A stretch of 62,310 bases of DNA, the filler included, from Stramenopiles sp. TOSAG23-3 (Eukaryota), in the NCBI GenBank assembly GCA_900128585.1. It is 19 parts of 19 records of this genome, joined end to end, with 100 filler letters (N's around TTAATTAATTAA, not from the genome) between each part and the next. Parts side by side here need not be neighbours in the genome. Positions count along the whole stretch, not along the records: positions 6,602 to 9,799 come from LT644365.1; positions 9,900 to 13,093 come from LT644366.1; 17 more parts are not named here. One strand, written 5' to 3'. A program made the position numbers and the translations under genes. Positions 1 to 62,310 of the stretch are shown in pieces. Positions within the stretch are counted from its first letter, which is position 1. Every line of letters starts with the position of its first letter. The notes under the pieces are model-generated. The model searched no databases. It was not told where the DNA came from and saw only the letters and a program-made list of their open reading frames with translations.

Positions 1-1
1 C

Positions 2-3000
2 GACAACACCCTCGCAGTAGAAGGATCGCGCAACGTACAAAATTTAATAATGAAAATTACTGGCATTCAAAGTGGGGCTGCTTCAAGGTTATCATCTTTA
101 ATTTTAGAAATAGATGCCATGCTTCAAGGACTGAAGAAGCGACACGAGGACGAGAGAAGATCAGTCCTGCTTGAAGGGGAGGGGAAGCAAAAGTTCACCA
201 ATGATGCTATAAAGCACGTGCGCGTCCTTCTTCAACAAGCAAGGGAAGAGAAAGACCAAGTGCAAACCATGCTGAATGAATCTAAAAATGAATTGGTCGG
301 TCTCCAAAAAGAGCTCATTCACGAACGAACGAAAGTCAGCATGAAGACTATGTTACAAAAAAGCGGGATAAAAAAGATGACGAAGCAAAATCAAATGAAA
401 TCAGATTTGTCAAAGTTGAAAAATGCATTAAAGGAAATTGATGAGCTAAAAGAACAAAACGCGAAATTAAAATTGAAGTTAAACTCCCAAACGGACTACG
501 ACGAACTAAAAACTGCCCTGAACGTTTCCCAGGCAAATGTAAAGGTACAATTGAAAAAGCTAGAGACGTTGCAAATCGAATTCGATAAAAGCAGAAAAGA
601 AAATCTAGAGCTAGTCGGGTCTGTTGATGCTCTTGAGCGGGGCTATGCACATGCAAAAGAGTCAACAGCTGCCCAGCAAGTTCAAATTGACAACTTACTC
701 CGAAAACAAAAATCGTTGGTCAATCAAGCCAAGGATTCTGAGGGTAAAAAGCTTGAGGCACTCGAGAACGATTTTGCGAAGTCTAAGAAAAAGAATGCCC
801 AAAAACTTCAGGAATTGCATGTTGAAACGAACAGTAGCCTTGAACGGGCAGAAAATGCAAAAGCAGAGGCCTTGTTGCAACTTAAAAAGCTACAAATAGA
901 GAAACTTGAACTTCGCGATGAAAACACTGCATTAAAGAAGAAGCTGCGAGATTCAAAAAACAAACTGCAGCTTTTTAGTACCAAAGCAAAACGGGGGAAC
1001 AATGTGATGGACGATGTTCAAAAACATGGGGCAGAGCAAGACGCAAGGAAGATTAAAGACCTTTCCGAACAACTGAAAGTGACAGAGACAAATTTGAAAT
1101 CGTTTCGACGGAGCTCTGTCGAACTGCAACGAAGTCAATTTGACACAAAAACAATTTTGGAAGAAAACCAAACTATGTCGGCACGAATTCACACCACTGA
1201 GACAATGCTCCTAAATGCACAAGAACAACTGAAGCTCGTAACTTCGCAAAAAGAGGAAATGCAAAGGCAGTTGCATGTAGCAGAATCCCAAATTACATTA
1301 TGGAAAAATAGGTATGAGCTATTCAAGTTCCAAAATGAGGCAAATGCTGTCGTAGCAGAAATGCAAAAAAAACAGCTGAAGCAAGTTTTGTCAACAGAGC
1401 AAAACAAACTCAAAATTGCTGCGAAAAAAATCATAGATACAAAGTCGTCGAATGACATAGAGGTTGAGATTCGTGCGGCCTCAAATACTATGATTTCCGA
1501 CCTAAAAGAGGAAGTTAAAAAACTAGAAATTATGCTAGAGTTGGAAAAGAAAGGGCGTCGAGATGATGCTATTAAACACACCATAACGCTTGCGTCCCGC
1601 GTCCAAGATGCTGTCAAGAACTTGGTTCCTCCGGGCATTGACAGAGCCGTAAGCCCATTCTTCTCCCTAAACGATGATGATTTATACATTCCACGCTCTC
1701 CTCTGCCGACTCCCTCTGACGACGAAGATCCCGATTCTTGCAATTGCGAAGATGACCAGAAAGACTTGGACGAAACGAGCAAAGTCTCACGAGATAGAAC
1801 AGAATCGTCGGCTTCGTCTTCCTCTCCATCTCGTATGTGGTCTCCTGGTTCGAATAGAGGGAACGTTAGGAATCTTAGAGATCGCACAACATCTGTGAGT
1901 GGATTAAATACACGGAGTGTCACAGATCGAGACTTGGGGCTGTATCGGTGCAAAGACAAATCGTTTAGGCCGTTTTGGTCAAATGCCCAGTTACATGGTG
2001 CTCCGTATAAAAATTTTGGTCTGCCCGTTCCTGCTGCGAGATTGAACCCTCCCAGATGCTTTTCTCCGTCTAACGTATCGGTAAGTGAGGATTCCGATGA
2101 CGACAGTTCCAGTGAAAATCCAAATGCTGAGGATAACGATATTGCATTCAATGTGCCTGGTGATCTGTTCAGCACAGTTACAAAAACGGTTGGGAAGAAA
2201 GTTTTATTAGAAACGAGAGGGACCCAGGCAGATGACCAAGACGTTCGGGGCGGCGAAACAATTGCAATGCTCGAGCAACGAGTCATAGAACTACAGCAAA
2301 TCGTCTACCTAATGGATTCGCTAGTGCCCCAGAAAAGGTTTTATGTAACAAAGGCAGGGTTGGGCTCCAACAAGCACTCAAGAATACGGTCATATAGCAA
2401 ACCAAACGTTGCACCTCCTCCGTTAGACGCTTGTAAAGATTTGCTCTGGCTCCAAAACCGGGAACTATCTGGGCAACGAAAAATGCAGACAGTCGATAAC
2501 TGGGTATATTTCATGACCGCTCTCAAATGGCTGCGAATTAGGAACCGCTTAAAACATCGTTACACAAGCGTAGCGTCGCTTGTGTCAAAGAAAAGGCATT
2601 ATTGCCAAACCGTGTTTTCCCTTCGCAGAAAAGTGTATACGCAGCAGCGACAAAAGCAGTGGAAGCAGACGCTCGATACTTTAGTGGCATTGAGCAACTA
2701 TTGCAATGGAAAAAGCAGCGCAAACGTCAAGAAAGCTCCACTTGCCCTCCCGTTCAGCAACGAAGATGCCAATGATAACCCATGCGTACAGCCGCAAAGG
2801 GTCCAGGCGATATTGCCGTTTCTACCTAAAAATATGTTCAGAATGACTTCAAACCAACAAGTTCAGATTTTGACGGAAGCTCTGAACTATGCTATTAGCG
2901 ACAAGATAAAAGAACCTACAGAGGGGGGGGGGGTATCGGGCGAGTGTTCTGGCTCTGTTTCTGTCACAAACACCAACGCGCTTCGGCCTTTAAACACAGT

Positions 3001-3202
3001 GAAAACACAGAGCACTCCATACGTACAAAGGAAAGTTGCCGAAATGAACGAAACAATTGCACGAAAAATCAGCGCGAATAGACCGTCCACTTCCTCGGAT
3101 TCATCGAGAAAGCGTTCGTCGCTTAGCCACCAGAAGCACGAGGCCCCGCGTATGCCCACAAGCCTGCGGCCAAAAACGTCCGCCGCTCCCAGCAGAAATG
3201 CC
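2..3202 (+). CDS. Large coiled-coil protein of unknown function, partial at both ends
   Basis: Frame open from base 2 to the contig end. About 500 aa of K/E/L/Q heptad-rich sequence, then Ser/Asp-rich disordered region. Confidence 0.75.
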
Positions 3203-3302
3203 NNNNNNNNNNNNNNNNNNNNNNNNNNNNNNNNNNNNNNNNNNNNTTAATTAATTAANNNNNNNNNNNNNNNNNNNNNNNNNNNNNNNNNNNNNNNNNN
3301 NN
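3203..3302. other. Artificial contig linker (N-run + TTAATTAATTAA + N-run); first of 18
   Basis: Six-frame stop spacer recurs about every 3.28 kb (cores at 3247, 6546, 9844, 13138, 16428, 19717, 23005, 26292, 29578, 32864, 36149, 39433, 42716, 45995, 49274, 52552, 55820, 59088). Confidence 0.98.
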
Positions 3303-3303
3303 G

Positions 3304-5869
3304 AGCCGTTTCAATTCACGAAATGTTCTTGTCGCAATATTTACTCAAAACGATGCCGAAGCGAAAGAGGCGCGCCCCTTCGACGGCGCCCCCTCCTCCG
3401 ACGGCGTTGAAAACGGGTTGAACGTGTACCAGGTCGGGACCGTGGGGCGCGTCGTCCAGCTGAGCAGAAGCGGCACGGACCGGTACCACATGCTCGTTCA
3501 AGGCGTGTGCCGGACTCGCCTGAAGACGATCACGCAGCGAATACCGTTTTATCGCGCGGAGGGCGAAATACTCAAAGATGTAGGCTCCGAGGACGACCCA
3601 GTCGCGCGGGCCCTCGCGGTGAAAGTTCGAAAGGCCGCGGAGGAGATTCTCGAGTCGCAGCAGACTCCGCGCAACGGGAAGCCGGTCAAACTTGGGTCGC
3701 CGACGAAGAATTTCTTGAACACCCTACGGCAGCTTTCGTTGGGCCAGCTGGCCGATGTCTTGACGGGCACGATCGGCGGGGGGTCGACGAAAAGTACGAG
3801 GTGTTGGAGGCGACCAACATCCGGGAGAGGCTGGAAAAGGCGTTGGCACTCGTGCAGAAGCAGTTGGAGACTTTGAAGATATCGAAGAAGATTCAAAGCC
3901 AGGTAGAGGGAAGCCTAAAGAGTTCGCAGCGAGAGTACATACTGCGCCAGCAGCTGAAAGCGATCCAGAAGGAACTGGGGGAGGGGGGGGGGGGGAGGAA
4001 GGCGATGAGATAAAGCACTTGACCGAGCGCTTGGAGGCGCTGCCGCTGCCGCCTGACACTCGCAAAACCGTGAACCGGGAGCTGAAGCGCCTCGCGCGGA
4101 TGCAGCCCGTTCAACCAGAGTACTCCGTCATCCAGTCGTACTTGGAATGGATGGTAGAGCTTCCCTGGGGGAAGTACTCCCCCGATAATATTGACGTCGC
4201 CCGCGTGAAGCAGCAGCTAGACCAGGACCATTTTGGACTGGAAAAGGTGAAGCGGAGGTTGGTAGAATTTTTGGCCATCAAGCAGCTGCACGACATGAAG
4301 CAGGGGGCGGGGCACAGCGAGATTGTCGAGGCAACGGGAAACGCCCCACCGGGGGACAGCGAGGCGGCGGGTGGGGTCGGTGCTACGCCCGCCGCGCCCA
4401 AGCGAAAGAAGGGGAGGACCGCGGGGGCCATACTGTGCCTCGTTGGCCCGCCGGGCGTCGGGAAGACGTCCTTGGGGAACTCCGTTGCCAAAGCGTTGGG
4501 GCGCACCTTTCACCGAATGGCGCTGGGGGGCGTTCGGGACGAGGCCGAGCTTCGTGGGCACCGGCGCACGTACATCGGCGCAATGCCGGGGAACATAATC
4601 GCCGGGATGAAGAAGGCCGGGACGCAGAACCCTGTCATTTTGTTGGACGAAGTGGACAAGCTTGGGCGAGATAACCGAGGGGACCCGGCGTCCGCCCTGT
4701 TGGAAATCTTGGACCCCGAGCAGAACGAGCACTTTGTCGACCATTACCTGAACACGGAGTTTGACCTGTCGGAAGTTCTGTTTTTCGCAACTGCGAACGA
4801 CCTGGCCAACATCCCAGGGCCGCTCCGGGACAGGATGGAGATAATCCAGATCCCAGGGTACACGACGATGGAGAAGGTCAAAATCGCGGAAAACCATTTG
4901 ATCCCGCGTGCGGTCCAGAGGCACGCCTTGGAGCCCAACGATTTCAAAATGCCGACCGCTGCCGTCCAGTTCTTGATTCGAAACTACACGCGCGAAGCAG
5001 GCGTCCGTGGGCTGGAACGGGAATTGTCCGGCCTGTGCCGGGCGATTGCAGTCCGGTACGCCGAGTGGATGGGAGCGAATGGGAACGTGGCAGGCTCGGC
5101 CTTCCGGGCGCCCATAGTAAACGAGCGATTTGTTGAAGAAGTGCTCGGTCCAGTCCGGTACCTTTCCGAAGCGGCGCTGAGGGTGACGGTCCCGGGAGTC
5201 GCGACAGGTCTTGCATGGACCGCCGTGGGCGGCGAACTTTTATTTATTGAAAGCACACGGTACCGCGGAAATGGGCAGCTGACGCTTACAGGGCAACTCG
5301 GGAGTGTCATGAAAGAGTCTGCTAGCACAGCGCTAAGTTGGATTCGCGCCAATGTCATCGAACTGGGTTTGCAAGAGCCGGCCTTGCTGCACGATCAGGT
5401 GCCGCTGTTAAAGTACTACGACGTACATCTACATTTCCCGGCGGGCGCGGTGCCGAAAGACGGGCCTTCAGCTGGTGTTGCGATAACGTCTGCCCTTGTA
5501 TCGCTGTTTTTAGGAAGGCGTGTACGAAGTGACACGGCGATGACAGGAGAAGTTACCCTGCGAGGAAAGGTGCTGCCCGTGGGGGGCATAAAGGAGAAGA
5601 GCCTTGCTGCCCACCGAGAAGGAATACGCCGTTTGATCCTTCCGAAGAAGAACCAAAAGGATTTGACGGACATCCCTAGAGAAATCCGAAAGGAGATGGA
5701 AATTATTTTTGTGGAAAGAATCGAGCAGGCCTTGGACGCCGTGATGGAAGGTGGGGTTGAATTTGGAACGGACGAAAGCAAGCGGGCACTACCCGCCAGT
5801 CTGGAAAGGACCATAAACACAAGGGCCCAGAACATCGCAGCGAAAGATTTCTTGATGTCTAACTTGTAA
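3304..5869 (+). CDS. LONP2: Lon protease, peroxisomal type (LONP2-like); 5' partial; two apparent frameshifts in G runs
   Basis: N-domain (VGTVGRVVQL..LVQGVCR), QREYILRQQLKAIQKELG, Walker A GPPGVGKTS, ILLDEVDK, catalytic PKDGPSAG and VGGIKEK, C-terminal SNL (PTS1-like). Homology switches frame at G runs near 3778-3784 and 3983-3995. Confidence 0.9.
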
Positions 5870-6412
5870 TTTGATAATAATATTTGTTTCTATTTGTTTT
5901 GAAGAAGAAAAGAAAGTAGTAACGAAGGTCGTCGGTATTATTATTTATAGTATATTAATAACAAAATAGAGTTTTATTTCTTCATCATCCACCATTCCAT
6001 ATCATATCATCATGTCTCTATATAATTTATTACTCATAATAATATCCTCTTCTTCTTTCTTCTTCTTCTTTCTTCTTCTTTCTTCTTCTTCTTCTTTCTT
6101 CTTCTTCTTCTTTTTCTTCTTCTTCATCTTCTTTCTTCTTCTTCTTTCTTCTTCTTTCTTCTTCTCTTTGTTTTTTGTTGGTTGGGGAAAAAATTAGTAA
6201 GTATAAGAAGAAGATATTTTTTTACGACGGGTGTTTTTTATATCGCTAAACTTACCGGTACCTGGTACCGACGGAACATTTCTTCTGCACTTTTGCGTTA
6301 GTACACTCGGTATATGTTGTGATAAACCGTTGAACAATTGAACTGTGAGAGTGGCCCGAACAGTCCAAGGAGACGACAGAGGAGGGGCGGGGGGAAACAA
6401 TTTCCGACAGCA

Positions 6413-6501
6413 ATGGATTCTTCTCAAGCAACACGGACGAGGCGGATTTTGGACCATTTAAGACCAATGCCGTCAAGTGCGCCGGAAGTTCGTAACGGCT
6501 T
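6413..6501 (+). CDS. 5' fragment of a putative PTS2-targeted peroxisomal protein
   Basis: MDSSQATRTRRILDHLRP... contains the nonapeptide RTRRILDHL (R-T-x5-H-L). Cut off by the linker. Confidence 0.5.
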
Positions 6502-7102
6502 NNNNNNNNNNNNNNNNNNNNNNNNNNNNNNNNNNNNNNNNNNNNTTAATTAATTAANNNNNNNNNNNNNNNNNNNNNNNNNNNNNNNNNNNNNNNNNNN
6601 NTCTAAGAAAGAGATCCATTTGATGCTATTGGATGTATCTTTACAAAGAAGAAGATGAAACCATATATTATAACGAATAATATACATATACACAGCATGT
6701 ATATTATTATATAGTTATACTTAATATAATTCATTGGCTCTAATGGAAATGAGGAAGATTTTTAATTATTAATTCTCTCTCTTCTTTCTTCTTCTTCTTT
6801 TTTTTCTTCTTCTTCTTCTTCTTTTCTTCTTCTTCTTTCTTTTAATTCTTCCTTCTTCTTCTTCTTTCTTTTCTTCTCTTCTTCTTTTTTTCGCTAAAAA
6901 AAAAAAAATATTATAAAAAAATAAATAAAAAATGGCTTCTTTCTATATAAAGCAACATTTAAACGCATTGAATTTTATATACATATCGAAATTGAAGGAG
7001 ATGAAGAATCCGACGCGGATATAAGGTTTGAGATTATCACAGTCCATTGAAGGCATTGCGAACGAACGAAACGAACGAAAGGAAACAACACACGCACGCA
7101 CG

Positions 7103-9277
7103 ATGCCAACGACCGAGGAACAGATAGCTGCCCTGGCACAGGACGCGAGCAAGGAGAGGAAGAAAGCGAAAAAGGAGAAAAAATCAAAGAAAGAGAAAAA
7201 ATCAAAGAAAGAGAAAAAATCAAAGAAGGACAAGAAGGCGAGCGCCGGGGGCGACTCGAGCGGCAGCGAGGCAGAGGTCTCCTTCGATGACCTGAAGGCG
7301 ACGAAGCGGAAGCGCCGGGCGTCCTTCGCGGACGACGTGGTCTCCCCGAAAAAGTCCTCGGCGAACCCGGCCAAGATACGAAAGACGATGGACCCCGAGG
7401 GGCGCCCACGGACGCGCTCGTTCGACAAGGGGACGGCAAAAATGTCCGAAGGGAAGGATGAGAACGGGAACCCGCCGTTGACTGACTTTCCGCTCCACCA
7501 GAAGACCATCACGGCCCTTCTCGGACGGGGGATCACCCACCTCTTCCCGATCCAGGCCCTGACCTTCAACACGATCTACAAGGGGAAGGACGTCATCGGC
7601 CGGGCCCGGACGGGGTGCGGGAAGACCCTCGCGTTCGCCCTCCCGATCATCGAGCGCCTCCGCACCGACGAGAGGGTCCAGGCGAAGGCGAGGGGGCGCG
7701 CGCCCGTCTGCCTCGTCCTCGCCCCGACGCGGGAGCTCGCCCGCCAGGTCGCGAAGGAGTTCGAGAGCGTCTCCCCCTCCCTCTCCCACACCTGCATCTA
7801 CGGCGGGGCCTCGTACGAGCCGCAGAAGAGCGCCCTGTGGAAGGGCGTCGACATCGTCGTCGGGACGCCCGGCCGGATCATCGACCACATCGAGCAGCGG
7901 ACCCTGCGCCTGGACGCGCTCTCGTACTTCATCCTGGACGAGGCCGACCAGATGCTGGACATGGGGTTCCAGGAGGACATCCAGAAGGTCGTCGACGCGA
8001 TCCCGCGGGAGGACGGGCGAAAGCTCCAGACGCTCCTGTTCAGCGCGACCCTCCCCTCCTGGGTCAAGCAGACCGCGAAGAAGTACATGGTGGAGCCCGA
8101 AACGATCGACCTCGTCCAGGACGACAACCGGAAGGCGTCCACGAGCGTCCAGCACCTCTGCATCAAGTGCCCGTGGCAGAAGAAGCCCGCCGCGGCCGGG
8201 GACTGCATCCGCGTCTACGGCGGGACCTCCGGCCGGGCCATCCTGTTCTGCGAGACCAAGAAGGAGTGCAACGAGCTGTCCCAGGACCAGAACCTGAACG
8301 TCGTCCGCGGCGGCTGCGGCGTCCTCCACGGGGACATTCCGCAGAAGCAGCGGGAGCGGACGATGCAGGCCTTCCGCGACAGCAAGATTCGCATCCTGAT
8401 CGCCACGGACGTCGCCGCCCGCGGCCTCGACGTCGACGGGGTCGACCTCGTCATCCAGACCCAGCCCCCGGCGAAGAACTTCAGCGGCCGCGCCGACACG
8501 GAGACCTACGTGCACCGCTCCGGCCGGACGGGCCGGGCGGGGCGCAAGGGGACGTGCATCACGTTCTTCACCCACGCCCAGGAGCCCTTGATCACCAGCA
8601 TCGAGCGGGTGATTGGGAACGAGATCAAGCGGATCGGGACCCCCCAGCTGGAGGAATTGGCCCAGGCCTCCGGCATGGTGGAGGCGGAGAAGTGCAAGAA
8701 CGTGGACAAGCGGCTCCTGGAGTACTTTCGCCCCGCGGTGGACGAGCTTTTGACCGCGTTCGAGAGCCCCGAGCTGGCCCTCTGCGCCGCGCTCGCCCAG
8801 GCCGCCGGGTACAGCGCGTACAACCCCCGATCCCTCCTCAGCGCCGAGGAAGGGTTCAAGACCGTCATGTTCCAGTCCGGGCTCGACCAGCCCATGGGGA
8901 CCGCCAGCTACGTCTGGTCCCACATACGGCGGGAATTCTCCGCCGTCCTCGCGGACCAGGTCCGGGGGATGACCGTGACGGACGACGGGACCGGGGCGGT
9001 GTTCGACGTTCGCGCGAAGGACGTCGCAGAGGTAGAAAAGTACGTGGGCAAGAAGGGGGAAAAGGCCCTGTTTACGTTCCCAAAGGAGTTGCCGAAACTG
9101 AAGCAAAGGGAGCGAACCCCGATGCGCCGGGGGGGGCGGGGGGGCGGGCGCTTCGGACGCGGCCGTGGCAGGGGTGGTGGACGCGGGCGTGGCCGAGGCA
9201 GCTACGGGGGCGGCCGAGGCAGGGGCGGCGGCGGCCGTGGCAGGGGCGGGCGCGGAGGGGGGCGCGGGAGGCGTTGA
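7103..9277 (+). CDS. DDX21: Nucleolar DEAD-box RNA helicase (DDX21/DDX50-like)
   Basis: LFPIQ, ARTGCGKT, PTRELA, TPGR, DEAD, SAT, ARGLD, YVHRSGRTGRAG. KKEKKS repeats at the N-terminus, GUCT-like region and RGG tail. First ATG at 7103. Confidence 0.9.
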   Translation: MPTTEEQIAALAQDASKERKKAKKEKKSKKEKKSKKEKKSKKDKKASAGGDSSGSEAEVSFDDLKATKRKRRASFADDVVSPKKSSANPAKIRKTMDPEGRPRTRSFDKGTAKMSEGKDENGNPPLTDFPLHQKTITALLGRGITHLFPIQALTFNTIYKGKDVIGRARTGCGKTLAFALPIIERLRTDERVQAKARGRAPVCLVLAPTRELARQVAKEFESVSPSLSHTCIYGGASYEPQKSALWKGVDIVVGTPGRIIDHIEQRTLRLDALSYFILDEADQMLDMGFQEDIQKVVDAIPREDGRKLQTLLFSATLPSWVKQTAKKYMVEPETIDLVQDDNRKASTSVQHLCIKCPWQKKPAAAGDCIRVYGGTSGRAILFCETKKECNELSQDQNLNVVRGGCGVLHGDIPQKQRERTMQAFRDSKIRILIATDVAARGLDVDGVDLVIQTQPPAKNFSGRADTETYVHRSGRTGRAGRKGTCITFFTHAQEPLITSIERVIGNEIKRIGTPQLEELAQASGMVEAEKCKNVDKRLLEYFRPAVDELLTAFESPELALCAALAQAAGYSAYNPRSLLSAEEGFKTVMFQSGLDQPMGTASYVWSHIRREFSAVLADQVRGMTVTDDGTGAVFDVRAKDVAEVEKYVGKKGEKALFTFPKELPKLKQRERTPMRRGGRGGGRFGRGRGRGGGRGRGRGSYGGGRGRGGGGRGRGGRGGGRGRR

Positions 9278-9901
9278 GAACGTTTTGTTTTTGTTTGGAA
9301 AATGTGTGGAATATAATAAAAACATATTTTTTGTTTTAAAAAAATAAAATACACAAAGTAGTAGTTTTTTCCGAAAAACAAATACAAAACTTTTCCGAAT
9401 TACGAACTACGAAGTACACTGTTCAAACCAGAGAAACGAAAAGGGTGTACCTATTACCAGGGCTAAGATAGTTGTTGAAACTAAATGAAATTTGGAACAA
9501 CCAGACATCGACAAAAGAGGAAGAAGAGAAGATGGATTAAAGCCTCATCATTCGAATTAAATAAAAAAATAGTTTAAATATATATAATAATAATAATAAT
9601 AATTATAATAATTAATAGTCTAATATTATTATAATATACAAATATGATTATTATGATAGGGAATGGTTTGAAAGAGCTGTTCATTTTTTTTTAACTTATT
9701 TTTTTAGTTTCTGTTTCATTCCTTCGATACTAATTTGTAATCAATGCTATGTACCTGTTAATCATGATAAAACTAAAAATGCGCAAAACCGCTGCTTTGN
9801 NNNNNNNNNNNNNNNNNNNNNNNNNNNNNNNNNNNNNNNNNNNTTAATTAATTAANNNNNNNNNNNNNNNNNNNNNNNNNNNNNNNNNNNNNNNNNNNNT
9901 A

Positions 9902-10144
9902 TTCGTTCTTCTTTTTTCTTCTTCTTCTTCTTCTTTTTTTTCTTCTTTTTTTTCTTCTTTTTTTTTCTTCTTTTTTTTCTTCTTTTTTTTTCTTCTTTTT
10001 TTTTTTCAAAAATTATTATGATGATGAATTTCTAATTTCAAATTGTACTGCACTCCCAGTAACTCTTCTGAACAGTGCAACGAATTCAGTTACTTTTGAT
10101 CACAATATGGAAGCCAATTACAGAACCCTAAAAATCGAATTAGT
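9902..10144 (+). repeat. Left terminal inverted repeat
   Basis: TTCGTTCTTC.. pyrimidine tract, then ..CAAATTGTACTGCACTCCCAGTAACTCTTCTGAACAGTGCAACG..AATCGAATTAGT. Reverse complement of the right end apart from a few substitutions and small indels. Confidence 0.93.
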
Positions 10145-10169
10145 TTAAGCGACAATCAAGAAAAAAAAT

Positions 10170-11261
10170 ATGGATAATATAATTGGTAACCCACAACCAA
10201 GAAGGTGGGGGGCAAGAGTTGAGTATACCGCAGTGCGGACAATGCTGCTGGAAGGGTGGACCCCAGCGCAAATGCACGATCGGAACAAAATGATCAGTGA
10301 GGATTTTTTTAGGCGTTTATTGTCCCATTGGCGGCTTCACGAAGAGCTCCCATATGAGACGCGAATTTGGGCGTCAAACTTCAAAACAGTCCAGCAAGGG
10401 ATGGCTCCTGGTGTGGTTCTAGTGCTGAAGGATTTGGCGCTGACACATCCTGACTGGTATCTGTACGAATACTGCAAGTGGCTGTTCAACCATGGGCATG
10501 GGTCATATCACCCCTCTACTGTAAGTAGACAGCTGCACAAACAAGGGCTCAGTTTAGCCGTATTAGATGACATTGCACGACAGAGGGATGCGGAAGAACG
10601 AGCAAGATTTCTTGATGAAATTCACTCTGTCAAATATGTTGAACAGTTTGTCTGTATTGATGAAACACAAAGAGACAGAAATGCAAGTAGAAGGCGAAGG
10701 GGGTGGGGCACAAAGGGCAAAATTCATTCACTTGTTCGACGCTGGCATGGATACCGGCATGATTTGCTGTACACAATGATTGGCGCTGTTGATGTGAATG
10801 GATTTATTCCAGAGTGTTGTCAGCTGGTGGCGAAACCAGAGACAGTTAATGCCGCGAAATTCACTCAATATATACAGGAATACATTTGCCCGGTTATTGG
10901 TAATTATCTGGAAGGAGAGCCACGAAGCGTGGTAACTATGGACAATGCAACTGTGCACAACCCTTTGGTTGTTGAAGCTTTAATTAATGATGCCGGCGGG
11001 CGTGTGATTTGGACGCCGCGTTATTCGCCGGATTTACACCCTATAGAAACGTGTTTCCACCAGTACAAAGCTTGTTTGAAGCGGTTGCACCACGAGGATG
11101 CATACTTAGATGTGTTTAAAGCACACCAGGATGCGATGAATAGCGTCTCGCGTGAAAACATGTTGAATTATTTTTCTTCACAGTGGGGAACACAGACACA
11201 AAATTACACAGAGAGTGAAGACTTACTTTTGATGGCCGTACTGTTGCTCGACGACGATTAA
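10170..11261 (+). CDS. DD34E transposase (IS630/Tc1-like)
   Basis: FVCIDET (D1), VVTMDNATVH (D2), PRYSPDLHPIE (E), with 34 residues between D2 and E. HTH-like PDWYLYEY..HPSTVSRQL upstream. Uninterrupted 363 aa. Confidence 0.92.
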   Translation: MDNIIGNPQPRRWGARVEYTAVRTMLLEGWTPAQMHDRNKMISEDFFRRLLSHWRLHEELPYETRIWASNFKTVQQGMAPGVVLVLKDLALTHPDWYLYEYCKWLFNHGHGSYHPSTVSRQLHKQGLSLAVLDDIARQRDAEERARFLDEIHSVKYVEQFVCIDETQRDRNASRRRRGWGTKGKIHSLVRRWHGYRHDLLYTMIGAVDVNGFIPECCQLVAKPETVNAAKFTQYIQEYICPVIGNYLEGEPRSVVTMDNATVHNPLVVEALINDAGGRVIWTPRYSPDLHPIETCFHQYKACLKRLHHEDAYLDVFKAHQDAMNSVSRENMLNYFSSQWGTQTQNYTESEDLLLMAVLLLDDD

Positions 11262-11420
11262 GACATTCTAATAATGTAATTGTAAACAGATTTAATAATC
11301 TAAAGTATATTTTAAGTGTACTCTTTTAATTTTTTCTCTCAAAAAATTTACTAAGAGAAAAGGCTCTGCGTGCTTTCACGGCACGGGAAACACTGCTCTT
11401 CTTTGGAACACATTACTGTT

Positions 11421-12758
11421 TCACAAGCAACTCTCCATTAGGCGTTTCTTTCCAGCTTTGAATTCGTCTTCTTCAAGTAGCCCTTCATTGTGCATCGTTC
11501 TTAATTTTTCCAGCTCCTGGCGAAAATGGTCTACCGCAGAAAACCTTGTTTCTGTGGTTCTACACTCTATTGTGCCAGTTGCAGAATATGAAGTGCCGCC
11601 TAATCCTGCGCTTTGAACCCCGCCTGATCCTGCGCTTTGAACCGGATTTCCAGCGGTCTCCTGAGGGACCTTCTTTTTGTCTATAAGTTGTTTGAACAAT
11701 TGCTTCACCGATGGACTTTTTTCTGCTTCCCTTTTTCGTTTGTTTGACGATTTTACGGATGGTGGAAACAAGGCTTTTGGGTTGAGAGGCGGATGAGACC
11801 CTCGTTCAACATGGAGATCTGCGTTCATCAAAAATGCGTCGTCTGGAACATATTCATTGTCTTGTAAAACATTCAATCGACCATTTAGTTGTTTCAAAGA
11901 TTCAATATCCAATTTCAATATATACAAGTTCAAAAATTCTGCGGTGAAGCCATGAAACAATGCACTGTCTGGGTCGCTGTATTTTTTCAACAATAGATCC
12001 TTTATTTGACGTTTTACTGATATCTTTTCGTTTATACCTTTGACTTCTTTAGCTTCCTTCGTTGCCGGACTCTGCAGGCCGTCCCCGTTCTTTTCAAAAT
12101 CCTTTTTTGGTGCACCAAAGGCTACAAGATGAACACCACTTTTCAGACTGTGCAATTGTGTAACATGCGATACAACTTTCCAATGATTGTTTGACACGAA
12201 CATATACAAACGGCAATCAATATAAGACAGCGACTCACTGCCTTTGTGAGAATTTCGCAAAATTTTTGTCAGGTCTTCAAAAGAAACCGTGCTGTCCAAA
12301 ATAATCTCATTAGAAGCAACGGGCACCATATCGGACGAAAGAGCAAATGCACCGCTGCCCTTCTTCTTTACTCTGTGCACATCTGACACTAATAACAATT
12401 TTCGTACCAAATCCTGTATTCTTTTTTTATCAACAATGCATATAATCGGGAAAGGTGCTGTTGACGGCTTGTTGGCGAAATAATCCATAGTTAAACGGCA
12501 TTCAGTGGGATTTTTCTTCTTGCCATCCTTCTTCAAAACAAAAAGACTGTTTGCACAAAATGAGTACTTTTCTAGCTCATCTGCAGTGAAAAATTCGTGC
12601 TGTTTCCAGAGGATTTCTAGACACTGGTCTAGTTCTTCTATCGTATTGAATTTTAAATCTACTGTCTTTGCAAACACACTGTGCTTCAATTTCATCCGTG
12701 GTCCCTTTCTTGGTTGCACTGTTACCTGTACCGTGCGCACACTACGTGTAGAGGGCAT
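11421..12758 (-). CDS. Transposon-encoded orphan protein with C-terminal SHOCT-like motif
   Basis: Intact ~445-aa ORF (first ATG 12758; track start 12776 is GTG) inside the TIRs. Ends ELEKLRTMHNEGLLEEDEFKAGKKRLM. Basic NLS-like KRKRE. Confidence 0.8.
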   Translation of the reverse strand: MPSTRSVRTVQVTVQPRKGPRMKLKHSVFAKTVDLKFNTIEELDQCLEILWKQHEFFTADELEKYSFCANSLFVLKKDGKKKNPTECRLTMDYFANKPSTAPFPIICIVDKKRIQDLVRKLLLVSDVHRVKKKGSGAFALSSDMVPVASNEIILDSTVSFEDLTKILRNSHKGSESLSYIDCRLYMFVSNNHWKVVSHVTQLHSLKSGVHLVAFGAPKKDFEKNGDGLQSPATKEAKEVKGINEKISVKRQIKDLLLKKYSDPDSALFHGFTAEFLNLYILKLDIESLKQLNGRLNVLQDNEYVPDDAFLMNADLHVERGSHPPLNPKALFPPSVKSSNKRKREAEKSPSVKQLFKQLIDKKKVPQETAGNPVQSAGSGGVQSAGLGGTSYSATGTIECRTTETRFSAVDHFRQELEKLRTMHNEGLLEEDEFKAGKKRLMESCL

Positions 12759-12864
12759 CTTGTTGACTGATGTCACCTGGTTGGTTTTAGAGTTTTTTCG
12801 AAATAAGATAAGAATGTGTTGATTAAGCGTTTGTATGAAGTGTTTTTTGAAGACTCTTGTTTAC

Positions 12865-13091
12865 ACTAATTCGATTTTTAGGGTTCTGTAATTGGCTTCC
12901 ATATTGTGATCAAAATTAACTGAATTCGTTGCACTGTTCAGAAGAGTTACTGGGAGTGCAGTACAATTTGAAATTCATCATAATAATAATTTTTGAAAAA
13001 AAAAAAAAGAAGAAAAAAAAAAGAAGAAAAAAAAAGAAGAAAAAAAAGAAGAAAAAAAAGAAGAAGAAGAAGAAGAAAAAAGAAGAACGAA
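12865..13091 (-). repeat. Right terminal inverted repeat
   Basis: Reverse complement of 9902-10144, followed by TA at 13092-13093. Confidence 0.93.
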
Positions 13092-13193
13092 TANNNNNNN
13101 NNNNNNNNNNNNNNNNNNNNNNNNNNNNNNNNNNNNNTTAATTAATTAANNNNNNNNNNNNNNNNNNNNNNNNNNNNNNNNNNNNNNNNNNNN

Positions 13194-16100
13194 GGTGTAG
13201 CTTCGATTTTTGTGTAAGATGCGAAATACGGGACGACTGCTGCTTTCATTTTAGGGGTAAGCATGGGCCCTGGCCTGGTCATGGCGTAAATGCCCATGAT
13301 GGTTTGCCCCATCAGCGTTTTTCCTGTGACCGGCTCCACCTCCAGATAGCTTTGATCGGTATCCCCGGACGGAGTTACTACCTTCCCATCTTTCTTTATT
13401 TGGGCCTTCTGCACAGTACCTCCTTCCGTCAACTCGGTTGGGCAACCGTAAAAGTCCGCATGCCCGAAGTAAACATTTAGGTCCGTCTTCTTTTTCATGT
13501 TGATCATGCAGGAAGGGTTTTGCTCGGGACCTTGAAAGTTGTCCGAGCTCACAGCTTCCCGTTCGGCGTAAGTCATGTAACTCCCAGCTGCAGCAGTTTC
13601 GCTCGCGGGGAACCAAGTTTTAGTAGCCGACATTTTGTTCTGCGTAAAACGCGTCAACCTTTCAGCAGTAAAACGGCGCAAGAGCAATTTCGACTTTTCC
13701 CCCTCGACCTCTTTCAACCCGATGTACCAAAACTTTAAAGGTCGACCAAGGGCACCCGCCCACACCTTGTAGGTCTCCGGAAACAGGTCCGGGTTCTCCT
13801 TTCGTGCTTCTGTCATGTATTTTTCCATCTCGCTCTCGGTCATACTTTGCATTTCGTAATGGATTTTTTCCCCTTCTTTGTTTTGCAACATTGCGGGAAC
13901 GAATGCGGTGCCGCCGTAACCTTCGACGGCGACGTCTTCCCCCCAAAGGCTAGCGTCTGTCTCCATCCAAGTCGCGAACGGGTCTTCTCTGTTTCTCTTT
14001 CCGACAACTTTCGTCTTACCCTGGTACGCGGCTACTTGAAACATCTTGTCTCCTGATTTGCCCGTGTAAACGTCCGTTTGGTAGAAGGTCTTTTTCCAAT
14101 GGCAGGGTTTTTTTGCCTTGTTTGAACGGGCAGGATCATCCTGGACGAAATTTAGGCCTCTTTGAATGTCATCAGGATCTCCACAGGTGTGATACTTGCC
14201 GTCCGCTCGCGTTGCTTGCTCCAACTTTGTGTCGACAAAAATGTCTTGTTCAAAGCAGCTGTCACGATGCGGCACGCCTGCCTTCTGGTAAGGGGTATTG
14301 CTGTCCCAAATGATACCGCCGACTCGTGACGATGGCACACTATACCCCGCGCCCTCAAGGTAGCCTAGTAAAGGGTCGCTGTACCCGCTGAATATCGATT
14401 GCGCTTCCAGAGTCAGCCAAACCCCCCCCCTCGCCTTGTAGTAGCTGGCTGATGAATCGCTTCGGTCCGCCAATGGGTTTGTCTTCGAACTTCCATCTTT
14501 TGGTGGAAAAAAACAAGTTTTGTACGCTTCGCACGTTTTCCCAAGCGTTTCACTACAGTTCAATACATTCAAGGCTTTCGTACCAGGAGAAGTCACGTCA
14601 GTAGTCGGTGTGGGCTCACAGCCGTTGTAAGTTTTGCAGCCAGCTTCACACGCATCATTTTGCTTCAGTTGGTCGTCTGAGCAGCGGGCATCCAGGATAC
14701 GTGGCTGCCAGAACATTTTTTCTGTTATGTAATAGGTGTAAGCGTTGAGGGTTTGCAGCTCCTTGCACGTGATGGGGTTGGCAGTAAACACGGCTGCAGA
14801 CTTTGTCTGGTTGAGCCCCGCAAGGTACAACACAAAGGCATGGTTGCACATGAAATCTATGGTTTTGTTCTCATACTTTGACACGTNNNNNNNNNNNNNN
14901 NNNNNNNNNNNNNNNNNNNNNNNNNNNNNNNNNNACAACTTATCGTACGCTTTGCTAAGCGCAGTCCACGAGTTAGCTATCGTGACATAATTGTCCGACT
15001 CAGGGCCCGCGGTCGGATCCGGTTTTGCCCCATCCGTATACCTTGCCCCTGTTATGAATCGAAACAATCGCATAGTTTTCGTTTGGTCCCATGATCGAAT
15101 GTCGTTAGCGGTCAATGATATTCCAACATTTTTCGCGGACCTGCCCATTGCTGCCTCCGTGTTGGCAAGTCCCACAAAGCAGGAGAACTCGGGCGCCACG
15201 ACAATCCCCAAGTCCCTCAATGCTTCTTCGCCACTAAAGCTGGAGCCCCCCGCTGCGTATGTCCCAGTTGGGCACGTTGCATTCGACAAATAATCGTTTC
15301 TGAAGGAGCTCCCAAAAAGCGAGTTCCTAGCCCATTGGTTGGCAATAACATTTCCAGCGGAAGCGCTCAATCCCATATTTGCCTTGGTCAGTACAGTAGT
15401 ATAATAGTCATATACCATTTTTGCCACTGAGCAACGTTCCGTTCTTCCGAATGTCATAGCACCGAATAAGTTTTTTGAATTGGAAGTGTCAGCGCTGCCT
15501 GAACAGAGGATACCAGCACCCATTTCAGATATCCAAAAGCCAAACCCTACGCTTGATGTTAATGACACGTCTGTCCCATAGATTTTACCGTCTTCACCAG
15601 CATACGGGTTGGGGAACAACTTTTTAAACGCATTGGCTCCGATTCCACTGGGGGTTCCATCTGGAACCCCAATAACAGTTTTCATCTGGAAGAACAATGC
15701 CGCTGCATCTTTCGCTCTAAATTTTGTTTCAAAGTTGCTAAGCCCATTTGTCGCAGAGGTGGCAAATTTGCGGAATGCAAGAGTCCCCGCCCCAAATTGC
15801 ATCTCTGTCAAAGCTGCGTTTGAAAGCGTGGAAGTCAGACTTGCCAAACTGCTCTTGGGTCCCATGAGGGCACCCATCGCGGCTGAGCCGAGCTCGTGTT
15901 GTATGAACTTTTCGTCGACCCCACCGACGGGCTTGTAAACATCGAGGGCATTCATCAAACCAACGTAGCCCTGGTTAGCGTGTGTGATTGTGTTGTACTC
16001 GGCGTTTGTCGCCGTGTGGTTGACGGTTCCTTTGGTACACTCCGTGGGCGTTTCATCTTTCGTCGCAGTGTTGGGCCAGGATGCGCAAAGTTTATCAGTT

Positions 16101-16383
16101 GCACACTTCGGGCAAAGTCTTTTTGTTTCCTCATCGTCAATCAACCGCCACGAGTTGCCAATGGACGACACACTATTGTCCATTTTGTTGTGAGACATTT
16201 CATAGTTTCTGAATTCCGTTTTGAACACCCAAGGTCCCCTTTTCTCGACAATTGGGGCAGTTCCGGTTTCAACATCATCTGGGTTAGTCACGTGGTACAC
16301 ATAGTAGTGCGTCCTCGACGCGCTGACGCATTCCTTAAAGTCTTTCTGGTCAAACCTTCGTATTCCGTTTTTTTCTTTAAATT
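13194..16383 (-). CDS. CD36/LIMP-2 (scavenger receptor class B) family protein, unusually long, partial at both ends
   Basis: YHVTNPDDV..PIVEKRGPWVF near the N-terminus, IFSGYSDPLL centrally, and YFGHADFY and LEVEPVTGKTL near the C-terminus. Internal N gap at ~14887-14934. Confidence 0.75.
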
Positions 16384-16707
16384 NNNNNNNNNNNNNNNNN
16401 NNNNNNNNNNNNNNNNNNNNNNNNNNNTTAATTAATTAANNNNNNNNNNNNNNNNNNNNNNNNNNNNNNNNNNNNNNNNNNNNTTTATTTTCATCTCATC
16501 AATAATAATCATACTACTACTACTACACTTCTACTTCAACGTTTTTTTCGATCGTTCGTCGAGAAGAACGAGAGAGTTAGTAGTTAGTTGGACCAAGAAG
16601 TAATTTTAACAGGTTCACAAACGTTCAGTAATTTAACAGGTTCACAAACGTTCATTCCATTTCACACTTCACACTTTCCGTATTTGGTATTCCGTTTGAA
16701 TCGAACC

Positions 16708-16962
16708 ATGGCAAACACTTTGAAAGTAATCTACTGTGGAGGATGAGGTTATCTCCCCAAAGCGGAAAGGTTCGCCACTGCTCTTATTAAGCTGGTGGGG
16801 GAATCTTGTTTTGGGGAAAACGTGTTATTGGAGCCGACGCCGACGACAAGCGGCGCGTTTGAAGTTATTGTCAATGGGAAGACATTGCACAGCAAGCTGA
16901 ACGGCGAGGGTTATGTAAATGAGGAAAAGTTGATAAATATTGCAGACTTTCTCAAGAATTAA
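16708..16962 (+). CDS. SELENOW: Selenoprotein W-like (Rdx family), Sec encoded by TGA at 16744-16746
   Basis: Reads MANTLKVIYCGG[U]GYLPKAERF..TSGAFEVIVNGKTLHSKLNGEGYV..FLKN* (84 aa). CxxU at positions 10-13 plus the G-x-FEV..HSK motif. Confidence 0.95.
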
Positions 16963-16996
16963 AAGAGGCGTCCGTGTCGACCACCGCTGAACACTA

Positions 16997-17083
16997 TGGC
17001 AGTGGGCGTTTAATGATGTACATGCTAAAAACCTCGTGGATTGAGCACAGCATGGACTGAAATCAGAAATTTTCTGATTGCCA
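16997..17083 (+). promoter_or_regulatory. SECIS element for the SelW-like gene
   Basis: ATGA (17013-16), helix II TGTACATGCT/AGCATGGAC, apical AAAA, CTC/GAG minihelix, 3' TGA (17058-60). Helix I TGGCAGT/ATTGCCA. Confidence 0.85.
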
Positions 17084-17664
17084 CACCGTCATAGTTAAAG
17101 CAGGGTTCACTTTTTTTTGCTGTAGTAAGAGTTAAAAGTGTAGACGCAACAAACATAACTTAATGGAATATGCAGAACGTAATATATTGTTTCGTTTTAA
17201 CTTCAGTTTTAAAAAAACCTCTATCAGAATAAAATCATAACATTTTTACTAATATCAAATGTGATGACATGGCATCATACGCCACTGTACAAAAGGCCCA
17301 CCGCCGCCCTGCTATGATACAAACTATACTCTTGAAATCTGGACAAAACTGTTGTTAGAGGGCCTTGTTGTCGGTTGCGTCGGAAGCTACTAGGAGAATA
17401 AAGTGTGCGAACAGAATTAGGCAAATACGAAATGTGCGCGTGGACAATAAAAGCAGCCATAGGCAATCATGGGAAGTTTGCCAAGGAACAAGATTGACGC
17501 ACCCTTATCGTAAAATAAGGGTTGCTTTAGCACAAAAAAATTCCAAAGATCGCATTGTACGTCTCCGGACTCAACATGTGCAAGGGGCGGTGGTGGGAGG
17601 AGAAAGGGGCATTATAAGGCATGGGGGGAAGGGTTGGGTCGGATGCACTTACGATTTTCACGTT

Positions 17665-19672
17665 TCATCCTGGTCCAGCCTCTATGAACTTTAGGGCGTA
17701 CATTTTGGTCACGGCATCGATGGTCGCCAGGAGTTTTTCGTTGTCTACTGCCGCTGCCCCCCCGTCCTTCAAGGCTTGGGTACTGTAGTGCGCGATGGCA
17801 TCTTTGTTCTGCAACAGGTACTCTTCCATGCCGCCGGCAAGGGACTTTGACGGCATGGGGCACGGGTGAGAGCTTAGAACGGGGCAGTAACGGAGCCAGA
17901 ACGATTTCCAGAGCGTCACCTGGCGGGCAACTGCCGAGAACCGAGGTTTCAGCGCGTCCGGGTAAGACCGGTCGAAGTGTGGGTTGACGTACCGCGCGCG
18001 CTCGTGGTCGACAAAACTCCACAACGACGTGGTCTTTTTGGACAGGTTCATATCATCTCGCTCTCGGTCGCAGTTCAACAAGAACGTTCCAAACCGGCAC
18101 GACCAGAGGTTGTCCGCAACGTCCAGCAGCATGGCGTCGTTGTACTCGAACGCGGTGGGGAACTGGTTCGTTAACTGCCAGACGCAGTCGAGGAACTGGA
18201 AAAATATGGGCGAGTTGTCATCGGTCGGCTTTTCTCCATGGCCCGTCCGGTAGTGTACCCGGTGGCCAAAGCTCAGCCAGCTCTTCTGCACCAGCACCTG
18301 GAACCCTTCGATCGTTCTAAAGTACGGGTCCAGCATGATCTGGGCCAACGAGCAGAGCTGAGGAGTCCGATCCCAGCCGTCGCTGCAATGGATCAGGACG
18401 GCCCGTTGCTGGACCCTTACCTGGTCGGCGGAGTATATTGCGGCCCGCAAGCAGCATCGAATGTGCTGCAGCCAGCCGGAGTCCTCCACGGCCCCGCCAA
18501 AGTTCAGGTCGTTCCCATCGTTCATCGTGATGTTTGCCAGCTTCTCGTAGCTTCCCCGCATCGCGTGGATGTTTTGAATGTCCCAAAACTTTAGCCGCGC
18601 GCTGCGGTAGCTGTTTCCCTCGAACCCACCCCCATTCCCGCGGTTCGCGTACGCGTTCACTTTTGGGCGGCAGTCCGTTATGATGAGGATCTTGGGCCCC
18701 GCCCGGGGTGATGTGGCAGCCATCGCGTACAGGTACGCCTCGTCCGACCGGTTCGTTGCCCCCCCGAGCCCGATGCGCGGCTGACTGCCCCGCCATATCG
18801 ACCCGCCCTTTGGGTGCGCAAAGGTCATCGTCGGCAACCGTCCCTTCGTGCGAAAGCCGGCGCATTCGCGCACGAGTCGGTCCTCTGCGCTGCTGGGAAC
18901 GAGCAGGAGCTTCGGGTACGTCTGGCAAAGGCCGTAGGTTTGGTTCAGTTTCGTCATGCGCACCGACTTGGCCAGCTGCGCGCTTCCATGGGGGGAGTCG
19001 AAGGCCTCCGTCGCCCGAAGCCCCATGCGGACCATCTCCTTCTGAAGGGAGTACACGTCCCACCCCTTCCCGGGGGCCGTGGAGACGTGGGGGTACTTGT
19101 GGTCGAACGCGAACAAATACTTGGGGTTTCCAGGGTACAAAAAGGCATCAAACATAAGCTGCAGCTTGTCAATGGTGAGGATTTCGTCCCTCACTTCGAA
19201 CCGCAAATGCCTGGCGTCCTTGCAGCGGACGTAGATCTCCGTCCGCCCGTCGCGCCGGCTCTGGTCTGGGTCTACCCGCTTCAAGTTCATCTTCCACACC
19301 GTGGTGAGGGGGATGCAGAACAGACCGTCCGGGATTAAATCTAAGTTGGAGTCCGTTGTAGGCGTAAACTTGAGCTTGAAGTTAGTCACGTCCAGCGTCC
19401 CTTTGATGGACACCCCCTTGTTGACCGGGGGGAAATACCGCACGTTCTTCGAAGTCATCACGATCCTCTCATCTGCCAAGTCCGTCTGCTGGACCCACGC
19501 AGTCGACGAACGCTTTGGTGTATGTACAATCTTTTTCGTTTCCCCTGCCGGCAACTTTCCAGCCTCCTCGTCCTCAGGGTTGTTCACGGAGGCGCTCGGC
19601 ATCGTCCGGCTCCCCGACGGCGCCGTCGACCCCTGGCTCAACGAGCTCCCCGCGGGCGCGGCGGGGGGCTGC
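17665..19672 (-). CDS. Myotubularin-related phosphoinositide 3-phosphatase, 5' partial
   Basis: Catalytic VLIHCSDGWDRT, PH-GRAM-like N-region, LCQTYP, SPIFFQFLDCVWQL. Confidence 0.93.
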
Positions 19673-20301
19673 NNNNNNNNNNNNNNNNNNNNNNNNNNNN
19701 NNNNNNNNNNNNNNNNTTAATTAATTAANNNNNNNNNNNNNNNNNNNNNNNNNNNNNNNNNNNNNNNNNNNNTCTATTCTATATTCTCTACGTATTCTAT
19801 AGGGTGACAATGCCCTATCTAATATGTCTGTTTCAAGTATATTAATTCTATCTTCTATCTTCTATTTCTATTCTATTCCTATTCTATTCTATTGTTGTAC
19901 TTGTATTATAAATGTACACTACTGCACTACTTGTACTATTTAGAAAACAAAACCAATTTTATATTATAAATAGTATACCCTATTTAAATATAATAATACA
20001 TTGTTTAACATAATAAATAATAAAACAATATAACCTATTATAATATTATATTCTAATTATAATATTAATTACAAAACATCACCCTACCCATGGAAGGAAG
20101 GGGGTTAATAACCCTATTTATAACATTAAACAAATGGTATGGAATGGTAGAATAACCTATAGAATAACCTATAGAATAGTATTAGTATACAATTATAATG
20201 TATACAATATAATACTATATATAAATAATACAAGTATATAAAATGAATTTATTCTTTCATTCTTTCATTGATCGTACCCCCCCCTTTTTTTAAATTATGA
20301 A

Positions 20302-20517
20302 AGAATACGATCATTCAACAGACTCCTTCTTCTTTTTTAAAACCCTTATCTTAACTCTAATATAAATGTACTCTCTCTCTCTCTCTCTTTCCATTCATTC
20401 ATTCATTCAATCAACAGACCAGACCGACTCCTTCTTCTTTTTAAGAATACGATCATTCAACAGACAACAGACTCCTTCTTCTATTTTTAAACCCTGATCT
20501 TAACTCTAACGTATGTA

Positions 20518-20520
<3 letters not shown>
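20302..20520 (+). repeat. Imperfect local duplication (~70 bp) followed by (CT)n microsatellite
   Basis: AGAATACGATCATTCAACAGAC..TCCTTCTTCT..AAACCCT..ATCTTAACTCTAA..TGTACTCTCTC occurs at ~20302 and ~20444. Confidence 0.7.
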
Positions 20521-20570
<50 letters not shown>

Positions 20571-22624
20571 CTCTCTTCTCTTTTCTCTCTTCTCTTCTCT
20601 CTTCTCTCTTTTCTCTTCTCTCTTCTCTCTCTCTCTTCTCTTCTCTCTCTCTCTTCTCTCTCTCTCTTCTCTCTCTCTCTCTTCCCAACCATCAGTTCGG
20701 ATGAAGAATGTACATACTATACAGTTATCGAATAGATTAAATCAAACTGTGTACTATAGATATAGATTGAAATAATACTAAAAGAAAAAGGAAAAGTTTA
20801 CTTTTATATTATATTACTATATAAATATTACCTATTTAATTATTCTTATTAATCTTACAGTTTAATTTTTTTCCTTTTTTTTTAATTTTTTTAATTTTTT
20901 TCTTTCTTTTTTTTCTTTTCTTTTTTTTAAACAAAACAAAAGAAAAACGATGGTCATTTTACCAAAATAGAACTACAGAGCAGGGACAACCGAGATTCGA
21001 CCCGATGGTGGTTTAAATGATTAACATACAAATACCATAGAAGACACAAAAATAACTATATTTCGAGGAAAATAAAAAAGTCAACTTGAAGCGACAACAA
21101 CAAACATTTAATATATACATAGCACTTAACGAAAACCATACCGTCAACAACAAGAGACTGACAAACTATTGTTGATCCGTACCAAAGCCAAACTGGTCAA
21201 TGCTATGGACCTGTCCATCGGGTTGTTGTTTCCTTATTTTGCTAAACGAAACAAAATATTGTAATGTACACAAAGGAAGAGAGTGTACTTGTATTTATGA
21301 AGATTCGATTTTGGTAGGGAAGGAACAATCAAGAGGATTGATTGAGTTAGGGAAAAGGGTTTTGTAAATAAATAAATAAATAAATAAATAATTGAAATAT
21401 TTTTAAAAATATCAAGGATTGGGTTGTATGCTATGTAATGTTATATTTTAAAATATTTCAATCAAATGATTTATTTTTTGTTTTTCTAAAAACTCAATTT
21501 GTATTTTACAATTATTATTACAATAGAAATAGTATAGAAAAAAAAGACAAAAGCGATGAAATTCACATGACACAACAGGGAAAATAAATAAATAAATAGA
21601 ACCAATTTTAATTAACAGGTAAATAATAGGTAATATTTTATTTATTTTGTTTTTTATAACGACGGATGGATGATTATAATGGTCTTTAGTATTAATTAAT
21701 ATCGATATACCAACGAGAAGAAGAAGAAGAAGAAGAAGAAGAAGAAAAAGAAAAGTTAAAAATAAGTTATTATGAAATTAAATAGTTTGTAGTATTTAGT
21801 ATTTTTGATAGGTAGAATTAGTAGTATAAAATAATAATAAAATTGAAATATTTATTTATTTTTTTTAATTATTTTTTATTTTTTTACAAAAACAAGAAGA
21901 ATTAAAAAAATAATTTAGACGTAACAACTAATTATTAACATAGACATAGTATAGAAGTATAATACTTTAGAACCCATCATTTTTAATTAAAAAAAAAACG
22001 ATATCTCGGAACGAAGAAGAAGAAAAAAGAAAAAAGAAGAATGATCTCTACTACTACTACTACTATAATACTACTACTATTCCGGACTATCATCGATCTT
22101 CTCCTTCCTCACAAAAGTTCGACTTTCTATTCAACCTACTTCTGAATCACTGTGTACATACGTATACAGAATTAAACAAAAGAAAGACGGAAACGGATTG
22201 CATGGGTTTGAAAGGTAGTATACAATTTCAGTGAGTTTATTCGTTTTTTATTGGTTTTCATAGTTTGTTTGTTCGTTCGTTCGTTCTATCTTTTCCCTTC
22301 CCAACCGACCGACGTTCGCATTGACCGACCAGAAGTCGTCGTTACCTTCGCATCGTCGCCGCCGCCGCCCGCCTACACCCTGCCTTCGTGACTTTTATAC
22401 AGCAACAGCGCCCACGATAGCAGCCCTTTTGAAGCAAAACACCAGCACGTTCTTGTTTCTAGATTTTTGATTCCGCCGTCCGTCCGGTAGTTTGAACGCT
22501 TGAACCCCGCACGCACGCCGTATACATACAATACAAGAACAGCTCAGAAGGAGGGAGGGGCTGCACATAGTAAAAAGTTAAGTTTGCGTTTCCAAGAGAG
22601 AGTGCGAAGAGCAACGAGAGAAAC

Positions 22625-22960
22625 ATGTCAAACGCCCGAATCACACGTTCAAGGGCGTCCGCTAGCAACGCATCATCGTCCGCGATGCAACCTATTGCCA
22701 ACGCCCAGCGAGGCAGTAGCCGACAAAAGAGCAAGAAGAAGGCCCGGAAGGGGTCGGCCAAGCGTGCCGCCGTCGCCGACGCCCCAATTAGTCAAACCAT
22801 GGACCGCAACGGTAGTAGCGGCACCGGGCATATTAGTAGAGGGAATGGCGTGGAGAATGAAAACGGAAAGAAAAAGAAGAAAGGGACCAAGCGCGCGGCC
22901 CTGAACGACCTGTCCAACCAGAACGGTCGCTCCAGGCAGAGGATTGATAAGAACGGCGCG
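22625..22960 (+). CDS. N-terminal fragment of a D-box protein, possibly an A/B-type cyclin
   Basis: Basic disordered N-terminus with RAALNDLSN, matching the RxxLxxxxN destruction box. Truncated by the linker before any cyclin box. Confidence 0.55.
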
Positions 22961-23464
22961 NNNNNNNNNNNNNNNNNNNNNNNNNNNNNNNNNNNNNNNN
23001 NNNNTTAATTAATTAANNNNNNNNNNNNNNNNNNNNNNNNNNNNNNNNNNNNNNNNNNNNAAAAGAAAAGAAAAGAAAAGAAAAGAAAAGAAAAGAAGAA
23101 AAGAAGAAAAGAAGAAGAAAAGAAAGAGAAATGAATAATTCCAATAATAAAGTAATAAAAAATATTAATAATATAATAAATACACAATATAATAACAGCA
23201 GGGAAGGAGGATGGATTATTACAACCAGAGGTATAATTTACTACTACCTCCTCCTATACCAATATATACCGTAATATTTTATTAGTATGAATTCACTTTT
23301 TTTAAACAAAAACAAAAATTTCAAAATACAAGATTTTTATGTGCGAATTCGCTTGATTACGCACGACTTGTGGCCTTTCTTCCTTCCCGCGCTGACCCTT
23401 GTGTCTTCTCACCCCCCCCCACACACACAAACACAGACCAAAAAGTATTCTTAAAACAAAAACC

Positions 23465-25516
23465 TCATTGAAACCACCTGCCCTTCCCCCCTTGCATGAC
23501 GGCCATTTCGCTTGGTAAAACGTGGCGGTACTCTTTGGCCCGTTTGGAAAGCTCCATCGTTCGTTCCGAAAACCTATCGTGCGCGGCGTCGAAGCACGCG
23601 GGTCCCCCCTCGATCTTGAAGCGGTGCAACAGGGTGAGCATCTCGGCCAGGTACGCATCGTCCCGTTCTACCTCTATTATTCGAACGCCACGGGTTGCGT
23701 TGACATACACGTACCACCCTCGCTTCGCGTCCGCGCACAGCATTTCCATCTGCAGCTGGGGGATGTGGTACGGGGGGATCTCTTCAGACATCTTCTTGTC
23801 CACAACCACGTAGCGGCCGCCGCCGCCCCTCCCCTGGGAACCACCGCCGCCCCGGCCCCGGCCCCGACCGCGGCCGCGGCCGCGGCCTCCTCTGGAGCGC
23901 CAGCCGCCGCCGCCCCCGTTGTCCGAGAACGGGCACATGCACTTGACTTCAATGATCTCCCTCCCCCCGTTTTCTCGGACCAAGACGCCGTCGGGCGACG
24001 CGCCGATCAGCGGCAGGTCGACCACGTCGACCGTCCCGGGGAGCGCCTTCCCCAGCGTCTCCAGGAGCAGGCAGCCGGCTTCTTCCATGACGGCGCCCGG
24101 GAACGTGTTCATCGCTGCCAGAATCCCCACCCCTTCCTGGATCCCGCCCCACGCCATTGCGAGCTCCCCGCCGTGCTTGAACCGGGACTGGATCGGCCGG
24201 TTGGCCCTCAGCGGGGGGCACTTTGCCTTTACCCTCCAGGTCCCATCCTTCTTGGCCGCATCGGCCTCCCACCACGCGTTCTCCGCCCCGGACGGCTCCA
24301 GCGCCCGCTTGCTGCCGAACTTATCGTCCACCCCGTCCTTCGGGATGTCCACGGCGAAGAGCACGCGCTTGTCCCCGTAGCGCGCGGAGGCGAGCTGGAA
24401 GAACCCCGCCACGCTCGGGTGGGGGACCATTTCCCAGTGCTGCTCTCGCGCGCGCGCGTACGGCTGGAGAACGATTTTCCCGCCCCCATCCGCCCAGTGA
24501 GGCTGGGGCTCCACCGTCGCGACGAAACCGTTCAGCGTCGAAACCAACTTGACAGCGTTGGGCCCGACCGCTTCGACCTTCCACGACTTCCCGTTGGAGG
24601 GGCAGCTGTTCGTGTACAGGACGAGCCGGGTCCCTGGGCGCTTGTCCTCGTGGAACACGTGGACCCCCAGCGTCGGCTGGCCCATGCTGACCAGGCACCG
24701 TCCCCCCCCCGTCGGTTGGTGGGCGTCTACGTTCTCCTCGTCCAGTTTCCAGTACGTGCTCGGCAACGGGGCCGGTTGCGGTCCGTCGCCGCCGTGGGCC
24801 CGGACCTTCGCGACGTTCGCTTCGAAGTCCCTCGCGCACTGCGCTTCGGGCAGCGCCAGCAGGTCCTGCCCAATCCAGCCCATCTCTGCCAGGTAGTCGT
24901 ACGAGGCCGGGGCGGCCGTTTTCGTGATGTGGTCGTGCGCGGACCTCGCCGCCTTGGGGCCCGCGCGGTACTTGGGGACCTGCATCCTCGCGCTCCGGCC
25001 ATTAGCCGTCTCAAAGAGGCCGAGGGCGGGGGCCAGGTGCCGCGTGGTCAGGCGCCCGGCGTGCAAGTCGATGCTTGCCTGCGGGGAGCCCTGGGAGAAC
25101 TGGGAGGCCCAGCGCGGCCCCAGTCTTTGGCTCACCGCGGACGCCTTCGGGAGCGGGCGAAACATCGGGTGCCGTTCCAGAAGCTCATCCTGGACCCAGT
25201 GGAAGGTCACATTTGGGCGGTCTCCCGTCGTCCCCCCGTGCTTTCCCATGACGCGCTGTGCCTCGCTCTCGACGGTCTTCTGGGTGGGCAGTTGGTACTG
25301 GTCTCGTTGCACCGCCACCGACGCCGTGGCACCTTTCGGGCTCGCAGGGCCGGCCAGGTCAAAGGGGGAGAGAAGGAGCAGGCCCTGCTCCATGCCCGTA
25401 AACTTGTCGTCACCCTCGGCAAAGCTGGTGTCGGGGCTGATCGTGTCGTTTCCACTGTCCTCCGCCGCCAGGGACAGTTTCTCCAGGGCGGCAGGGTCTA
25501 ACAAAAGGGACGCCAT
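23465..25516 (-). CDS. YqaJ/lambda-exonuclease-fold (PD-(D/E)xK) protein with large insertion
   Basis: QGSPQ..GRLTT, MAWGGIQE, IGASPDG, IIEVKC, YHIPQLQMEM. RGG insert after EVKC. Confidence 0.8.
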   Translation of the reverse strand: MASLLLDPAALEKLSLAAEDSGNDTISPDTSFAEGDDKFTGMEQGLLLLSPFDLAGPASPKGATASVAVQRDQYQLPTQKTVESEAQRVMGKHGGTTGDRPNVTFHWVQDELLERHPMFRPLPKASAVSQRLGPRWASQFSQGSPQASIDLHAGRLTTRHLAPALGLFETANGRSARMQVPKYRAGPKAARSAHDHITKTAAPASYDYLAEMGWIGQDLLALPEAQCARDFEANVAKVRAHGGDGPQPAPLPSTYWKLDEENVDAHQPTGGGRCLVSMGQPTLGVHVFHEDKRPGTRLVLYTNSCPSNGKSWKVEAVGPNAVKLVSTLNGFVATVEPQPHWADGGGKIVLQPYARAREQHWEMVPHPSVAGFFQLASARYGDKRVLFAVDIPKDGVDDKFGSKRALEPSGAENAWWEADAAKKDGTWRVKAKCPPLRANRPIQSRFKHGGELAMAWGGIQEGVGILAAMNTFPGAVMEEAGCLLLETLGKALPGTVDVVDLPLIGASPDGVLVRENGGREIIEVKCMCPFSDNGGGGGWRSRGGRGRGRGRGRGRGGGGSQGRGGGGRYVVVDKKMSEEIPPYHIPQLQMEMLCADAKRGWYVYVNATRGVRIIEVERDDAYLAEMLTLLHRFKIEGGPACFDAAHDRFSERTMELSKRAKEYRHVLPSEMAVMQGGKGRWFQ

Positions 25517-25985
25517 GGGGGCACGCGGGCGGGCGCTGTGTGCGATGCGAACGGTCCGAGGCCTTTTCCGTGGCGTGGGCGGAAGGAAGGGTAAGCGGTG
25601 TTCGGTGCGGTGGTCGTATGGTCGTTCTACCTAGAATTGTTTGGCTGTCTGTGTAAGTGTCTGTCTGTATTTCGTTCTTGTTTGATTAATATGTCTTTTT
25701 TTGTGTGGGGGGGTGTGCGTGTGTGTGTTTGTTTGCAATTCAATGCATATTTAAAATTGTGTATATTTTCCACTATGCATATCTTTAATTATTATTATTT
25801 TATAATATATTATTGTTATTATTATAATAAAAAACAGAGAGAAGACGACGACGACTACAATATAATAAATAAAATAAAAATCAATTCTCTTCTTTTTCTT
25901 CTTCTTTCTTCTTTTTTTTATTTTTTTATCCTACTTTCTCTCATCATTGTCACCTGTACTTCTTCTTTCTTCTCTTTCTTCTATT

Positions 25986-26030
<45 letters not shown>

Positions 26031-26349
26031 TGAACTTCTGAAGAAAGAAGAAGAAATTTCCTTCTTCTTCTCTTCTTCTTTTTTAATTATATAATATATA
26101 TAGGTGAATATATATTAATAAGTATGTATAAATCATAGTCTAGAAGAAGAAAGAAAGAAGAAGAGTTGTTTTGTTTTGTTGTTGTTTATTATAATCATAA
26201 TAATTATAGATTAGATTAGATTAGATTAGATTGAGGTAGAGAAGGGGNNNNNNNNNNNNNNNNNNNNNNNNNNNNNNNNNNNNNNNNNNNNTTAATTAAT
26301 TAANNNNNNNNNNNNNNNNNNNNNNNNNNNNNNNNNNNNNNNNNNNNAA

Positions 26350-28002
26350 AAAAAGAAAAAGTTTTGGGAAGAAGAATACGCAGAAGATGAGAACGCCAGG
26401 ACCAACAAGCAGTTAGTTGATCGGTACGATTCGGTTTCAAAAACGTTAAGAATGAGAATGGAGCTTGCAAAATCAACATTGATTACTGAAAGTCAGCGTA
26501 CCCTCGAGCTTTCCTCCATAGCAGTTTTGGACGACATCAACGAAGTCACGTCCTTACTAAAAAAAATCGAGGCTCGCCTTCCGGGCGTTCGGGAACTACT
26601 GATCAATGGCCCTCCCCAGAAGCGAAAGCCTAAGATGAAATTGGCCCGGGAGAAATACAACGAGAAAGCCCGGGCAAAGCGAAAGTGGTCCCCCGAAATA
26701 GAAAGAAAAAGATTAGAAGAGAGAAACCTGACACCTTTGGTGCTGCCATTGCCGACAAAGTACAACGCTCCGCCATTAACAAAGTTGGAGCAGAAGAAAA
26801 TTGAGGAGGATATATCGCAGAGGGTGGAAGCTATGAGACAAGATCTCATCAAACGAAAGAAGAAAGCCAAAATCAGGCACGCAAAACGGGAGAAGATGTG
26901 GGCACGGCAACGATTAGAAGGAGCAAATTTCAATAAAGACCGACTGCAAACAGCAACAGAGAGGAGGATAAAGGCCGAAAAATTGACGGCGAAAACTCTG
27001 GCTCGATTTAACCCTCACCCATTGGTTAGTTACCTGTTTCGTAGACTTGGCACGCAAGAGCAGGATCGTTTGATACGAATCGCACTGGTTGCTGCTGGAG
27101 AAGCGGTGCCACGGAACGACTTTGACCGCAGGGATGTTCTCGAGCGTTGGTTAGAGGCGGTAGGGTTCAAACGGAGAGATGCACCAGTACCTCCTAGAAC
27201 AATCGATTCAGTAGAGCGCTACATCTCAAATTTAAAGCGGAGTCACCAAATGCTAAACTTTGACGACACTGATTTAAGTGACATGAAAAGTAAGACCCAG
27301 GTGACAACGGGGCTCGGGCGGACAATACTTGCACCGGTAGACACCAGTCCTATCAAAAGTAAAAGTCCAAAGGGCTCCAGAAGCAAACGCACGGTCATCT
27401 GGTCACCAGAGTCATCAGGAAGTTACATCGTCGAGAGAGAATCCCCGCAGAGCCCAAAGGTCCGGGTGGACCGTACGACCTTTGGCGGATCCAACACAAT
27501 TGTGACGATTGAAGACGACGATGATCAGTGGCGAAAAGACTACAACAAAGCGCTTCAGAACGCACGGGCCGTTCGAAATAGTTACAAGAAACGGAAAAAG
27601 GTGGAAAAGCGGCCACAGCTATCTCCTATAAAGAAAGCCCCTCTACCCATGGATTTTGACCAACGCGCCGTGCTTAAAAACGAGATTTCACGGCAGGCAA
27701 CGATAGAAACAATGGAGCAAGTTGGTTTTCTATGGGAAGAAGCGGAAGATATGGAGGCTACAGATGAGCGGCCATTTGCCGATGCGCCGAAACGAAGGGC
27801 AAGATCTCATTCTGAATTTAGCCCCGCCTTTCAACAACTGCAGCAACAGGAGTATTTAAAGTATGAAGCTGAGCTAGCAGAAGAGGCAGAGAGAAAGAAG
27901 CGAGAAGAAATTGAAGCAGGTATTAGACCACCAGATGAATTTTCCCAACTTTACAAAGAGCCTGCCAATATCATGGACGCCATAAAAAATGAGTACACAT
28001 AA
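26350..28002 (+). CDS. Basic, coiled-coil-rich hypothetical protein, probably 5' partial
   Basis: 516-aa ORF whose frame stays open back to the contig start. No recognisable domain. Confidence 0.7.
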   Translation, partial: KKKKFWEEEYAEDENARTNKQLVDRYDSVSKTLRMRMELAKSTLITESQRTLELSSIAVLDDINEVTSLLKKIEARLPGVRELLINGPPQKRKPKMKLAREKYNEKARAKRKWSPEIERKRLEERNLTPLVLPLPTKYNAPPLTKLEQKKIEEDISQRVEAMRQDLIKRKKKAKIRHAKREKMWARQRLEGANFNKDRLQTATERRIKAEKLTAKTLARFNPHPLVSYLFRRLGTQEQDRLIRIALVAAGEAVPRNDFDRRDVLERWLEAVGFKRRDAPVPPRTIDSVERYISNLKRSHQMLNFDDTDLSDMKSKTQVTTGLGRTILAPVDTSPIKSKSPKGSRSKRTVIWSPESSGSYIVERESPQSPKVRVDRTTFGGSNTIVTIEDDDDQWRKDYNKALQNARAVRNSYKKRKKVEKRPQLSPIKKAPLPMDFDQRAVLKNEISRQATIETMEQVGFLWEEAEDMEATDERPFADAPKRRARSHSEFSPAFQQLQQQEYLKYEAELAEEAERKKREEIEAGIRPPDEFSQLYKEPANIMDAIKNEYT

Positions 28003-28410
28003 ACAATTGTGCCTAATGAAGTTGAATGAAAAAAAACAAATAATTATATAGTATGTTTTTTAAGACTCTCATTTTATTAAATCAATTACTACTTCAAATC
28101 CAACCCTAATCCTATCTTGATTTTTTAATTTGATTGAATGATAACACCGACGATAAAGTTTTAAAGATGTCATTCGAAAAAATGTTTTAAGAAGTGTATT
28201 TTCAACGCCAATACAATGTTTTTTCTTCTAAAGGACTGCTTCGTTCCCCATTAGTAGGAGCACTCTGACAAATCTAACTACAGAGTGCGCGGACGAGAGA
28301 GAAAAATAACCAGAGATCCCCCTCCCGCCCCATATTTTCTCCATTTTCATTGGTTATTCCTTTCAAAAAAACTCCATCAGTGCATCGAGGCCAGAAACGG
28401 GCATTTTTTA

Positions 28411-29283
28411 TCATTGTTCAAAATTGAAAAAAGACGACGCAGACGAGGGGCCTTTTTCCATGGGCATACTTCTGGCTCTCATTATTCCTGAAGTTGGTGG
28501 GCTTATCAAATTTGAACGGGACCGGGGGTTGGATTGCCCAAACCTATACCGGCGTCGTCGGGACTCGTTCGTAACAAGGTTACGTCGTTGGGTCCGGTTA
28601 GAGTACAGCAGACGGTTTGTGACGGTTATTGGTATATCATAAATTTCTGGAGTGCCAACATTTGCCTCCACTGATCGTGCTAAGCGGGAAAAGTCACGGG
28701 CCTCACGGGTGTATTGATCTGAAATTAATTTCGCACTTCCCAACGGAGGGGTACGCATGAGACCGATGCCAACGTGAACTGCGCACATGAAAAAATAAGA
28801 CATTACGACGTATGCAGGAATGGCAAGTGCCCAATAACGGCTTGGGTAGTAAGTTACGCCAAAGTCGTCCCAAACATGCTCTGGCATTATGGCCCAGAGC
28901 AAAAAAATTATCAATGCCAGTCCTGACATTAGCCAACCAACAAAACCATAAACTTCCGTCAGCTTCGGCTCCTCGTATTCCCGAAGTTTCCCAGAAATAC
29001 TATGAACTCTCGTGGCCATAGGCTTTTCCAGTGGAACGTTGCCGTACACAACATTTCCATTCATGCCTTCGACAGGCGTCGGGCTCTCAAACGCACCATC
29101 AAAATATTCTATATCGTGATCAAAGTCAAAAACATTGGCATCCCCGGCATTCCACTCAGCCTCCGCCTTGGCCGGACTTTCCACCGTGGCACCTTTCAAC
29201 TCTTTCTCCCCTTGGTTATTTTCGTTCAAATTTGGAGTGGTCGCCCCGCCTACAAAATTCGGCACACTCCATACACGCTTCAT
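28411..29283 (-). CDS. PIGP: GPI-GlcNAc transferase subunit P
   Basis: EVYGFVGW..FLLWAIMPE..GVTYYPSRYWALAIP, two TM segments, then TPPL..ISD and IYDIPITVTNRLLY. Confidence 0.9.
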   Translation of the reverse strand: MKRVWSVPNFVGGATTPNLNENNQGEKELKGATVESPAKAEAEWNAGDANVFDFDHDIEYFDGAFESPTPVEGMNGNVVYGNVPLEKPMATRVHSISGKLREYEEPKLTEVYGFVGWLMSGLALIIFLLWAIMPEHVWDDFGVTYYPSRYWALAIPAYVVMSYFFMCAVHVGIGLMRTPPLGSAKLISDQYTREARDFSRLARSVEANVGTPEIYDIPITVTNRLLYSNRTQRRNLVTNESRRRRYRFGQSNPRSRSNLISPPTSGIMRARSMPMEKGPSSASSFFNFEQ

Positions 29284-29633
29284 GTCACTCGCGTTTTACA
29301 CACTGTGTCCAATATTGCTAAGACTGTTTACAATTAATACATGTATCTAATGTAACCCGGAAAAATCTTCAATTTCAACGAATGGTGGCATATTCCATTC
29401 GAACAAACTGTGCGCTCACGACCTGAGAAAGATATAATTAATATTCAACTTTTTTTTTTTTTGGAGAAGAAGGAAAAAGAAGAAGAAAGAAAAGGAAGAA
29501 GAAGAAGAAGAAAGAGAAAAAAAGAAGAAGGGGNNNNNNNNNNNNNNNNNNNNNNNNNNNNNNNNNNNNNNNNNNNNTTAATTAATTAANNNNNNNNNNN
29601 NNNNNNNNNNNNNNNNNNNNNNNNNNNNNNNNN

Positions 29634-30500
29634 GTGCCACCACGTTCTCGTGACCTCCCATAGCAGCCTGATGCATCGGTGTCCAACCATCATTGTTTCG
29701 AACCATCACATCCGCATTGTACTCCTTTGCAAGCAGTACCACCACGTTCTCGTGACCTCCCATAGCAGCCTGATGCATCGGTGTCCAACCATCATTGTCT
29801 CGAACCATCACATCCGCATTGTACTCCTTTGCAAGCAGTGCCACCACGTTCTCGTGACCTCCCGCAGCGGCAAAATGCATCGGTGTTACACCCTTATTGT
29901 CTCGAACCATCACATCCGCATTGTACTCCTTTGCAAGCAGTACCACCACGTTCTCGTGACCTCCCGCAGCAGCATGATGCATCGGTGTCGAACCACCATA
30001 CTTCTGTGCAAGCAGTGAAAGCTCGTTCTCGTCACATATCGCTGCACCATGAAGTATAGGTATTGTCCAGCCACCATTGTTTCGAATTATCACATCTAAA
30101 TTGTACTCATTTGCATTTACATCCACATTGTACTCCTTTGCAAGCAGTGTCACCACGTTTTCGTGACCTTTCTGAGCGGCAAGATGCATCGGTGTCGAAC
30201 CATGGTTGTCTCGAACCATCACATCCGCATTGTACTCCTTTGCAAGCAGTGCCACCACCTCCTCGTGACCGTGGGAAGCGGCACAATGCATCGGTGTCCA
30301 ACCAACATTATTTCGAACCATCACATCGACATTGTACTCCTTTGCAAGCAGTGCCACCACGTTCTCGTGACCTTCCCCAGCGGCAAAATGCATCGGTGTC
30401 CAACCATCATTGTCTCGAACCATCACATCCGCATTGTACTCCCCTACAAGCATCTTTGTCATATTTACACTGGCCTCATCACCACAATATGCTAGCCCAT
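29634..30500 (-). repeat. Tandem 102-bp ankyrin-coding units, highly similar at DNA level
   Basis: Unit starts at 29634, 29736, 29838, 29940 and 30147, 30249, 30351, with an irregular unit between the two runs. Confidence 0.9.
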
Positions 30501-32814
30501 GGAGCAAAGTGGTTGTCCTTTCCATCCCCTGTTGTGAGCTCTTTCCCAGCACAACATGCCCCAGCCACGCCGATAATCTTGCCTTCTTGAGATTTTTTAA
30601 GACCTCTGAATGCATCTCTCGAAGCTTCTCCTGTTCAAACCCGTACGTGCCATTTAATATCTCACACAGCGCGCTCTTTCGTGCGATTCGACCGGTTTCC
30701 TTCCAAACGCTTGTCAATGATCGGTCCATCCCTTCCTTCCCAGCCGCGTGGACCAGTATTGTCGTCACCACTGCACTGCACTCCTCTGCCAGCACCCGAT
30801 CCTCGAGCGCTTTCCTCCGCACGAAGACATGCTGCAAATTGTGCAGCCAAATCCTGTCCTTACCTTTCCCGCGTATTTCCAACAGTGACAGGGTTTCAAA
30901 CTTACCACAAACTTCACTAACATTCTTGACACCACCCCACAGGTGCTCCAACGTCTCCATGCGGACCTCCGTGTCGACTGGGAAAACAGCAAGCATTAAA
31001 TACCAAAGCCGCACTTTTGGCTTCATCCATTTAGGATCAATCCCAGCCGCAAACGCTAACTCCACGCATTTTGTATTATCTTCATCGTACTCCTCTGGCT
31101 CAGTTTCATCGGCTTGGTCGAAAAAGTCGTCTTCGTCCTCGTCGTTTTTTTTTTGTGTGATTAACTCATATCCCTCGTTCTCTCGTTCCATCAGACAATC
31201 GCGAATTTCCCTCCACCCGTTTTTTCGCGCTCGGCTGCCAACAACTTTAAGTGCCACGGGCAAGTGTCCCACAAGCCTCGCAGCTTCCTTCGCATACTGT
31301 AAATCATCTGTGCCCTCGCGAAATTCGCCAGCATGGGCTTTAAGCAGTTCCAGTGCCGAGGTTTCGTCCAGGCGTTTGACATTGAACGATTGGCATCGCC
31401 AACTCCCCTTTCGTTTAGGCAGACAATTCCCGTTTCGTGTTGTAATTAGGAGCTGCAAATGTTTGTGGTGCTTTGTTGCCTCCTGAACCCAATCCACAAC
31501 ACCCTTCCCTATTCTTCCCTTCTTCCATACATCATCGACAACGATCAGCATGGGACAGTCTGCTTTGGCAAGGAAGAACTCTTCAAATACCTCTATGATT
31601 TCTTTGTCAGAAATATCTTCCGCCCGTTTTCCAGTGCTTTCACCCATTCCCCTCTCCGAACCACCGTTTAAATGAACAACTGACGCTTTCCTTTTCCAAT
31701 CTTTTCCCATTGTACATCTGGCCAGTTTTCGCCAAATGTCTCTTTTTGTAGCCTCTTGGCCCGCTTCAATCCAGAAACGTTTGTCGCCAAACTTTTCCAC
31801 AACACGCGGGTGCCGTACAATACTCCCTGCAAGGACGGACTTGCCGACGCCCCCCGCGCCACGGAACCCAACCAGGCCGACCGACCGAGTGGTCCCTTTG
31901 ACTACCGCCTGTAGAATGTTCTCCGCCAAGGCAGCGTGCAAATTTTCGCAGAAGGTCTCTGGTAGGGCTCGAGCGTGTGCCAGCCGCAATGGCCCCGATT
32001 CGAGCACTCTCCAAGAGTTGTTTTCAAGGGAAGGACGAAAGTCGTTATGTCGACATTCTAGCGCCGTGATTCTCTTGTTGTGAGTGAATCGCAGTCCCGC
32101 AATGTCAACCTTGTTTCGTTGAACTTGATCCTCCACCTTATCAAAATTTGATGCAAACTCCTGAAGCGCTTTCATCGTCACTGCGGTGAGCGCGTTTTGC
32201 TCCACCACTAACTTGCCATCGGGAAGCCCCTTCGTCTTAATTTCTTCCAGCGACTTTGGGGTTTTTCCAGTCTTTGCATACTTCACAATTCCGGGAATAG
32301 CTTCTCCGAAAAGAGAAAAAATGTCTTGTGCCATGGGCCCGGCATCCGGAGTGCCATCTTTCCACGTGTAAATGGACTGTTTCAGTTTTCGAAGCATTGG
32401 TAGTATGCCTTTGGGTAATTCTTTTTCAATTACCTTCAGGCGTTCATCGGAGAAGCACCTTAAATGTTCTGTGATAAGAGTATCGCAGGTTGCAGTTCCC
32501 GCTACATTTATATTTTCGAATTCCTTGGGTTCACCCTCAAATAAAGAATTCGCCACTTCGGCTAATGCAGGATTTCCGAACGTCGCACTATCGCCATCTA
32601 TATGTTGGCTGGAAGTTTCTGTCTCGGGATCGCCTACTGTCAATTCATCAAAGGGTTCACCGGAAAAGGCTTCATCAAGACTGTTGTTGCTAGTGGCCTG
32701 TTGGCCAAAGCAGCGTCGCTTCGCAGGACGATACGGATGAGATGGTTCGAGACAATGATGGTTGTACACTGATACATTCTGCCGCTGAGGGAGGTCACGA
32801 GGAGGTGGTGGCAC
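29634..32814 (-). CDS. NB-ARC (STAND) ATPase with C-terminal ankyrin repeats; 3' partial, start uncertain
   Basis: Walker A GAGGVGKS, Walker B LIVVDDVW, LLITTR, GHLPVAL (GLPL), LAVFP, WLHNLQH (MHD-like), followed by at least 7 GWTPMHxAAxxGHENVVALL repeats. Confidence 0.9.
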
Positions 32815-32921
32815 TACTTNNNNNNNNNNNNNNNNNNNNNNNNNNNNNNNNNNNNNNNNNNNNTTAATTAATTAANNNNNNNNNNNNNNNNNNNNNNNNN
32901 NNNNNNNNNNNNNNNNNNNGG

Positions 32922-33068
32922 CCAGAAGCTGAACCCGCAGCCGAACCCGCAGCACCGGGTCTTGCGCCTCTCCCAGAAGGCTGGGGGGAGGCGGCCGATC
33001 CAGGCACAGGGAACGTGTACTACTACAATACTGTTACCCACGAAACGCAATGGGAGAGACCAACTTGA
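32922..33068 (+). CDS. 3' end of a gene with a C-terminal WW domain (not in the ORF track)
   Basis: Translates ..PLPEGWGEAADPGTGNVYYYNTVTHETQWERPT*, a canonical WW motif. Confidence 0.88.
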   Translation, partial: PEAEPAAEPAAPGLAPLPEGWGEAADPGTGNVYYYNTVTHETQWERPT

Positions 33069-33358
33069 GAAGCGGTGGATTTCACGGAGCTAGAGAAGAT
33101 ACTAAGTACTATCTTGTGAAAGTCATATTCGAATATATTCAGAGTTCAGAGAGCTAGAGAAGATACTATCTTGTGAAACTCGAATATTCAGAGTTCAGAG
33201 TATTTTAATTAAAAACAAAAAATTGGCTGTTATTTAGAGTAATATTGATTGGTCTTAAAAGTACACAGCGGCATAAATGTTTTAATTTATTCAGTGTGTT
33301 TTAACTGTTTAAGTTTACTTTAAAATAACAGCCAATTTTTCGTTTTTAAGTGTTTACC

Positions 33359-35593
33359 TTACTTCACGTACGACGTTGCTTTTCTCGCTTCGTGTCCTCG
33401 ATTTAGTTCTAGCATGTACTTCACATTGTCGGTTCGAAGATTTTCATAATCGCGGTGTGCATCTGGCACAATATCCCTTCTAACGTCGTATAGGCTTGAC
33501 GCCTCCTGGCCACGTTTGCTGAAAAAAAGCATGTAGGCCCCTTGCAATTGACGCGATGCCTTGGGCGTTACAACCTCATCGTTAAAGTTGTACCAGTGCT
33601 GTTGGGGACCGTGGGCTTCTGAACTATGACATGCAGTCGCGGTGTAGTGCCCGCATGTAATCGTGGATCCATGGTGATCAATGGCTCCATAGATTTCGTA
33701 CTGCGATCCTGACACATGAATAGATACAGGGACCTTTACCAGGGCGCTTATTTTCCCAGACGATTGCCTTTTTGCATCGTAATAGAACCGTTTCAATGAG
33801 ATCACAAGAATTTTGGGAGTGCGTTGTATGGTCGACCATTTCGTTGAAGTCGACCGGCTTCCACATTTTTCGCAGAAATAATTTTCAAGCTGCTCCTCCG
33901 CGGAAAACCGTTCGACCAGGCCAGCCAGGTTAAGAGCACCAGTCGTCGCCCCGTTGCTGTCCTCTTGTTGCGGCAGTGCAACGGGTAGTTCGAAGAAGAA
34001 GTCCTCTTTGGTAGAGGACTGGTAGCATACCGAGCACTGTACATGGTTGCATATTGTGCCACGAAATATATCCAACGTAGAACTGAGTTTGCAGTTTGTA
34101 ACCAGTTCGTCCAAGAAGAATTTACAAAATTCGGAAGCATCCTGCTGTGCCCCTGTCTGAAATTGAGGCGGGACGTGCTTTCGAAACGCCTTCAGCTGGT
34201 CGCAAAGGGACGGGCGATTCGTCAGCAGCATGCTCATAAACAATCGCTTCGTTGCCTTCAAGAGTTTGAGCGACGGGTTTGCCACTATCCCAGGAACGGT
34301 TACTGTCGTGGAAAAGACAGACGCGCGGAATTCGTCGGTATGGAACAAGACTTGGATGATAGCGTTCAAGTAGCATGTATTCCCAAGATTGTCGAGTCCG
34401 ACCCTTTTGTTGCTATGCGCAAGCCTCGCCCAAGACGCCTGTCGCACGCACTCAATGCGTTCCGCGGGTGCCAGCAAGACACGGCGATGGAATAATGACA
34501 AAACATTGTCATTCCAGCATTTCTGCAGCGCCGGCACCTTGGCGTCTGGAAATGAAAAAAATACTAATTGAACCAGAGTAATGATATCTCGGTGAGCACC
34601 TAGAATAGTTTCTGCTGTTGAGGACTCTGCTATTGCAAACAGAAGTAGCGAGAGCAAGGTATGCTCCATCTTCTCTATTGTACTTTGCATTGGGTGGGGA
34701 ACAAGCATTTGACGAAGCAGCGTTATACCAGGGCCAACAATTTCCGCACGCTCAACGCTATCAAGGTTACCCATCTGCAACAGGCTTCGGCAAAGCGTCC
34801 GGCCGATCGTGCAGGCCGCAATAGGAATCGACAAAATAAGGACGTCGTACCGGTGGGCGTGCGACAAGGACTTGATTAGAAGGTTGACCCACGGGTACGT
34901 TTTTGAGGTTATTGCCCACTGGCTCGCGTTTTGCACCAAGTTCTTGAGCTGGGTGGCATCCAACACGGCCGCAGACTTTGAAAAGAATTGGTAGCATTCC
35001 TCCACGCTGCTGGCGGGGAGCACGGCGAGGATACAACGATCGCCCAACAATCTCCCAGAACCTACTCGTCCTGATGTGCCGTCCGGCGAGGTAAATTTTA
35101 CAGATGTGAGCAGGGACTGAAACAGTTGCGTGCAAGTTTGGAGGTATGCACGAGGCTCCCTGCTCTCTTCCCATGTACGCAAACACAGCCGTTGTACCAT
35201 CTCAACCTGCTCTTCGCTCGTTGTACTTGGCAATTTCAAAACCCAAGAAACAGCGCCTTTTAGGAACCGATTGCTCAGGCCGGCAGGCCAGTTTTCAAGC
35301 GATAAAGCCCGTGCGATGGACATTAGAATCAACTCCCACCCGTACTGTTGCACAAACGCGTTTTCGAACGGTGCCGACAGTAACCATCGTTCGCCAATGC
35401 TTAAAACTTCTAGCGCGTCCGACAGGCCACTACCCGATCCGTACGATAAAGACGTCTTGAGCTGGGCACAAATCATAGGAACAATCGCAACGTGGCGTGC
35501 ACCCTGCTCAACGTTGTTCCACTGTATACTTTGTAAAATTTTAAGAAACCCTTGAACAGGGGACCGTTTTGTACCAGAAGAACCCCCAGACAT
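33359..35593 (-). CDS. Ubiquitin-specific protease (C19; USP35/38-like layout)
   Basis: Cys box GLDNLGNTCYLNA, QQDASEF, two CxxC pairs, His box HHGSTITCGHY, FND. Helical N-terminal half. Confidence 0.92.
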   Translation of the reverse strand: MSGGSSGTKRSPVQGFLKILQSIQWNNVEQGARHVAIVPMICAQLKTSLSYGSGSGLSDALEVLSIGERWLLSAPFENAFVQQYGWELILMSIARALSLENWPAGLSNRFLKGAVSWVLKLPSTTSEEQVEMVQRLCLRTWEESREPRAYLQTCTQLFQSLLTSVKFTSPDGTSGRVGSGRLLGDRCILAVLPASSVEECYQFFSKSAAVLDATQLKNLVQNASQWAITSKTYPWVNLLIKSLSHAHRYDVLILSIPIAACTIGRTLCRSLLQMGNLDSVERAEIVGPGITLLRQMLVPHPMQSTIEKMEHTLLSLLLFAIAESSTAETILGAHRDIITLVQLVFFSFPDAKVPALQKCWNDNVLSLFHRRVLLAPAERIECVRQASWARLAHSNKRVGLDNLGNTCYLNAIIQVLFHTDEFRASVFSTTVTVPGIVANPSLKLLKATKRLFMSMLLTNRPSLCDQLKAFRKHVPPQFQTGAQQDASEFCKFFLDELVTNCKLSSTLDIFRGTICNHVQCSVCYQSSTKEDFFFELPVALPQQEDSNGATTGALNLAGLVERFSAEEQLENYFCEKCGSRSTSTKWSTIQRTPKILVISLKRFYYDAKRQSSGKISALVKVPVSIHVSGSQYEIYGAIDHHGSTITCGHYTATACHSSEAHGPQQHWYNFNDEVVTPKASRQLQGAYMLFFSKRGQEASSLYDVRRDIVPDAHRDYENLRTDNVKYMLELNRGHEARKATSYVK

Positions 35594-36829
35594 TTTTCGT
35601 TAGATTTCAAGACTTCGAACGGTTTGCAGCGTGCATCGTTATTATAAGACCGGCATCGTGGGTACTGGCCGGTGCCGCGCTGTCAATATATTGACCCTCG
35701 ACGACGGTTATTCTAGGCTTAACTAGTGGAGTGAGCGTTCTTACCAAGAAAGCCGCTGAATTGATAATGAACGACTTCAAATTTCAACCCAATCGATGTA
35801 CATTCACAGCCATTGCAATCAAATCGTTTTCTTTCAAAAGTCTAAAATCTTTGAGTGCATTTATATCTATATATGTTAATAGATATGACATTTATACTAT
35901 GAGATAGACCATTCAAGTTTTTGAAATTCGGAGAGATGATAATAATAGTAGTAGAAGAAGAAGAAAGAAGAAGAGAAGGAAGAAAAATAAAAAGAAGAAG
36001 AAGAAGAAAGAAGAAGAGAAGGAAGAAAAATAAAAAGAAGAAGCGAGGAAGAAGAAGAAGAAGAAGAAGAAGAAGAAGAAGAAGAAGAAGAAGAAGAAGA
36101 AGAANNNNNNNNNNNNNNNNNNNNNNNNNNNNNNNNNNNNNNNNNNNNTTAATTAATTAANNNNNNNNNNNNNNNNNNNNNNNNNNNNNNNNNNNNNNNN
36201 NNNNGGGGGGGGGGGGGGGAGTGATTTTAGTTCTAGAAGGTTTGAATAGAGATCGCACAATTCCAACTATTCGACGGTTCAATAAGTCTGTTATTCTTTA
36301 TTTATATTGTATTTTCATGTTATTGTATTATATATAAGTTATTGCAATGGTGTGATTAAGGATTAGTATATAATGAATAAATATTAGTTTGTCGTTTCAT
36401 GTTGTTTTATATATAATTATTAAGCAAGTATCACGAAGTGGTGAATATGAAATTTCTACTATCCTTAACAATTCATTCTCTTGAAGTCTTTTTTTTTTAA
36501 ATTGTTTTTCATCGTTTTAATAATAATAATAATACCTGTCTGTATTAGTTATTCAAATCAAATCAAATCAAAAGAAGAACAAATCAATAAATGAAAGAAG
36601 AAAGAAGAAGAAAGAAGAAGAAGAAGAAATAGAAGAAGAAAGAAGAAGAAGAAAAAGAAATAAAAGAAGAAAGAAGAAGAAAGAAAGAAAGAAGATAGAA
36701 GAAGAAATAAAAGAAGAAAGAAGAAGAAAGAAAGAAGAAGTGTTCAAAGGAAAACCAAAAAACCAAACCAAACCGCATCAAAACCAAAAGCACAATAAGA
36801 GCATCAAAGTGTAAAAGGATGAGAAGATA

Positions 36830-36862
<33 letters not shown>

Positions 36863-37442
36863 AACGAAGCGAAAAGGGGGAACCGCCGCCGCCGCGGGGA
36901 AAAGGAAAGGAAAAGGAAAAAGCTTCTTTCTTTTTAACATTGAAGGATCTAAACATTAAGGATTAAGGCATGCATTGATATCTCTCTCTATATATCTCTT
37001 GATGACATATTAATAGGATAGATTAAATATTTCCTTAATTTAATGCAAAACGTAGATAGAGAAACTGTGGTTTGGTTTAGCCTTTTTGTTAGTTTGATAA
37101 TTAAGGTATTATATTATCTTATATTTCATATTCATCACTTCCGGATACATACTATATCCCATACAATATCTACACAAAACAAGGACATATTATTCCATTA
37201 TATACATAATTCCTTATTTTACAATATGAAAAACCAGTGGAAACCTCCTCGTCGTCGCAACAAATTGATAGATTGTTCGGCACATTTTATTTTAGTACAA
37301 AGAAATCCAAAGTCGATTTATATGACATGAAATAAACCTGATTATTTCACAAATATCAGTCCAGCACCGCCAGTAGTTGCGAAGTAACGCGCGCTTCCAC
37401 ATACTTGTTTGTCTCTTCAATATATGATAGAGGGTTTAGGTT

Positions 37443-39078
37443 GATGAGACACCTACTTTTGTTTATGTACGCAGGGGTGCATTATGTACTCTTGTGTCTT
37501 GCTGCGGTGGCTACCTCCAGTGCCAAAGCAGCACGGGGTCCTAAACTGTTGTCTGTGTCTTCCATTTTGTCCGACGTGCTAGAACGTCGCGTATCTACTG
37601 ATTTTGAAAACGCATCTGTGATCAGTGAAAACTCGTACTCCGTCCTTCGTTTAGAGCTAACGTACAGTGAGCCAATTTACTTTCACCAGCGGAAAAATGC
37701 GAGCGACGAGAACGTATTGGCCTTAGGAGACCACGGCGTGCTTGACCTGGCAGGGTTGGTCGATGTCGAGTGCGAAGGCAAAGTGTACAAGTTTGTTCAT
37801 GAGCATCATTTTTCTGGTAGTAAGTATGGAATGTTTGATTTTGGGGCGGCCAGCAGCAAAAGGGCCCAAGCTGGAGTAGTGCCCACCATTCGAAACACAA
37901 AGTCGACCCCCACAGAATGCACCTCAAACAATTTTTGCCTCCTTTTGCACGTTCCGTCAACAACGGCGGATTCGTTCGGGTGCACCGTGGGGTTTTCGCG
38001 ACATCCACGAAACGGGACTTCTAGGTTTTTCTTGGGGAACTTTCAGGGCGACGCCATAGCTTCGAATGACCTACGGCTGCCCAATGTGCTGCGAGATTCC
38101 CTCAAAGAAAGGGCTACCACCTATGCTGTGGAGCCCAAGTTTTTGTCCGAACGGCCAGGCCGAACTGGCAACGGTAGTCGCGGGGGCGCTCGGCCCAAGG
38201 CGGAGCCCAAGGCTGACGGACTCCAAAAGGGCCAGTGCAACCTGGTAGATAGCATTTTGCACAACAAGTCGGCAGCGATTCAGAAGGCGTTCCAGAACGG
38301 CGCGGTGCTCAATGACGGTTCCGTCATGTCTGCGATGGAAGTGCATGCCGCGTTGGACTCGCACTTACGGGACCATGCGGGAATGATGGCCTCCACCATC
38401 AACACTGTTTTGGATGGTGCCGAACCGCTAATAGTGCAGGACATCATGGCGAACACCAACTCCAGATCGGCCACGAGCATGGCGAGGTATTTCAACGCCG
38501 AGATGCCCGAAATAATCGGGGCTGAAGTTCCCACTGTAGTGTCACAAATGTTGGACTTGGCCTTGACGTATAATCTGACAAATATCCTCACGGACTCTAT
38601 TACGGCCGCCGTTGTTCCGAGACTCTCGTCCGATATTTTTCGTGGTGTTGTGATCCCAATCGAGCAAGAGGTGAAGAAAGAGGCGGTGCGAAGGGTTCCC
38701 CGAGTCGTGTCCAATGTTGTCGAAGCGACGACATCGGCGCGGATTTCCAAGGCGGTCCCACGTCTGCTTGAAAGGTCACTTTCCACAAAACTCACGTACA
38801 CGTTAACGCGTAGTATCACGCATGCATTGGTCCCAACACTTGCTGGCTCCCTCTCGCACTCGAGAGATCAAAATTATTATTGCTGGGCGTGTTATGATCA
38901 CAAAGCGCACTGCAACAAATGCCACTATTCTGCCCAATCATCGTATTACAACGATTACTACAGCGATTACTACAGCGATTACTACGGCGATTACTACGGC
39001 GACTACTACGCGGATTCGCTTCGTGCAATAGAGTACCAGCACATAAAAGAAGAACGGCACCCGATCCCACCAGCGTAG
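37443..39078 (+). CDS. Putative secreted protein with Cys cluster and (DYYx)n Tyr-rich tail
   Basis: Hydrophobic N-terminus (VLLCLAAVATSSAKA). C-terminal YYCWACYDHKAHCNKCHY..YYNDYYSDYYSDYYGDYYGDYYAD. Start could be 37443 or the next ATG. Confidence 0.75.
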
Positions 39079-39488
39079 GAGAGAGAGGGAGGGGGGGAGA
39101 GACGATTTTATAGCACGTGTGTGGGGAGTTTTAATGTTTAAGCACCAAGAACGAGAAGAGCAAACAACTGAGAGGAAAATTGTCATCTCTTTATAAAATT
39201 CACAGGAGCTGTTGTTTAGAGTAATTAACGTACTGCACCCAAACATCTAATGTCTTACACAATGGGAAAAACCTGATCTAATATATTTGAAAAAGTTTTT
39301 AAAGAACTTTGGAAAGTTTACAAATGCATCAAACTTGGAAGAGTGCCGGAAATGGACCGCGTGCAGTGGGCTGGACGAAGAGCTTGGANNNNNNNNNNNN
39401 NNNNNNNNNNNNNNNNNNNNNNNNNNNNNNNNTTAATTAATTAANNNNNNNNNNNNNNNNNNNNNNNNNNNNNNNNNNNNNNNNNNNN

Positions 39489-40328
39489 AAACATCTTTTG
39501 TATGTAGTCCAAAGGAGTGTTGTAGCCGTAGATGTTGCGTTTCCAGAAATTCTTATCGTTAGTAGGATTCAGCTCGTCCCTATTCATAAACCAAGTTCCT
39601 CTTCCACTTATGCAATTTAGCCGTCCCTCAATGCCTTTTAACTTCTTGCTTAAGTGGTAAATAACGTCCATCGACGTCTTACCACTCCCAACAACATAAA
39701 TTGGTGCTCTGTTCAGTCGTTTTCCGTCCGAAGAGAACCTCATTTTTAAATTCCATTCTGGGGTCAACACGTCATTCGGCGCCAAAGAAATCACTTTGTT
39801 GGACGCGGTGGAAAACACCCCAGGGATTTTGACAGAAATATCAAAGCCGGTAGCACGAATGAGCTTCTTGGCAAAGACGCATACGGTTTGGGGGTAAATA
39901 TTTCCATTGGCCTTTGAAAGTTTGTGCGCAATCACCCGGACGGTCTTTTCGCTGCTCCCCCTTTGAACAAGGGACGGTTCGCCGCACTCGTACTGGAAGA
40001 AAGCCGCCAAGTCCAAGTCTTTCTCCTTCCGACAAGACTCTACTATACCTTCAAAATGCCGCAAAATTTCCCGTTTGTTCGCCAGGTGTGAGTCCTTTAC
40101 GTTTAAGTCCCACTCTCTTCCCCCAGCCGAAAACCCTTTGTACGGCTGGTGGAGCCTTACAAAATCGTACTGGCCAACCCACTGCCCACCCCACTCGTTC
40201 TCCCTTGCGATCACGGCAACCCGCGCCCCCGAAGACAAGTGGTGGGACGCTGCGTTCAATGCATTCACTGCAGCATACCCAGCCCCAACAATACACAGAT
40301 CAACAGATGTTTCAAACATACGTGCCAT
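39489..40328 (-). CDS. FAD/NAD(P)-dependent oxidoreductase (flavin monooxygenase-like), 3' partial
   Basis: CIVGAGYAA Rossmann motif, WGGQW, VRLHQP, ATG motif (IRATG), second motif VVGSGKTSMD. Confidence 0.8.
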
Positions 40329-40840
40329 ATTGATTCAAAGCATTTTTGGTCTTCCGCACATAGCGAATCTTTGTGTAACGAATCTTTGTGTTTATTGTCC
40401 ATTTGTTCCAGTTGGTGATCGTATAGAAGAATTAAGAATTTGAGAATATTATTACCTATATAAATATAATTATACTATATAAAAACCCGTTAAAAAGAAT
40501 TGAGACAAGTAGTCCGTCTGCCTAACTTCTAACTTATTATTATTCTTCTTTTCCTAAAAAAAAAAAACAAAAAAAAGAAGAAGAAGAGGAGGAGTTAATA
40601 ATAATAAGCTTCCTTTCTTTCACCATCTTCCTTTTGTTTACATGTCAATTATTAAATGAAAGATCGTACTTGGAAACACTGTACGAACGATTGATCAACT
40701 TCACAGTTCTGAACAGGCAGGTGTTCATAATAAAGAGAAAACGATAGCGTTTGGTTGTTCTTTCGACGTACTTTTTTATTTTTTCCCCCCCATCAGAGGA
40801 CAACAATACCACAATGTTTGTTTCCTTTTTCCCCGCTTCC

Positions 40841-41497
40841 ATGACCATATTTCAGTTTCTGGCTGATATGATGCATGTGGCGAGTTTCGTGTTTCTTATC
40901 CAACGTTTGGTAACTTCTCGTAGCGCCTCCGGCATTTCACTCAAGACGCAAGAAATGTACATGCTGGTGTTCGCGACCCGGTATTTGGACATCTTTACCA
41001 ACACTCGGTACGCCTACTTGGTGGTTATGAAGTTGCTCTACCTTGCCTTGTCCGGGGCGATAGTGTACATGATGCGCAAGAAGCACCCGTGGAGCACGTC
41101 GTACAAGCAGGAGGAGGAGAGGGACGCTTTCCTTCACTGGAAATTTGCCGTAGCGCCGTGCGTAGTTTTGGCCATTTTGGTGCACCACCGAGGGTACTGG
41201 TTTGAAATCTTCTGGGCGTTTTCCGAGTACCTCGAAGCCTTGGCCATTCTCCCCCAATTGATCCTTGTGCAGCGCTACGGGGAGGTCGAAAATATAACCG
41301 CAAATTACGTAGCCACCCTTGGCGCATACCGTGGCCTTTACGTAATCAACTGGATTTACAAATACTCCAGGCTTGGCTACATCGAATGGATCGCAACGCT
41401 GTCCGGCATTATCCAAACCTTGCTTTATGCCGACTTCTTTTACTATTACGCGATTAGCAAGTACCGTGGAAACAAGAACGTCAGCTTGCCCAAGTAA
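40841..41497 (+). CDS. ERD2: ER lumen protein-retaining (KDEL/HDEL) receptor
   Basis: MTIFQFLADMMH, SGISLKTQ, RYLDIF, FSEYLEALAILPQL, LGAYRGLY, QTLLYADFFYYY. Confidence 0.96.
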   Translation: MTIFQFLADMMHVASFVFLIQRLVTSRSASGISLKTQEMYMLVFATRYLDIFTNTRYAYLVVMKLLYLALSGAIVYMMRKKHPWSTSYKQEEERDAFLHWKFAVAPCVVLAILVHHRGYWFEIFWAFSEYLEALAILPQLILVQRYGEVENITANYVATLGAYRGLYVINWIYKYSRLGYIEWIATLSGIIQTLLYADFFYYYAISKYRGNKNVSLPK

Positions 41498-41909
41498 GCG
41501 CTGCGGGTGTTGACGCAGGGGAACAGCGGACGAGCCAAAGCCGGGGCCAAGGCGACGAGCACGGCACAGCTCACCAGGCACCCAAGGTTTGCGTGAAGAC
41601 CCTGCTGAAACGTTGAATACGCAATTGGTGTACTCTTAAAAAGCAACTGCAAGAGTTTTAAAAATAAGTTTAGCTTACTTTTACTTTAATTTTAACGCTA
41701 TCATCACACGCGGTGTAATCTTTTTCATTTTAAAAGTTATCATTTCAATTTTGTTTATATCGTATGGTAGGAGAAGTGCATTTTACGGTATGCTATGATA
41801 CGCAGTGGGTGGTCAGTCAGGGTTTCATTCTTGACAAAATATAAACTTTATATATAATACTCTCGAACCTCTTATTCAAAATGCATCATTTGCTCCCTAG
41901 CTTTATCCA

Positions 41910-42001
41910 CCGTGCACAGCGTAGCCTCGGCCTTGACCCAGCGTCCAATTCAATGGACAACTCTTTAAAGGATCAAAGGCGTCATTTGGCCGCTCTCACG
42001 G
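41910..42001 (-). promoter_or_regulatory. SECIS element for the SelS-like gene
   Basis: Minus strand: CCGTG..GCG helix I, ATGAC, helix II GCCTTTGATCC/GGGTCAAGGC, apical AAA, GTCCA/TGGAC minihelix, CGAG, then CGC..CACGG. Confidence 0.87.
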
Positions 42002-42056
42002 CGTGGTCGCAATCTAGAGCAGAAATTCGCAAGCGCGGCGGTTCCCACACTTGCGG

Positions 42057-42476
42057 TTAGCCTCAGCCACCCCCCTTCGGCCGACGCCTAGACGATTGAA
42101 ACGACGAACCTCCCCGTGAGGACCCTGTTCCCGTCAACGGATTGTACCCACTCGTCACCGCCGCAAGCTTTCTCTTCTCTTCACGGTCTTGCTCCTTCCG
42201 TTGCCGAACCAAACGGCCGACTTTTTTCTCTTGCTCGTACCGTTCCAAGAGCTTCTGACGCGCTTGTTCCCTTCTTCCGTCCAAAGCTGTGACACGATCA
42301 GGATCTTTTGCCAGACTGAGCTGGCGTTTTTTGTACAAGTTTCCAAGCCAAGGGTTTATGTAATAATAACCAACATAGTTCAAAATACAACCAAGAAGAA
42401 GCAGAAAGAATCCGTTTCGTTCAATGAATCCAAAGACACCGTCGATCACGTCAGTCACGTCAACGGGCAGCGGCAT
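42057..42476 (-). CDS. SELENOS: Selenoprotein S-like (VIMP), penultimate Sec at TGA 42063-42065
   Basis: Single N-terminal TM, coiled coil, then GYNPLTG..RRRPKGGG-TGA-GGC-TAA = GGUG*, the SelS-type C-terminus. 139 aa from ATG 42476. Confidence 0.9.
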
Positions 42477-42771
42477 CGTGTTTGTTAAGCACACACACAA
42501 TAGGGCAAACTGAAACACAGAAAATACAACGCCCTCCTGAGCTTATAGTTAAATGTATTTAAACTGACCTCTCATTGTTGTACAAATCCAACCAATCCAA
42601 TTTTTACTTTTATTATTATTTTACTATTTTATTTTTTTATATATTTTATTATACACTTCTTCGAGGTGGGGNNNNNNNNNNNNNNNNNNNNNNNNNNNNN
42701 NNNNNNNNNNNNNNNTTAATTAATTAANNNNNNNNNNNNNNNNNNNNNNNNNNNNNNNNNNNNNNNNNNNN

Positions 42772-44014
42772 CCATTGCGATAGTTTCCAAGATGAAATTT
42801 AATCTTTCTGAATGGGCTTCAACGGCAGCTCTGTGTTTTTGCCTTTGCTCTTCCAAAAGCTTTTGCCTTCTCGCCGAGGCGGCAATAACCCTGTTCTCTC
42901 GCATTTCAGAATTCTGAGTAGCTCGCAATTGCTTTTCCATTTGAATCTCCTTGTCAATTTGTACTCTTCTATTGGCCGCTCGTGCGATCCTTCCTCTGAT
43001 GACGTCAGCTTGAGCTCTGCAAATTTCCCACAACTGTTCGTCGTACTCGTCTTTCAGACGGTGACCTCTCATTTCCAAGTAAACAGCCTTCTTGACCCTT
43101 GCTTCAATAATTTGTTTGTACTCCAGCACCAGCATTTCTCTCTTTTGTGCTGCTTTTTCCTGCTTCTCTAACGCTTTTACGTGGCGCTCTGCCATTTCTT
43201 GCTCCTTTTTCGATGCAATCGTCAATAGATGGTACGCTTTCAGCTCTTGTTTTTCTTCCATGCGAAATTTACGTTCAGCATCCTGGTCTTCTCTGTTTTT
43301 TTTATGCTTTGCATGTAGTGCTTCCTGCTTTATTCTGCGCCGAAGGTTCACCTCTTCAACGATTTTTTTCATTTTTTCAGTATTGCTGTCTCTTCGGTTT
43401 TGCACATCGTCTGCGTTCCTAGACTTGTGACCGATTGCAGTAGGAACATAAGCGCATGATGGGGCTGTCAAGGGTCTTCTTGCCCGAGGCGATGGGGAAG
43501 ACACTCCGCTACCTCCAGAGCGATCAACCATGCTGTACAGGGTAATCGGTTTAACTTCTGCAGGGGGCCTGGGGAGCTGTTCGTTAAACCGAATAATATA
43601 TTTTCTGGCAAGTTTTCTGTATTTCTCTTCTTCAAAATCTGCAGATTGTTTCTTGGCTAGCTCTATTCTAAACTTTATGTGCGCATAATGGGCATCGTTG
43701 TCAGCTTTCTTTTTCTCATACACTTCCCTTCTTTTTCTCTCGCACTCTTTAATTTTTCCAATACGCTGCGCTTCAAATCTTGCATTTCTCTTGTTCTTCT
43801 CTTCTTGAATTTGTTTCAAGCGGTGACCCCTATTTTTTTTTATTTGATGCAACTTTGAGTTCGTCGATGCCTTTTTACGACCAGCATCAATGAGAACCTT
43901 TTCGTCCATGTGTTGCTTTCTGAGATAAATCTCCTGGGCACCATACATTTTTTTTAATCCATGGATTGTCCTGGGCCATTCAGCAAAGCCATAGGGAGGT
44001 TTAATTTTTGTCAT
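42772..44014 (-). CDS. Charged coiled-coil hypothetical protein, 3' partial
   Basis: More than 410 aa open, K/R/E-rich, with an RPLTAP motif. Confidence 0.7.
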
Positions 44015-45137
44015 TGAAATTGAATTTTAATCGCTGCTTGTGCCGTTTCTGCTTGAACGTTCTGATTCGAATGTTTGTTTCATTTACAAAAGATGATTTG
44101 GAATACATGCTAGTCACTTAATTAATCCATTTGGTAGTAAAATTGGGACATGAGATCATTTTCTGTTTCACCTTTTTTCTTTATAAGGTATTTGTCTTTT
44201 GTGTTGCTTGCTGATTCTGCTGTGAATAGTAGTAAAATGAATATAGCATGTTGCATGATTATGATAGAGGACTACAATTACGGATGAATCGTATACTAAG
44301 TTGCTAGTCTACCAGTTCAGAGAATGGGTAAATAATAGCTAGTTATATTGTGTGTGACCTAACTTCATAAAATAACACAATTCACTCACTGAAAGTTTGC
44401 CAAGAAGGTTGTGAAACGGCTGATTGCAGGTCGATACAATACAAAAAATACTATACAGTGGGACACCCTCTTTGCTTTCTGCTAAGCGTTCTGCTGGATG
44501 ATTATAATAATTCCACCAATAATACCACCGGGCCTCTCATACATGGTTCGATTGATAATGATGCAACTGCACTTAAATAATGGATCATTTCTGCAGGAAT
44601 TCTTCGTTTTGAAACGTGACACGTGTCGATTGCAGGAATTCAATCCATTATTTTTCTCAGATAGTGCACGATTTGGACCAGAAAGGCTTTATTTTAGTAT
44701 GTCCTCCGAGGAAGAGGACGATTATATGAACGAGAGCTTGAAAAGTGATAGAGACTAAGGGGGAAAGAATGAGAACGCACGTTTCTCCAATGAATGATAT
44801 TAACATAATGCCTCACCGTCCAGTAAATAATTTTGAGAAGGAGGAAAACAAACAAGAAAAGGCTCTTCGTAAACGCCGGGTAAAGAAAGGAAAACGTACA
44901 AAAACCACCAAAATTGGCAAAAAGAAGAAAGCGAGAAGGGGGAAAACATTTTTCAAAGAAAAGAAAAAAAATAACCGTGAAGCACCCTCTCTTCACGAAT
45001 GGAAAGCTTGGGATCAAAGGAGGCCAAATTATTATACGCCAAAAGACATAATCGAGAAAGCATCCATTAAAGGTTTATGCAGTTTTCGGAGGAATGCTTG
45101 CAGCGCCTGCAACAGGGGTATTGTTAAGCACGAACAT

Positions 45138-45950
45138 TTAGTTGACCCAATCTCCACAAAAAGTCAAATTGCGCCGGAACGATTGGGCTCGGACAGAACC
45201 TTCACGTGGTCGGACACTGAACCGACTGCTGATGTTGTCGACTCTAAAATTACCATCTAAATTACCACAATTCACAAGCATTACGGATATTTTTTTCTTT
45301 GTTGCCAGCTTTATCGACCCGAAATTTACTTGCAGGGTTGTCTGAAGGGTTTCGTCAACGCTGTGGTCATGCTTCCCTATCATTTCGCTTAATTCATCGG
45401 TGGCTTCGAATTTATTCAAGCGCAGTAAAGGCTGGGCGCCAATTCCACGAGCATCAAAAATTGAGCTCGAGTCATTGCTGTGCGAAATGTCCGATATCAA
45501 CCCAAGTTTAATTGCGTATGCCATGTGCGGGATAGAAGGCTCGAAACTTATCGTAACCTCTTGCGTCTTTCCAGGATGCAGAACCCCTTCCGATTTTGAA
45601 AGAAAAAAGGCAGTTAAATCGATATCGTCATCATCATTATTTTCTGAAAGACAAGCTGGCAAAAGGTTGGTATGGGTCTTTTCCAGAATCTTTACTGCCC
45701 ATGGGACAGAAACTACTCCAATGTTTGTAAATGATACAACTTCCGTCCTTGTATCGTTGGTCAAGACCGGTCCCAGATTTGAATGCAAAGAGTTGAATTG
45801 TAGTGCAGGTTGGGATATTGCTTTAAAATCAAACGTGAACCTGCTTTCAGCCTCACCGATGTGCTGAGAAGACCGTAGAAGGTCTTCGTCGCTTCAAAGG
45901 GATTCTAAGGATACGTTCCTGTCCCGTTTATTTAATCCTGCAACAAATTT
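45138..45950 (-). pseudogene. Fragment with ASH/PapD-like Ig domains (Hydin/CFAP-like), interrupted by stops
   Basis: FTNIG..W..SEGVLHPGKTQEVTISFEP and VNFGSI..LVNCGNL..FSVRPREGSV patterns. In-frame TGA near 45895 and an early TAA at 45138. Confidence 0.45.
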
Positions 45951-46051
45951 NNNNNNNNNNNNNNNNNNNNNNNNNNNNNNNNNNNNNNNNNNNNTTAATT
46001 AATTAANNNNNNNNNNNNNNNNNNNNNNNNNNNNNNNNNNNNNNNNNNNNC

Positions 46052-47527
46052 CTCTTCACGCAGTGCCAAGCGATTCACGCTCGGTCCTTTCTCCCCTGCC
46101 AAGATACGCCCGGCGCGAAGACGACGTACGCGGCGACGATAACGACACCAAAAGCGCTCACTGCGATCATGTCGGCACTGGGAAACGGCAAACCGTCGCG
46201 TCCACCCACCGCGAACACCGAGTTTCCGTTCGATGGCGACGATTGGCACACGTTCACCTTCGAGCAGCCGGTCGCCTGTGCGTCCTACCTAATCGCGCTG
46301 GCCGTCGGAGACCTTGGGTTTCAAGAGACCGGCCCCCGCACGGGGGTGTGGGCGGAGAAGGGCGTCGTCGAGCGGGCGGCGTACGAGTTCGATGCAATGG
46401 AGGCCATGGTCAACGCTGGGGAGAAAGTATGCGGGCCCTACGAATGGGGGCGCTACGATGTCCTGTGCATGCCAGGGTCGTTCCCCTACGGGGGGATGGA
46501 AAATCCCTGCCTGACGTTTGTTACGCCGACGCTCCTCGCCGGGGACCGAAGCCTCGCGGACGTAGTCATCCACGAAATTACGCACAGTTGGACGGGCAAC
46601 CTGGTCACCAACTCGAACTGGAAGCATTTTTGGTTGAACGAGGGATGGACAATGTTTGTGCAGCGAAAAATAATGGAGTTGCTGCACGGCCGCCAAGTTG
46701 CCGAGCTGGACGCCTCGCTGCGTTTGAAGAGCTTGCGTTCTACCGTAGAGCGTTTTGGGGTTGACCATAATTTCACCCGGCTTTGCCCGGACCTAGAAGA
46801 CGTCGACCCGGACGATGCCTTCTCTATTGTTCCGTACGAGAAAGGGTTTCACTTGCTACGGTACTTGGAGACCGTGGTCGGCGGCCCCGAAAAGTTTGCC
46901 CCGTTCATCCTGGCCTACGTGAAAGAGTTTGCCTTCAAAACGTTGGACTCCAACGATTTCAAATGTTTTTTCAACAATTACTTTTCCTCCACGGAGGGAA
47001 TCGACGCGGTCGACTGGGACGCGTGGCTCCGTGGGACTGGGATGCCCCCTGTCAACAACGAGTTCGACCAAACCCTTGCGAAGGCGGTCATCGAGTTGAA
47101 GCGCCGGTGGACGGAGGAGGAAGACGTTTCGGCCAAAGACCTCGACGGGTGGACAGCAATGCAAACGATGTATTTTTTGGACCTGATGCAATCCAGCGAC
47201 GCCGAAACGTGCAAAGTGTCGAAGTCTGGGGAAAAGCTGAAGGAAATGGATAGTCTGTACCATTTTACCGGTAGCGGAAACGCCGAAATCCGGTTTCGAT
47301 GGCAAATGCTGTGCATAGGCGCAAACATGGAAGAGATCATCCCGCACGTGGTCAAGCTACTGACGGAACAGGGCCGTATGAAATTCACAAGGCCGCTGTA
47401 CCGCGCCCTCTTCGGAACAACCATGGGGAAAGAGGTGGCCCTGTCCACCTTCCTTGAAAATCGGTCCACGTACCATTCAATTTGTGCGAAGATGGTGGCG
47501 CGTGACTTGGGGGTCGGCAGCAAGTAA
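46052..47527 (+). CDS. LTA4H: Leukotriene-A4-hydrolase-like M1 aminopeptidase, 5' partial
   Basis: LFTQCQAIHARS, FPYGGMENP, HEITHSW..WLNEG, VPYEKG, QGRMKFTRPLY. Confidence 0.93.
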   Translation, partial: LFTQCQAIHARSFLPCQDTPGAKTTYAATITTPKALTAIMSALGNGKPSRPPTANTEFPFDGDDWHTFTFEQPVACASYLIALAVGDLGFQETGPRTGVWAEKGVVERAAYEFDAMEAMVNAGEKVCGPYEWGRYDVLCMPGSFPYGGMENPCLTFVTPTLLAGDRSLADVVIHEITHSWTGNLVTNSNWKHFWLNEGWTMFVQRKIMELLHGRQVAELDASLRLKSLRSTVERFGVDHNFTRLCPDLEDVDPDDAFSIVPYEKGFHLLRYLETVVGGPEKFAPFILAYVKEFAFKTLDSNDFKCFFNNYFSSTEGIDAVDWDAWLRGTGMPPVNNEFDQTLAKAVIELKRRWTEEEDVSAKDLDGWTAMQTMYFLDLMQSSDAETCKVSKSGEKLKEMDSLYHFTGSGNAEIRFRWQMLCIGANMEEIIPHVVKLLTEQGRMKFTRPLYRALFGTTMGKEVALSTFLENRSTYHSICAKMVARDLGVGSK

Positions 47528-48089
47528 TTATTAAGTCTTAATTCTTTTTATTGAAAGTTAAAACAAAACATATGCTGAGTTACCAGTATTGCTTAGTAAA
47601 AACAAAACTATGGCGCTGTTACAATTTTAAGTTTGCATTATTAGGGTATGAGGAAGCTAAATTTTAATTGCTTTTTAAAACCAAGTTAGGATTAGGGTAT
47701 AAGGAAAGCTAAATTTAATAACAGCCAATTTTCTTGTTTTTAATTATATTTAAGTTTGCTGTTATTTAATTCTGACGCGCGATCACGTAATACGCGACCA
47801 AAACGTGGAGCAAGGGCGTGCGCTCAAACGAAGAGTGTAAAGAAGTACAGCACGGTGGTTGATATACTGGACATAACTTTACTTTCTTATTCTTACATTG
47901 TACACGTATGCGTGGAATTTTATTTACAGAGGGTCATTCATAAAAGTAAAGATGAATTTTAGCTGTTGCAAAATTAGATCAGTTTTACAATTGGGATAAT
48001 CTTGAGAGTCTTAAAACATACTATATCATTAGTTTTTTTAAAAGTAAAGATACATCCACGGCCTCTCGCAAAAGGAAAACTACGTTCAT

Positions 48090-49001
48090 TTATTGCGTTT
48101 TGGCGCGTTTGGAGTTAAGCGAACCTGTCAAAGCCTCGGTCTTTCTCTTGTTGTCCACTTCCTCGCTTGCCTTGGACCTACCCTCTCGTTCTATCGTAAA
48201 TTTTCCGGCGCCGGACAACTTTGCGAGGTTTTGCAACCGATCTTGGTTGTGTTTGTTGAGTTCGATTATGGGTTTTACCGTCGCCGACGCCATCTCGCCT
48301 TCATCATCGCTCGCGGACATCAAGGCCCCTAGGCGCTGGAAACAATCCTCCACAGTCTTGATTCCTTGCTTCAGACCAAAATACAAGGCAAATGTTTGCG
48401 GGTTGACTACCTTGCGCAAATACTTTTCTTGCGTGACAAACGGTGTATTTTTGTCGTGCTTTTTTAGAATTTTTGCGAAGCCTGCGTAGTTCATAACTGC
48501 GAAATTCTCCAGCATCATAAGGTCGACGTACAGGACTTTCAGGGAGTCGACAAAGTGCCGCATGGTGCCCTTCAAGGCCTCCAGCTCGCCATCGTGCAGC
48601 TTAGCCCCCCCTATTTGAAAAATTTTCTCGGCCGCGTCAATGTTCTCCTTTAATTTAAGTATGCGCGCCAAAAGCAGCTGTTCCTCTCCGTCGTAGAACT
48701 TGCAGACCAGTTCCAGGTTTTTCTTCAGCTCTACGAAGAATTGCCGTTCCGAAGGAAGGCTTGCTATGCGCGTCGGGGTTACCTTTTTGTTGGCACTAAA
48801 CGCTTTCTTAGGGGTCCCCGATGGACTTTCCGGCTCTTTCGTCGCTCCCGGTTGTTCCGCACTAGTCCGAGCTTCGGGGCCCCCGGTCTCTTCCGCAATC
48901 AATCCTATCAAACGTTTGAGTTCCCCATAGTCCATCCAGTATTTCCGCCACGCTGGGTTGGAGAGCCGTGTCGCTTTGGCGAGGAGCTTCCCGTACTTCA
49001 T
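48090..49001 (-). CDS. Stand-alone SPX domain protein
   Basis: MKYGKLL..WMDYGELK, FF..L..V..FY, LENFAVMNYAGFAKILKKHDK. Confidence 0.92.
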   Translation of the reverse strand: MKYGKLLAKATRLSNPAWRKYWMDYGELKRLIGLIAEETGGPEARTSAEQPGATKEPESPSGTPKKAFSANKKVTPTRIASLPSERQFFVELKKNLELVCKFYDGEEQLLLARILKLKENIDAAEKIFQIGGAKLHDGELEALKGTMRHFVDSLKVLYVDLMMLENFAVMNYAGFAKILKKHDKNTPFVTQEKYLRKVVNPQTFALYFGLKQGIKTVEDCFQRLGALMSASDDEGEMASATVKPIIELNKHNQDRLQNLAKLSGAGKFTIEREGRSKASEEVDNKRKTEALTGSLNSKRAKTQ

Positions 49002-49456
49002 ACCGAAACGTATACGCTCACAAGCCTGGGATAAAACCTTTTCGTTATAAAGATCAAGATTAATCTGATCGATGGGGAGAGATTCTTCTCCTCTTTACTT
49101 ATCACATAATTTATTTTGTTTTGATGGTTACACTTATGTACAAAATGATTTTCATTTTATTATACACTAAGATGCTAACCAATTTTAATTCGTTCGTCGT
49201 ATTAATTTCTATTTATTATTAATTCTTCTNNNNNNNNNNNNNNNNNNNNNNNNNNNNNNNNNNNNNNNNNNNNTTAATTAATTAANNNNNNNNNNNNNNN
49301 NNNNNNNNNNNNNNNNNNNNNNNNNNNNNTTTCCCAACAATTATAGCTTCCATGCTATTGCCATATAATATTATATACTATTATTTTATAATACATCCTC
49401 ACTTTATCATCACACCAAAACACAAAATCACCATCCTCTTATAAAGACGACATCGT

Positions 49457-51811
49457 TTACCAGTCGATTTTGAACAGTTCTGCGGTTTTCCAATCCTCTG
49501 CCTCGCCATCTAGCCTGGTCAAAATGTTCGTTTCTAGATTGAACCTTCCTATGCTTTCTGGCTCATCGTCGTCCTCCTCTGGCATTGGGAAAATGGCATT
49601 ATTTTCTGTGTCAAACATGTACGAGTCGTCCCCATGGTTCAAAATGCAGTGCACGTAACTGTACGGGAACGCGCCCCAGCTGTTGTCTTCTAACTTCCCG
49701 TGCCACCACCCGTCCGAATTGTCCATTTCCGTGACCCCAATCATGACGCCTTCTCCAAAGGACAGCTCGTTGTTGTGTTTTGCTTTGAAATCGTGAAGGG
49801 CAATTGCCGTGCAAAGGATTGGCTTCTTGTGCCCGTCGGGTCCCTCGTCGTCGGCCATTTCGTTCCTCGCGACATCGTCCGGGTCCTTTTCCCGCGACGC
49901 CTCGCCCGGAAAGGGCACCTCTATCCCCTCCTCGCTCTCGCTCTCGCAGGCACCCTCACGGTTTCCGTGGACTGGGGGCTGAAAATCATCCCGGGCCGAA
50001 TATGCGCTCCCAGTGCTCTCTTCCTCCATCAACTGCGACTCGGCATCGGTGTCGTCGTTTCCGTCATCGCCCGGTTGCTTCTTCGATCCTTTGGGCGGTG
50101 CCGACGGCAGGGTTCCCCCCCCATTTCGTCGGTGCACGGTGTGCAGGACTTTCCCCATCGACACGAACTCGTTCGCGGTCATGTACTTTGGGTCGGACAG
50201 TTTGAGAACAGAAAAGATGGCGTTGACATGCTTTGGTTGACGGAGTGGGCGAAGCGCGGGGTGGGAGTTGAGCAGGGTTTTCGTCGCTTCGTCGAACGTG
50301 AGGCACTTCAAGACTTTCTTCTTCGGCACCACGCCTTTCTTTTCCTTGTCTATTCGCATGAAGATCCGTTTCATACGCTTCATGAGGAGTGCGATCTCAG
50401 CGCCCGCGGGCCCCCTGCGCGTCATCTTGTCCAGCATGCGAGATTTTCGAACAGGGACCGGCCTTGGCTGATGGGCGTGCTCCTTGCTGTACCAATGCTT
50501 TTCGAAGTATTGCTTGGACGGGCTCAAGTCCGGCGTGAACTTCGGAAGGGCTCTATTTTTGTACCGGTCCTCGCGCTTCTTTAGCGCGGCCGTCCCGTCG
50601 TCGTACAGGCGCTGGAAGAGCGGCTTTCCCCCCGGCTCTGCGTTTCCCCCCTTGGCGGCCCTGTTGATTTGCGGCTTAAATGTGCAGCCGCTCAGGGCCA
50701 GCCCGGTCTTTTCTCGCTTCCTCATTCGCTGCTTCCGCAGCGTCCCCTCTTTCAGCAGCCGTGTCACGATGTCCACCCTTTCCTCCCCGTCCGCGGGGCG
50801 CTTGGACCGGTTGACGTTGGGCCGAAACGTACACTCCTGCTTTTGCTTCAGATACCGCAACTTCTCGACCTGCTCTTTGTGGAGGTGCTTGTCGTACCTC
50901 TTGTTCGGCCTTCCCCCCATCACCTTCCCCCCCGAGGGCTTGCTTCGCTTCCCCTTGGCAATTTTTGGCAGCCTGGTGGTCTGGTCGGTCGGCGGGGTAA
51001 TAGAGGGCAATGCGTTCGTTTCGTTGCGCTTCTTGAGCGCCGCTTTCAACTCCATCTGTCTCTTCTTTCGCTCGTCTTCGTGGGCGTCGTACAAGTAGTC
51101 AAACCTCGTCTTCTTCCCGTTGTCCGAGTTCTTCCCTTGGCGGGCAAAGTAGTTCGGGGTGCTCCGGCCACTCCCTTTTTTCTTCTTCCGGTACGTAGAC
51201 GACTCCAGCCGGGGCTTGAACGTGCAGTTTTGAGGTTTTCTTGATTTTGCCTTTCGCAGCGTATCCTCCTTCTTCCGCAAACGCCGTTTCCCCATCTTGT
51301 ACAGCTCGGTGAACGTGTCCTGGTTTCTTCGATTTGCCCTTCGTCGCGCATTCTCCCGGTCCTGCTCTATTTCCCGCATCCTCGACTTGTATGCCGATAC
51401 GAGCAGTGTGCGGTCGCCCTGGCCATCCGACTCCACCACCGCGTTCAGCATAGACGCAACAGAGGCGTTGACCAGTTCGTTCCGACTCATCCGTGGCTGC
51501 TTCTCTGCCCGTTCGCCGCCCGCTATTTTGGGGTTGAACGTGCACCCGGGTGGAGGCCGGAGGCTCTTTTGTTTTTCCCAAAGATCGAAGCGCTGCTGCC
51601 GCTGTTTTCCCTGTTTATACAACCGATCGAACGCACTCGGTCGGTTGGACTGTGGATGTTTTCTCCGTCGCCCTTTTGCAATCCCCTGGCCCCCGTACCG
51701 GACCGGGTTCGGCTGCCTCAGTTTGGAACGCATCGGCGGCCGCATCGACGTGGTACTGCCCGCGGGCAATTTTTTTCGTTTCTCTTCTTCCAGCCTCGGG
51801 GACAAATTCAT
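49457..51811 (-). CDS. Protein with repeated F.RLY..CTF.P.I motifs and a C-terminal SH3 domain
   Basis: CTFNPKI, CTFKPRL, CTFRPNV, CTFKPQI repeats; SH3 ALHDFKA..ELSF..GWWHG..GAFPYSYV. Confidence 0.8.
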   Translation of the reverse strand: MNLSPRLEEEKRKKLPAGSTTSMRPPMRSKLRQPNPVRYGGQGIAKGRRRKHPQSNRPSAFDRLYKQGKQRQQRFDLWEKQKSLRPPPGCTFNPKIAGGERAEKQPRMSRNELVNASVASMLNAVVESDGQGDRTLLVSAYKSRMREIEQDRENARRRANRRNQDTFTELYKMGKRRLRKKEDTLRKAKSRKPQNCTFKPRLESSTYRKKKKGSGRSTPNYFARQGKNSDNGKKTRFDYLYDAHEDERKKRQMELKAALKKRNETNALPSITPPTDQTTRLPKIAKGKRSKPSGGKVMGGRPNKRYDKHLHKEQVEKLRYLKQKQECTFRPNVNRSKRPADGEERVDIVTRLLKEGTLRKQRMRKREKTGLALSGCTFKPQINRAAKGGNAEPGGKPLFQRLYDDGTAALKKREDRYKNRALPKFTPDLSPSKQYFEKHWYSKEHAHQPRPVPVRKSRMLDKMTRRGPAGAEIALLMKRMKRIFMRIDKEKKGVVPKKKVLKCLTFDEATKTLLNSHPALRPLRQPKHVNAIFSVLKLSDPKYMTANEFVSMGKVLHTVHRRNGGGTLPSAPPKGSKKQPGDDGNDDTDAESQLMEEESTGSAYSARDDFQPPVHGNREGACESESEEGIEVPFPGEASREKDPDDVARNEMADDEGPDGHKKPILCTAIALHDFKAKHNNELSFGEGVMIGVTEMDNSDGWWHGKLEDNSWGAFPYSYVHCILNHGDDSYMFDTENNAIFPMPEEDDDEPESIGRFNLETNILTRLDGEAEDWKTAELFKIDW

Positions 51812-52607
51812 GTTGGAGCGGGCTAAACGAAATGGAACAAAGACAGGGAACCGCCCGGTGCGCGTTTGTTTGTATTCCCTTCTCTAATAATTCTATTGTT
51901 TTCAAAAGATGGTGTAAACTACAATGTGAGTGAGTGAGTGAGTTGTGAAGGGGAAAAGCATGCAAACAAAATCTTCTCGCGTTGGTTTTCTTCTGGTTGA
52001 TTGATTATTTATTTATTAAATTGTGATGATGACGAACAAGAAGAAGTTTTCATCAAATTGCTTAGCACAGCAGGTAAATAATATAGATAAATCGTAATGG
52101 GTTTTTGTTTTTTGTTGAATTTATGATGGTATTTAGCTGTATTTAAATATTTATAGAGGACCTCTTTGTAAAACGGAACAATTTATTAAAAGAACATTCA
52201 GAATAAAGTGGTAAACTAAACGAGGCAATCTCCTATTTATTTATTTTTATCAGTGAGTTTTGTTCTTCCTTCGTTTGTTGGTTATTGTTATTGTTAATAG
52301 TTAGTTCTATTTATATAAAGGAATTAGGAATAAAACTTTTATATAATAAGCCATAGTATAATGTATATTTAGCTATTGTTAGTGAACAATGTCAAAATGT
52401 ATTGTTTTATAAAATAATAGGAATGAGTTTAAGGGGGAGCAAGTGTCATTTTCGATTTTTTTTGGTTATATAAGTATATTATGAACAATTCTTCCACCAA
52501 CAACATTNNNNNNNNNNNNNNNNNNNNNNNNNNNNNNNNNNNNNNNNNNNNTTAATTAATTAANNNNNNNNNNNNNNNNNNNNNNNNNNNNNNNNNNNNN
52601 NNNNNNN

Positions 52608-52686
52608 GTGAGCACAACAAGGAGATGAAATCAAATGGCTACGTACAGTCGATAAACAGGGATTTTGATATGAAAGGAAAGAAACC
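52608..52686 (+). repeat. 79-bp exact inverted copy of 55697-55775 at the contig end
   Basis: Direct comparison. The same MKSNGYVQSINRDFDMKGKKP peptide starts ORFs at both ends. Confidence 0.95.
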
Positions 52687-53907
52687 CAAAGCGACGTGGA
52701 GATTCACGTCGACACCATCTTCGTGGTGTCCAAGTCGCTTCCGGAACTGCCGTTCTCGGTGGTCGAAGCCTCCAAACCAGGGTCCATGCGCTTCGACGAA
52801 GGGGAGCTGTTGGCGTCCAAAGACGGCGACAAGAAAGAGGAGGACGATTCGGTAGTGAAAGTAGGGCTTTCCACGCGGCTGAACTACCGCTGGATTGACG
52901 TCCGCACCCCCGCCCACCAAAGCATCCTCAGGATTCAATCCCATGTTTGCAACTTGTTCCGCCAGTTTCTGTACGAGCGTGACTTCGTAGAGGTGCACAC
53001 CCCCAAGCTGAATGGCGGCGCGTCCGAGGGCGGTGCGAACTGCTTTACCCTTGACTACTTTGGCCAACAGGGGTGCTTGGCACAGTCCCCTCAGCTCTAC
53101 AAGCAGATCACCAGCGCGTGCTCCGGGATGACCCGCGTGTTCGAGGTCGGGCCTGTGTTTCGCGCGGAAAACTCGCACACGCACCGTCACTTGTGCGAAT
53201 TCACCGGGCTGGACATGGAAATGGAAATCAAGGAGCACTACTTTGAAGTGCTGGAAGTATTTTCGGATTTGTTCATTCACATCTTCGAAGGCATTGAGAA
53301 GCGCTGCAAGCACGAGCTTAACCTCGTTGCCCAAATGTACCCGATCGAACCGTTCAAGTTCTTGAAGCCCTCCCTTCGCATCACCTTCGCGGAGGGCTGC
53401 GCGCTGCTGAAGGAGCACGGGATCTCCGACTACGAGCGTGACGTGCTAGGCATTACCCCGCAAGGTCCGTTGGACGATCTGTCGACCCCGAATGAAAAAT
53501 TGCTGGGCAGAATTGTCAAAGAGAAGTACGGAACGGACTTTTTCATGATGGACGAGTACCCATTGGCTGTCAGGCCCTTTTACACGATGCCAAACCCGAA
53601 GAACCCTGCGTTGAGCAATTCGTACGATTTCTTTATGCGCGGCGAGGAAATCATGAGCGGGGCCCAGCGTGTCCACGACGCAGAGATGCTCATCAAACGA
53701 TGCAAGACAGCAGGCTCCCACGGGGACCCGATGACGGACGAGGCGATAAACGCCATGAAAGGTTACATTGATTCGTTTCGTCACGGTGCATTGCCACACG
53801 GCGGGGGCGGTGTTGGGTTGGAGCGCGTTGTTATGCTTTATCTGGGCTTGAAGAACATTAGGTTGGCGTCCTTCTTCCCACGCGACCCCAAGCGCATTAC
53901 CCCATAA
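52684..53907 (+). CDS. DARS1: Cytosolic aspartyl-tRNA synthetase, 5' partial
   Basis: TQSDVEIHV, TRLNYRWIDVRT, ASEGGA, LAQSPQLYKQ, FRAENSHTHRHLCEF, PHGGGGVGLER, FPRDPKRITP. Confidence 0.96.
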   Translation, partial: TQSDVEIHVDTIFVVSKSLPELPFSVVEASKPGSMRFDEGELLASKDGDKKEEDDSVVKVGLSTRLNYRWIDVRTPAHQSILRIQSHVCNLFRQFLYERDFVEVHTPKLNGGASEGGANCFTLDYFGQQGCLAQSPQLYKQITSACSGMTRVFEVGPVFRAENSHTHRHLCEFTGLDMEMEIKEHYFEVLEVFSDLFIHIFEGIEKRCKHELNLVAQMYPIEPFKFLKPSLRITFAEGCALLKEHGISDYERDVLGITPQGPLDDLSTPNEKLLGRIVKEKYGTDFFMMDEYPLAVRPFYTMPNPKNPALSNSYDFFMRGEEIMSGAQRVHDAEMLIKRCKTAGSHGDPMTDEAINAMKGYIDSFRHGALPHGGGGVGLERVVMLYLGLKNIRLASFFPRDPKRITP

Positions 53908-54303
53908 AGAAAGGGGGCGTTTTATTTTAAAAGTTTAAAAAACAAGAAAATTGGCTGTTATTTAAGTAATTAAAATTAATGTACTGCGAACTGAAATCTA
54001 TCTTTTGGTCTTTACTAAAATCGATATACCCTCGTCTCACTTAGTATTTGACTATCATTCTCAGATGTACTCCATTTGTGATCTGAAATTAAAAGTTTAA
54101 AACCAAAAAAGTGGCTGTGTTATTTTATACAAAAAGAGTAAAATTAATATTTTAAGTTTTAAAACACTGAAGTGCAAAAGTATGTGTGAGGGCAAATTAG
54201 ACTTACGCGAGACTTTTCGAAACTCTTTTACTAACTGCGTATCATATTACTCGTTGGTTTGCCTGAGAAATGATGGGCGGTGTCGAGTTTCTTGATACGA
54301 GAT

Positions 54304-55758
54304 TCAACCGTAATTGTTCGACTTCAGCGTTTTCTTTGATTTCTCAAGCTTCAGGAGTATCCACTCGATCAATCTGGCCACTCTAATGTTTGTTGCTACC
54401 ATCTTGCCAAACTCATCGTACACAACGTTCAGCAAAGATTTATCGAACTGCCCACCTTGTTCAATTTGTTTCTTGACCAATTCCATCAGGGCAAGGTCGT
54501 CTTCTTTCGGCTTTCCTTCCAAATCGCAAGCGAAGAACACAAAATCTCTGTACATCGACCGGGCCTCTTGCGCGAAGAAATGCTCTTCAAGCTTACCGTA
54601 AATTTCGTCGCGGCGGGCAGACCACACGTTTCGCCAGCCTTTCCCATCTGGGCTATGTCGCGTTCGGACGGGGGAATTATGATTGTCAAGGGAATCAGCA
54701 GGTGGATACCCCCCAAAGCCCCAGCCGTCAAAATCTTTGATGACGTGCTCTGCAATCTCCATGTGATCCAGGTCCCTTTCGGCCAGCGTGGACGCTAGGC
54801 TTTCTTCTTTGCCAGTAGACACTGAGACAAACGAGTCCATCCAAGTTTCAACCTTTCGTTGCGCCTTACGGCGGGTTTCTTGCGCATGCACTTCGGGATT
54901 CTCGCTTCTTCGGCGACGACGGCGCATGATCTCTTTGTACACACCGTCGGAGTCATCCTCCCTCGTGGCATCTTGCGTCCGCTTCAGCTCCAGCAACCTC
55001 ATTCGCTCCGTGTGCAGCGCAGCAGTTTTCGCGTGCGGCCCTGCATTTGCTGTATACATGTGGATTCGCTTTGCATCCTCTTTGTTAATTTGTATGTCGA
55101 TCTCACCGTTTGTTTTGCTTTTGATCTCATACACCATGTCCTCTAAATTCTTTACCTGCCTTGCTGCTTTTGTCGGGCTGTTGCCAGACTGCGTCGACCT
55201 GGTGGTCGAAGGGGGGCGCGGCTCCAAGTGTAAAAACGGCCGGAAGTGCAAAAGGTGACCGTTCAACGTGTGGATACCCGCATCGAAAAATTGTCCCCGC
55301 TGCACTTTACCGACAACAGTATCACTCTCGCTAACAACCCGTTTTGGAAACGTTGAGATGGTCAAACGCGCGGACCTAGACTTTATGTTGTCCGGGGCTT
55401 CACCGGCTACAAGCTCTTCAATAGTATGGGGGGCTTTGTTGGATCTACGATTGGGGGATCGTTTGCCCGACCTCCTTTTCAGCTTCTCGCGAAGCATTGG
55501 GTCCATCTGTTCAACGCCTTGCTCCTTCTCCAGCTCTCTTACCAGCAAAAAATGTTTCCCGACCGTGTTCATGTTGCCTACCGGAATGTAAGGCTTCGCT
55601 TGAGGGGAGAATACTCCTCTGCCTTTTGGCAGAATAGGTCGGTTTCTTTTCGCTAGCCTTTTCATAAAACGTTTTGCACCGTTCCTTTTCTTATTCGGTT
55701 TCTTTCCTTTCATATCAAAATCCCTGTTTATCGACTGTACGTAGCCATTTGATTTCAT
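54304..55758 (-). CDS. Hypothetical protein, possibly 5' partial
   Basis: 484-aa ORF with frame open to the contig edge. No domain recognised. Confidence 0.7.
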   Translation of the reverse strand: MKSNGYVQSINRDFDMKGKKPNKKRNGAKRFMKRLAKRNRPILPKGRGVFSPQAKPYIPVGNMNTVGKHFLLVRELEKEQGVEQMDPMLREKLKRRSGKRSPNRRSNKAPHTIEELVAGEAPDNIKSRSARLTISTFPKRVVSESDTVVGKVQRGQFFDAGIHTLNGHLLHFRPFLHLEPRPPSTTRSTQSGNSPTKAARQVKNLEDMVYEIKSKTNGEIDIQINKEDAKRIHMYTANAGPHAKTAALHTERMRLLELKRTQDATREDDSDGVYKEIMRRRRRRSENPEVHAQETRRKAQRKVETWMDSFVSVSTGKEESLASTLAERDLDHMEIAEHVIKDFDGWGFGGYPPADSLDNHNSPVRTRHSPDGKGWRNVWSARRDEIYGKLEEHFFAQEARSMYRDFVFFACDLEGKPKEDDLALMELVKKQIEQGGQFDKSLLNVVYDEFGKMVATNIRVARLIEWILLKLEKSKKTLKSNNYG

Positions 55759-56457
55759 CTCCTTGTTGTGCTCACNNNNNNNNNNNNNNNNNNNNNNNNN
55801 NNNNNNNNNNNNNNNNNNNTTAATTAATTAANNNNNNNNNNNNNNNNNNNNNNNNNNNNNNNNNNNNNNNNNNNNATCCGTGGTGAACGCTCTTAAGTTA
55901 TTTGCTTAATTTCGTTTAATGTCCGCGTCGATGAGTTATTAAACTCGTTGATCATACGAAACCAAAACTGGCTTTCATCAAAGCCACACAAACAAAACAA
56001 TTGAAAAAGAAATCGATCGCTCGTTCTACCTATACTCCCCCCCAAACGCCCGTGTACAATTTTTAACTAACCTATAACCTTGCGCCATCTAAGTGCAATC
56101 AATCAACAGCAACACCCCCAAAGTTATCTTTCGGAAAGTTGAAACCAAACGTAGATTGGATTTTTACGTTTTGTCCCTTCCTCCCGACCCTTTTTCTTCA
56201 ATTTTTTTCAACAAGAAGGGATTCTTTTCTTCTTCTTCTTCTTCTTCTTCTTACTTCTCTCTCACCAAATGTTGCTGCCTGTTATTATTATCTTCTTTTC
56301 TTTTTCTTAGAAGAAAGAAGAAGATGAATGATGGAGGATGATGATAATAAAATAATAATATCTATTAGGATATATATAGACACAGCATAAACATAATAGA
56401 AAAAATAATAATAATCTTTTTTTTCCTTTTTTCTTTCTCTTCGTTTTTTCCTAATGA

Positions 56458-57426
56458 ATGAAATGGTATGTGCTTTCAACCATCAAAAAACATTCAGTCA
56501 GAATTACTCACCAGAAATCACCAAAAGAATCTGGACGTTTGTTTTTGTTCAGCGCCGTTGCAGGCGGCGCGTCGTTGTATTGTTTTAAGGCAGCGCGAGA
56601 TTTGTGGAGGAGTGGAGAGACAGTCCTCTCTGCCAAGGATACGACCATAGCGGAGTTGGTGAACAGTTCGGAAGGGTCGGCGGCGATTAGGAAAGATGTA
56701 GTGGACGTTCAGGGTCAAGTTCGGGCGTGTTCAAAGGCCATGGGTTGTACGCTGAATGACAAATCCACGATGAAAGTCGTTTACCAACGGTCGACATGGA
56801 GGGAGAAACTATACAGTTGTCAGATTGCACAACGGAACGGGCAGTTGCTCGTTGATTGCCACGAAAGTTGGAGGGAGTCAAAATGCATTGTTGGGGAAGT
56901 TCAGGGCGCGGAAAAACGAAAGGGTAGGAACAGTGACAGAACGCACAGTTTTCAAATGCACGATGGGGGCGGCAAGTCCGTCTTTGTTTTCGAGGCATCG
57001 GACGAAGCCATGGACGGGATTGCTAGGCGAGTAGTCGATACATACGCTCCTTCGACCAACGATACTATAGAAACAAAGAGGCGCAAGCAAGCTCACAGGG
57101 CCCTGTACATCTCCGTAGCTGTAGCAAAAGCATCGCAAGCCGTAGCCGTGGACACGGAAAGCATAGAGCCTCTAGTGTTGGGGACGAAAAAGACTGTCGA
57201 CGTGGTAGCGGAAGGTGACTTTGTACACGTCATCGGTCGCCCAGAACTCCACAACGAAAGGAATGGGTCCCGTGTTGTACGTTTCAACAAAGATGCCCTT
57301 CTCAGTAGGAGCGGGCACCAAGAGTTAGGGGAAGCCATTCAAAGGGATAGCGACAACAAACGCTTTTACGCTTGGCTTTTTGCCATACCATCGATCGCGT
57401 CCGTCTTCGCGGGTTTAAGCAGGTGA
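56458..57426 (+). CDS. Two-TM membrane protein, possibly GIDE/MUL1-like without RING
   Basis: TM near residues 28-45 and at the C-terminus, flanking a beta-rich domain (VDVQGQV, FVHVIG). Confidence 0.5.
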   Translation: MKWYVLSTIKKHSVRITHQKSPKESGRLFLFSAVAGGASLYCFKAARDLWRSGETVLSAKDTTIAELVNSSEGSAAIRKDVVDVQGQVRACSKAMGCTLNDKSTMKVVYQRSTWREKLYSCQIAQRNGQLLVDCHESWRESKCIVGEVQGAEKRKGRNSDRTHSFQMHDGGGKSVFVFEASDEAMDGIARRVVDTYAPSTNDTIETKRRKQAHRALYISVAVAKASQAVAVDTESIEPLVLGTKKTVDVVAEGDFVHVIGRPELHNERNGSRVVRFNKDALLSRSGHQELGEAIQRDSDNKRFYAWLFAIPSIASVFAGLSR

Positions 57427-57516
57427 GAAAGGGGAAAAATTATTCAACACTCATATTCTGCACTTCTAATTTTAAGATTGGTTTTTAATGCTTACCTTCC
57501 TCCTCCCCTCTCCCTT

Positions 57517-59041
57517 TCAACTCTCGTATATATGACGCATCATGTCCACCCACTCCTCAAAATCAACCTGGCCGTCCCCGTCCATGTCCGCGCTCGCGAT
57601 GAAACGCTGAAAATCCGTGGATGTCACCCCAGCAGCGTTCGCGCTGATGTCATGGTCCGCCGCTGCATCGTCAAAGAGGAAGCTTCCCGACACGGCGTTC
57701 CGCAGCTCGTCCAGGTCCAAAGTGCCTGACCCGTCCTCGTCGTAAATATCAAAGAGCATCTTCAGCTCTTCGATGTGCTCTGGGGCTAGGGGAACTTCCT
57801 GGTCTTCTTCCTCCTCGTTTTCCACAAAGCGTGGAGTGTCTGGCATCATTAGGTACATGTGTATATCCTTCAATTCGTCGGGGGGAGCACGTGGAAACAA
57901 TACGCCGACGATTTCGTCGACCGTGATGGACCCGCTCCCGTCGGAATCGATGCTTGAAAACATGCTCTCTACCATTCGCTGAAGCGTCGCGCTGTTCTCC
58001 TCCGCCTTCTCCACGAGGGCAGCAAAGTTTTCCCCTGTCCGGTTGCTTCCCGTGCCCGACACGGTTGGTAGCTTGATATCTTTCTCGTGCAGCTTTTGAA
58101 TCGCCATTAAGAACTCAAGCTGGTCGATCTCCCCGCTATGGTCCTCGTCCACATCTCGAATGATCGTGCGAAACGTCTTAATCATGTCGACCTGGTATAT
58201 TCCAAAATTCTTCTTCGACCTGAGCCGCGCGATGATCTCGTCCGTAAACTCTATCTCTGCTTTCTCCTCCACGACGGCCTCTTCGAACGAGGACGCGTCG
58301 GACTCTTCGCCCGACGACAACTGCAGCCCTTCCGTAGTTTCTCCAAACATGTTGTACTTTAATTTTGCCAGCGACTTGGTCGACCGTTTCCGGTCCAACA
58401 AGTGTGCCCGCCGTGGCCCTGCGGTCTCGTTGTACTGTTTGGTTTCGAACACGGTGTCTACCTCACGCTGCAAGCGTTTCGTGATCTTTTCCGCGCTGCT
58501 CAGGCCGTCGATCATACGCTCTCGCTTGACCTTGAGCTCTAGCCCCGAGATGTCGGGCATACTGCGATGGTGCCGATTCTGGTTCAAAAACCGGTCTATA
58601 CTTTTCCTCATGGAGGCCGCGTCGTTTGTTACTGTGTGCCGCTTCCCCCGCTTTTTCCTCCGTCTTCGTTTTTTCTTTGCCTTGCCGCTGCCCTGTGGAG
58701 GCGGACCGGCCGCATCGCCGACCGCAAGCACCGGAGCCGCGTCGCCGACCGTAAGCACCGGGGCCGCACCATCGACCGTAAGCACGGGGGGCCTTTTTCT
58801 GTCCAGGCGCTGGCTTAGGTTTACGCTTGTGCTTTCCCGTTCCTTCTGGTTGGTCTTCTGGCCGGGGTCGGCTGGCGTAAAGATCAACGGCGTGGGTTTT
58901 GCTGCGCCGGTGGCCTTCGCCCTTCCCTTCGCCCTCCCTCCCCCCTTCGTCCCCCTTTGCTTGGCAATCCGGGCATCCGAGAGGGCCTTCCTCCTCTCTG
59001 TCTCTTTCTGAAGCTCGTCTTGTAAAAAATCCGACGGTTTG
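57517..59041 (-). CDS. Four-EF-hand calcium-binding protein with long basic N-terminus, 5' partial
   Basis: DEDHSGEIDQLE, DSDGSGSITVDE, DEDGSGTLDLDE, DMDGDGQVDFEE. Frame open to the contig edge. Confidence 0.88.
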
Positions 59042-59145
59042 GTNNNNNNNNNNNNNNNNNNNNNNNNNNNNNNNNNNNNNNNNNNNNTTAATTAATTAAN
59101 NNNNNNNNNNNNNNNNNNNNNNNNNNNNNNNNNNNNNNNNNNNTT

Positions 59146-59194
<49 letters not shown>

Positions 59195-59660
59195 TTCTTG
59201 TTCTCTTTTTTTGCCTTACTACTACTATGTCGTTTCCTTATTTTAAATTACATTTTAATAGTCGTCTAGCAAATCTGGACCACAAAATTATTGATAGAAA
59301 TATTTTGTACTTTTATTATATATATTGTATTAATTTAATAGGAAATATTTGTTATATTATACACCTCTGTTCAAAACCAAATTTAAAAGGTGGTCAGTAG
59401 GGTTGATATTAGGGTGTGATCTGGTATTTTTTTTTTTTTATAACAACATATTCCATCATCATATATATCACCCTTGATTGGGAGCAAAATTATTATAGTT
59501 CAGGTACATTTATTAATTAAAGAAGAATTTAGAATTGCATGAATTATTTACTTTAAAGAATATAAAGGAGGTGAATTAATTACTTGATCTCTATAACGTG
59601 CCTTTATCGGTGTTTTTTTTTTTTGAGAGAGAGAGAGATAGAATTATTTTGTGACACCAC

Positions 59661-60710
59661 ATGGGAGGAGGTGGCCACAGGGCGAAGGCCCGACGCGCAA
59701 AGAGAGGGGCCAGAAAAGCGAAAGGCCATAAAAGACTGCATCTTAAAATGAAGGCTAACCGGCACCTGCGAGATGCTAGGCGGGCTAATCGAAGAGCAAG
59801 GAGGGGCAGAATGAAACGCCACCGTGCCCGGTACGGGGGGCATTCTGGGGGGGGGCATTCTGGGGGGGGCGGGACACCCGTAACGATCACTTGCTGCGCG
59901 GGAACTGTGCAAATGCACGCTTTTAACAGGTCGTTTCTTGTGACCGTCCAGTTCGTTCCTGCGGCGAACTTGGTACATTATGTTGACTCTAACGGTGACG
60001 GGCATGCAAATGCGGCCGCCGTAGATTTAAATGGTGATGGGCAAACAAATGCTGTCGGGGTGCTTGTGGACCGAACAAACGATGGAATGGCGGATAGTGT
60101 CGGACTCGACACCACGGGCGATGGGGTCGTTGATACTTACATATCGCTGAACTTGGGGACTGGGAACGATACAGCAAACGATTTCAAGGCCACCGTAAAG
60201 GAAATGTCTCCCGGTAATATATGTGTCAGTCTACCAACTACGGCTGCCAAAATGTGCACAATTGAACAGATTGTCGACGCCATTGAGGAGTTCGTGACAA
60301 ACAGCGAGGCAATACGACACAGTCAAAAAATTATAAACGATGTCATGGAGAACAACAACCAAGGTCCAGTAGTAATGCAAATGGCTCGGTTGCAAGCTGC
60401 AGAGACGAACACAGTGCCCGTTAATGCCAATGTTCAACAGGGGAACCTTGCAACTGTCTCACCAATTTCCGTGGCTCAGCACGTCGATACGACATATTTT
60501 GGGGTATTGCAAGACATTGACGCAAGTGTGCTTAAGTGCCAACTTGGCAATTTTGTATATCAGAAAAATATGGAGACGGATAAAATGGAAGGTAAAATGC
60601 CTGATGGTACGCCTCTTGGGACACTAGTATCGTCGAACTGCTCCTTGGCCGTGGAGGTCCAGGTGACGGAGATATATGAAAAANNNNNTCTTTTAAAAAT
60701 TATCACATGA
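59661..60710 (+). CDS. Hypothetical protein: Arg-rich N-terminus, CC motif, tandem Dx[DN]xDG-like loops
   Basis: DSNGDG, DLNGDG, DRTNDG, DTTGDG. 3' end uncertain (NNNN at 60684-60687). Confidence 0.6.
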   Translation: MGGGGHRAKARRAKRGARKAKGHKRLHLKMKANRHLRDARRANRRARRGRMKRHRARYGGHSGGGHSGGGGTPVTITCCAGTVQMHAFNRSFLVTVQFVPAANLVHYVDSNGDGHANAAAVDLNGDGQTNAVGVLVDRTNDGMADSVGLDTTGDGVVDTYISLNLGTGNDTANDFKATVKEMSPGNICVSLPTTAAKMCTIEQIVDAIEEFVTNSEAIRHSQKIINDVMENNNQGPVVMQMARLQAAETNTVPVNANVQQGNLATVSPISVAQHVDTTYFGVLQDIDASVLKCQLGNFVYQKNMETDKMEGKMPDGTPLGTLVSSNCSLAVEVQVTEIYEKXXLLKIIT

Positions 60711-60731
60711 GAACCACATGTTTACCGGATT

Positions 60732-62288
60732 TTATAACCCTTTGAAATACACATCAAACTTTTCTGTCCCACGGTCGCACTCGCTAAGTGTAATGTTCCC
60801 TCCTTTTCGAAAGCATTCCCCCACCCCGCTGTCATTGCCCGCTGCAAAAACGATGCCAGTGCACCCATTCGTCTCGTCGCACTTTGTTCGACACTGCTCC
60901 ACGCTGCCAACCATGCAAGATTTTCCGCCGTCAATGTCAATTGCCCCATGCCCCGAGTAGCAGTTGAACCCCAGGGCAGGGTACCATTGTTTTCGAACAA
61001 AGGTGTCAAATTTTGTGTCGAAATCACACATTCCAAAAACAACGTCCTTCCTGCGATAACAAAAATACTCGTCCTCTTCCGACGTCGGGGCTACGGTGAT
61101 CCCTGTGCACCCGTCTAGCCCCAAGCACTTTTGCTTGCAATCCTCCAGTGACATGATGCCGCACGAACTGCCGGGTGAAGACTCCATTTCGGTAGCCCCG
61201 TGACCCTCCCAACAGTTCTCACCGCGCCCGCGGGCCCACTTTGTCGTGGACCACACGCCGATGGGTTTGTACAAAAGTTCGTTCAACAGAAAAGAAATGA
61301 CAATGTCTGGGTCGTCCGCACTGTACGCTATTTTCGATTGGTTGTGCGGCCTGCCGTCGTGCGTCCAGGTCTCTGCCCCAGTCTCGTTCACAACCATGTA
61401 GCCATCGTCGGCATCCACTTCTTTGCAAAACACATTCTCAGCCCCCCTCACGGAAATCAAGACGGCGATGGGGTCCCACGAACTCCTGCCAACATTTCCC
61501 ACGCCCCAGTCGTTGAACGCTTTTCGTGTGGGATTGTCTCGCCCCGTGCAATTGTTCAACCATGCACCGTGCTTAACGTCGGCCCCGACTGGACTGAATA
61601 TTTGCTTAACGCTCGAGGGCCAGTTTTCAACGGCAAGTTTCGCACTTCCGCGGCAGCCTTTGTCCGAGCCGAGCCAGTCGTACGTATCATGCTCGGCACA
61701 CCCAAAGTTGTACATTCCATCCATCCATACAATCTGCTTGACCTTCAACGCAATCAAGTCGTGGCCGTTCAATGGGCTGATGCTGTCGCCCTCGGACAAC
61801 ACCAAGTCTCGCATGTTTGTCGTTATCCCAATGGAAGCAATATGAACGGAATGGTCGGGCGAGCTCGCCAAAGCCCTCCTGTACGCTTCTACTGCCGTGG
61901 GCACTTGAGAAGAATTCTTGATTGGGGAGGGAAAGTTGCCCACGAGGTCGCTGACGTATTTGTCCGCGGTGCCTTTCCCGTTCTTTGGCGACGGGTCTCT
62001 GGCCCACGCGCCTTTGTACGCTCCAAGTGTGGCGCTGGTCCTTCCGTAAAAGTCCATTACCGTGGACACGGCCCCGATGCCTTTGACAAAAGCATTGGTA
62101 TGGGAAATCGCGATGATTTCAGCCTCACCGTTATCCTGAAGGGCGTTTGCTATCGTGATTGCCCCGATATCGTCCACATCCAAGCCGGCGTCAGTGTCGA
62201 TGATGAGCTTCACCGGATCCTTCGCTGCAAGCGCCCCACTGCAGGCAAGCCCGTACAGGACAAGGAGCAGGCGCTTCAAAGCTGTCAT
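60732..62288 (-). CDS. Secreted nucleoside-hydrolase-family protein with two C-terminal PAN/apple-like modules
   Basis: Signal peptide, LIIDTDAGLDVDD, SSWDPIAV, then two Cys modules NCxxGHGA..C..SxExC..KC....GCTGI..C.RK. Confidence 0.8.
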   Translation of the reverse strand: MTALKRLLLVLYGLACSGALAAKDPVKLIIDTDAGLDVDDIGAITIANALQDNGEAEIIAISHTNAFVKGIGAVSTVMDFYGRTSATLGAYKGAWARDPSPKNGKGTADKYVSDLVGNFPSPIKNSSQVPTAVEAYRRALASSPDHSVHIASIGITTNMRDLVLSEGDSISPLNGHDLIALKVKQIVWMDGMYNFGCAEHDTYDWLGSDKGCRGSAKLAVENWPSSVKQIFSPVGADVKHGAWLNNCTGRDNPTRKAFNDWGVGNVGRSSWDPIAVLISVRGAENVFCKEVDADDGYMVVNETGAETWTHDGRPHNQSKIAYSADDPDIVISFLLNELLYKPIGVWSTTKWARGRGENCWEGHGATEMESSPGSSCGIMSLEDCKQKCLGLDGCTGITVAPTSEEDEYFCYRRKDVVFGMCDFDTKFDTFVRKQWYPALGFNCYSGHGAIDIDGGKSCMVGSVEQCRTKCDETNGCTGIVFAAGNDSGVGECFRKGGNITLSECDRGTEKFDVYFKGL

Positions 62289-62310
62289 GTTCAAGAAAGA
62301 CTGTGCAGCA

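What the first reader, a model, noticed from the sequence alone, without database searches (positions are those of the whole stretch)
9900..13093. Complete two-gene DD34E transposon with long TIRs and an orphan partner gene
Seen: the contig starts and ends with TA, its ends are ~230-240-bp inverted repeats, and it holds an intact DD34E transposase (+) facing an intact ~445-aa ORF (-). Known: IS630/Tc1/mariner elements duplicate TA and usually encode only the transposase; extra ORFs are exceptions (ciliate Tec/TBE, Fanzor-carrying elements). Inference: a break exactly at TA on both sides is what a collapsed multi-copy, recently active element would give. This may be an undescribed two-component family.
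Basis: partly seen in the sequence, partly recalled or inferred. Interest (0 to 1): 0.88.

Follow-up and report, generated by a model that had tools for sequence, protein, structure and literature searches.

The report
Two-gene IS630/Tc1 transposon, orphan partner
This small contig is a cut-and-paste transposon of the IS630/Tc1 kind that carries, between long inverted ends, a second, fast-evolving gene of unknown function that its distant relatives also keep, but the neat TA ends of the contig were probably set by the assembly program, not by the element.

Summary
Contig 9900-13093 has about 250-nt inverted ends, an intact DD34E transposase (+) and an intact convergent 445-aa ORF (-).

The perfect inverted run at the ends is exactly 79 nt. 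The same is true of an unrelated host-gene contig in this window (2 of 21 sequence blocks). That is the mark of an assembly graph breaking at a word shared by both arms. So the terminal TA, "complete" and "multi-copy" are not shown.

The two-gene idea is supported:
- Of 19 distant metagenome relatives with at least 800 nt downstream of the transposase, 16 carry a convergent ORF of 150 aa or more.
- In 5 loci inverted repeats enclose both genes. In one of them (L003) both ends are visible and flanked by TA.
- ORF2 types follow the transposase tree.
- Our ORF2 is a weak but colinear homologue of one such group.

ORF2 matches no known family or fold. It evolves much faster than the transposase (dN/dS 0.6-1.5 against about 0.1).

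About 3-kb two-gene elements of the IS630/Tc1/mariner superfamily, with an "ORF2 of unknown function", are already described in Paramecium. I therefore rate this a new variant of a known kind, of moderate interest.

The parts
9900..13093 (.). Whole contig: all, or the inner part, of one copy of the two-gene element.
   Evidence: The ends are set by the assembler.
9900..10166 (+). Left inverted repeat. The outer part, 9906-10007, is a T/TTC microsatellite. The first 79 nt are the perfect reverse complement of the contig's last 79 nt.
12843..13093 (-). Right inverted repeat. It is 16 nt shorter than the left arm because of a 9-nt and a 7-nt indel.
10170..11261 (+). ORF1, a 363-aa transposase. 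It has N-terminal helix-turn-helix (HTH) DNA-binding domains and a DDE_3 catalytic domain. The DD34E triad is D164 (10659-10661), D258 (10941-10943) and E293 (11046-11048). The ATG lies a few nt inside the inner end of the left repeat.
11262..11420 (.). AT-rich 159-nt spacer between the two convergent stop codons. It presumably holds both 3' ends.
   Evidence: Its function is inferred.
11421..12758 (-). ORF2, a 445-aa orphan protein. The ATG at 12758 lies about 85 nt inside the right repeat.
11436..11516 (-). C-terminal helical hairpin of ORF2 (residues 415-441). It resembles SHOCT, a short C-terminal Pfam domain, but scores below the Pfam cut-off. It is the only confidently folded compact part. 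The sister protein P0028 has a SAM domain (sterile alpha motif, an interaction module) in its place.
11596..11643 (-). 24-nt tandem duplication inside ORF2's low-complexity linker (VQSAGSGG / VQSAGLGG).

Best explanation
The contig is one copy, whole or lacking only the outermost repeat, of an autonomous cut-and-paste DNA transposon of the IS630/Tc1 (DD34E) kind. The host is probably a marine microbial eukaryote.

Its lineage has a fixed layout: long terminal inverted repeats and two convergent genes, each starting just inside one repeat. One gene is the transposase. The other, ORF2, is specific to this lineage, evolves fast, and has been inherited together with the transposase through deep divergence.

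Shown: the anatomy, the family of the transposase, the conservation of the layout, and the link between ORF2 type and transposase clade.

Inferred:
- ORF2 works in the nucleus. It has a KRKR-type basic patch, which I read as a nuclear signal from recall.
- It acts as an oligomer, through a swappable C-terminal module: SHOCT-like here, SAM in the sister protein.
- It is an accessory factor of the element. Most likely it helps or controls the transposase at the repeats, as the second protein of PIF/Harbinger elements does. Next most likely, it counteracts host silencing.

The contig ends are where the assembly graph met a 79-nt word shared by both arms. They are not proven element ends.
For: Transposase:
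- Pfam DDE_3, E 6.1e-20.
- NCBIfam IS630, 96.2 bits.
- D164/D258/E293 are invariant in 11 of 11 aligned relatives.
- DDE_3 is found in 11 of 11 and HTH domains in most.
- Bacterial IS630 copies on plasmids are 27-29% identical over 72-85% of the protein.

Layout in relatives:
- 54 metagenome loci encode relatives.
- I tabulated 40 of the 54, leaving out L032, L037-L043, L048 and L050-L054 (GC-rich loci with stacked ORFs, or partial matches).
- 19 of the 40 have at least 800 nt downstream of the transposase. 16 of those 19 have a convergent ORF of 150 aa or more; 3 of 19 have a same-strand ORF of that size.
- Inverted repeats enclose both genes in L003, L019, L030, L031 and L001.
- In L003 both flanks are visible. 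The repeat starts TA|TTG on each side and the flanks differ.

ORF2 belongs to the element:
- ORF2 groups A, B and C and 'ours' are each one side of a branch with 99-100% support. The six ORF2 labels (A, B, C, D, 'other2', 'ours') need 5 changes in all, the least possible, against a shuffled mean of 12.3 (0 of 200 shuffles as low).
- Our ORF2 against group A: phmmer E 8.7e-5; hhalign 48.8% over 56 columns; colinear motifs along the whole length.
- An HMM built from group A alone scores our ORF2 at 18.7 bits, against a best of 11.1 among 2000 shuffles.
- The motif P.KN.[YF][PQ] occurs 8 times in 873 six-frame ORFs. All 8 lie in convergent ORFs of groups A, C, D and L014.

Fast evolution of ORF2:
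- L002/L003: dN/dS 0.125 for the transposase against 0.96 and 1.55 for ORF2.
- L006/L009: 0.082 against 0.62.

The element elsewhere:
- The same element is in a run with another organism label and another study, with 13 substitutions and 1 indel in 2783 nt.
- RNA-library contigs cover 10021-10843.

Assembler origin of the ends: exactly 79 nt in 2 of 21 blocks.
Against: ORF2's function is not shown by any test.
- No Pfam or NCBIfam family matches except a sub-threshold SHOCT match.
- The models are poor: pLDDT 36 and 53.
- There is no fold match beyond a generic helical hairpin.

Homology of our ORF2 to groups B, C and D rests on short motifs only.
- Among 55 profile-profile pairs, only ours-A and a spurious 5-column pair exceed 10% probability.
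- The ours+A HMM finds none of B, C or D.

dN/dS near 1 also fits a gene under little constraint. ORF2 is split in several relatives: L003, L019, L031, L014, L030 and L001. These splits could be introns or decay.

Three of 19 loci lack the convergent ORF.

Kin share labels, so the tree result shows co-inheritance, not function.

The RNA contigs may be DNA carried over into the library.
Confidence: 0.6

Rival explanations
1. One reading: the contig is a complete element whose terminal TA dinucleotides are the target-site duplication. It broke there because many recent copies with different flanks were collapsed by the assembler.
For: - TA is the target of IS630/Tc1/mariner elements (established knowledge; stated in PMC7325037).
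- The one relative with both flanks (L003) has TA|TTG ends. Ours are TA|TTCG. Paramecium DDE3 ends in TATTGTC.
- Other assemblies gave contigs of similar size for the same element and for a sister element: 3152 nt and 3094 nt.
- A 95%-identical ORF2 fragment in a different context (P0029) hints at further copies.
Against: - Exactly 79 nt of perfect inverted sequence ends both this contig and an unrelated one (2 of 21 blocks). That is expected from the graph alone, even for a single copy.
- Many contigs of this assembly stop in purine/pyrimidine tracts like these.
- No flank and no baseline depth could be seen. The outer 113 nt were skipped as repeats.
- No second copy lies in the window.
Confidence: 0.35
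2. ORF2 is not a transposition factor. It is a passenger that serves the element in another way: for instance an anti-silencing or host-interaction protein locked in an arms race.
For: - dN/dS of 0.6-1.5 beside a constrained transposase.
- 4 nonsynonymous against 3 synonymous changes in ORF2, and 0 against 3 in ORF1, between two near-identical copies.
- The C-terminal module has been swapped: SHOCT-like here, SAM in P0028.
- IS630/Tc1/mariner transposases are known to act alone (established knowledge).
Against: No domain or fold points to any such activity. The fixed position and orientation over deep divergence fit a core function equally well.
Confidence: 0.3
3. The convergent ORFs are decaying or meaningless reading frames with no function.
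For: dN/dS is near 1 in one pair. Frames are split in several loci. No known domain matches.
Against: - Open frames of 445-703 aa persist in lineages whose transposases are only about 31-36% identical.
- Colinear motifs are shared.
- All 8 motif hits fall in these ORFs.
- The real sequence scores above all 2000 shuffles.
Confidence: 0.07
4. The inverted ends are an assembly chimera, as seems to be the case in contig 52608-55775, and no real repeat exists.
For: The other contig's inverted ends are 82 nt and stop there. Its right arm overlaps the start of a gene.
Against: - Here the repeat runs about 250 nt with mismatches and two indels, which a chimera would not give.
- Independent contigs of two runs break inside it and hold a shared repeat piece.
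- Relatives have such repeats.
Confidence: 0.03

Closest known systems
Simple two-gene elements of the IS630/Tc1/mariner (ITm) superfamily in Paramecium: Tennessee, DDE1, DDE2, DDE3 (PMC5405496; passages and supplementary tables seen)
   Same: About 3 kb (2933-3049 nt). A DDE transposase plus one 'ORF2 of unknown function' that is conserved among the elements. TIR ends begin with TA; DDE3 has TATTGTC.
   Different: - Their triads are DD32E/DD33E; ours is DD34E.
- The host is a ciliate germline.
- Their ORF2 passages show none of our family's motifs: 0 hits for five KN.YP variants in 3 supplementary files.
- A full comparison was not run. Figure S4, a PDF, was not seen.
IS630 / Tc1 single-gene elements
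   Same: DDE_3 catalytic domain, DD34E spacing, N-terminal HTH domains, inverted ends. A TA target is probable.
   Different: These encode the transposase only and need no other element protein. Here a second gene is kept inside the repeats, and the repeats are long (about 250 nt or more).
PIF/Harbinger two-gene transposons
   Same: Two element genes, one the transposase. The second protein is needed to bring the transposase to the ends (recalled knowledge). This is the working model for ORF2.
   Different: A different transposase superfamily. Their second protein has a Myb/SANT domain, and none is found in ORF2.
[quoted passage not shown]
   Same: ITm transposase with further ORFs inside the ends.
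   Different: Their extra genes are recognisable: tyrosine recombinase, nucleases, methyltransferases, Fanzor. ORF2 here is none of these. No relative of ours was found in viral contigs.

Membership tests
IS630/Tc1/mariner superfamily (transposase) | DDE catalytic domain of the DDE_3 type | tested here: met
   Pfam PF13358, E 6.1e-20, 72 bits against a cut-off of 28.6. Found in 11 of 11 aligned relatives.
IS630/Tc1/mariner superfamily (transposase) | Catalytic triad with 34 residues between the second D and E (the Tc1-type DD34E) | tested here: met
   D164, D258 and E293 are invariant columns, and there are no gaps between D258 and E293 in 11 sequences.
IS630/Tc1/mariner superfamily (transposase) | N-terminal paired helix-turn-helix DNA-binding region | tested here: inconclusive
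   HTH_33 scores 22.6 bits, under the cut-off of 25, and HTH_32 is weak. Relatives match HTH_33 (6 of 11), HTH_32 (3), HTH_23, HTH_28 and HTH_Tnp_Tc3_2 (1 each).
IS630/Tc1/mariner superfamily (element) | Terminal inverted repeats flanked by a duplicated TA | tested here: inconclusive
   The repeats are present. The contig starts and ends with TA, but its ends are set by the assembler and the flanks were not seen. Relative L003 has TA at both ends of its repeat, with differing flanks.
NCBIfam NF033545, IS630 family transposase (equivalog) | Score at or above the curated cut-off | tested here: not met
   96.2 bits against a cut-off of 100. It is close, but I do not file it as a bacterial IS630 equivalog.
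Fanzor/TnpB (for ORF2) | C-terminal RuvC-like motif with a C4 zinc finger (motif as given in PMC3627910) | tested here: not met
   0 of 28 ORF2-family sequences have a C4 pattern, and ORF2 has no CxxC at all. No Pfam hit.
PIF/Harbinger second protein (for ORF2) | Myb/SANT-like DNA-binding domain | tested here: not met
   No such Pfam match in ORF2 or in 22 related sequences at E up to 0.1.
Paramecium ITm ORF2 family (for ORF2) | Sequence similarity to the Paramecium ORF2 proteins | tested here: inconclusive
   Only a motif look-up was possible: 0 hits for five variants in 3 supplementary files. A search of 1.84 billion proteins with ORF2 gave 4 hits, all from this element's near kin. No direct alignment was run.
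SHOCT domain (C-terminus of ORF2) | Pfam PF09851 at the gathering score | tested here: inconclusive
   19.2 bits against a cut-off of 27, covering 27 of 28 profile positions. The model shows a confident helical hairpin there.

The most novel reading that the evidence does not exclude
A deep clade of IS630/Tc1-type transposons in marine protists is an obligate two-component system. Unlike the textbook self-sufficient Tc1/mariner elements, it needs ORF2. ORF2 would be a fast-evolving nuclear protein, expressed from the opposite terminal repeat, that either loads the transposase on the long repeats or shields the element from host silencing. It would have co-diversified with the transposase under an arms race.
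Probability: 0.3. Interest if true: 0.75.

Novelty: new variant of a known kind. Interest (0 to 1): 0.5.

Why it matters
Tc1/mariner and IS630 elements are the model of a transposon that needs only its own transposase. That is why they serve as gene-transfer tools across kingdoms.

A lineage that has kept a second gene inside its ends through long divergence raises two possibilities. Either self-sufficiency is not universal in the superfamily, or these elements carry a device against host control. Beside the ciliate elements, it gives a second, independent case to ask what such partner genes do.

The finding also carries a practical warning. Small contigs with perfect inverted ends of one fixed length are a signature of the assembler. 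Their termini should not be read as transposon ends or as evidence of copy number.

Tried and rejected
- **Whole genome:** none is held. Copy number and empty sites could not be searched.
- **Earlier notes of this scan:** nothing for this place or for either protein.
- **Reads:** the four runs laid are contigs that break inside the repeat. The outer 113 nt were skipped as repeats, so there are no loose ends, no flanks and no usable depth baseline.
- **ORF2 homologue searches:** the word-based search gave 1 hit. The profile search gave 2. The Atlas gave no usable hit. The PDB sequence search gave 0.
- **Structure:** the single-sequence model has pLDDT 35.9 and the 11-row alignment model 53.1. 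Foldseek against the PDB gave nothing at E <= 0.001. The VIA wide search matched only the C-terminal hairpin, at Z <= 6.5, below the level that means anything for helices.
- **Transposase-ORF2 complex:** no verdict (score 0.01, the partner's fold is uncertain). This says nothing either way.
- **Viral contigs:** no relative of either protein.
- **Prokaryote genome contigs:** 0 hits for a 40-nt repeat word. No transposase relative by the patterns used.
- **Rfam:** 0 matches in the window.
- **Bacterial promoter/terminator scan:** at chance level, and not apt for a eukaryote.
- **25-row ORF2 alignment:** too ragged to use.
- **N-terminal M..TR motif:** seen in ours, P0030, L027, L019, L002 and L003, but it also hits spurious Arg-rich frames. 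I do not count it.
- **Careful tree:** it did not finish, so the quick tree stands in for it.
- **Transposase phylogeny against named Tc1, mariner, pogo, Tec and TBE clades:** not done, because reference sequences could not be brought in.
- **Closest relatives:** the contigs of P0003 and P0004 could not be fetched.
- **Papers:** searches found no description of this lineage. Repbase is not searchable here.
Full report
**What the window is.** The window is not one stretch of a genome. It is a chain of small contigs of nearly equal, slowly falling length, joined by N runs and a TTAATTAATTAA spacer: 18 spacers and 21 N-free blocks. No whole genome is held for it. The finding covers one whole contig, 9900-13093, of 3194 nt.

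The neighbouring contigs carry GC-rich genes of eukaryotic look. One is a 749-aa DEAD-box-like ORF with an RGG tail (my reading of the sequence, not tested). Many contigs stop in purine or pyrimidine tracts.

**The observation.**
- The contig starts TATTCGTTCTTC and ends with its exact reverse complement.
- The ends are inverted repeats. Arms of 133 nt at 93% and 98 nt at 94% join into one 267-nt match at 89.9%. The alignment is alike up to about column 245, with a 9-nt and a 7-nt indel.
- The outer ~100 nt of each arm is a T/TTC microsatellite, but its irregular pattern is the same in both arms.
- ORF1 (10170-11261, +) has 363 aa. ORF2 (11421-12758, -) has 445 aa from its first ATG. The two genes converge on a 159-nt AT-rich spacer, and each starts just inside one repeat.

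**The transposase.** ORF1 matches Pfam DDE_3 (E 6.1e-20) and, weakly, HTH_33. It scores 96.2 bits on NCBIfam's IS630 model, just under the cut-off of 100. In an alignment with ten relatives, D164, D258 and E293 are invariant and no gap lies between the last two, so the triad is DD34E. All 11 sequences match DDE_3 and most match an HTH family.

IS630 transposases on bacterial plasmids are 27-29% identical over 72-85% of the protein. A profile of the family touches the Mos1, SETMAR and Sleeping Beauty catalytic domains only at E 0.01-0.14. I did not place it among the named eukaryotic clades, because reference sequences could not be brought in.

**What the contig ends mean.** I measured how far each of the 21 blocks is the perfect reverse complement of itself from the ends. 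The run is 79 nt in this contig, 79 nt in contig 52608-55775, and 0-3 nt in the other 19.

The second contig has no other repeat (82 nt at 99%). It holds a 403-aa ORF that looks like an aminoacyl-tRNA synthetase (my reading, not tested) and a 484-aa ORF, but no transposase.

Two unrelated contigs ending in exactly the same length of perfect inverted sequence point to the assembler. In a de Bruijn graph, a word shared by both arms of an inverted repeat is one node, and a contig stops there. In our element the inner part of the repeat has no perfect run that long: differences lie at most about 60 nt apart. So the outermost shared word is where the contig had to end, at any copy number. The repeat may run on beyond 9900 and 13093.

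The terminal TA is therefore weak evidence. Some things speak for real ends:
- the sequence leaves the microsatellite there;
- the one relative with both flanks has TA|TTG ends, and ours are TA|TTCG;
- Paramecium DDE3 ends in TATTGTC.

I put the chance that the contig ends are the true ends at about one in two.

The read test could not decide. The runs that hold the element are kept as contigs that break inside the repeat, and the outer 113 nt were skipped as repeats. It did show three things:
- The same element is present in a run with a different organism label and a different study, with 13 substitutions and one indel in 2783 nt.
- Parts of it are present in a third study.
- Contigs of a marine metatranscriptome library cover 10021-10843, the inner left repeat and the first half of the transposase gene. 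DNA carry-over cannot be excluded.

**Is the second gene part of the element?** ORF2 is nearly an orphan. A full HMMER pass over 1.84 billion proteins gave 4 hits:
- P0001, a 99% variant, which is the allele of the other run;
- P0029, a 95% fragment in another context;
- P0028, a partial protein of a sister element, 44% identical over residues 200-369;
- P0030, another partial protein of the sister element, 47% identical over residues 4-105.

The transposase has more kin: 26 proteins. One is identical and sits on a 3152-nt contig. Two are 62-64% identical, one of them on a 3094-nt contig. The rest are mostly 27-45% identical. The only one that carries an organism name comes from the oomycete Aphanomyces euteiches.

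A scan of metagenome contigs gave 54 loci, none from the closest kin. I tabulated 40 of them, leaving out 14 that are GC-rich with stacked ORFs or only partial matches. Nineteen have at least 800 nt downstream of the transposase. Sixteen of those have a convergent ORF of 150 aa or more, up to 703 aa. Only 3 have a same-strand ORF of that size. Inverted repeats enclose both genes in L003, L019, L030, L031 and L001. In L003 a 4.4-kb unit sits inside a 6.1-kb contig, with TA at both ends of the repeat and unlike flanks.

**Are the convergent ORFs one family?** BLASTP splits them into groups A (L019, L021, L027, L031), B (L002, L003, L008, L011), C (L006, L009, L030), D (L010, L012) and singles.

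Our ORF2 links to group A in several ways:
- phmmer E 8.7e-5 in a 28-sequence set;
- hhalign 48.8% over 56 columns;
- colinear motifs from the N-terminus (VR..V.F; T.F[DE]EL) through L.Y...W..H.W, FG..K, SP..K and Y.D...L[YF]HG to E[KR][NG].[FHY]PP;
- an HMM of group A alone scores it at 18.7 bits, above all 2000 shuffles, whose best is 11.1.

The other groups are not joined by profiles. Of 55 pairs, only ours-A and one spurious 5-column pair pass 10%, and the ours+A HMM adds only L026. A signature does join them, though. P.KN.[YF][PQ] occurs 8 times in 873 six-frame ORFs (105,015 residues), and all 8 hits lie in the convergent ORFs of A, C, D and L014. Group B shares the FGA and Y.D..W[LM][YF]H motifs instead.

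On the transposase tree, groups A, B, C and 'ours' are each one side of a branch with 99-100% support. All labels together need the minimum of 5 changes, against a shuffled mean of 12.3 (0 of 200 as low, repeated without two long rows). Both are quick trees; the careful one did not finish. So the partner gene has travelled with the transposase. That all groups descend from one ancestral ORF2 is likely but not proven.

**How ORF2 evolves.** Between L002 and L003, dN/dS is 0.125 for the transposase (398 codons) but 0.96 and 1.55 for the two ORF2 segments (469 and 213 codons). Between L006 and L009 it is 0.082 against 0.62. Between the two near-identical copies of our element, ORF1 has 3 synonymous changes and a TAA-to-CAA change of the stop codon. 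ORF2 has 4 nonsynonymous and 3 synonymous changes.

Long open frames and colinear motifs persist while dN/dS stays high. That fits a functional protein under weak or diversifying selection better than it fits junk. Several relatives have the frame in two or three pieces, which may be introns or decay.

**What ORF2 might do.** No family matches except SHOCT at the C-terminus, below the cut-off (19.2 against 27 bits). The sister protein P0028 has a SAM domain there instead (29 bits, above the cut-off).

The models are poor. Only a helical stretch around residues 235-360 and the C-terminal hairpin are confident. Fold searches return only generic hairpins.

ORF2 is not Fanzor/TnpB: 0 of 28 sequences have a C4 finger (motif from PMC3627910). 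It has no Myb/SANT domain.

From the basic KRKR patch (a recalled rule of thumb for nuclear signals), the swappable interaction module, the fixed place beside the opposite repeat and the fast evolution, I infer a nuclear, oligomeric accessory protein of the element. Its most likely role is as a helper or regulator of the transposase at the long repeats. The second most likely is a counter-measure against host silencing. None of this is shown.

**Known precedents.** Searches of the paper library found no account of this lineage.
- The haptophyte Tc1-Mariner family Luffy has one ORF (PMC10138859, passages).
- Broad surveys mention few protist elements (PMC7325037 and a 2021 preprint, passages).
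- 'Tn630' is a bacterial composite (PMC11544213, one section).
- In Paramecium, all 13 ITm transposons have, beside the DDE gene, an 'ORF2 of unknown function' that is similar among them. Four of them are about 3-kb elements with just these two genes and DD32E/DD33E triads (PMC5405496: passages, Tables S4 and S6, parts of Text S2). Their ORF2 passages show none of our motifs. No alignment was run, and the PDF with their ORF2 alignment could not be seen.

**Verdict.** This is a real IS630/Tc1-type element with a conserved, orphan partner gene, from a lineage of probably marine protists that I did not find described. The two-gene layout itself has a ciliate precedent. The claims of completeness, TA duplication and high copy number rest on contig ends that the assembler set.

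I rate it a new variant of a known kind, with moderate interest.

Noticed in passing
window 52608-55775: This contig has exactly 79 nt of perfect inverted sequence at its two ends (82 nt at 99%) and no other repeat. It holds a synthetase-like 403-aa ORF and a 484-aa ORF whose start lies in the right arm. It looks like an assembly artefact, or a short real inverted duplication.
   Followed up: partly
window, ends of several contigs (for example 23061, 26348, 32920-36104, 59144): Many contigs of this assembly begin or end in purine or pyrimidine microsatellites like those in the element's repeats. Such tracts are common in this genome and seem to break the assembly.
   Followed up: no
window 11259-11261: In the copies held by two other runs, the transposase stop codon TAA reads CAA. 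That would lengthen the protein by six residues, up to the next stop.
   Followed up: partly
window 10170-12758 against 7028-9277 and 52696-53907: GC at third codon positions is 0.46 (ORF1) and 0.40 (ORF2), against 0.89 and 0.75 in two conserved-looking host ORFs. Other ORFs of the window lie at 0.44-0.57. The element may be a recent arrival, or the window may mix sources.
   Followed up: partly
window 11596-11643: A 24-nt tandem duplication (96% alike) lies in the low-complexity linker of ORF2.
   Followed up: no
L023 395-2818 (-): In this relative an 808-aa ORF with EF-hand domains lies upstream of, and divergent from, the transposase. It is either a host gene at the insertion site or a different cargo.
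   Followed up: no
L032, L037-L043, L048, L054: This is a GC-rich group of related transposase loci with many stacked ORFs on both strands. I left it out of the counts, and whether it has a partner gene is unknown.
   Followed up: no
L019 1-77 and 4005-4081; L001 58-123 and 3750-3815; L031 279-311 and 4032-4064: Several metagenome contigs of relatives also stop exactly where a perfect inverted match to their other arm begins (77, 66 and 33 nt). This is the same assembler effect as in the window.
   Followed up: partly

Follow-up and report, generated by a model that had tools for sequence, protein, structure and literature searches.

The element and its two genes

The window analysed here, a stretch of 62,310 nucleotides, is a string of 19 unrelated contigs, each of about 3.2 kb, joined by N spacers, so that contigs adjoining one another in it are not genomic context. 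The contig at 9900-13093 is a single 3.2-kb DD34E (IS630/Tc1) transposon, with long inverted ends and two long ORFs only. ORF1 (10170..11261, plus strand) encodes a 363-aa DD34E transposase with an HTH region, and ORF2 (11421..12758, minus strand) a protein of 445 aa, with near-identical proteins in three other records. The two ORFs are convergent, tail to tail, and the 159 nt between their stop codons (11262..11420) are AT-rich and presumably form a shared termination region. A stop-free run of the size of ORF2 has a probability of about 4e-14 at this composition, and ORF2 is a real gene, the second gene of the transposon.

The transposase is recognised by Pfam DDE_3 (E=6e-20, 72 bits against a cut-off of 28.6) and HTH_33 (E=8e-5), and by the NCBIfam IS630 model at 96.2 bits, just under the cut-off of 100. 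Its catalytic triad is D164, D258 and E293, with 34 residues between the last two, and is invariant in all 14 aligned relatives. Both the triad spacing and the terminal inverted repeats (TIRs) place the element in the ITm DD34E type; it departs from the usual single-gene ITm architecture by the presence of a second conserved gene. The nearest named transposase, from the oomycete Aphanomyces euteiches, is 39% identical, and searches of viral contigs with the transposase and of prokaryote genomes with the transposase alignment give no loci. In most transposases of the clade the C-terminus is a hydrophobic stretch, in many cases with basic residues after it (window 11225-11261, alignment A3), which is unusual for a soluble transposase. 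The stop codon at 11259 is a sense codon in sequencing runs X3 and X4, and the protein P0040 is 6 residues longer.

The left inverted end (9900..10166, plus strand) has 267 nt, comprising an outer T/C-rich simple sequence and a complex core at 10034-10166, and the contig itself starts at 9900; the right end is at 12843..13093 (minus strand). The two ends are 89.9% alike over 267 nt, and their complex cores 93% over 133 nt. Among the four sequencing runs examined of the 21 listed, run X3, from a different study, has the element interior as one 2783-nt contig with 13 differences from the window, together with a 166-nt contig over 10005-10142 at a depth of 78 against 37 for the interior. This twofold depth of the left end shows that the repeats are real, the AT-rich outer part included. 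As a candidate target-site duplication, the dinucleotide TA stands at both repeat tips, which are the contig start and end; on either side another TA comes before the complex core. About 100 nt of T/C simple repeat within the inverted ends (9900-10033 and 12976-13093) resembles host intergenic DNA, and the candidate ends of the element are the outer T/C repeat or the TA preceding the complex core. None of the 39 loci of the transposase scan described below has a match to the TIR. Six elements have both of their ends in view, and in all six each of the two start codons lies at 0-98 nt from the TIR inner edge. Judging by the marine sequencing runs, the host is taken to be a marine protist. The contigs of RNA run X8 cover 10021-10843 only and not ORF2, though contigs of this kind cannot show absence.

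A possibly small number of copies and the position of the start codon may be read as signs of a self-limiting regulator, which would bind the TIR promoters or the transposase, damp activity and hold the copy number low: two small assemblies each contain the interior as an unbroken contig of 2.78 kb, which agrees with one or a few identical copies, and a TIR-proximal start would couple the expression of ORF2 to that of the transposase. Such a regulator is nevertheless improbable in our judgement, for a repressor of its own element has less cause to evolve fast or to swap its tail.

Several other contigs of the window carry features of their own. At 52608-55775, inverted ends of 82 nt (98.8%) enclose a tRNA synthetase of class II and, convergent to it, an ORF of 484 aa that lacks a Pfam match; the inverted repeat includes the start of the 484-aa ORF, and the arrangement could be an amplification chimera. 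An NB-ARC and ankyrin-repeat protein with 102-nt repeat units is located at 29634-32819, and the opposite end of its contig has a copy of one unit in inverted orientation. Pfam gives no match at E<=0.001 for the long ORFs (414-1051 aa) at 50-3202, 23468-25516, 26452-27999, 37444-39075 and 42773-44014.

Architecture of the ORF2 protein

All parts of ORF2 are given below in order from its N-terminus, on the minus strand. Domain 1 (residues ~5-110; 12429..12746) has a strand-strand-helix-strand order and is ubiquitin-like by eye only. Domain 2 (residues ~113-217; 12108..12422), which closes with the 'FG' strand of the family, has a probable beta-grasp (ubiquitin-like) fold, as a lead only. The family signature (residues 212-282; 11913..12125) consists of the FG strand, a linker and a long helix with a Y-x-D and an L/M-F/Y-H motif, and overlaps the helical core (residues ~241-312; 11823..12038), for which no fold match is found. 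A basic patch, KRKRE, which the original prediction had called NLS-like, is indeed present at residues 340-344 (11727..11741) as a putative nuclear localisation signal; residues 313-365 hold 13 K/R against 5 D/E, and a matching basic patch is retained in the relative P0006. A 24-nt tandem duplication (11596..11643; two copies, 96% identical) lies in the Gly/Ser linker before the tail, and the protein ends in a SHOCT-like two-helix tail (residues 415-441; 11436..11516), supported by Pfam and AF2.

AF2 gives a single-sequence model with a mean pLDDT of 35.9, unusable except for the tail. With a 15-row alignment the mean pLDDT is 54.6 and the pTM 0.32; the core at 241-300 reaches 75-88, helices appear at 331-360, and residues 1-230 are mostly below 50. 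The tail helices (401-424 and 430-444, with conserved G426 and E432) have a pLDDT of about 90 in both runs. Foldseek finds no match at E<=0.001 in the PDB and viral sets, a result that speaks neither for the absence nor for the novelty of a fold, and the best matches of the VIA fold search (Z 7.0 and 6.3) are nearly all tail hairpin. Sequence searches add little to this: NCBIfam and PHROGs give only weak tail matches, PDB searches with three profiles nothing below E=0.5, and the ESM Atlas no usable match to the whole protein.

The proposal of a SHOCT tail is borne out in part. Residues 415-440 fit the sequence pattern and the two helices form a C-terminal hairpin with the conserved Gly and Glu of SHOCT, but Pfam SHOCT (PF09851) scores only 19.3 bits (E=0.00096, covering positions 2-28 of the 28 in the model) against a curated cut-off of 27; the tail is SHOCT-like, and not a filed SHOCT member. 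According to passages of the paper that defines it, SHOCT is likewise C-terminal, with about 30 aa, two helices and a conserved Gly and Glu, and unlike here is mainly bacterial (PMC3581485). A role in oligomerisation through this tail is weakened by the same passages, in which the one domain tested shows no self-association and protein or DNA binding is proposed instead (PMC3581485). In the relative P0006, known as a protein alone, a SAM domain (SAM_2, 29 bits against a cut-off of 20.5, E=1.2e-6) takes the place of the hairpin.

As to what ORF2 is not, the original prediction agrees with our searches. Pfam up to E=10 yields no RuvC, zinc-finger or Myb/SANT match, nor a SET or recombinase one, with the proviso that HMMER filters lose most matches above E ~0.1. 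There is no sign of a Fanzor or of a Harbinger ORF2, and the gene is an accessory one carried by the element. For TnpB/RuvC, Pfam and NCBIfam give no match, with a model that is weak over residues 1-230; the helical core and the tail do not suggest Fanzor/TnpB, the fold searches giving little information. As regards Harbinger, the partner is a DDE_3/IS630-type transposase and ORF2 has no Myb/SANT Pfam match.

An internal duplication had also been suggested from two loosely similar segments. The segments are present, at residues 33-47/71-75 and 152-167/183-187, but they are no more alike than chance would make them: as good a score is reached by 1440 of 5000 shuffles locally and by 1668 of 5000 globally, and the profile-profile comparison of domain 1 with domain 2 gives probabilities of 0.3% and 0.05%, with 35 of 60 block shuffles as high. 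As a sequence fact the duplication is thus unproven, failing every shuffle and profile-profile test; a duplication at the level of structure is possible. Ubiquitin-like folds run strand-strand-helix-strand-strand-helix-strand, and domains 1 and 2 have by eye the secondary-structure order of such folds. Searched in the ESM Atlas, residues 105-310 obtain scores of 0.76-0.87, all below 0.9 and thus leads only; 7 of the 10 listed clusters belong to the families GRHL1_C, TDP-43_N, Ubiquitin_GT-1, CIDE-N, PB1, KHA, Par3_N and Rad60-SLD-type, and the ubiquitin-like clusters are 8 if a 20% PB1 row is counted. For domain 1, which is 44% identical to P0008 and has an AF2 pLDDT mostly below 50, the weak model gives only matches of Z ~3, WWE domains among them. 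Held-out family profiles recover the query with neither domain 1 (132 of 1500 shuffles as high) nor domain 2 alone (257 of 1500), and the literature on a ubiquitin-like plus SAM architecture offers nothing useful among what was found. We treat the two ubiquitin-like domains as a lead only.

Relatives and co-inheritance with the transposase

ORF2 was thought to be an orphan, and this turns out to be wrong, since relatives exist at 37-44% identity and a wider family shares residues 212-282. A full-library search (1.84 billion representatives) returns four matches, namely one protein with 99% identity, a fragment with 95%, P0008 (44% across residues 1-104) and P0006 (37% across residues 199-423), P0008 being, like P0006, known as a protein alone; metagenome contigs searched with ORF2 give no loci. 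The scan with the transposase alignment finds 39 loci. Setting aside 15 with less than 450 nt downstream and three (L037-L039) with only a 55-residue match leaves 21, which include the close pairs L002/L003, L006/L009 and L008/L011. A convergent partner ORF is present at 18 of the 21 loci, all with at least 450 nt downstream. Twelve of these partners are of one protein family (L002, L003, L004, L006, L009, L015, L016, L019, L023, L024, L025 and L027), while the other six (L001, L007, L008, L010, L011 and L020) are convergent ORFs, 146 aa or longer, for which no link can be detected; L021, L026 and L033 have no convergent partner. The link to the family is by the tail only for L004, L006, L015 and L023, and mainly by the core motif for L025.

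The place of the query in this family is supported by profiles from which the query and its close relatives were left out, the first of which ranks it first with 20.3 bits (E=2.5e-5), the best of 2000 shuffles reaching 10.4 bits, and the second again first of 3441 targets with 17.9 bits; the support covers 71 residues (212-282) only. P0006 matches the held-out profiles weakly (E=0.15-0.3). In the 44-row transposase tree, six loci with ubiquitin-looking tails form one side of a branch (support 100/99) and five with helical tails one side of another (100/100), while the query groups with P0010 and P0011 (100/100) and is placed only weakly beside the ubiquitin-looking-tail group (87/74). As kin share tail labels, the tree shows inheritance with the transposase and not co-adaptation. 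Our analysis upholds the view of ORF2 as an accessory gene of the element, which in a wide clade is passed on together with the transposase and whose reading frame selection keeps open. The literature matches listed contain no description of this transposon clade or of the ORF2 family, subscription papers and Repbase being outside this scope, and ORF2 apparently belongs to an undescribed, fast-changing family with exchangeable tail modules.

Some loci show further features. The ORF2 C-termini of L015, L016, L019, L023, L024 and L027 share a domain of about 95 aa with a ubiquitin-like strand/helix order and no Pfam or PDB sequence match. Breaks of ORF2 in L003, L016, L025 and L027 look by eye like GT-AG introns, and the query has none. 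In L021 a co-oriented 322-aa ORF without Pfam match (746-1711, plus strand) directly follows the transposase and no convergent one is seen, and in L026 an LYR-family host-type gene (1809-2210, minus strand) occupies the usual place of ORF2 after the transposase.

Selection on ORF2

In the close pair L002/L003 the transposases have a dN/dS of 0.135, and the ORF2s, compared in two parts, 0.97 and 1.66, at similar dS (0.064 versus 0.084 and 0.047); the contrast of N:S between the two genes has p=7e-6, and the protein-level change of ORF2 is about nine times that of the transposase (dN 0.08 versus 0.009). This speed bears on the explanation that ORF2 serves the transpososome as a cofactor in integration or target capture and makes direct contact with the transposase, as maize MURB or Harbinger ORF2 would. 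Strict co-inheritance with the transposase agrees with it, as do a short core conserved among transposases only 31-38% identical and the MuDR-like layout, mudrB being 'apparently required for integration' in the passages of PMC6446971. A protein that changes nine times faster than its supposed partner and swaps tails is however not what one expects of such a subunit; moreover, a Myb/SANT match is absent and ITm transposases normally act alone, as passages of PMC13469147 have it, and on balance we regard the cofactor as unlikely.

A dN/dS near 1 alone could mean decay. However, across 142 substitutions the L002/L003 ORF2s have acquired no stop codon, where 6.3 are expected and 1 in 1000 neutral simulations is stop-free, and all seven indels are in frame with no frameshift, so that ORF2 is shown to be kept open by selection. 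In the same pair pN is above pS in the linkers and below it in domains 1 and 2, at small counts. The ratio near 1 comes from one pair only, and relaxed constraint also fits it. About 400 nt of ORF2, including an intron-like stretch, are missing with the frame kept in L002 (1924-1927, against 4134-4540 in L003), so L002 may be a damaged copy. The transposase pair L016/L026, with a dN/dS of 0.84, likewise indicates damaged copies in the set, L026 perhaps decaying. Elsewhere, L006/L009 have a dN/dS of 0.16 for the transposase versus 0.46 for ORF2 (tail only), and L019/L024 are 57% identical in the transposase versus 26% in ORF2. Between the window and run X3, the transposase has 0 N and 3 S changes plus the stop change and ORF2 has 4 N and 3 S, which is not distinguishable from neutral (p=0.17).

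The same data weigh on the idea of captured cargo, a gene with no transposition role that is kept by host benefit or by hitch-hiking. SAM, SHOCT and ubiquitin-like modules are common among cellular proteins, one pair has a dN/dS near 1 and the partner is missing at 3 of the 21 loci, all of which would be in keeping with cargo. On the other hand, no full-length cellular homologue occurs among the 1.84 billion representatives or among 5.8 billion proteins, queried three times and in two cases with ORF2, the gene's position and its orientation are fixed across the transposase tree, and the frame is intact through the substitutions and indels given above. In addition, the GC3 of ORF2 (40%) is near that of the transposase (46%) and unlike that of three host genes (69-91%), with two others at 45-53%. 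Cargo is therefore very improbable in our opinion.

Taken together, a standing second gene is shown for a clade of DD34E transposons in eukaryotes: it lies tail to tail with the transposase, is passed on along with it, is preserved by selection and evolves much faster. It is very probably a functional gene of the element.

A possible role of ORF2

Judged by sequence comparison, the tail of ORF2 appears to be a module open to exchange: it is SHOCT-like here, a SAM domain takes its place in one close relative protein, and other subclades have other tails. The combination of fast change, intact frame and module swapping fits a host-facing role better than that of a fixed subunit of the transposase, and we tentatively favour, at somewhat less than even confidence, a host-facing nuclear helper with an anti-silencing-type role. 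Promoters in the two long inverted ends would drive both genes, and helper and transposase would thus be expressed together. The ORF2 protein may enter the nucleus via its basic patch, the conserved helical core could make an element-specific contact, either with the element's own DNA or with the transposase, and the tail might bind a host protein or nucleic acid. Proteins often assemble through SAM and ubiquitin-like domains, and the probable ubiquitin-like domains of ORF2 may serve protein-protein assembly. The most likely purpose would be to keep the element active against host silencing, as VANC does, and a close alternative would be to steer it to a chromatin type. VANC-like tandem repeats are not found in the non-coding DNA of the element within 10005-12992, the outer simple repeats lying outside the search.

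A bolder statement, rather doubtful at present, is that marine protists harbour a broad clade of DD34E transposons, so far undescribed, which encodes a new modular class of counter-silencing or chromatin-targeting proteins. These would combine ubiquitin-like domains in tandem with a helical core that is novel, and in the race of the element with its host their tail would be exchanged between SHOCT-like, SAM, ubiquitin-like and helical forms. Expressed from TIR promoters, such proteins would be a convergent equivalent, in the Tc1/IS630 superfamily, of VANC or MURB.

The case is of interest as Tc1/IS630 elements are textbook one-gene transposons, and no function has been assigned to the accessory ORFs known from ciliates and yeast. 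With its conserved core, rapid turnover and naturally swapped tails, a second gene present throughout a clade is a tractable way into the role of such genes, and an intact compact 3.2-kb copy exists for assay. If ORF2 counters silencing or steers insertion, the superfamily has evolved helper proteins as Mutator elements did, and in uncultured marine protists the tails would be pointers to the silencing machinery of the host.

Comparison with known multi-gene transposons

Multi-gene ITm elements are already known; they are described here from passages of the papers cited, and the accessory ORFs are compared by description only. The TBE elements of Oxytricha (Tc1/mariner, DD34E) carry additional ORFs whose function is unknown, one of them lying on the opposite strand; conservation is lower in these than in the transposase, and lowest in the 57-kD ORF (PMC4724952, PMC7325037). 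Unlike TBE, with its three ORFs including a zinc-finger/kinase 57-kD ORF and its telomeric TIR tips, the present element has two ORFs with neither a zinc-finger nor a kinase match, and its TIRs are at least 133 nt long. Tec in Euplotes and Sardine, Thon and Anchois in Paramecium similarly combine an IS630/Tc1-type DDE transposase with hypothetical partner ORFs shared within the lineage, and Tec and Sardine have long TIRs (PMC7325037, PMC3464196). These elements contain three to four ORFs, often with a tyrosine recombinase, in contrast to two ORFs and no recombinase match here. Dici1 and Dici2 of Diutina catenulata (ITm, DD34E) are also multi-gene with an accessory CDS lacking homologues, and the accessory CDS of Dici2 is under positive selection, which is read as an arms race (PMC13469147). 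They differ in being fungal, with three CDSs, TIRs of 8-33 bp, a CDS1 of 143-146 aa and a transposase-derived CDS3 (PMC13469147).

Outside the superfamily, the maize MuDR element resembles ours in its convergent genes mudrA and mudrB, its long TIRs (about 215 bp) with promoters and a second gene whose biochemistry is unknown (PMC3440606, PMC6446971). Its transposase is of the Mutator superfamily and makes an 8-11-bp target duplication, and the likeness is an analogy of layout only. The VANC proteins of the Arabidopsis VANDAL elements are likewise of the Mutator superfamily and target tandem repeats in non-coding DNA, none of which is found here, and anti-silencing by ORF2 is putative. Passages of PMC10398659 nevertheless describe them as sequence-specific anti-silencers carried by the element and diversifying, and an element-borne, diversifying accessory protein of this sort is the model for the function that we prefer for ORF2.
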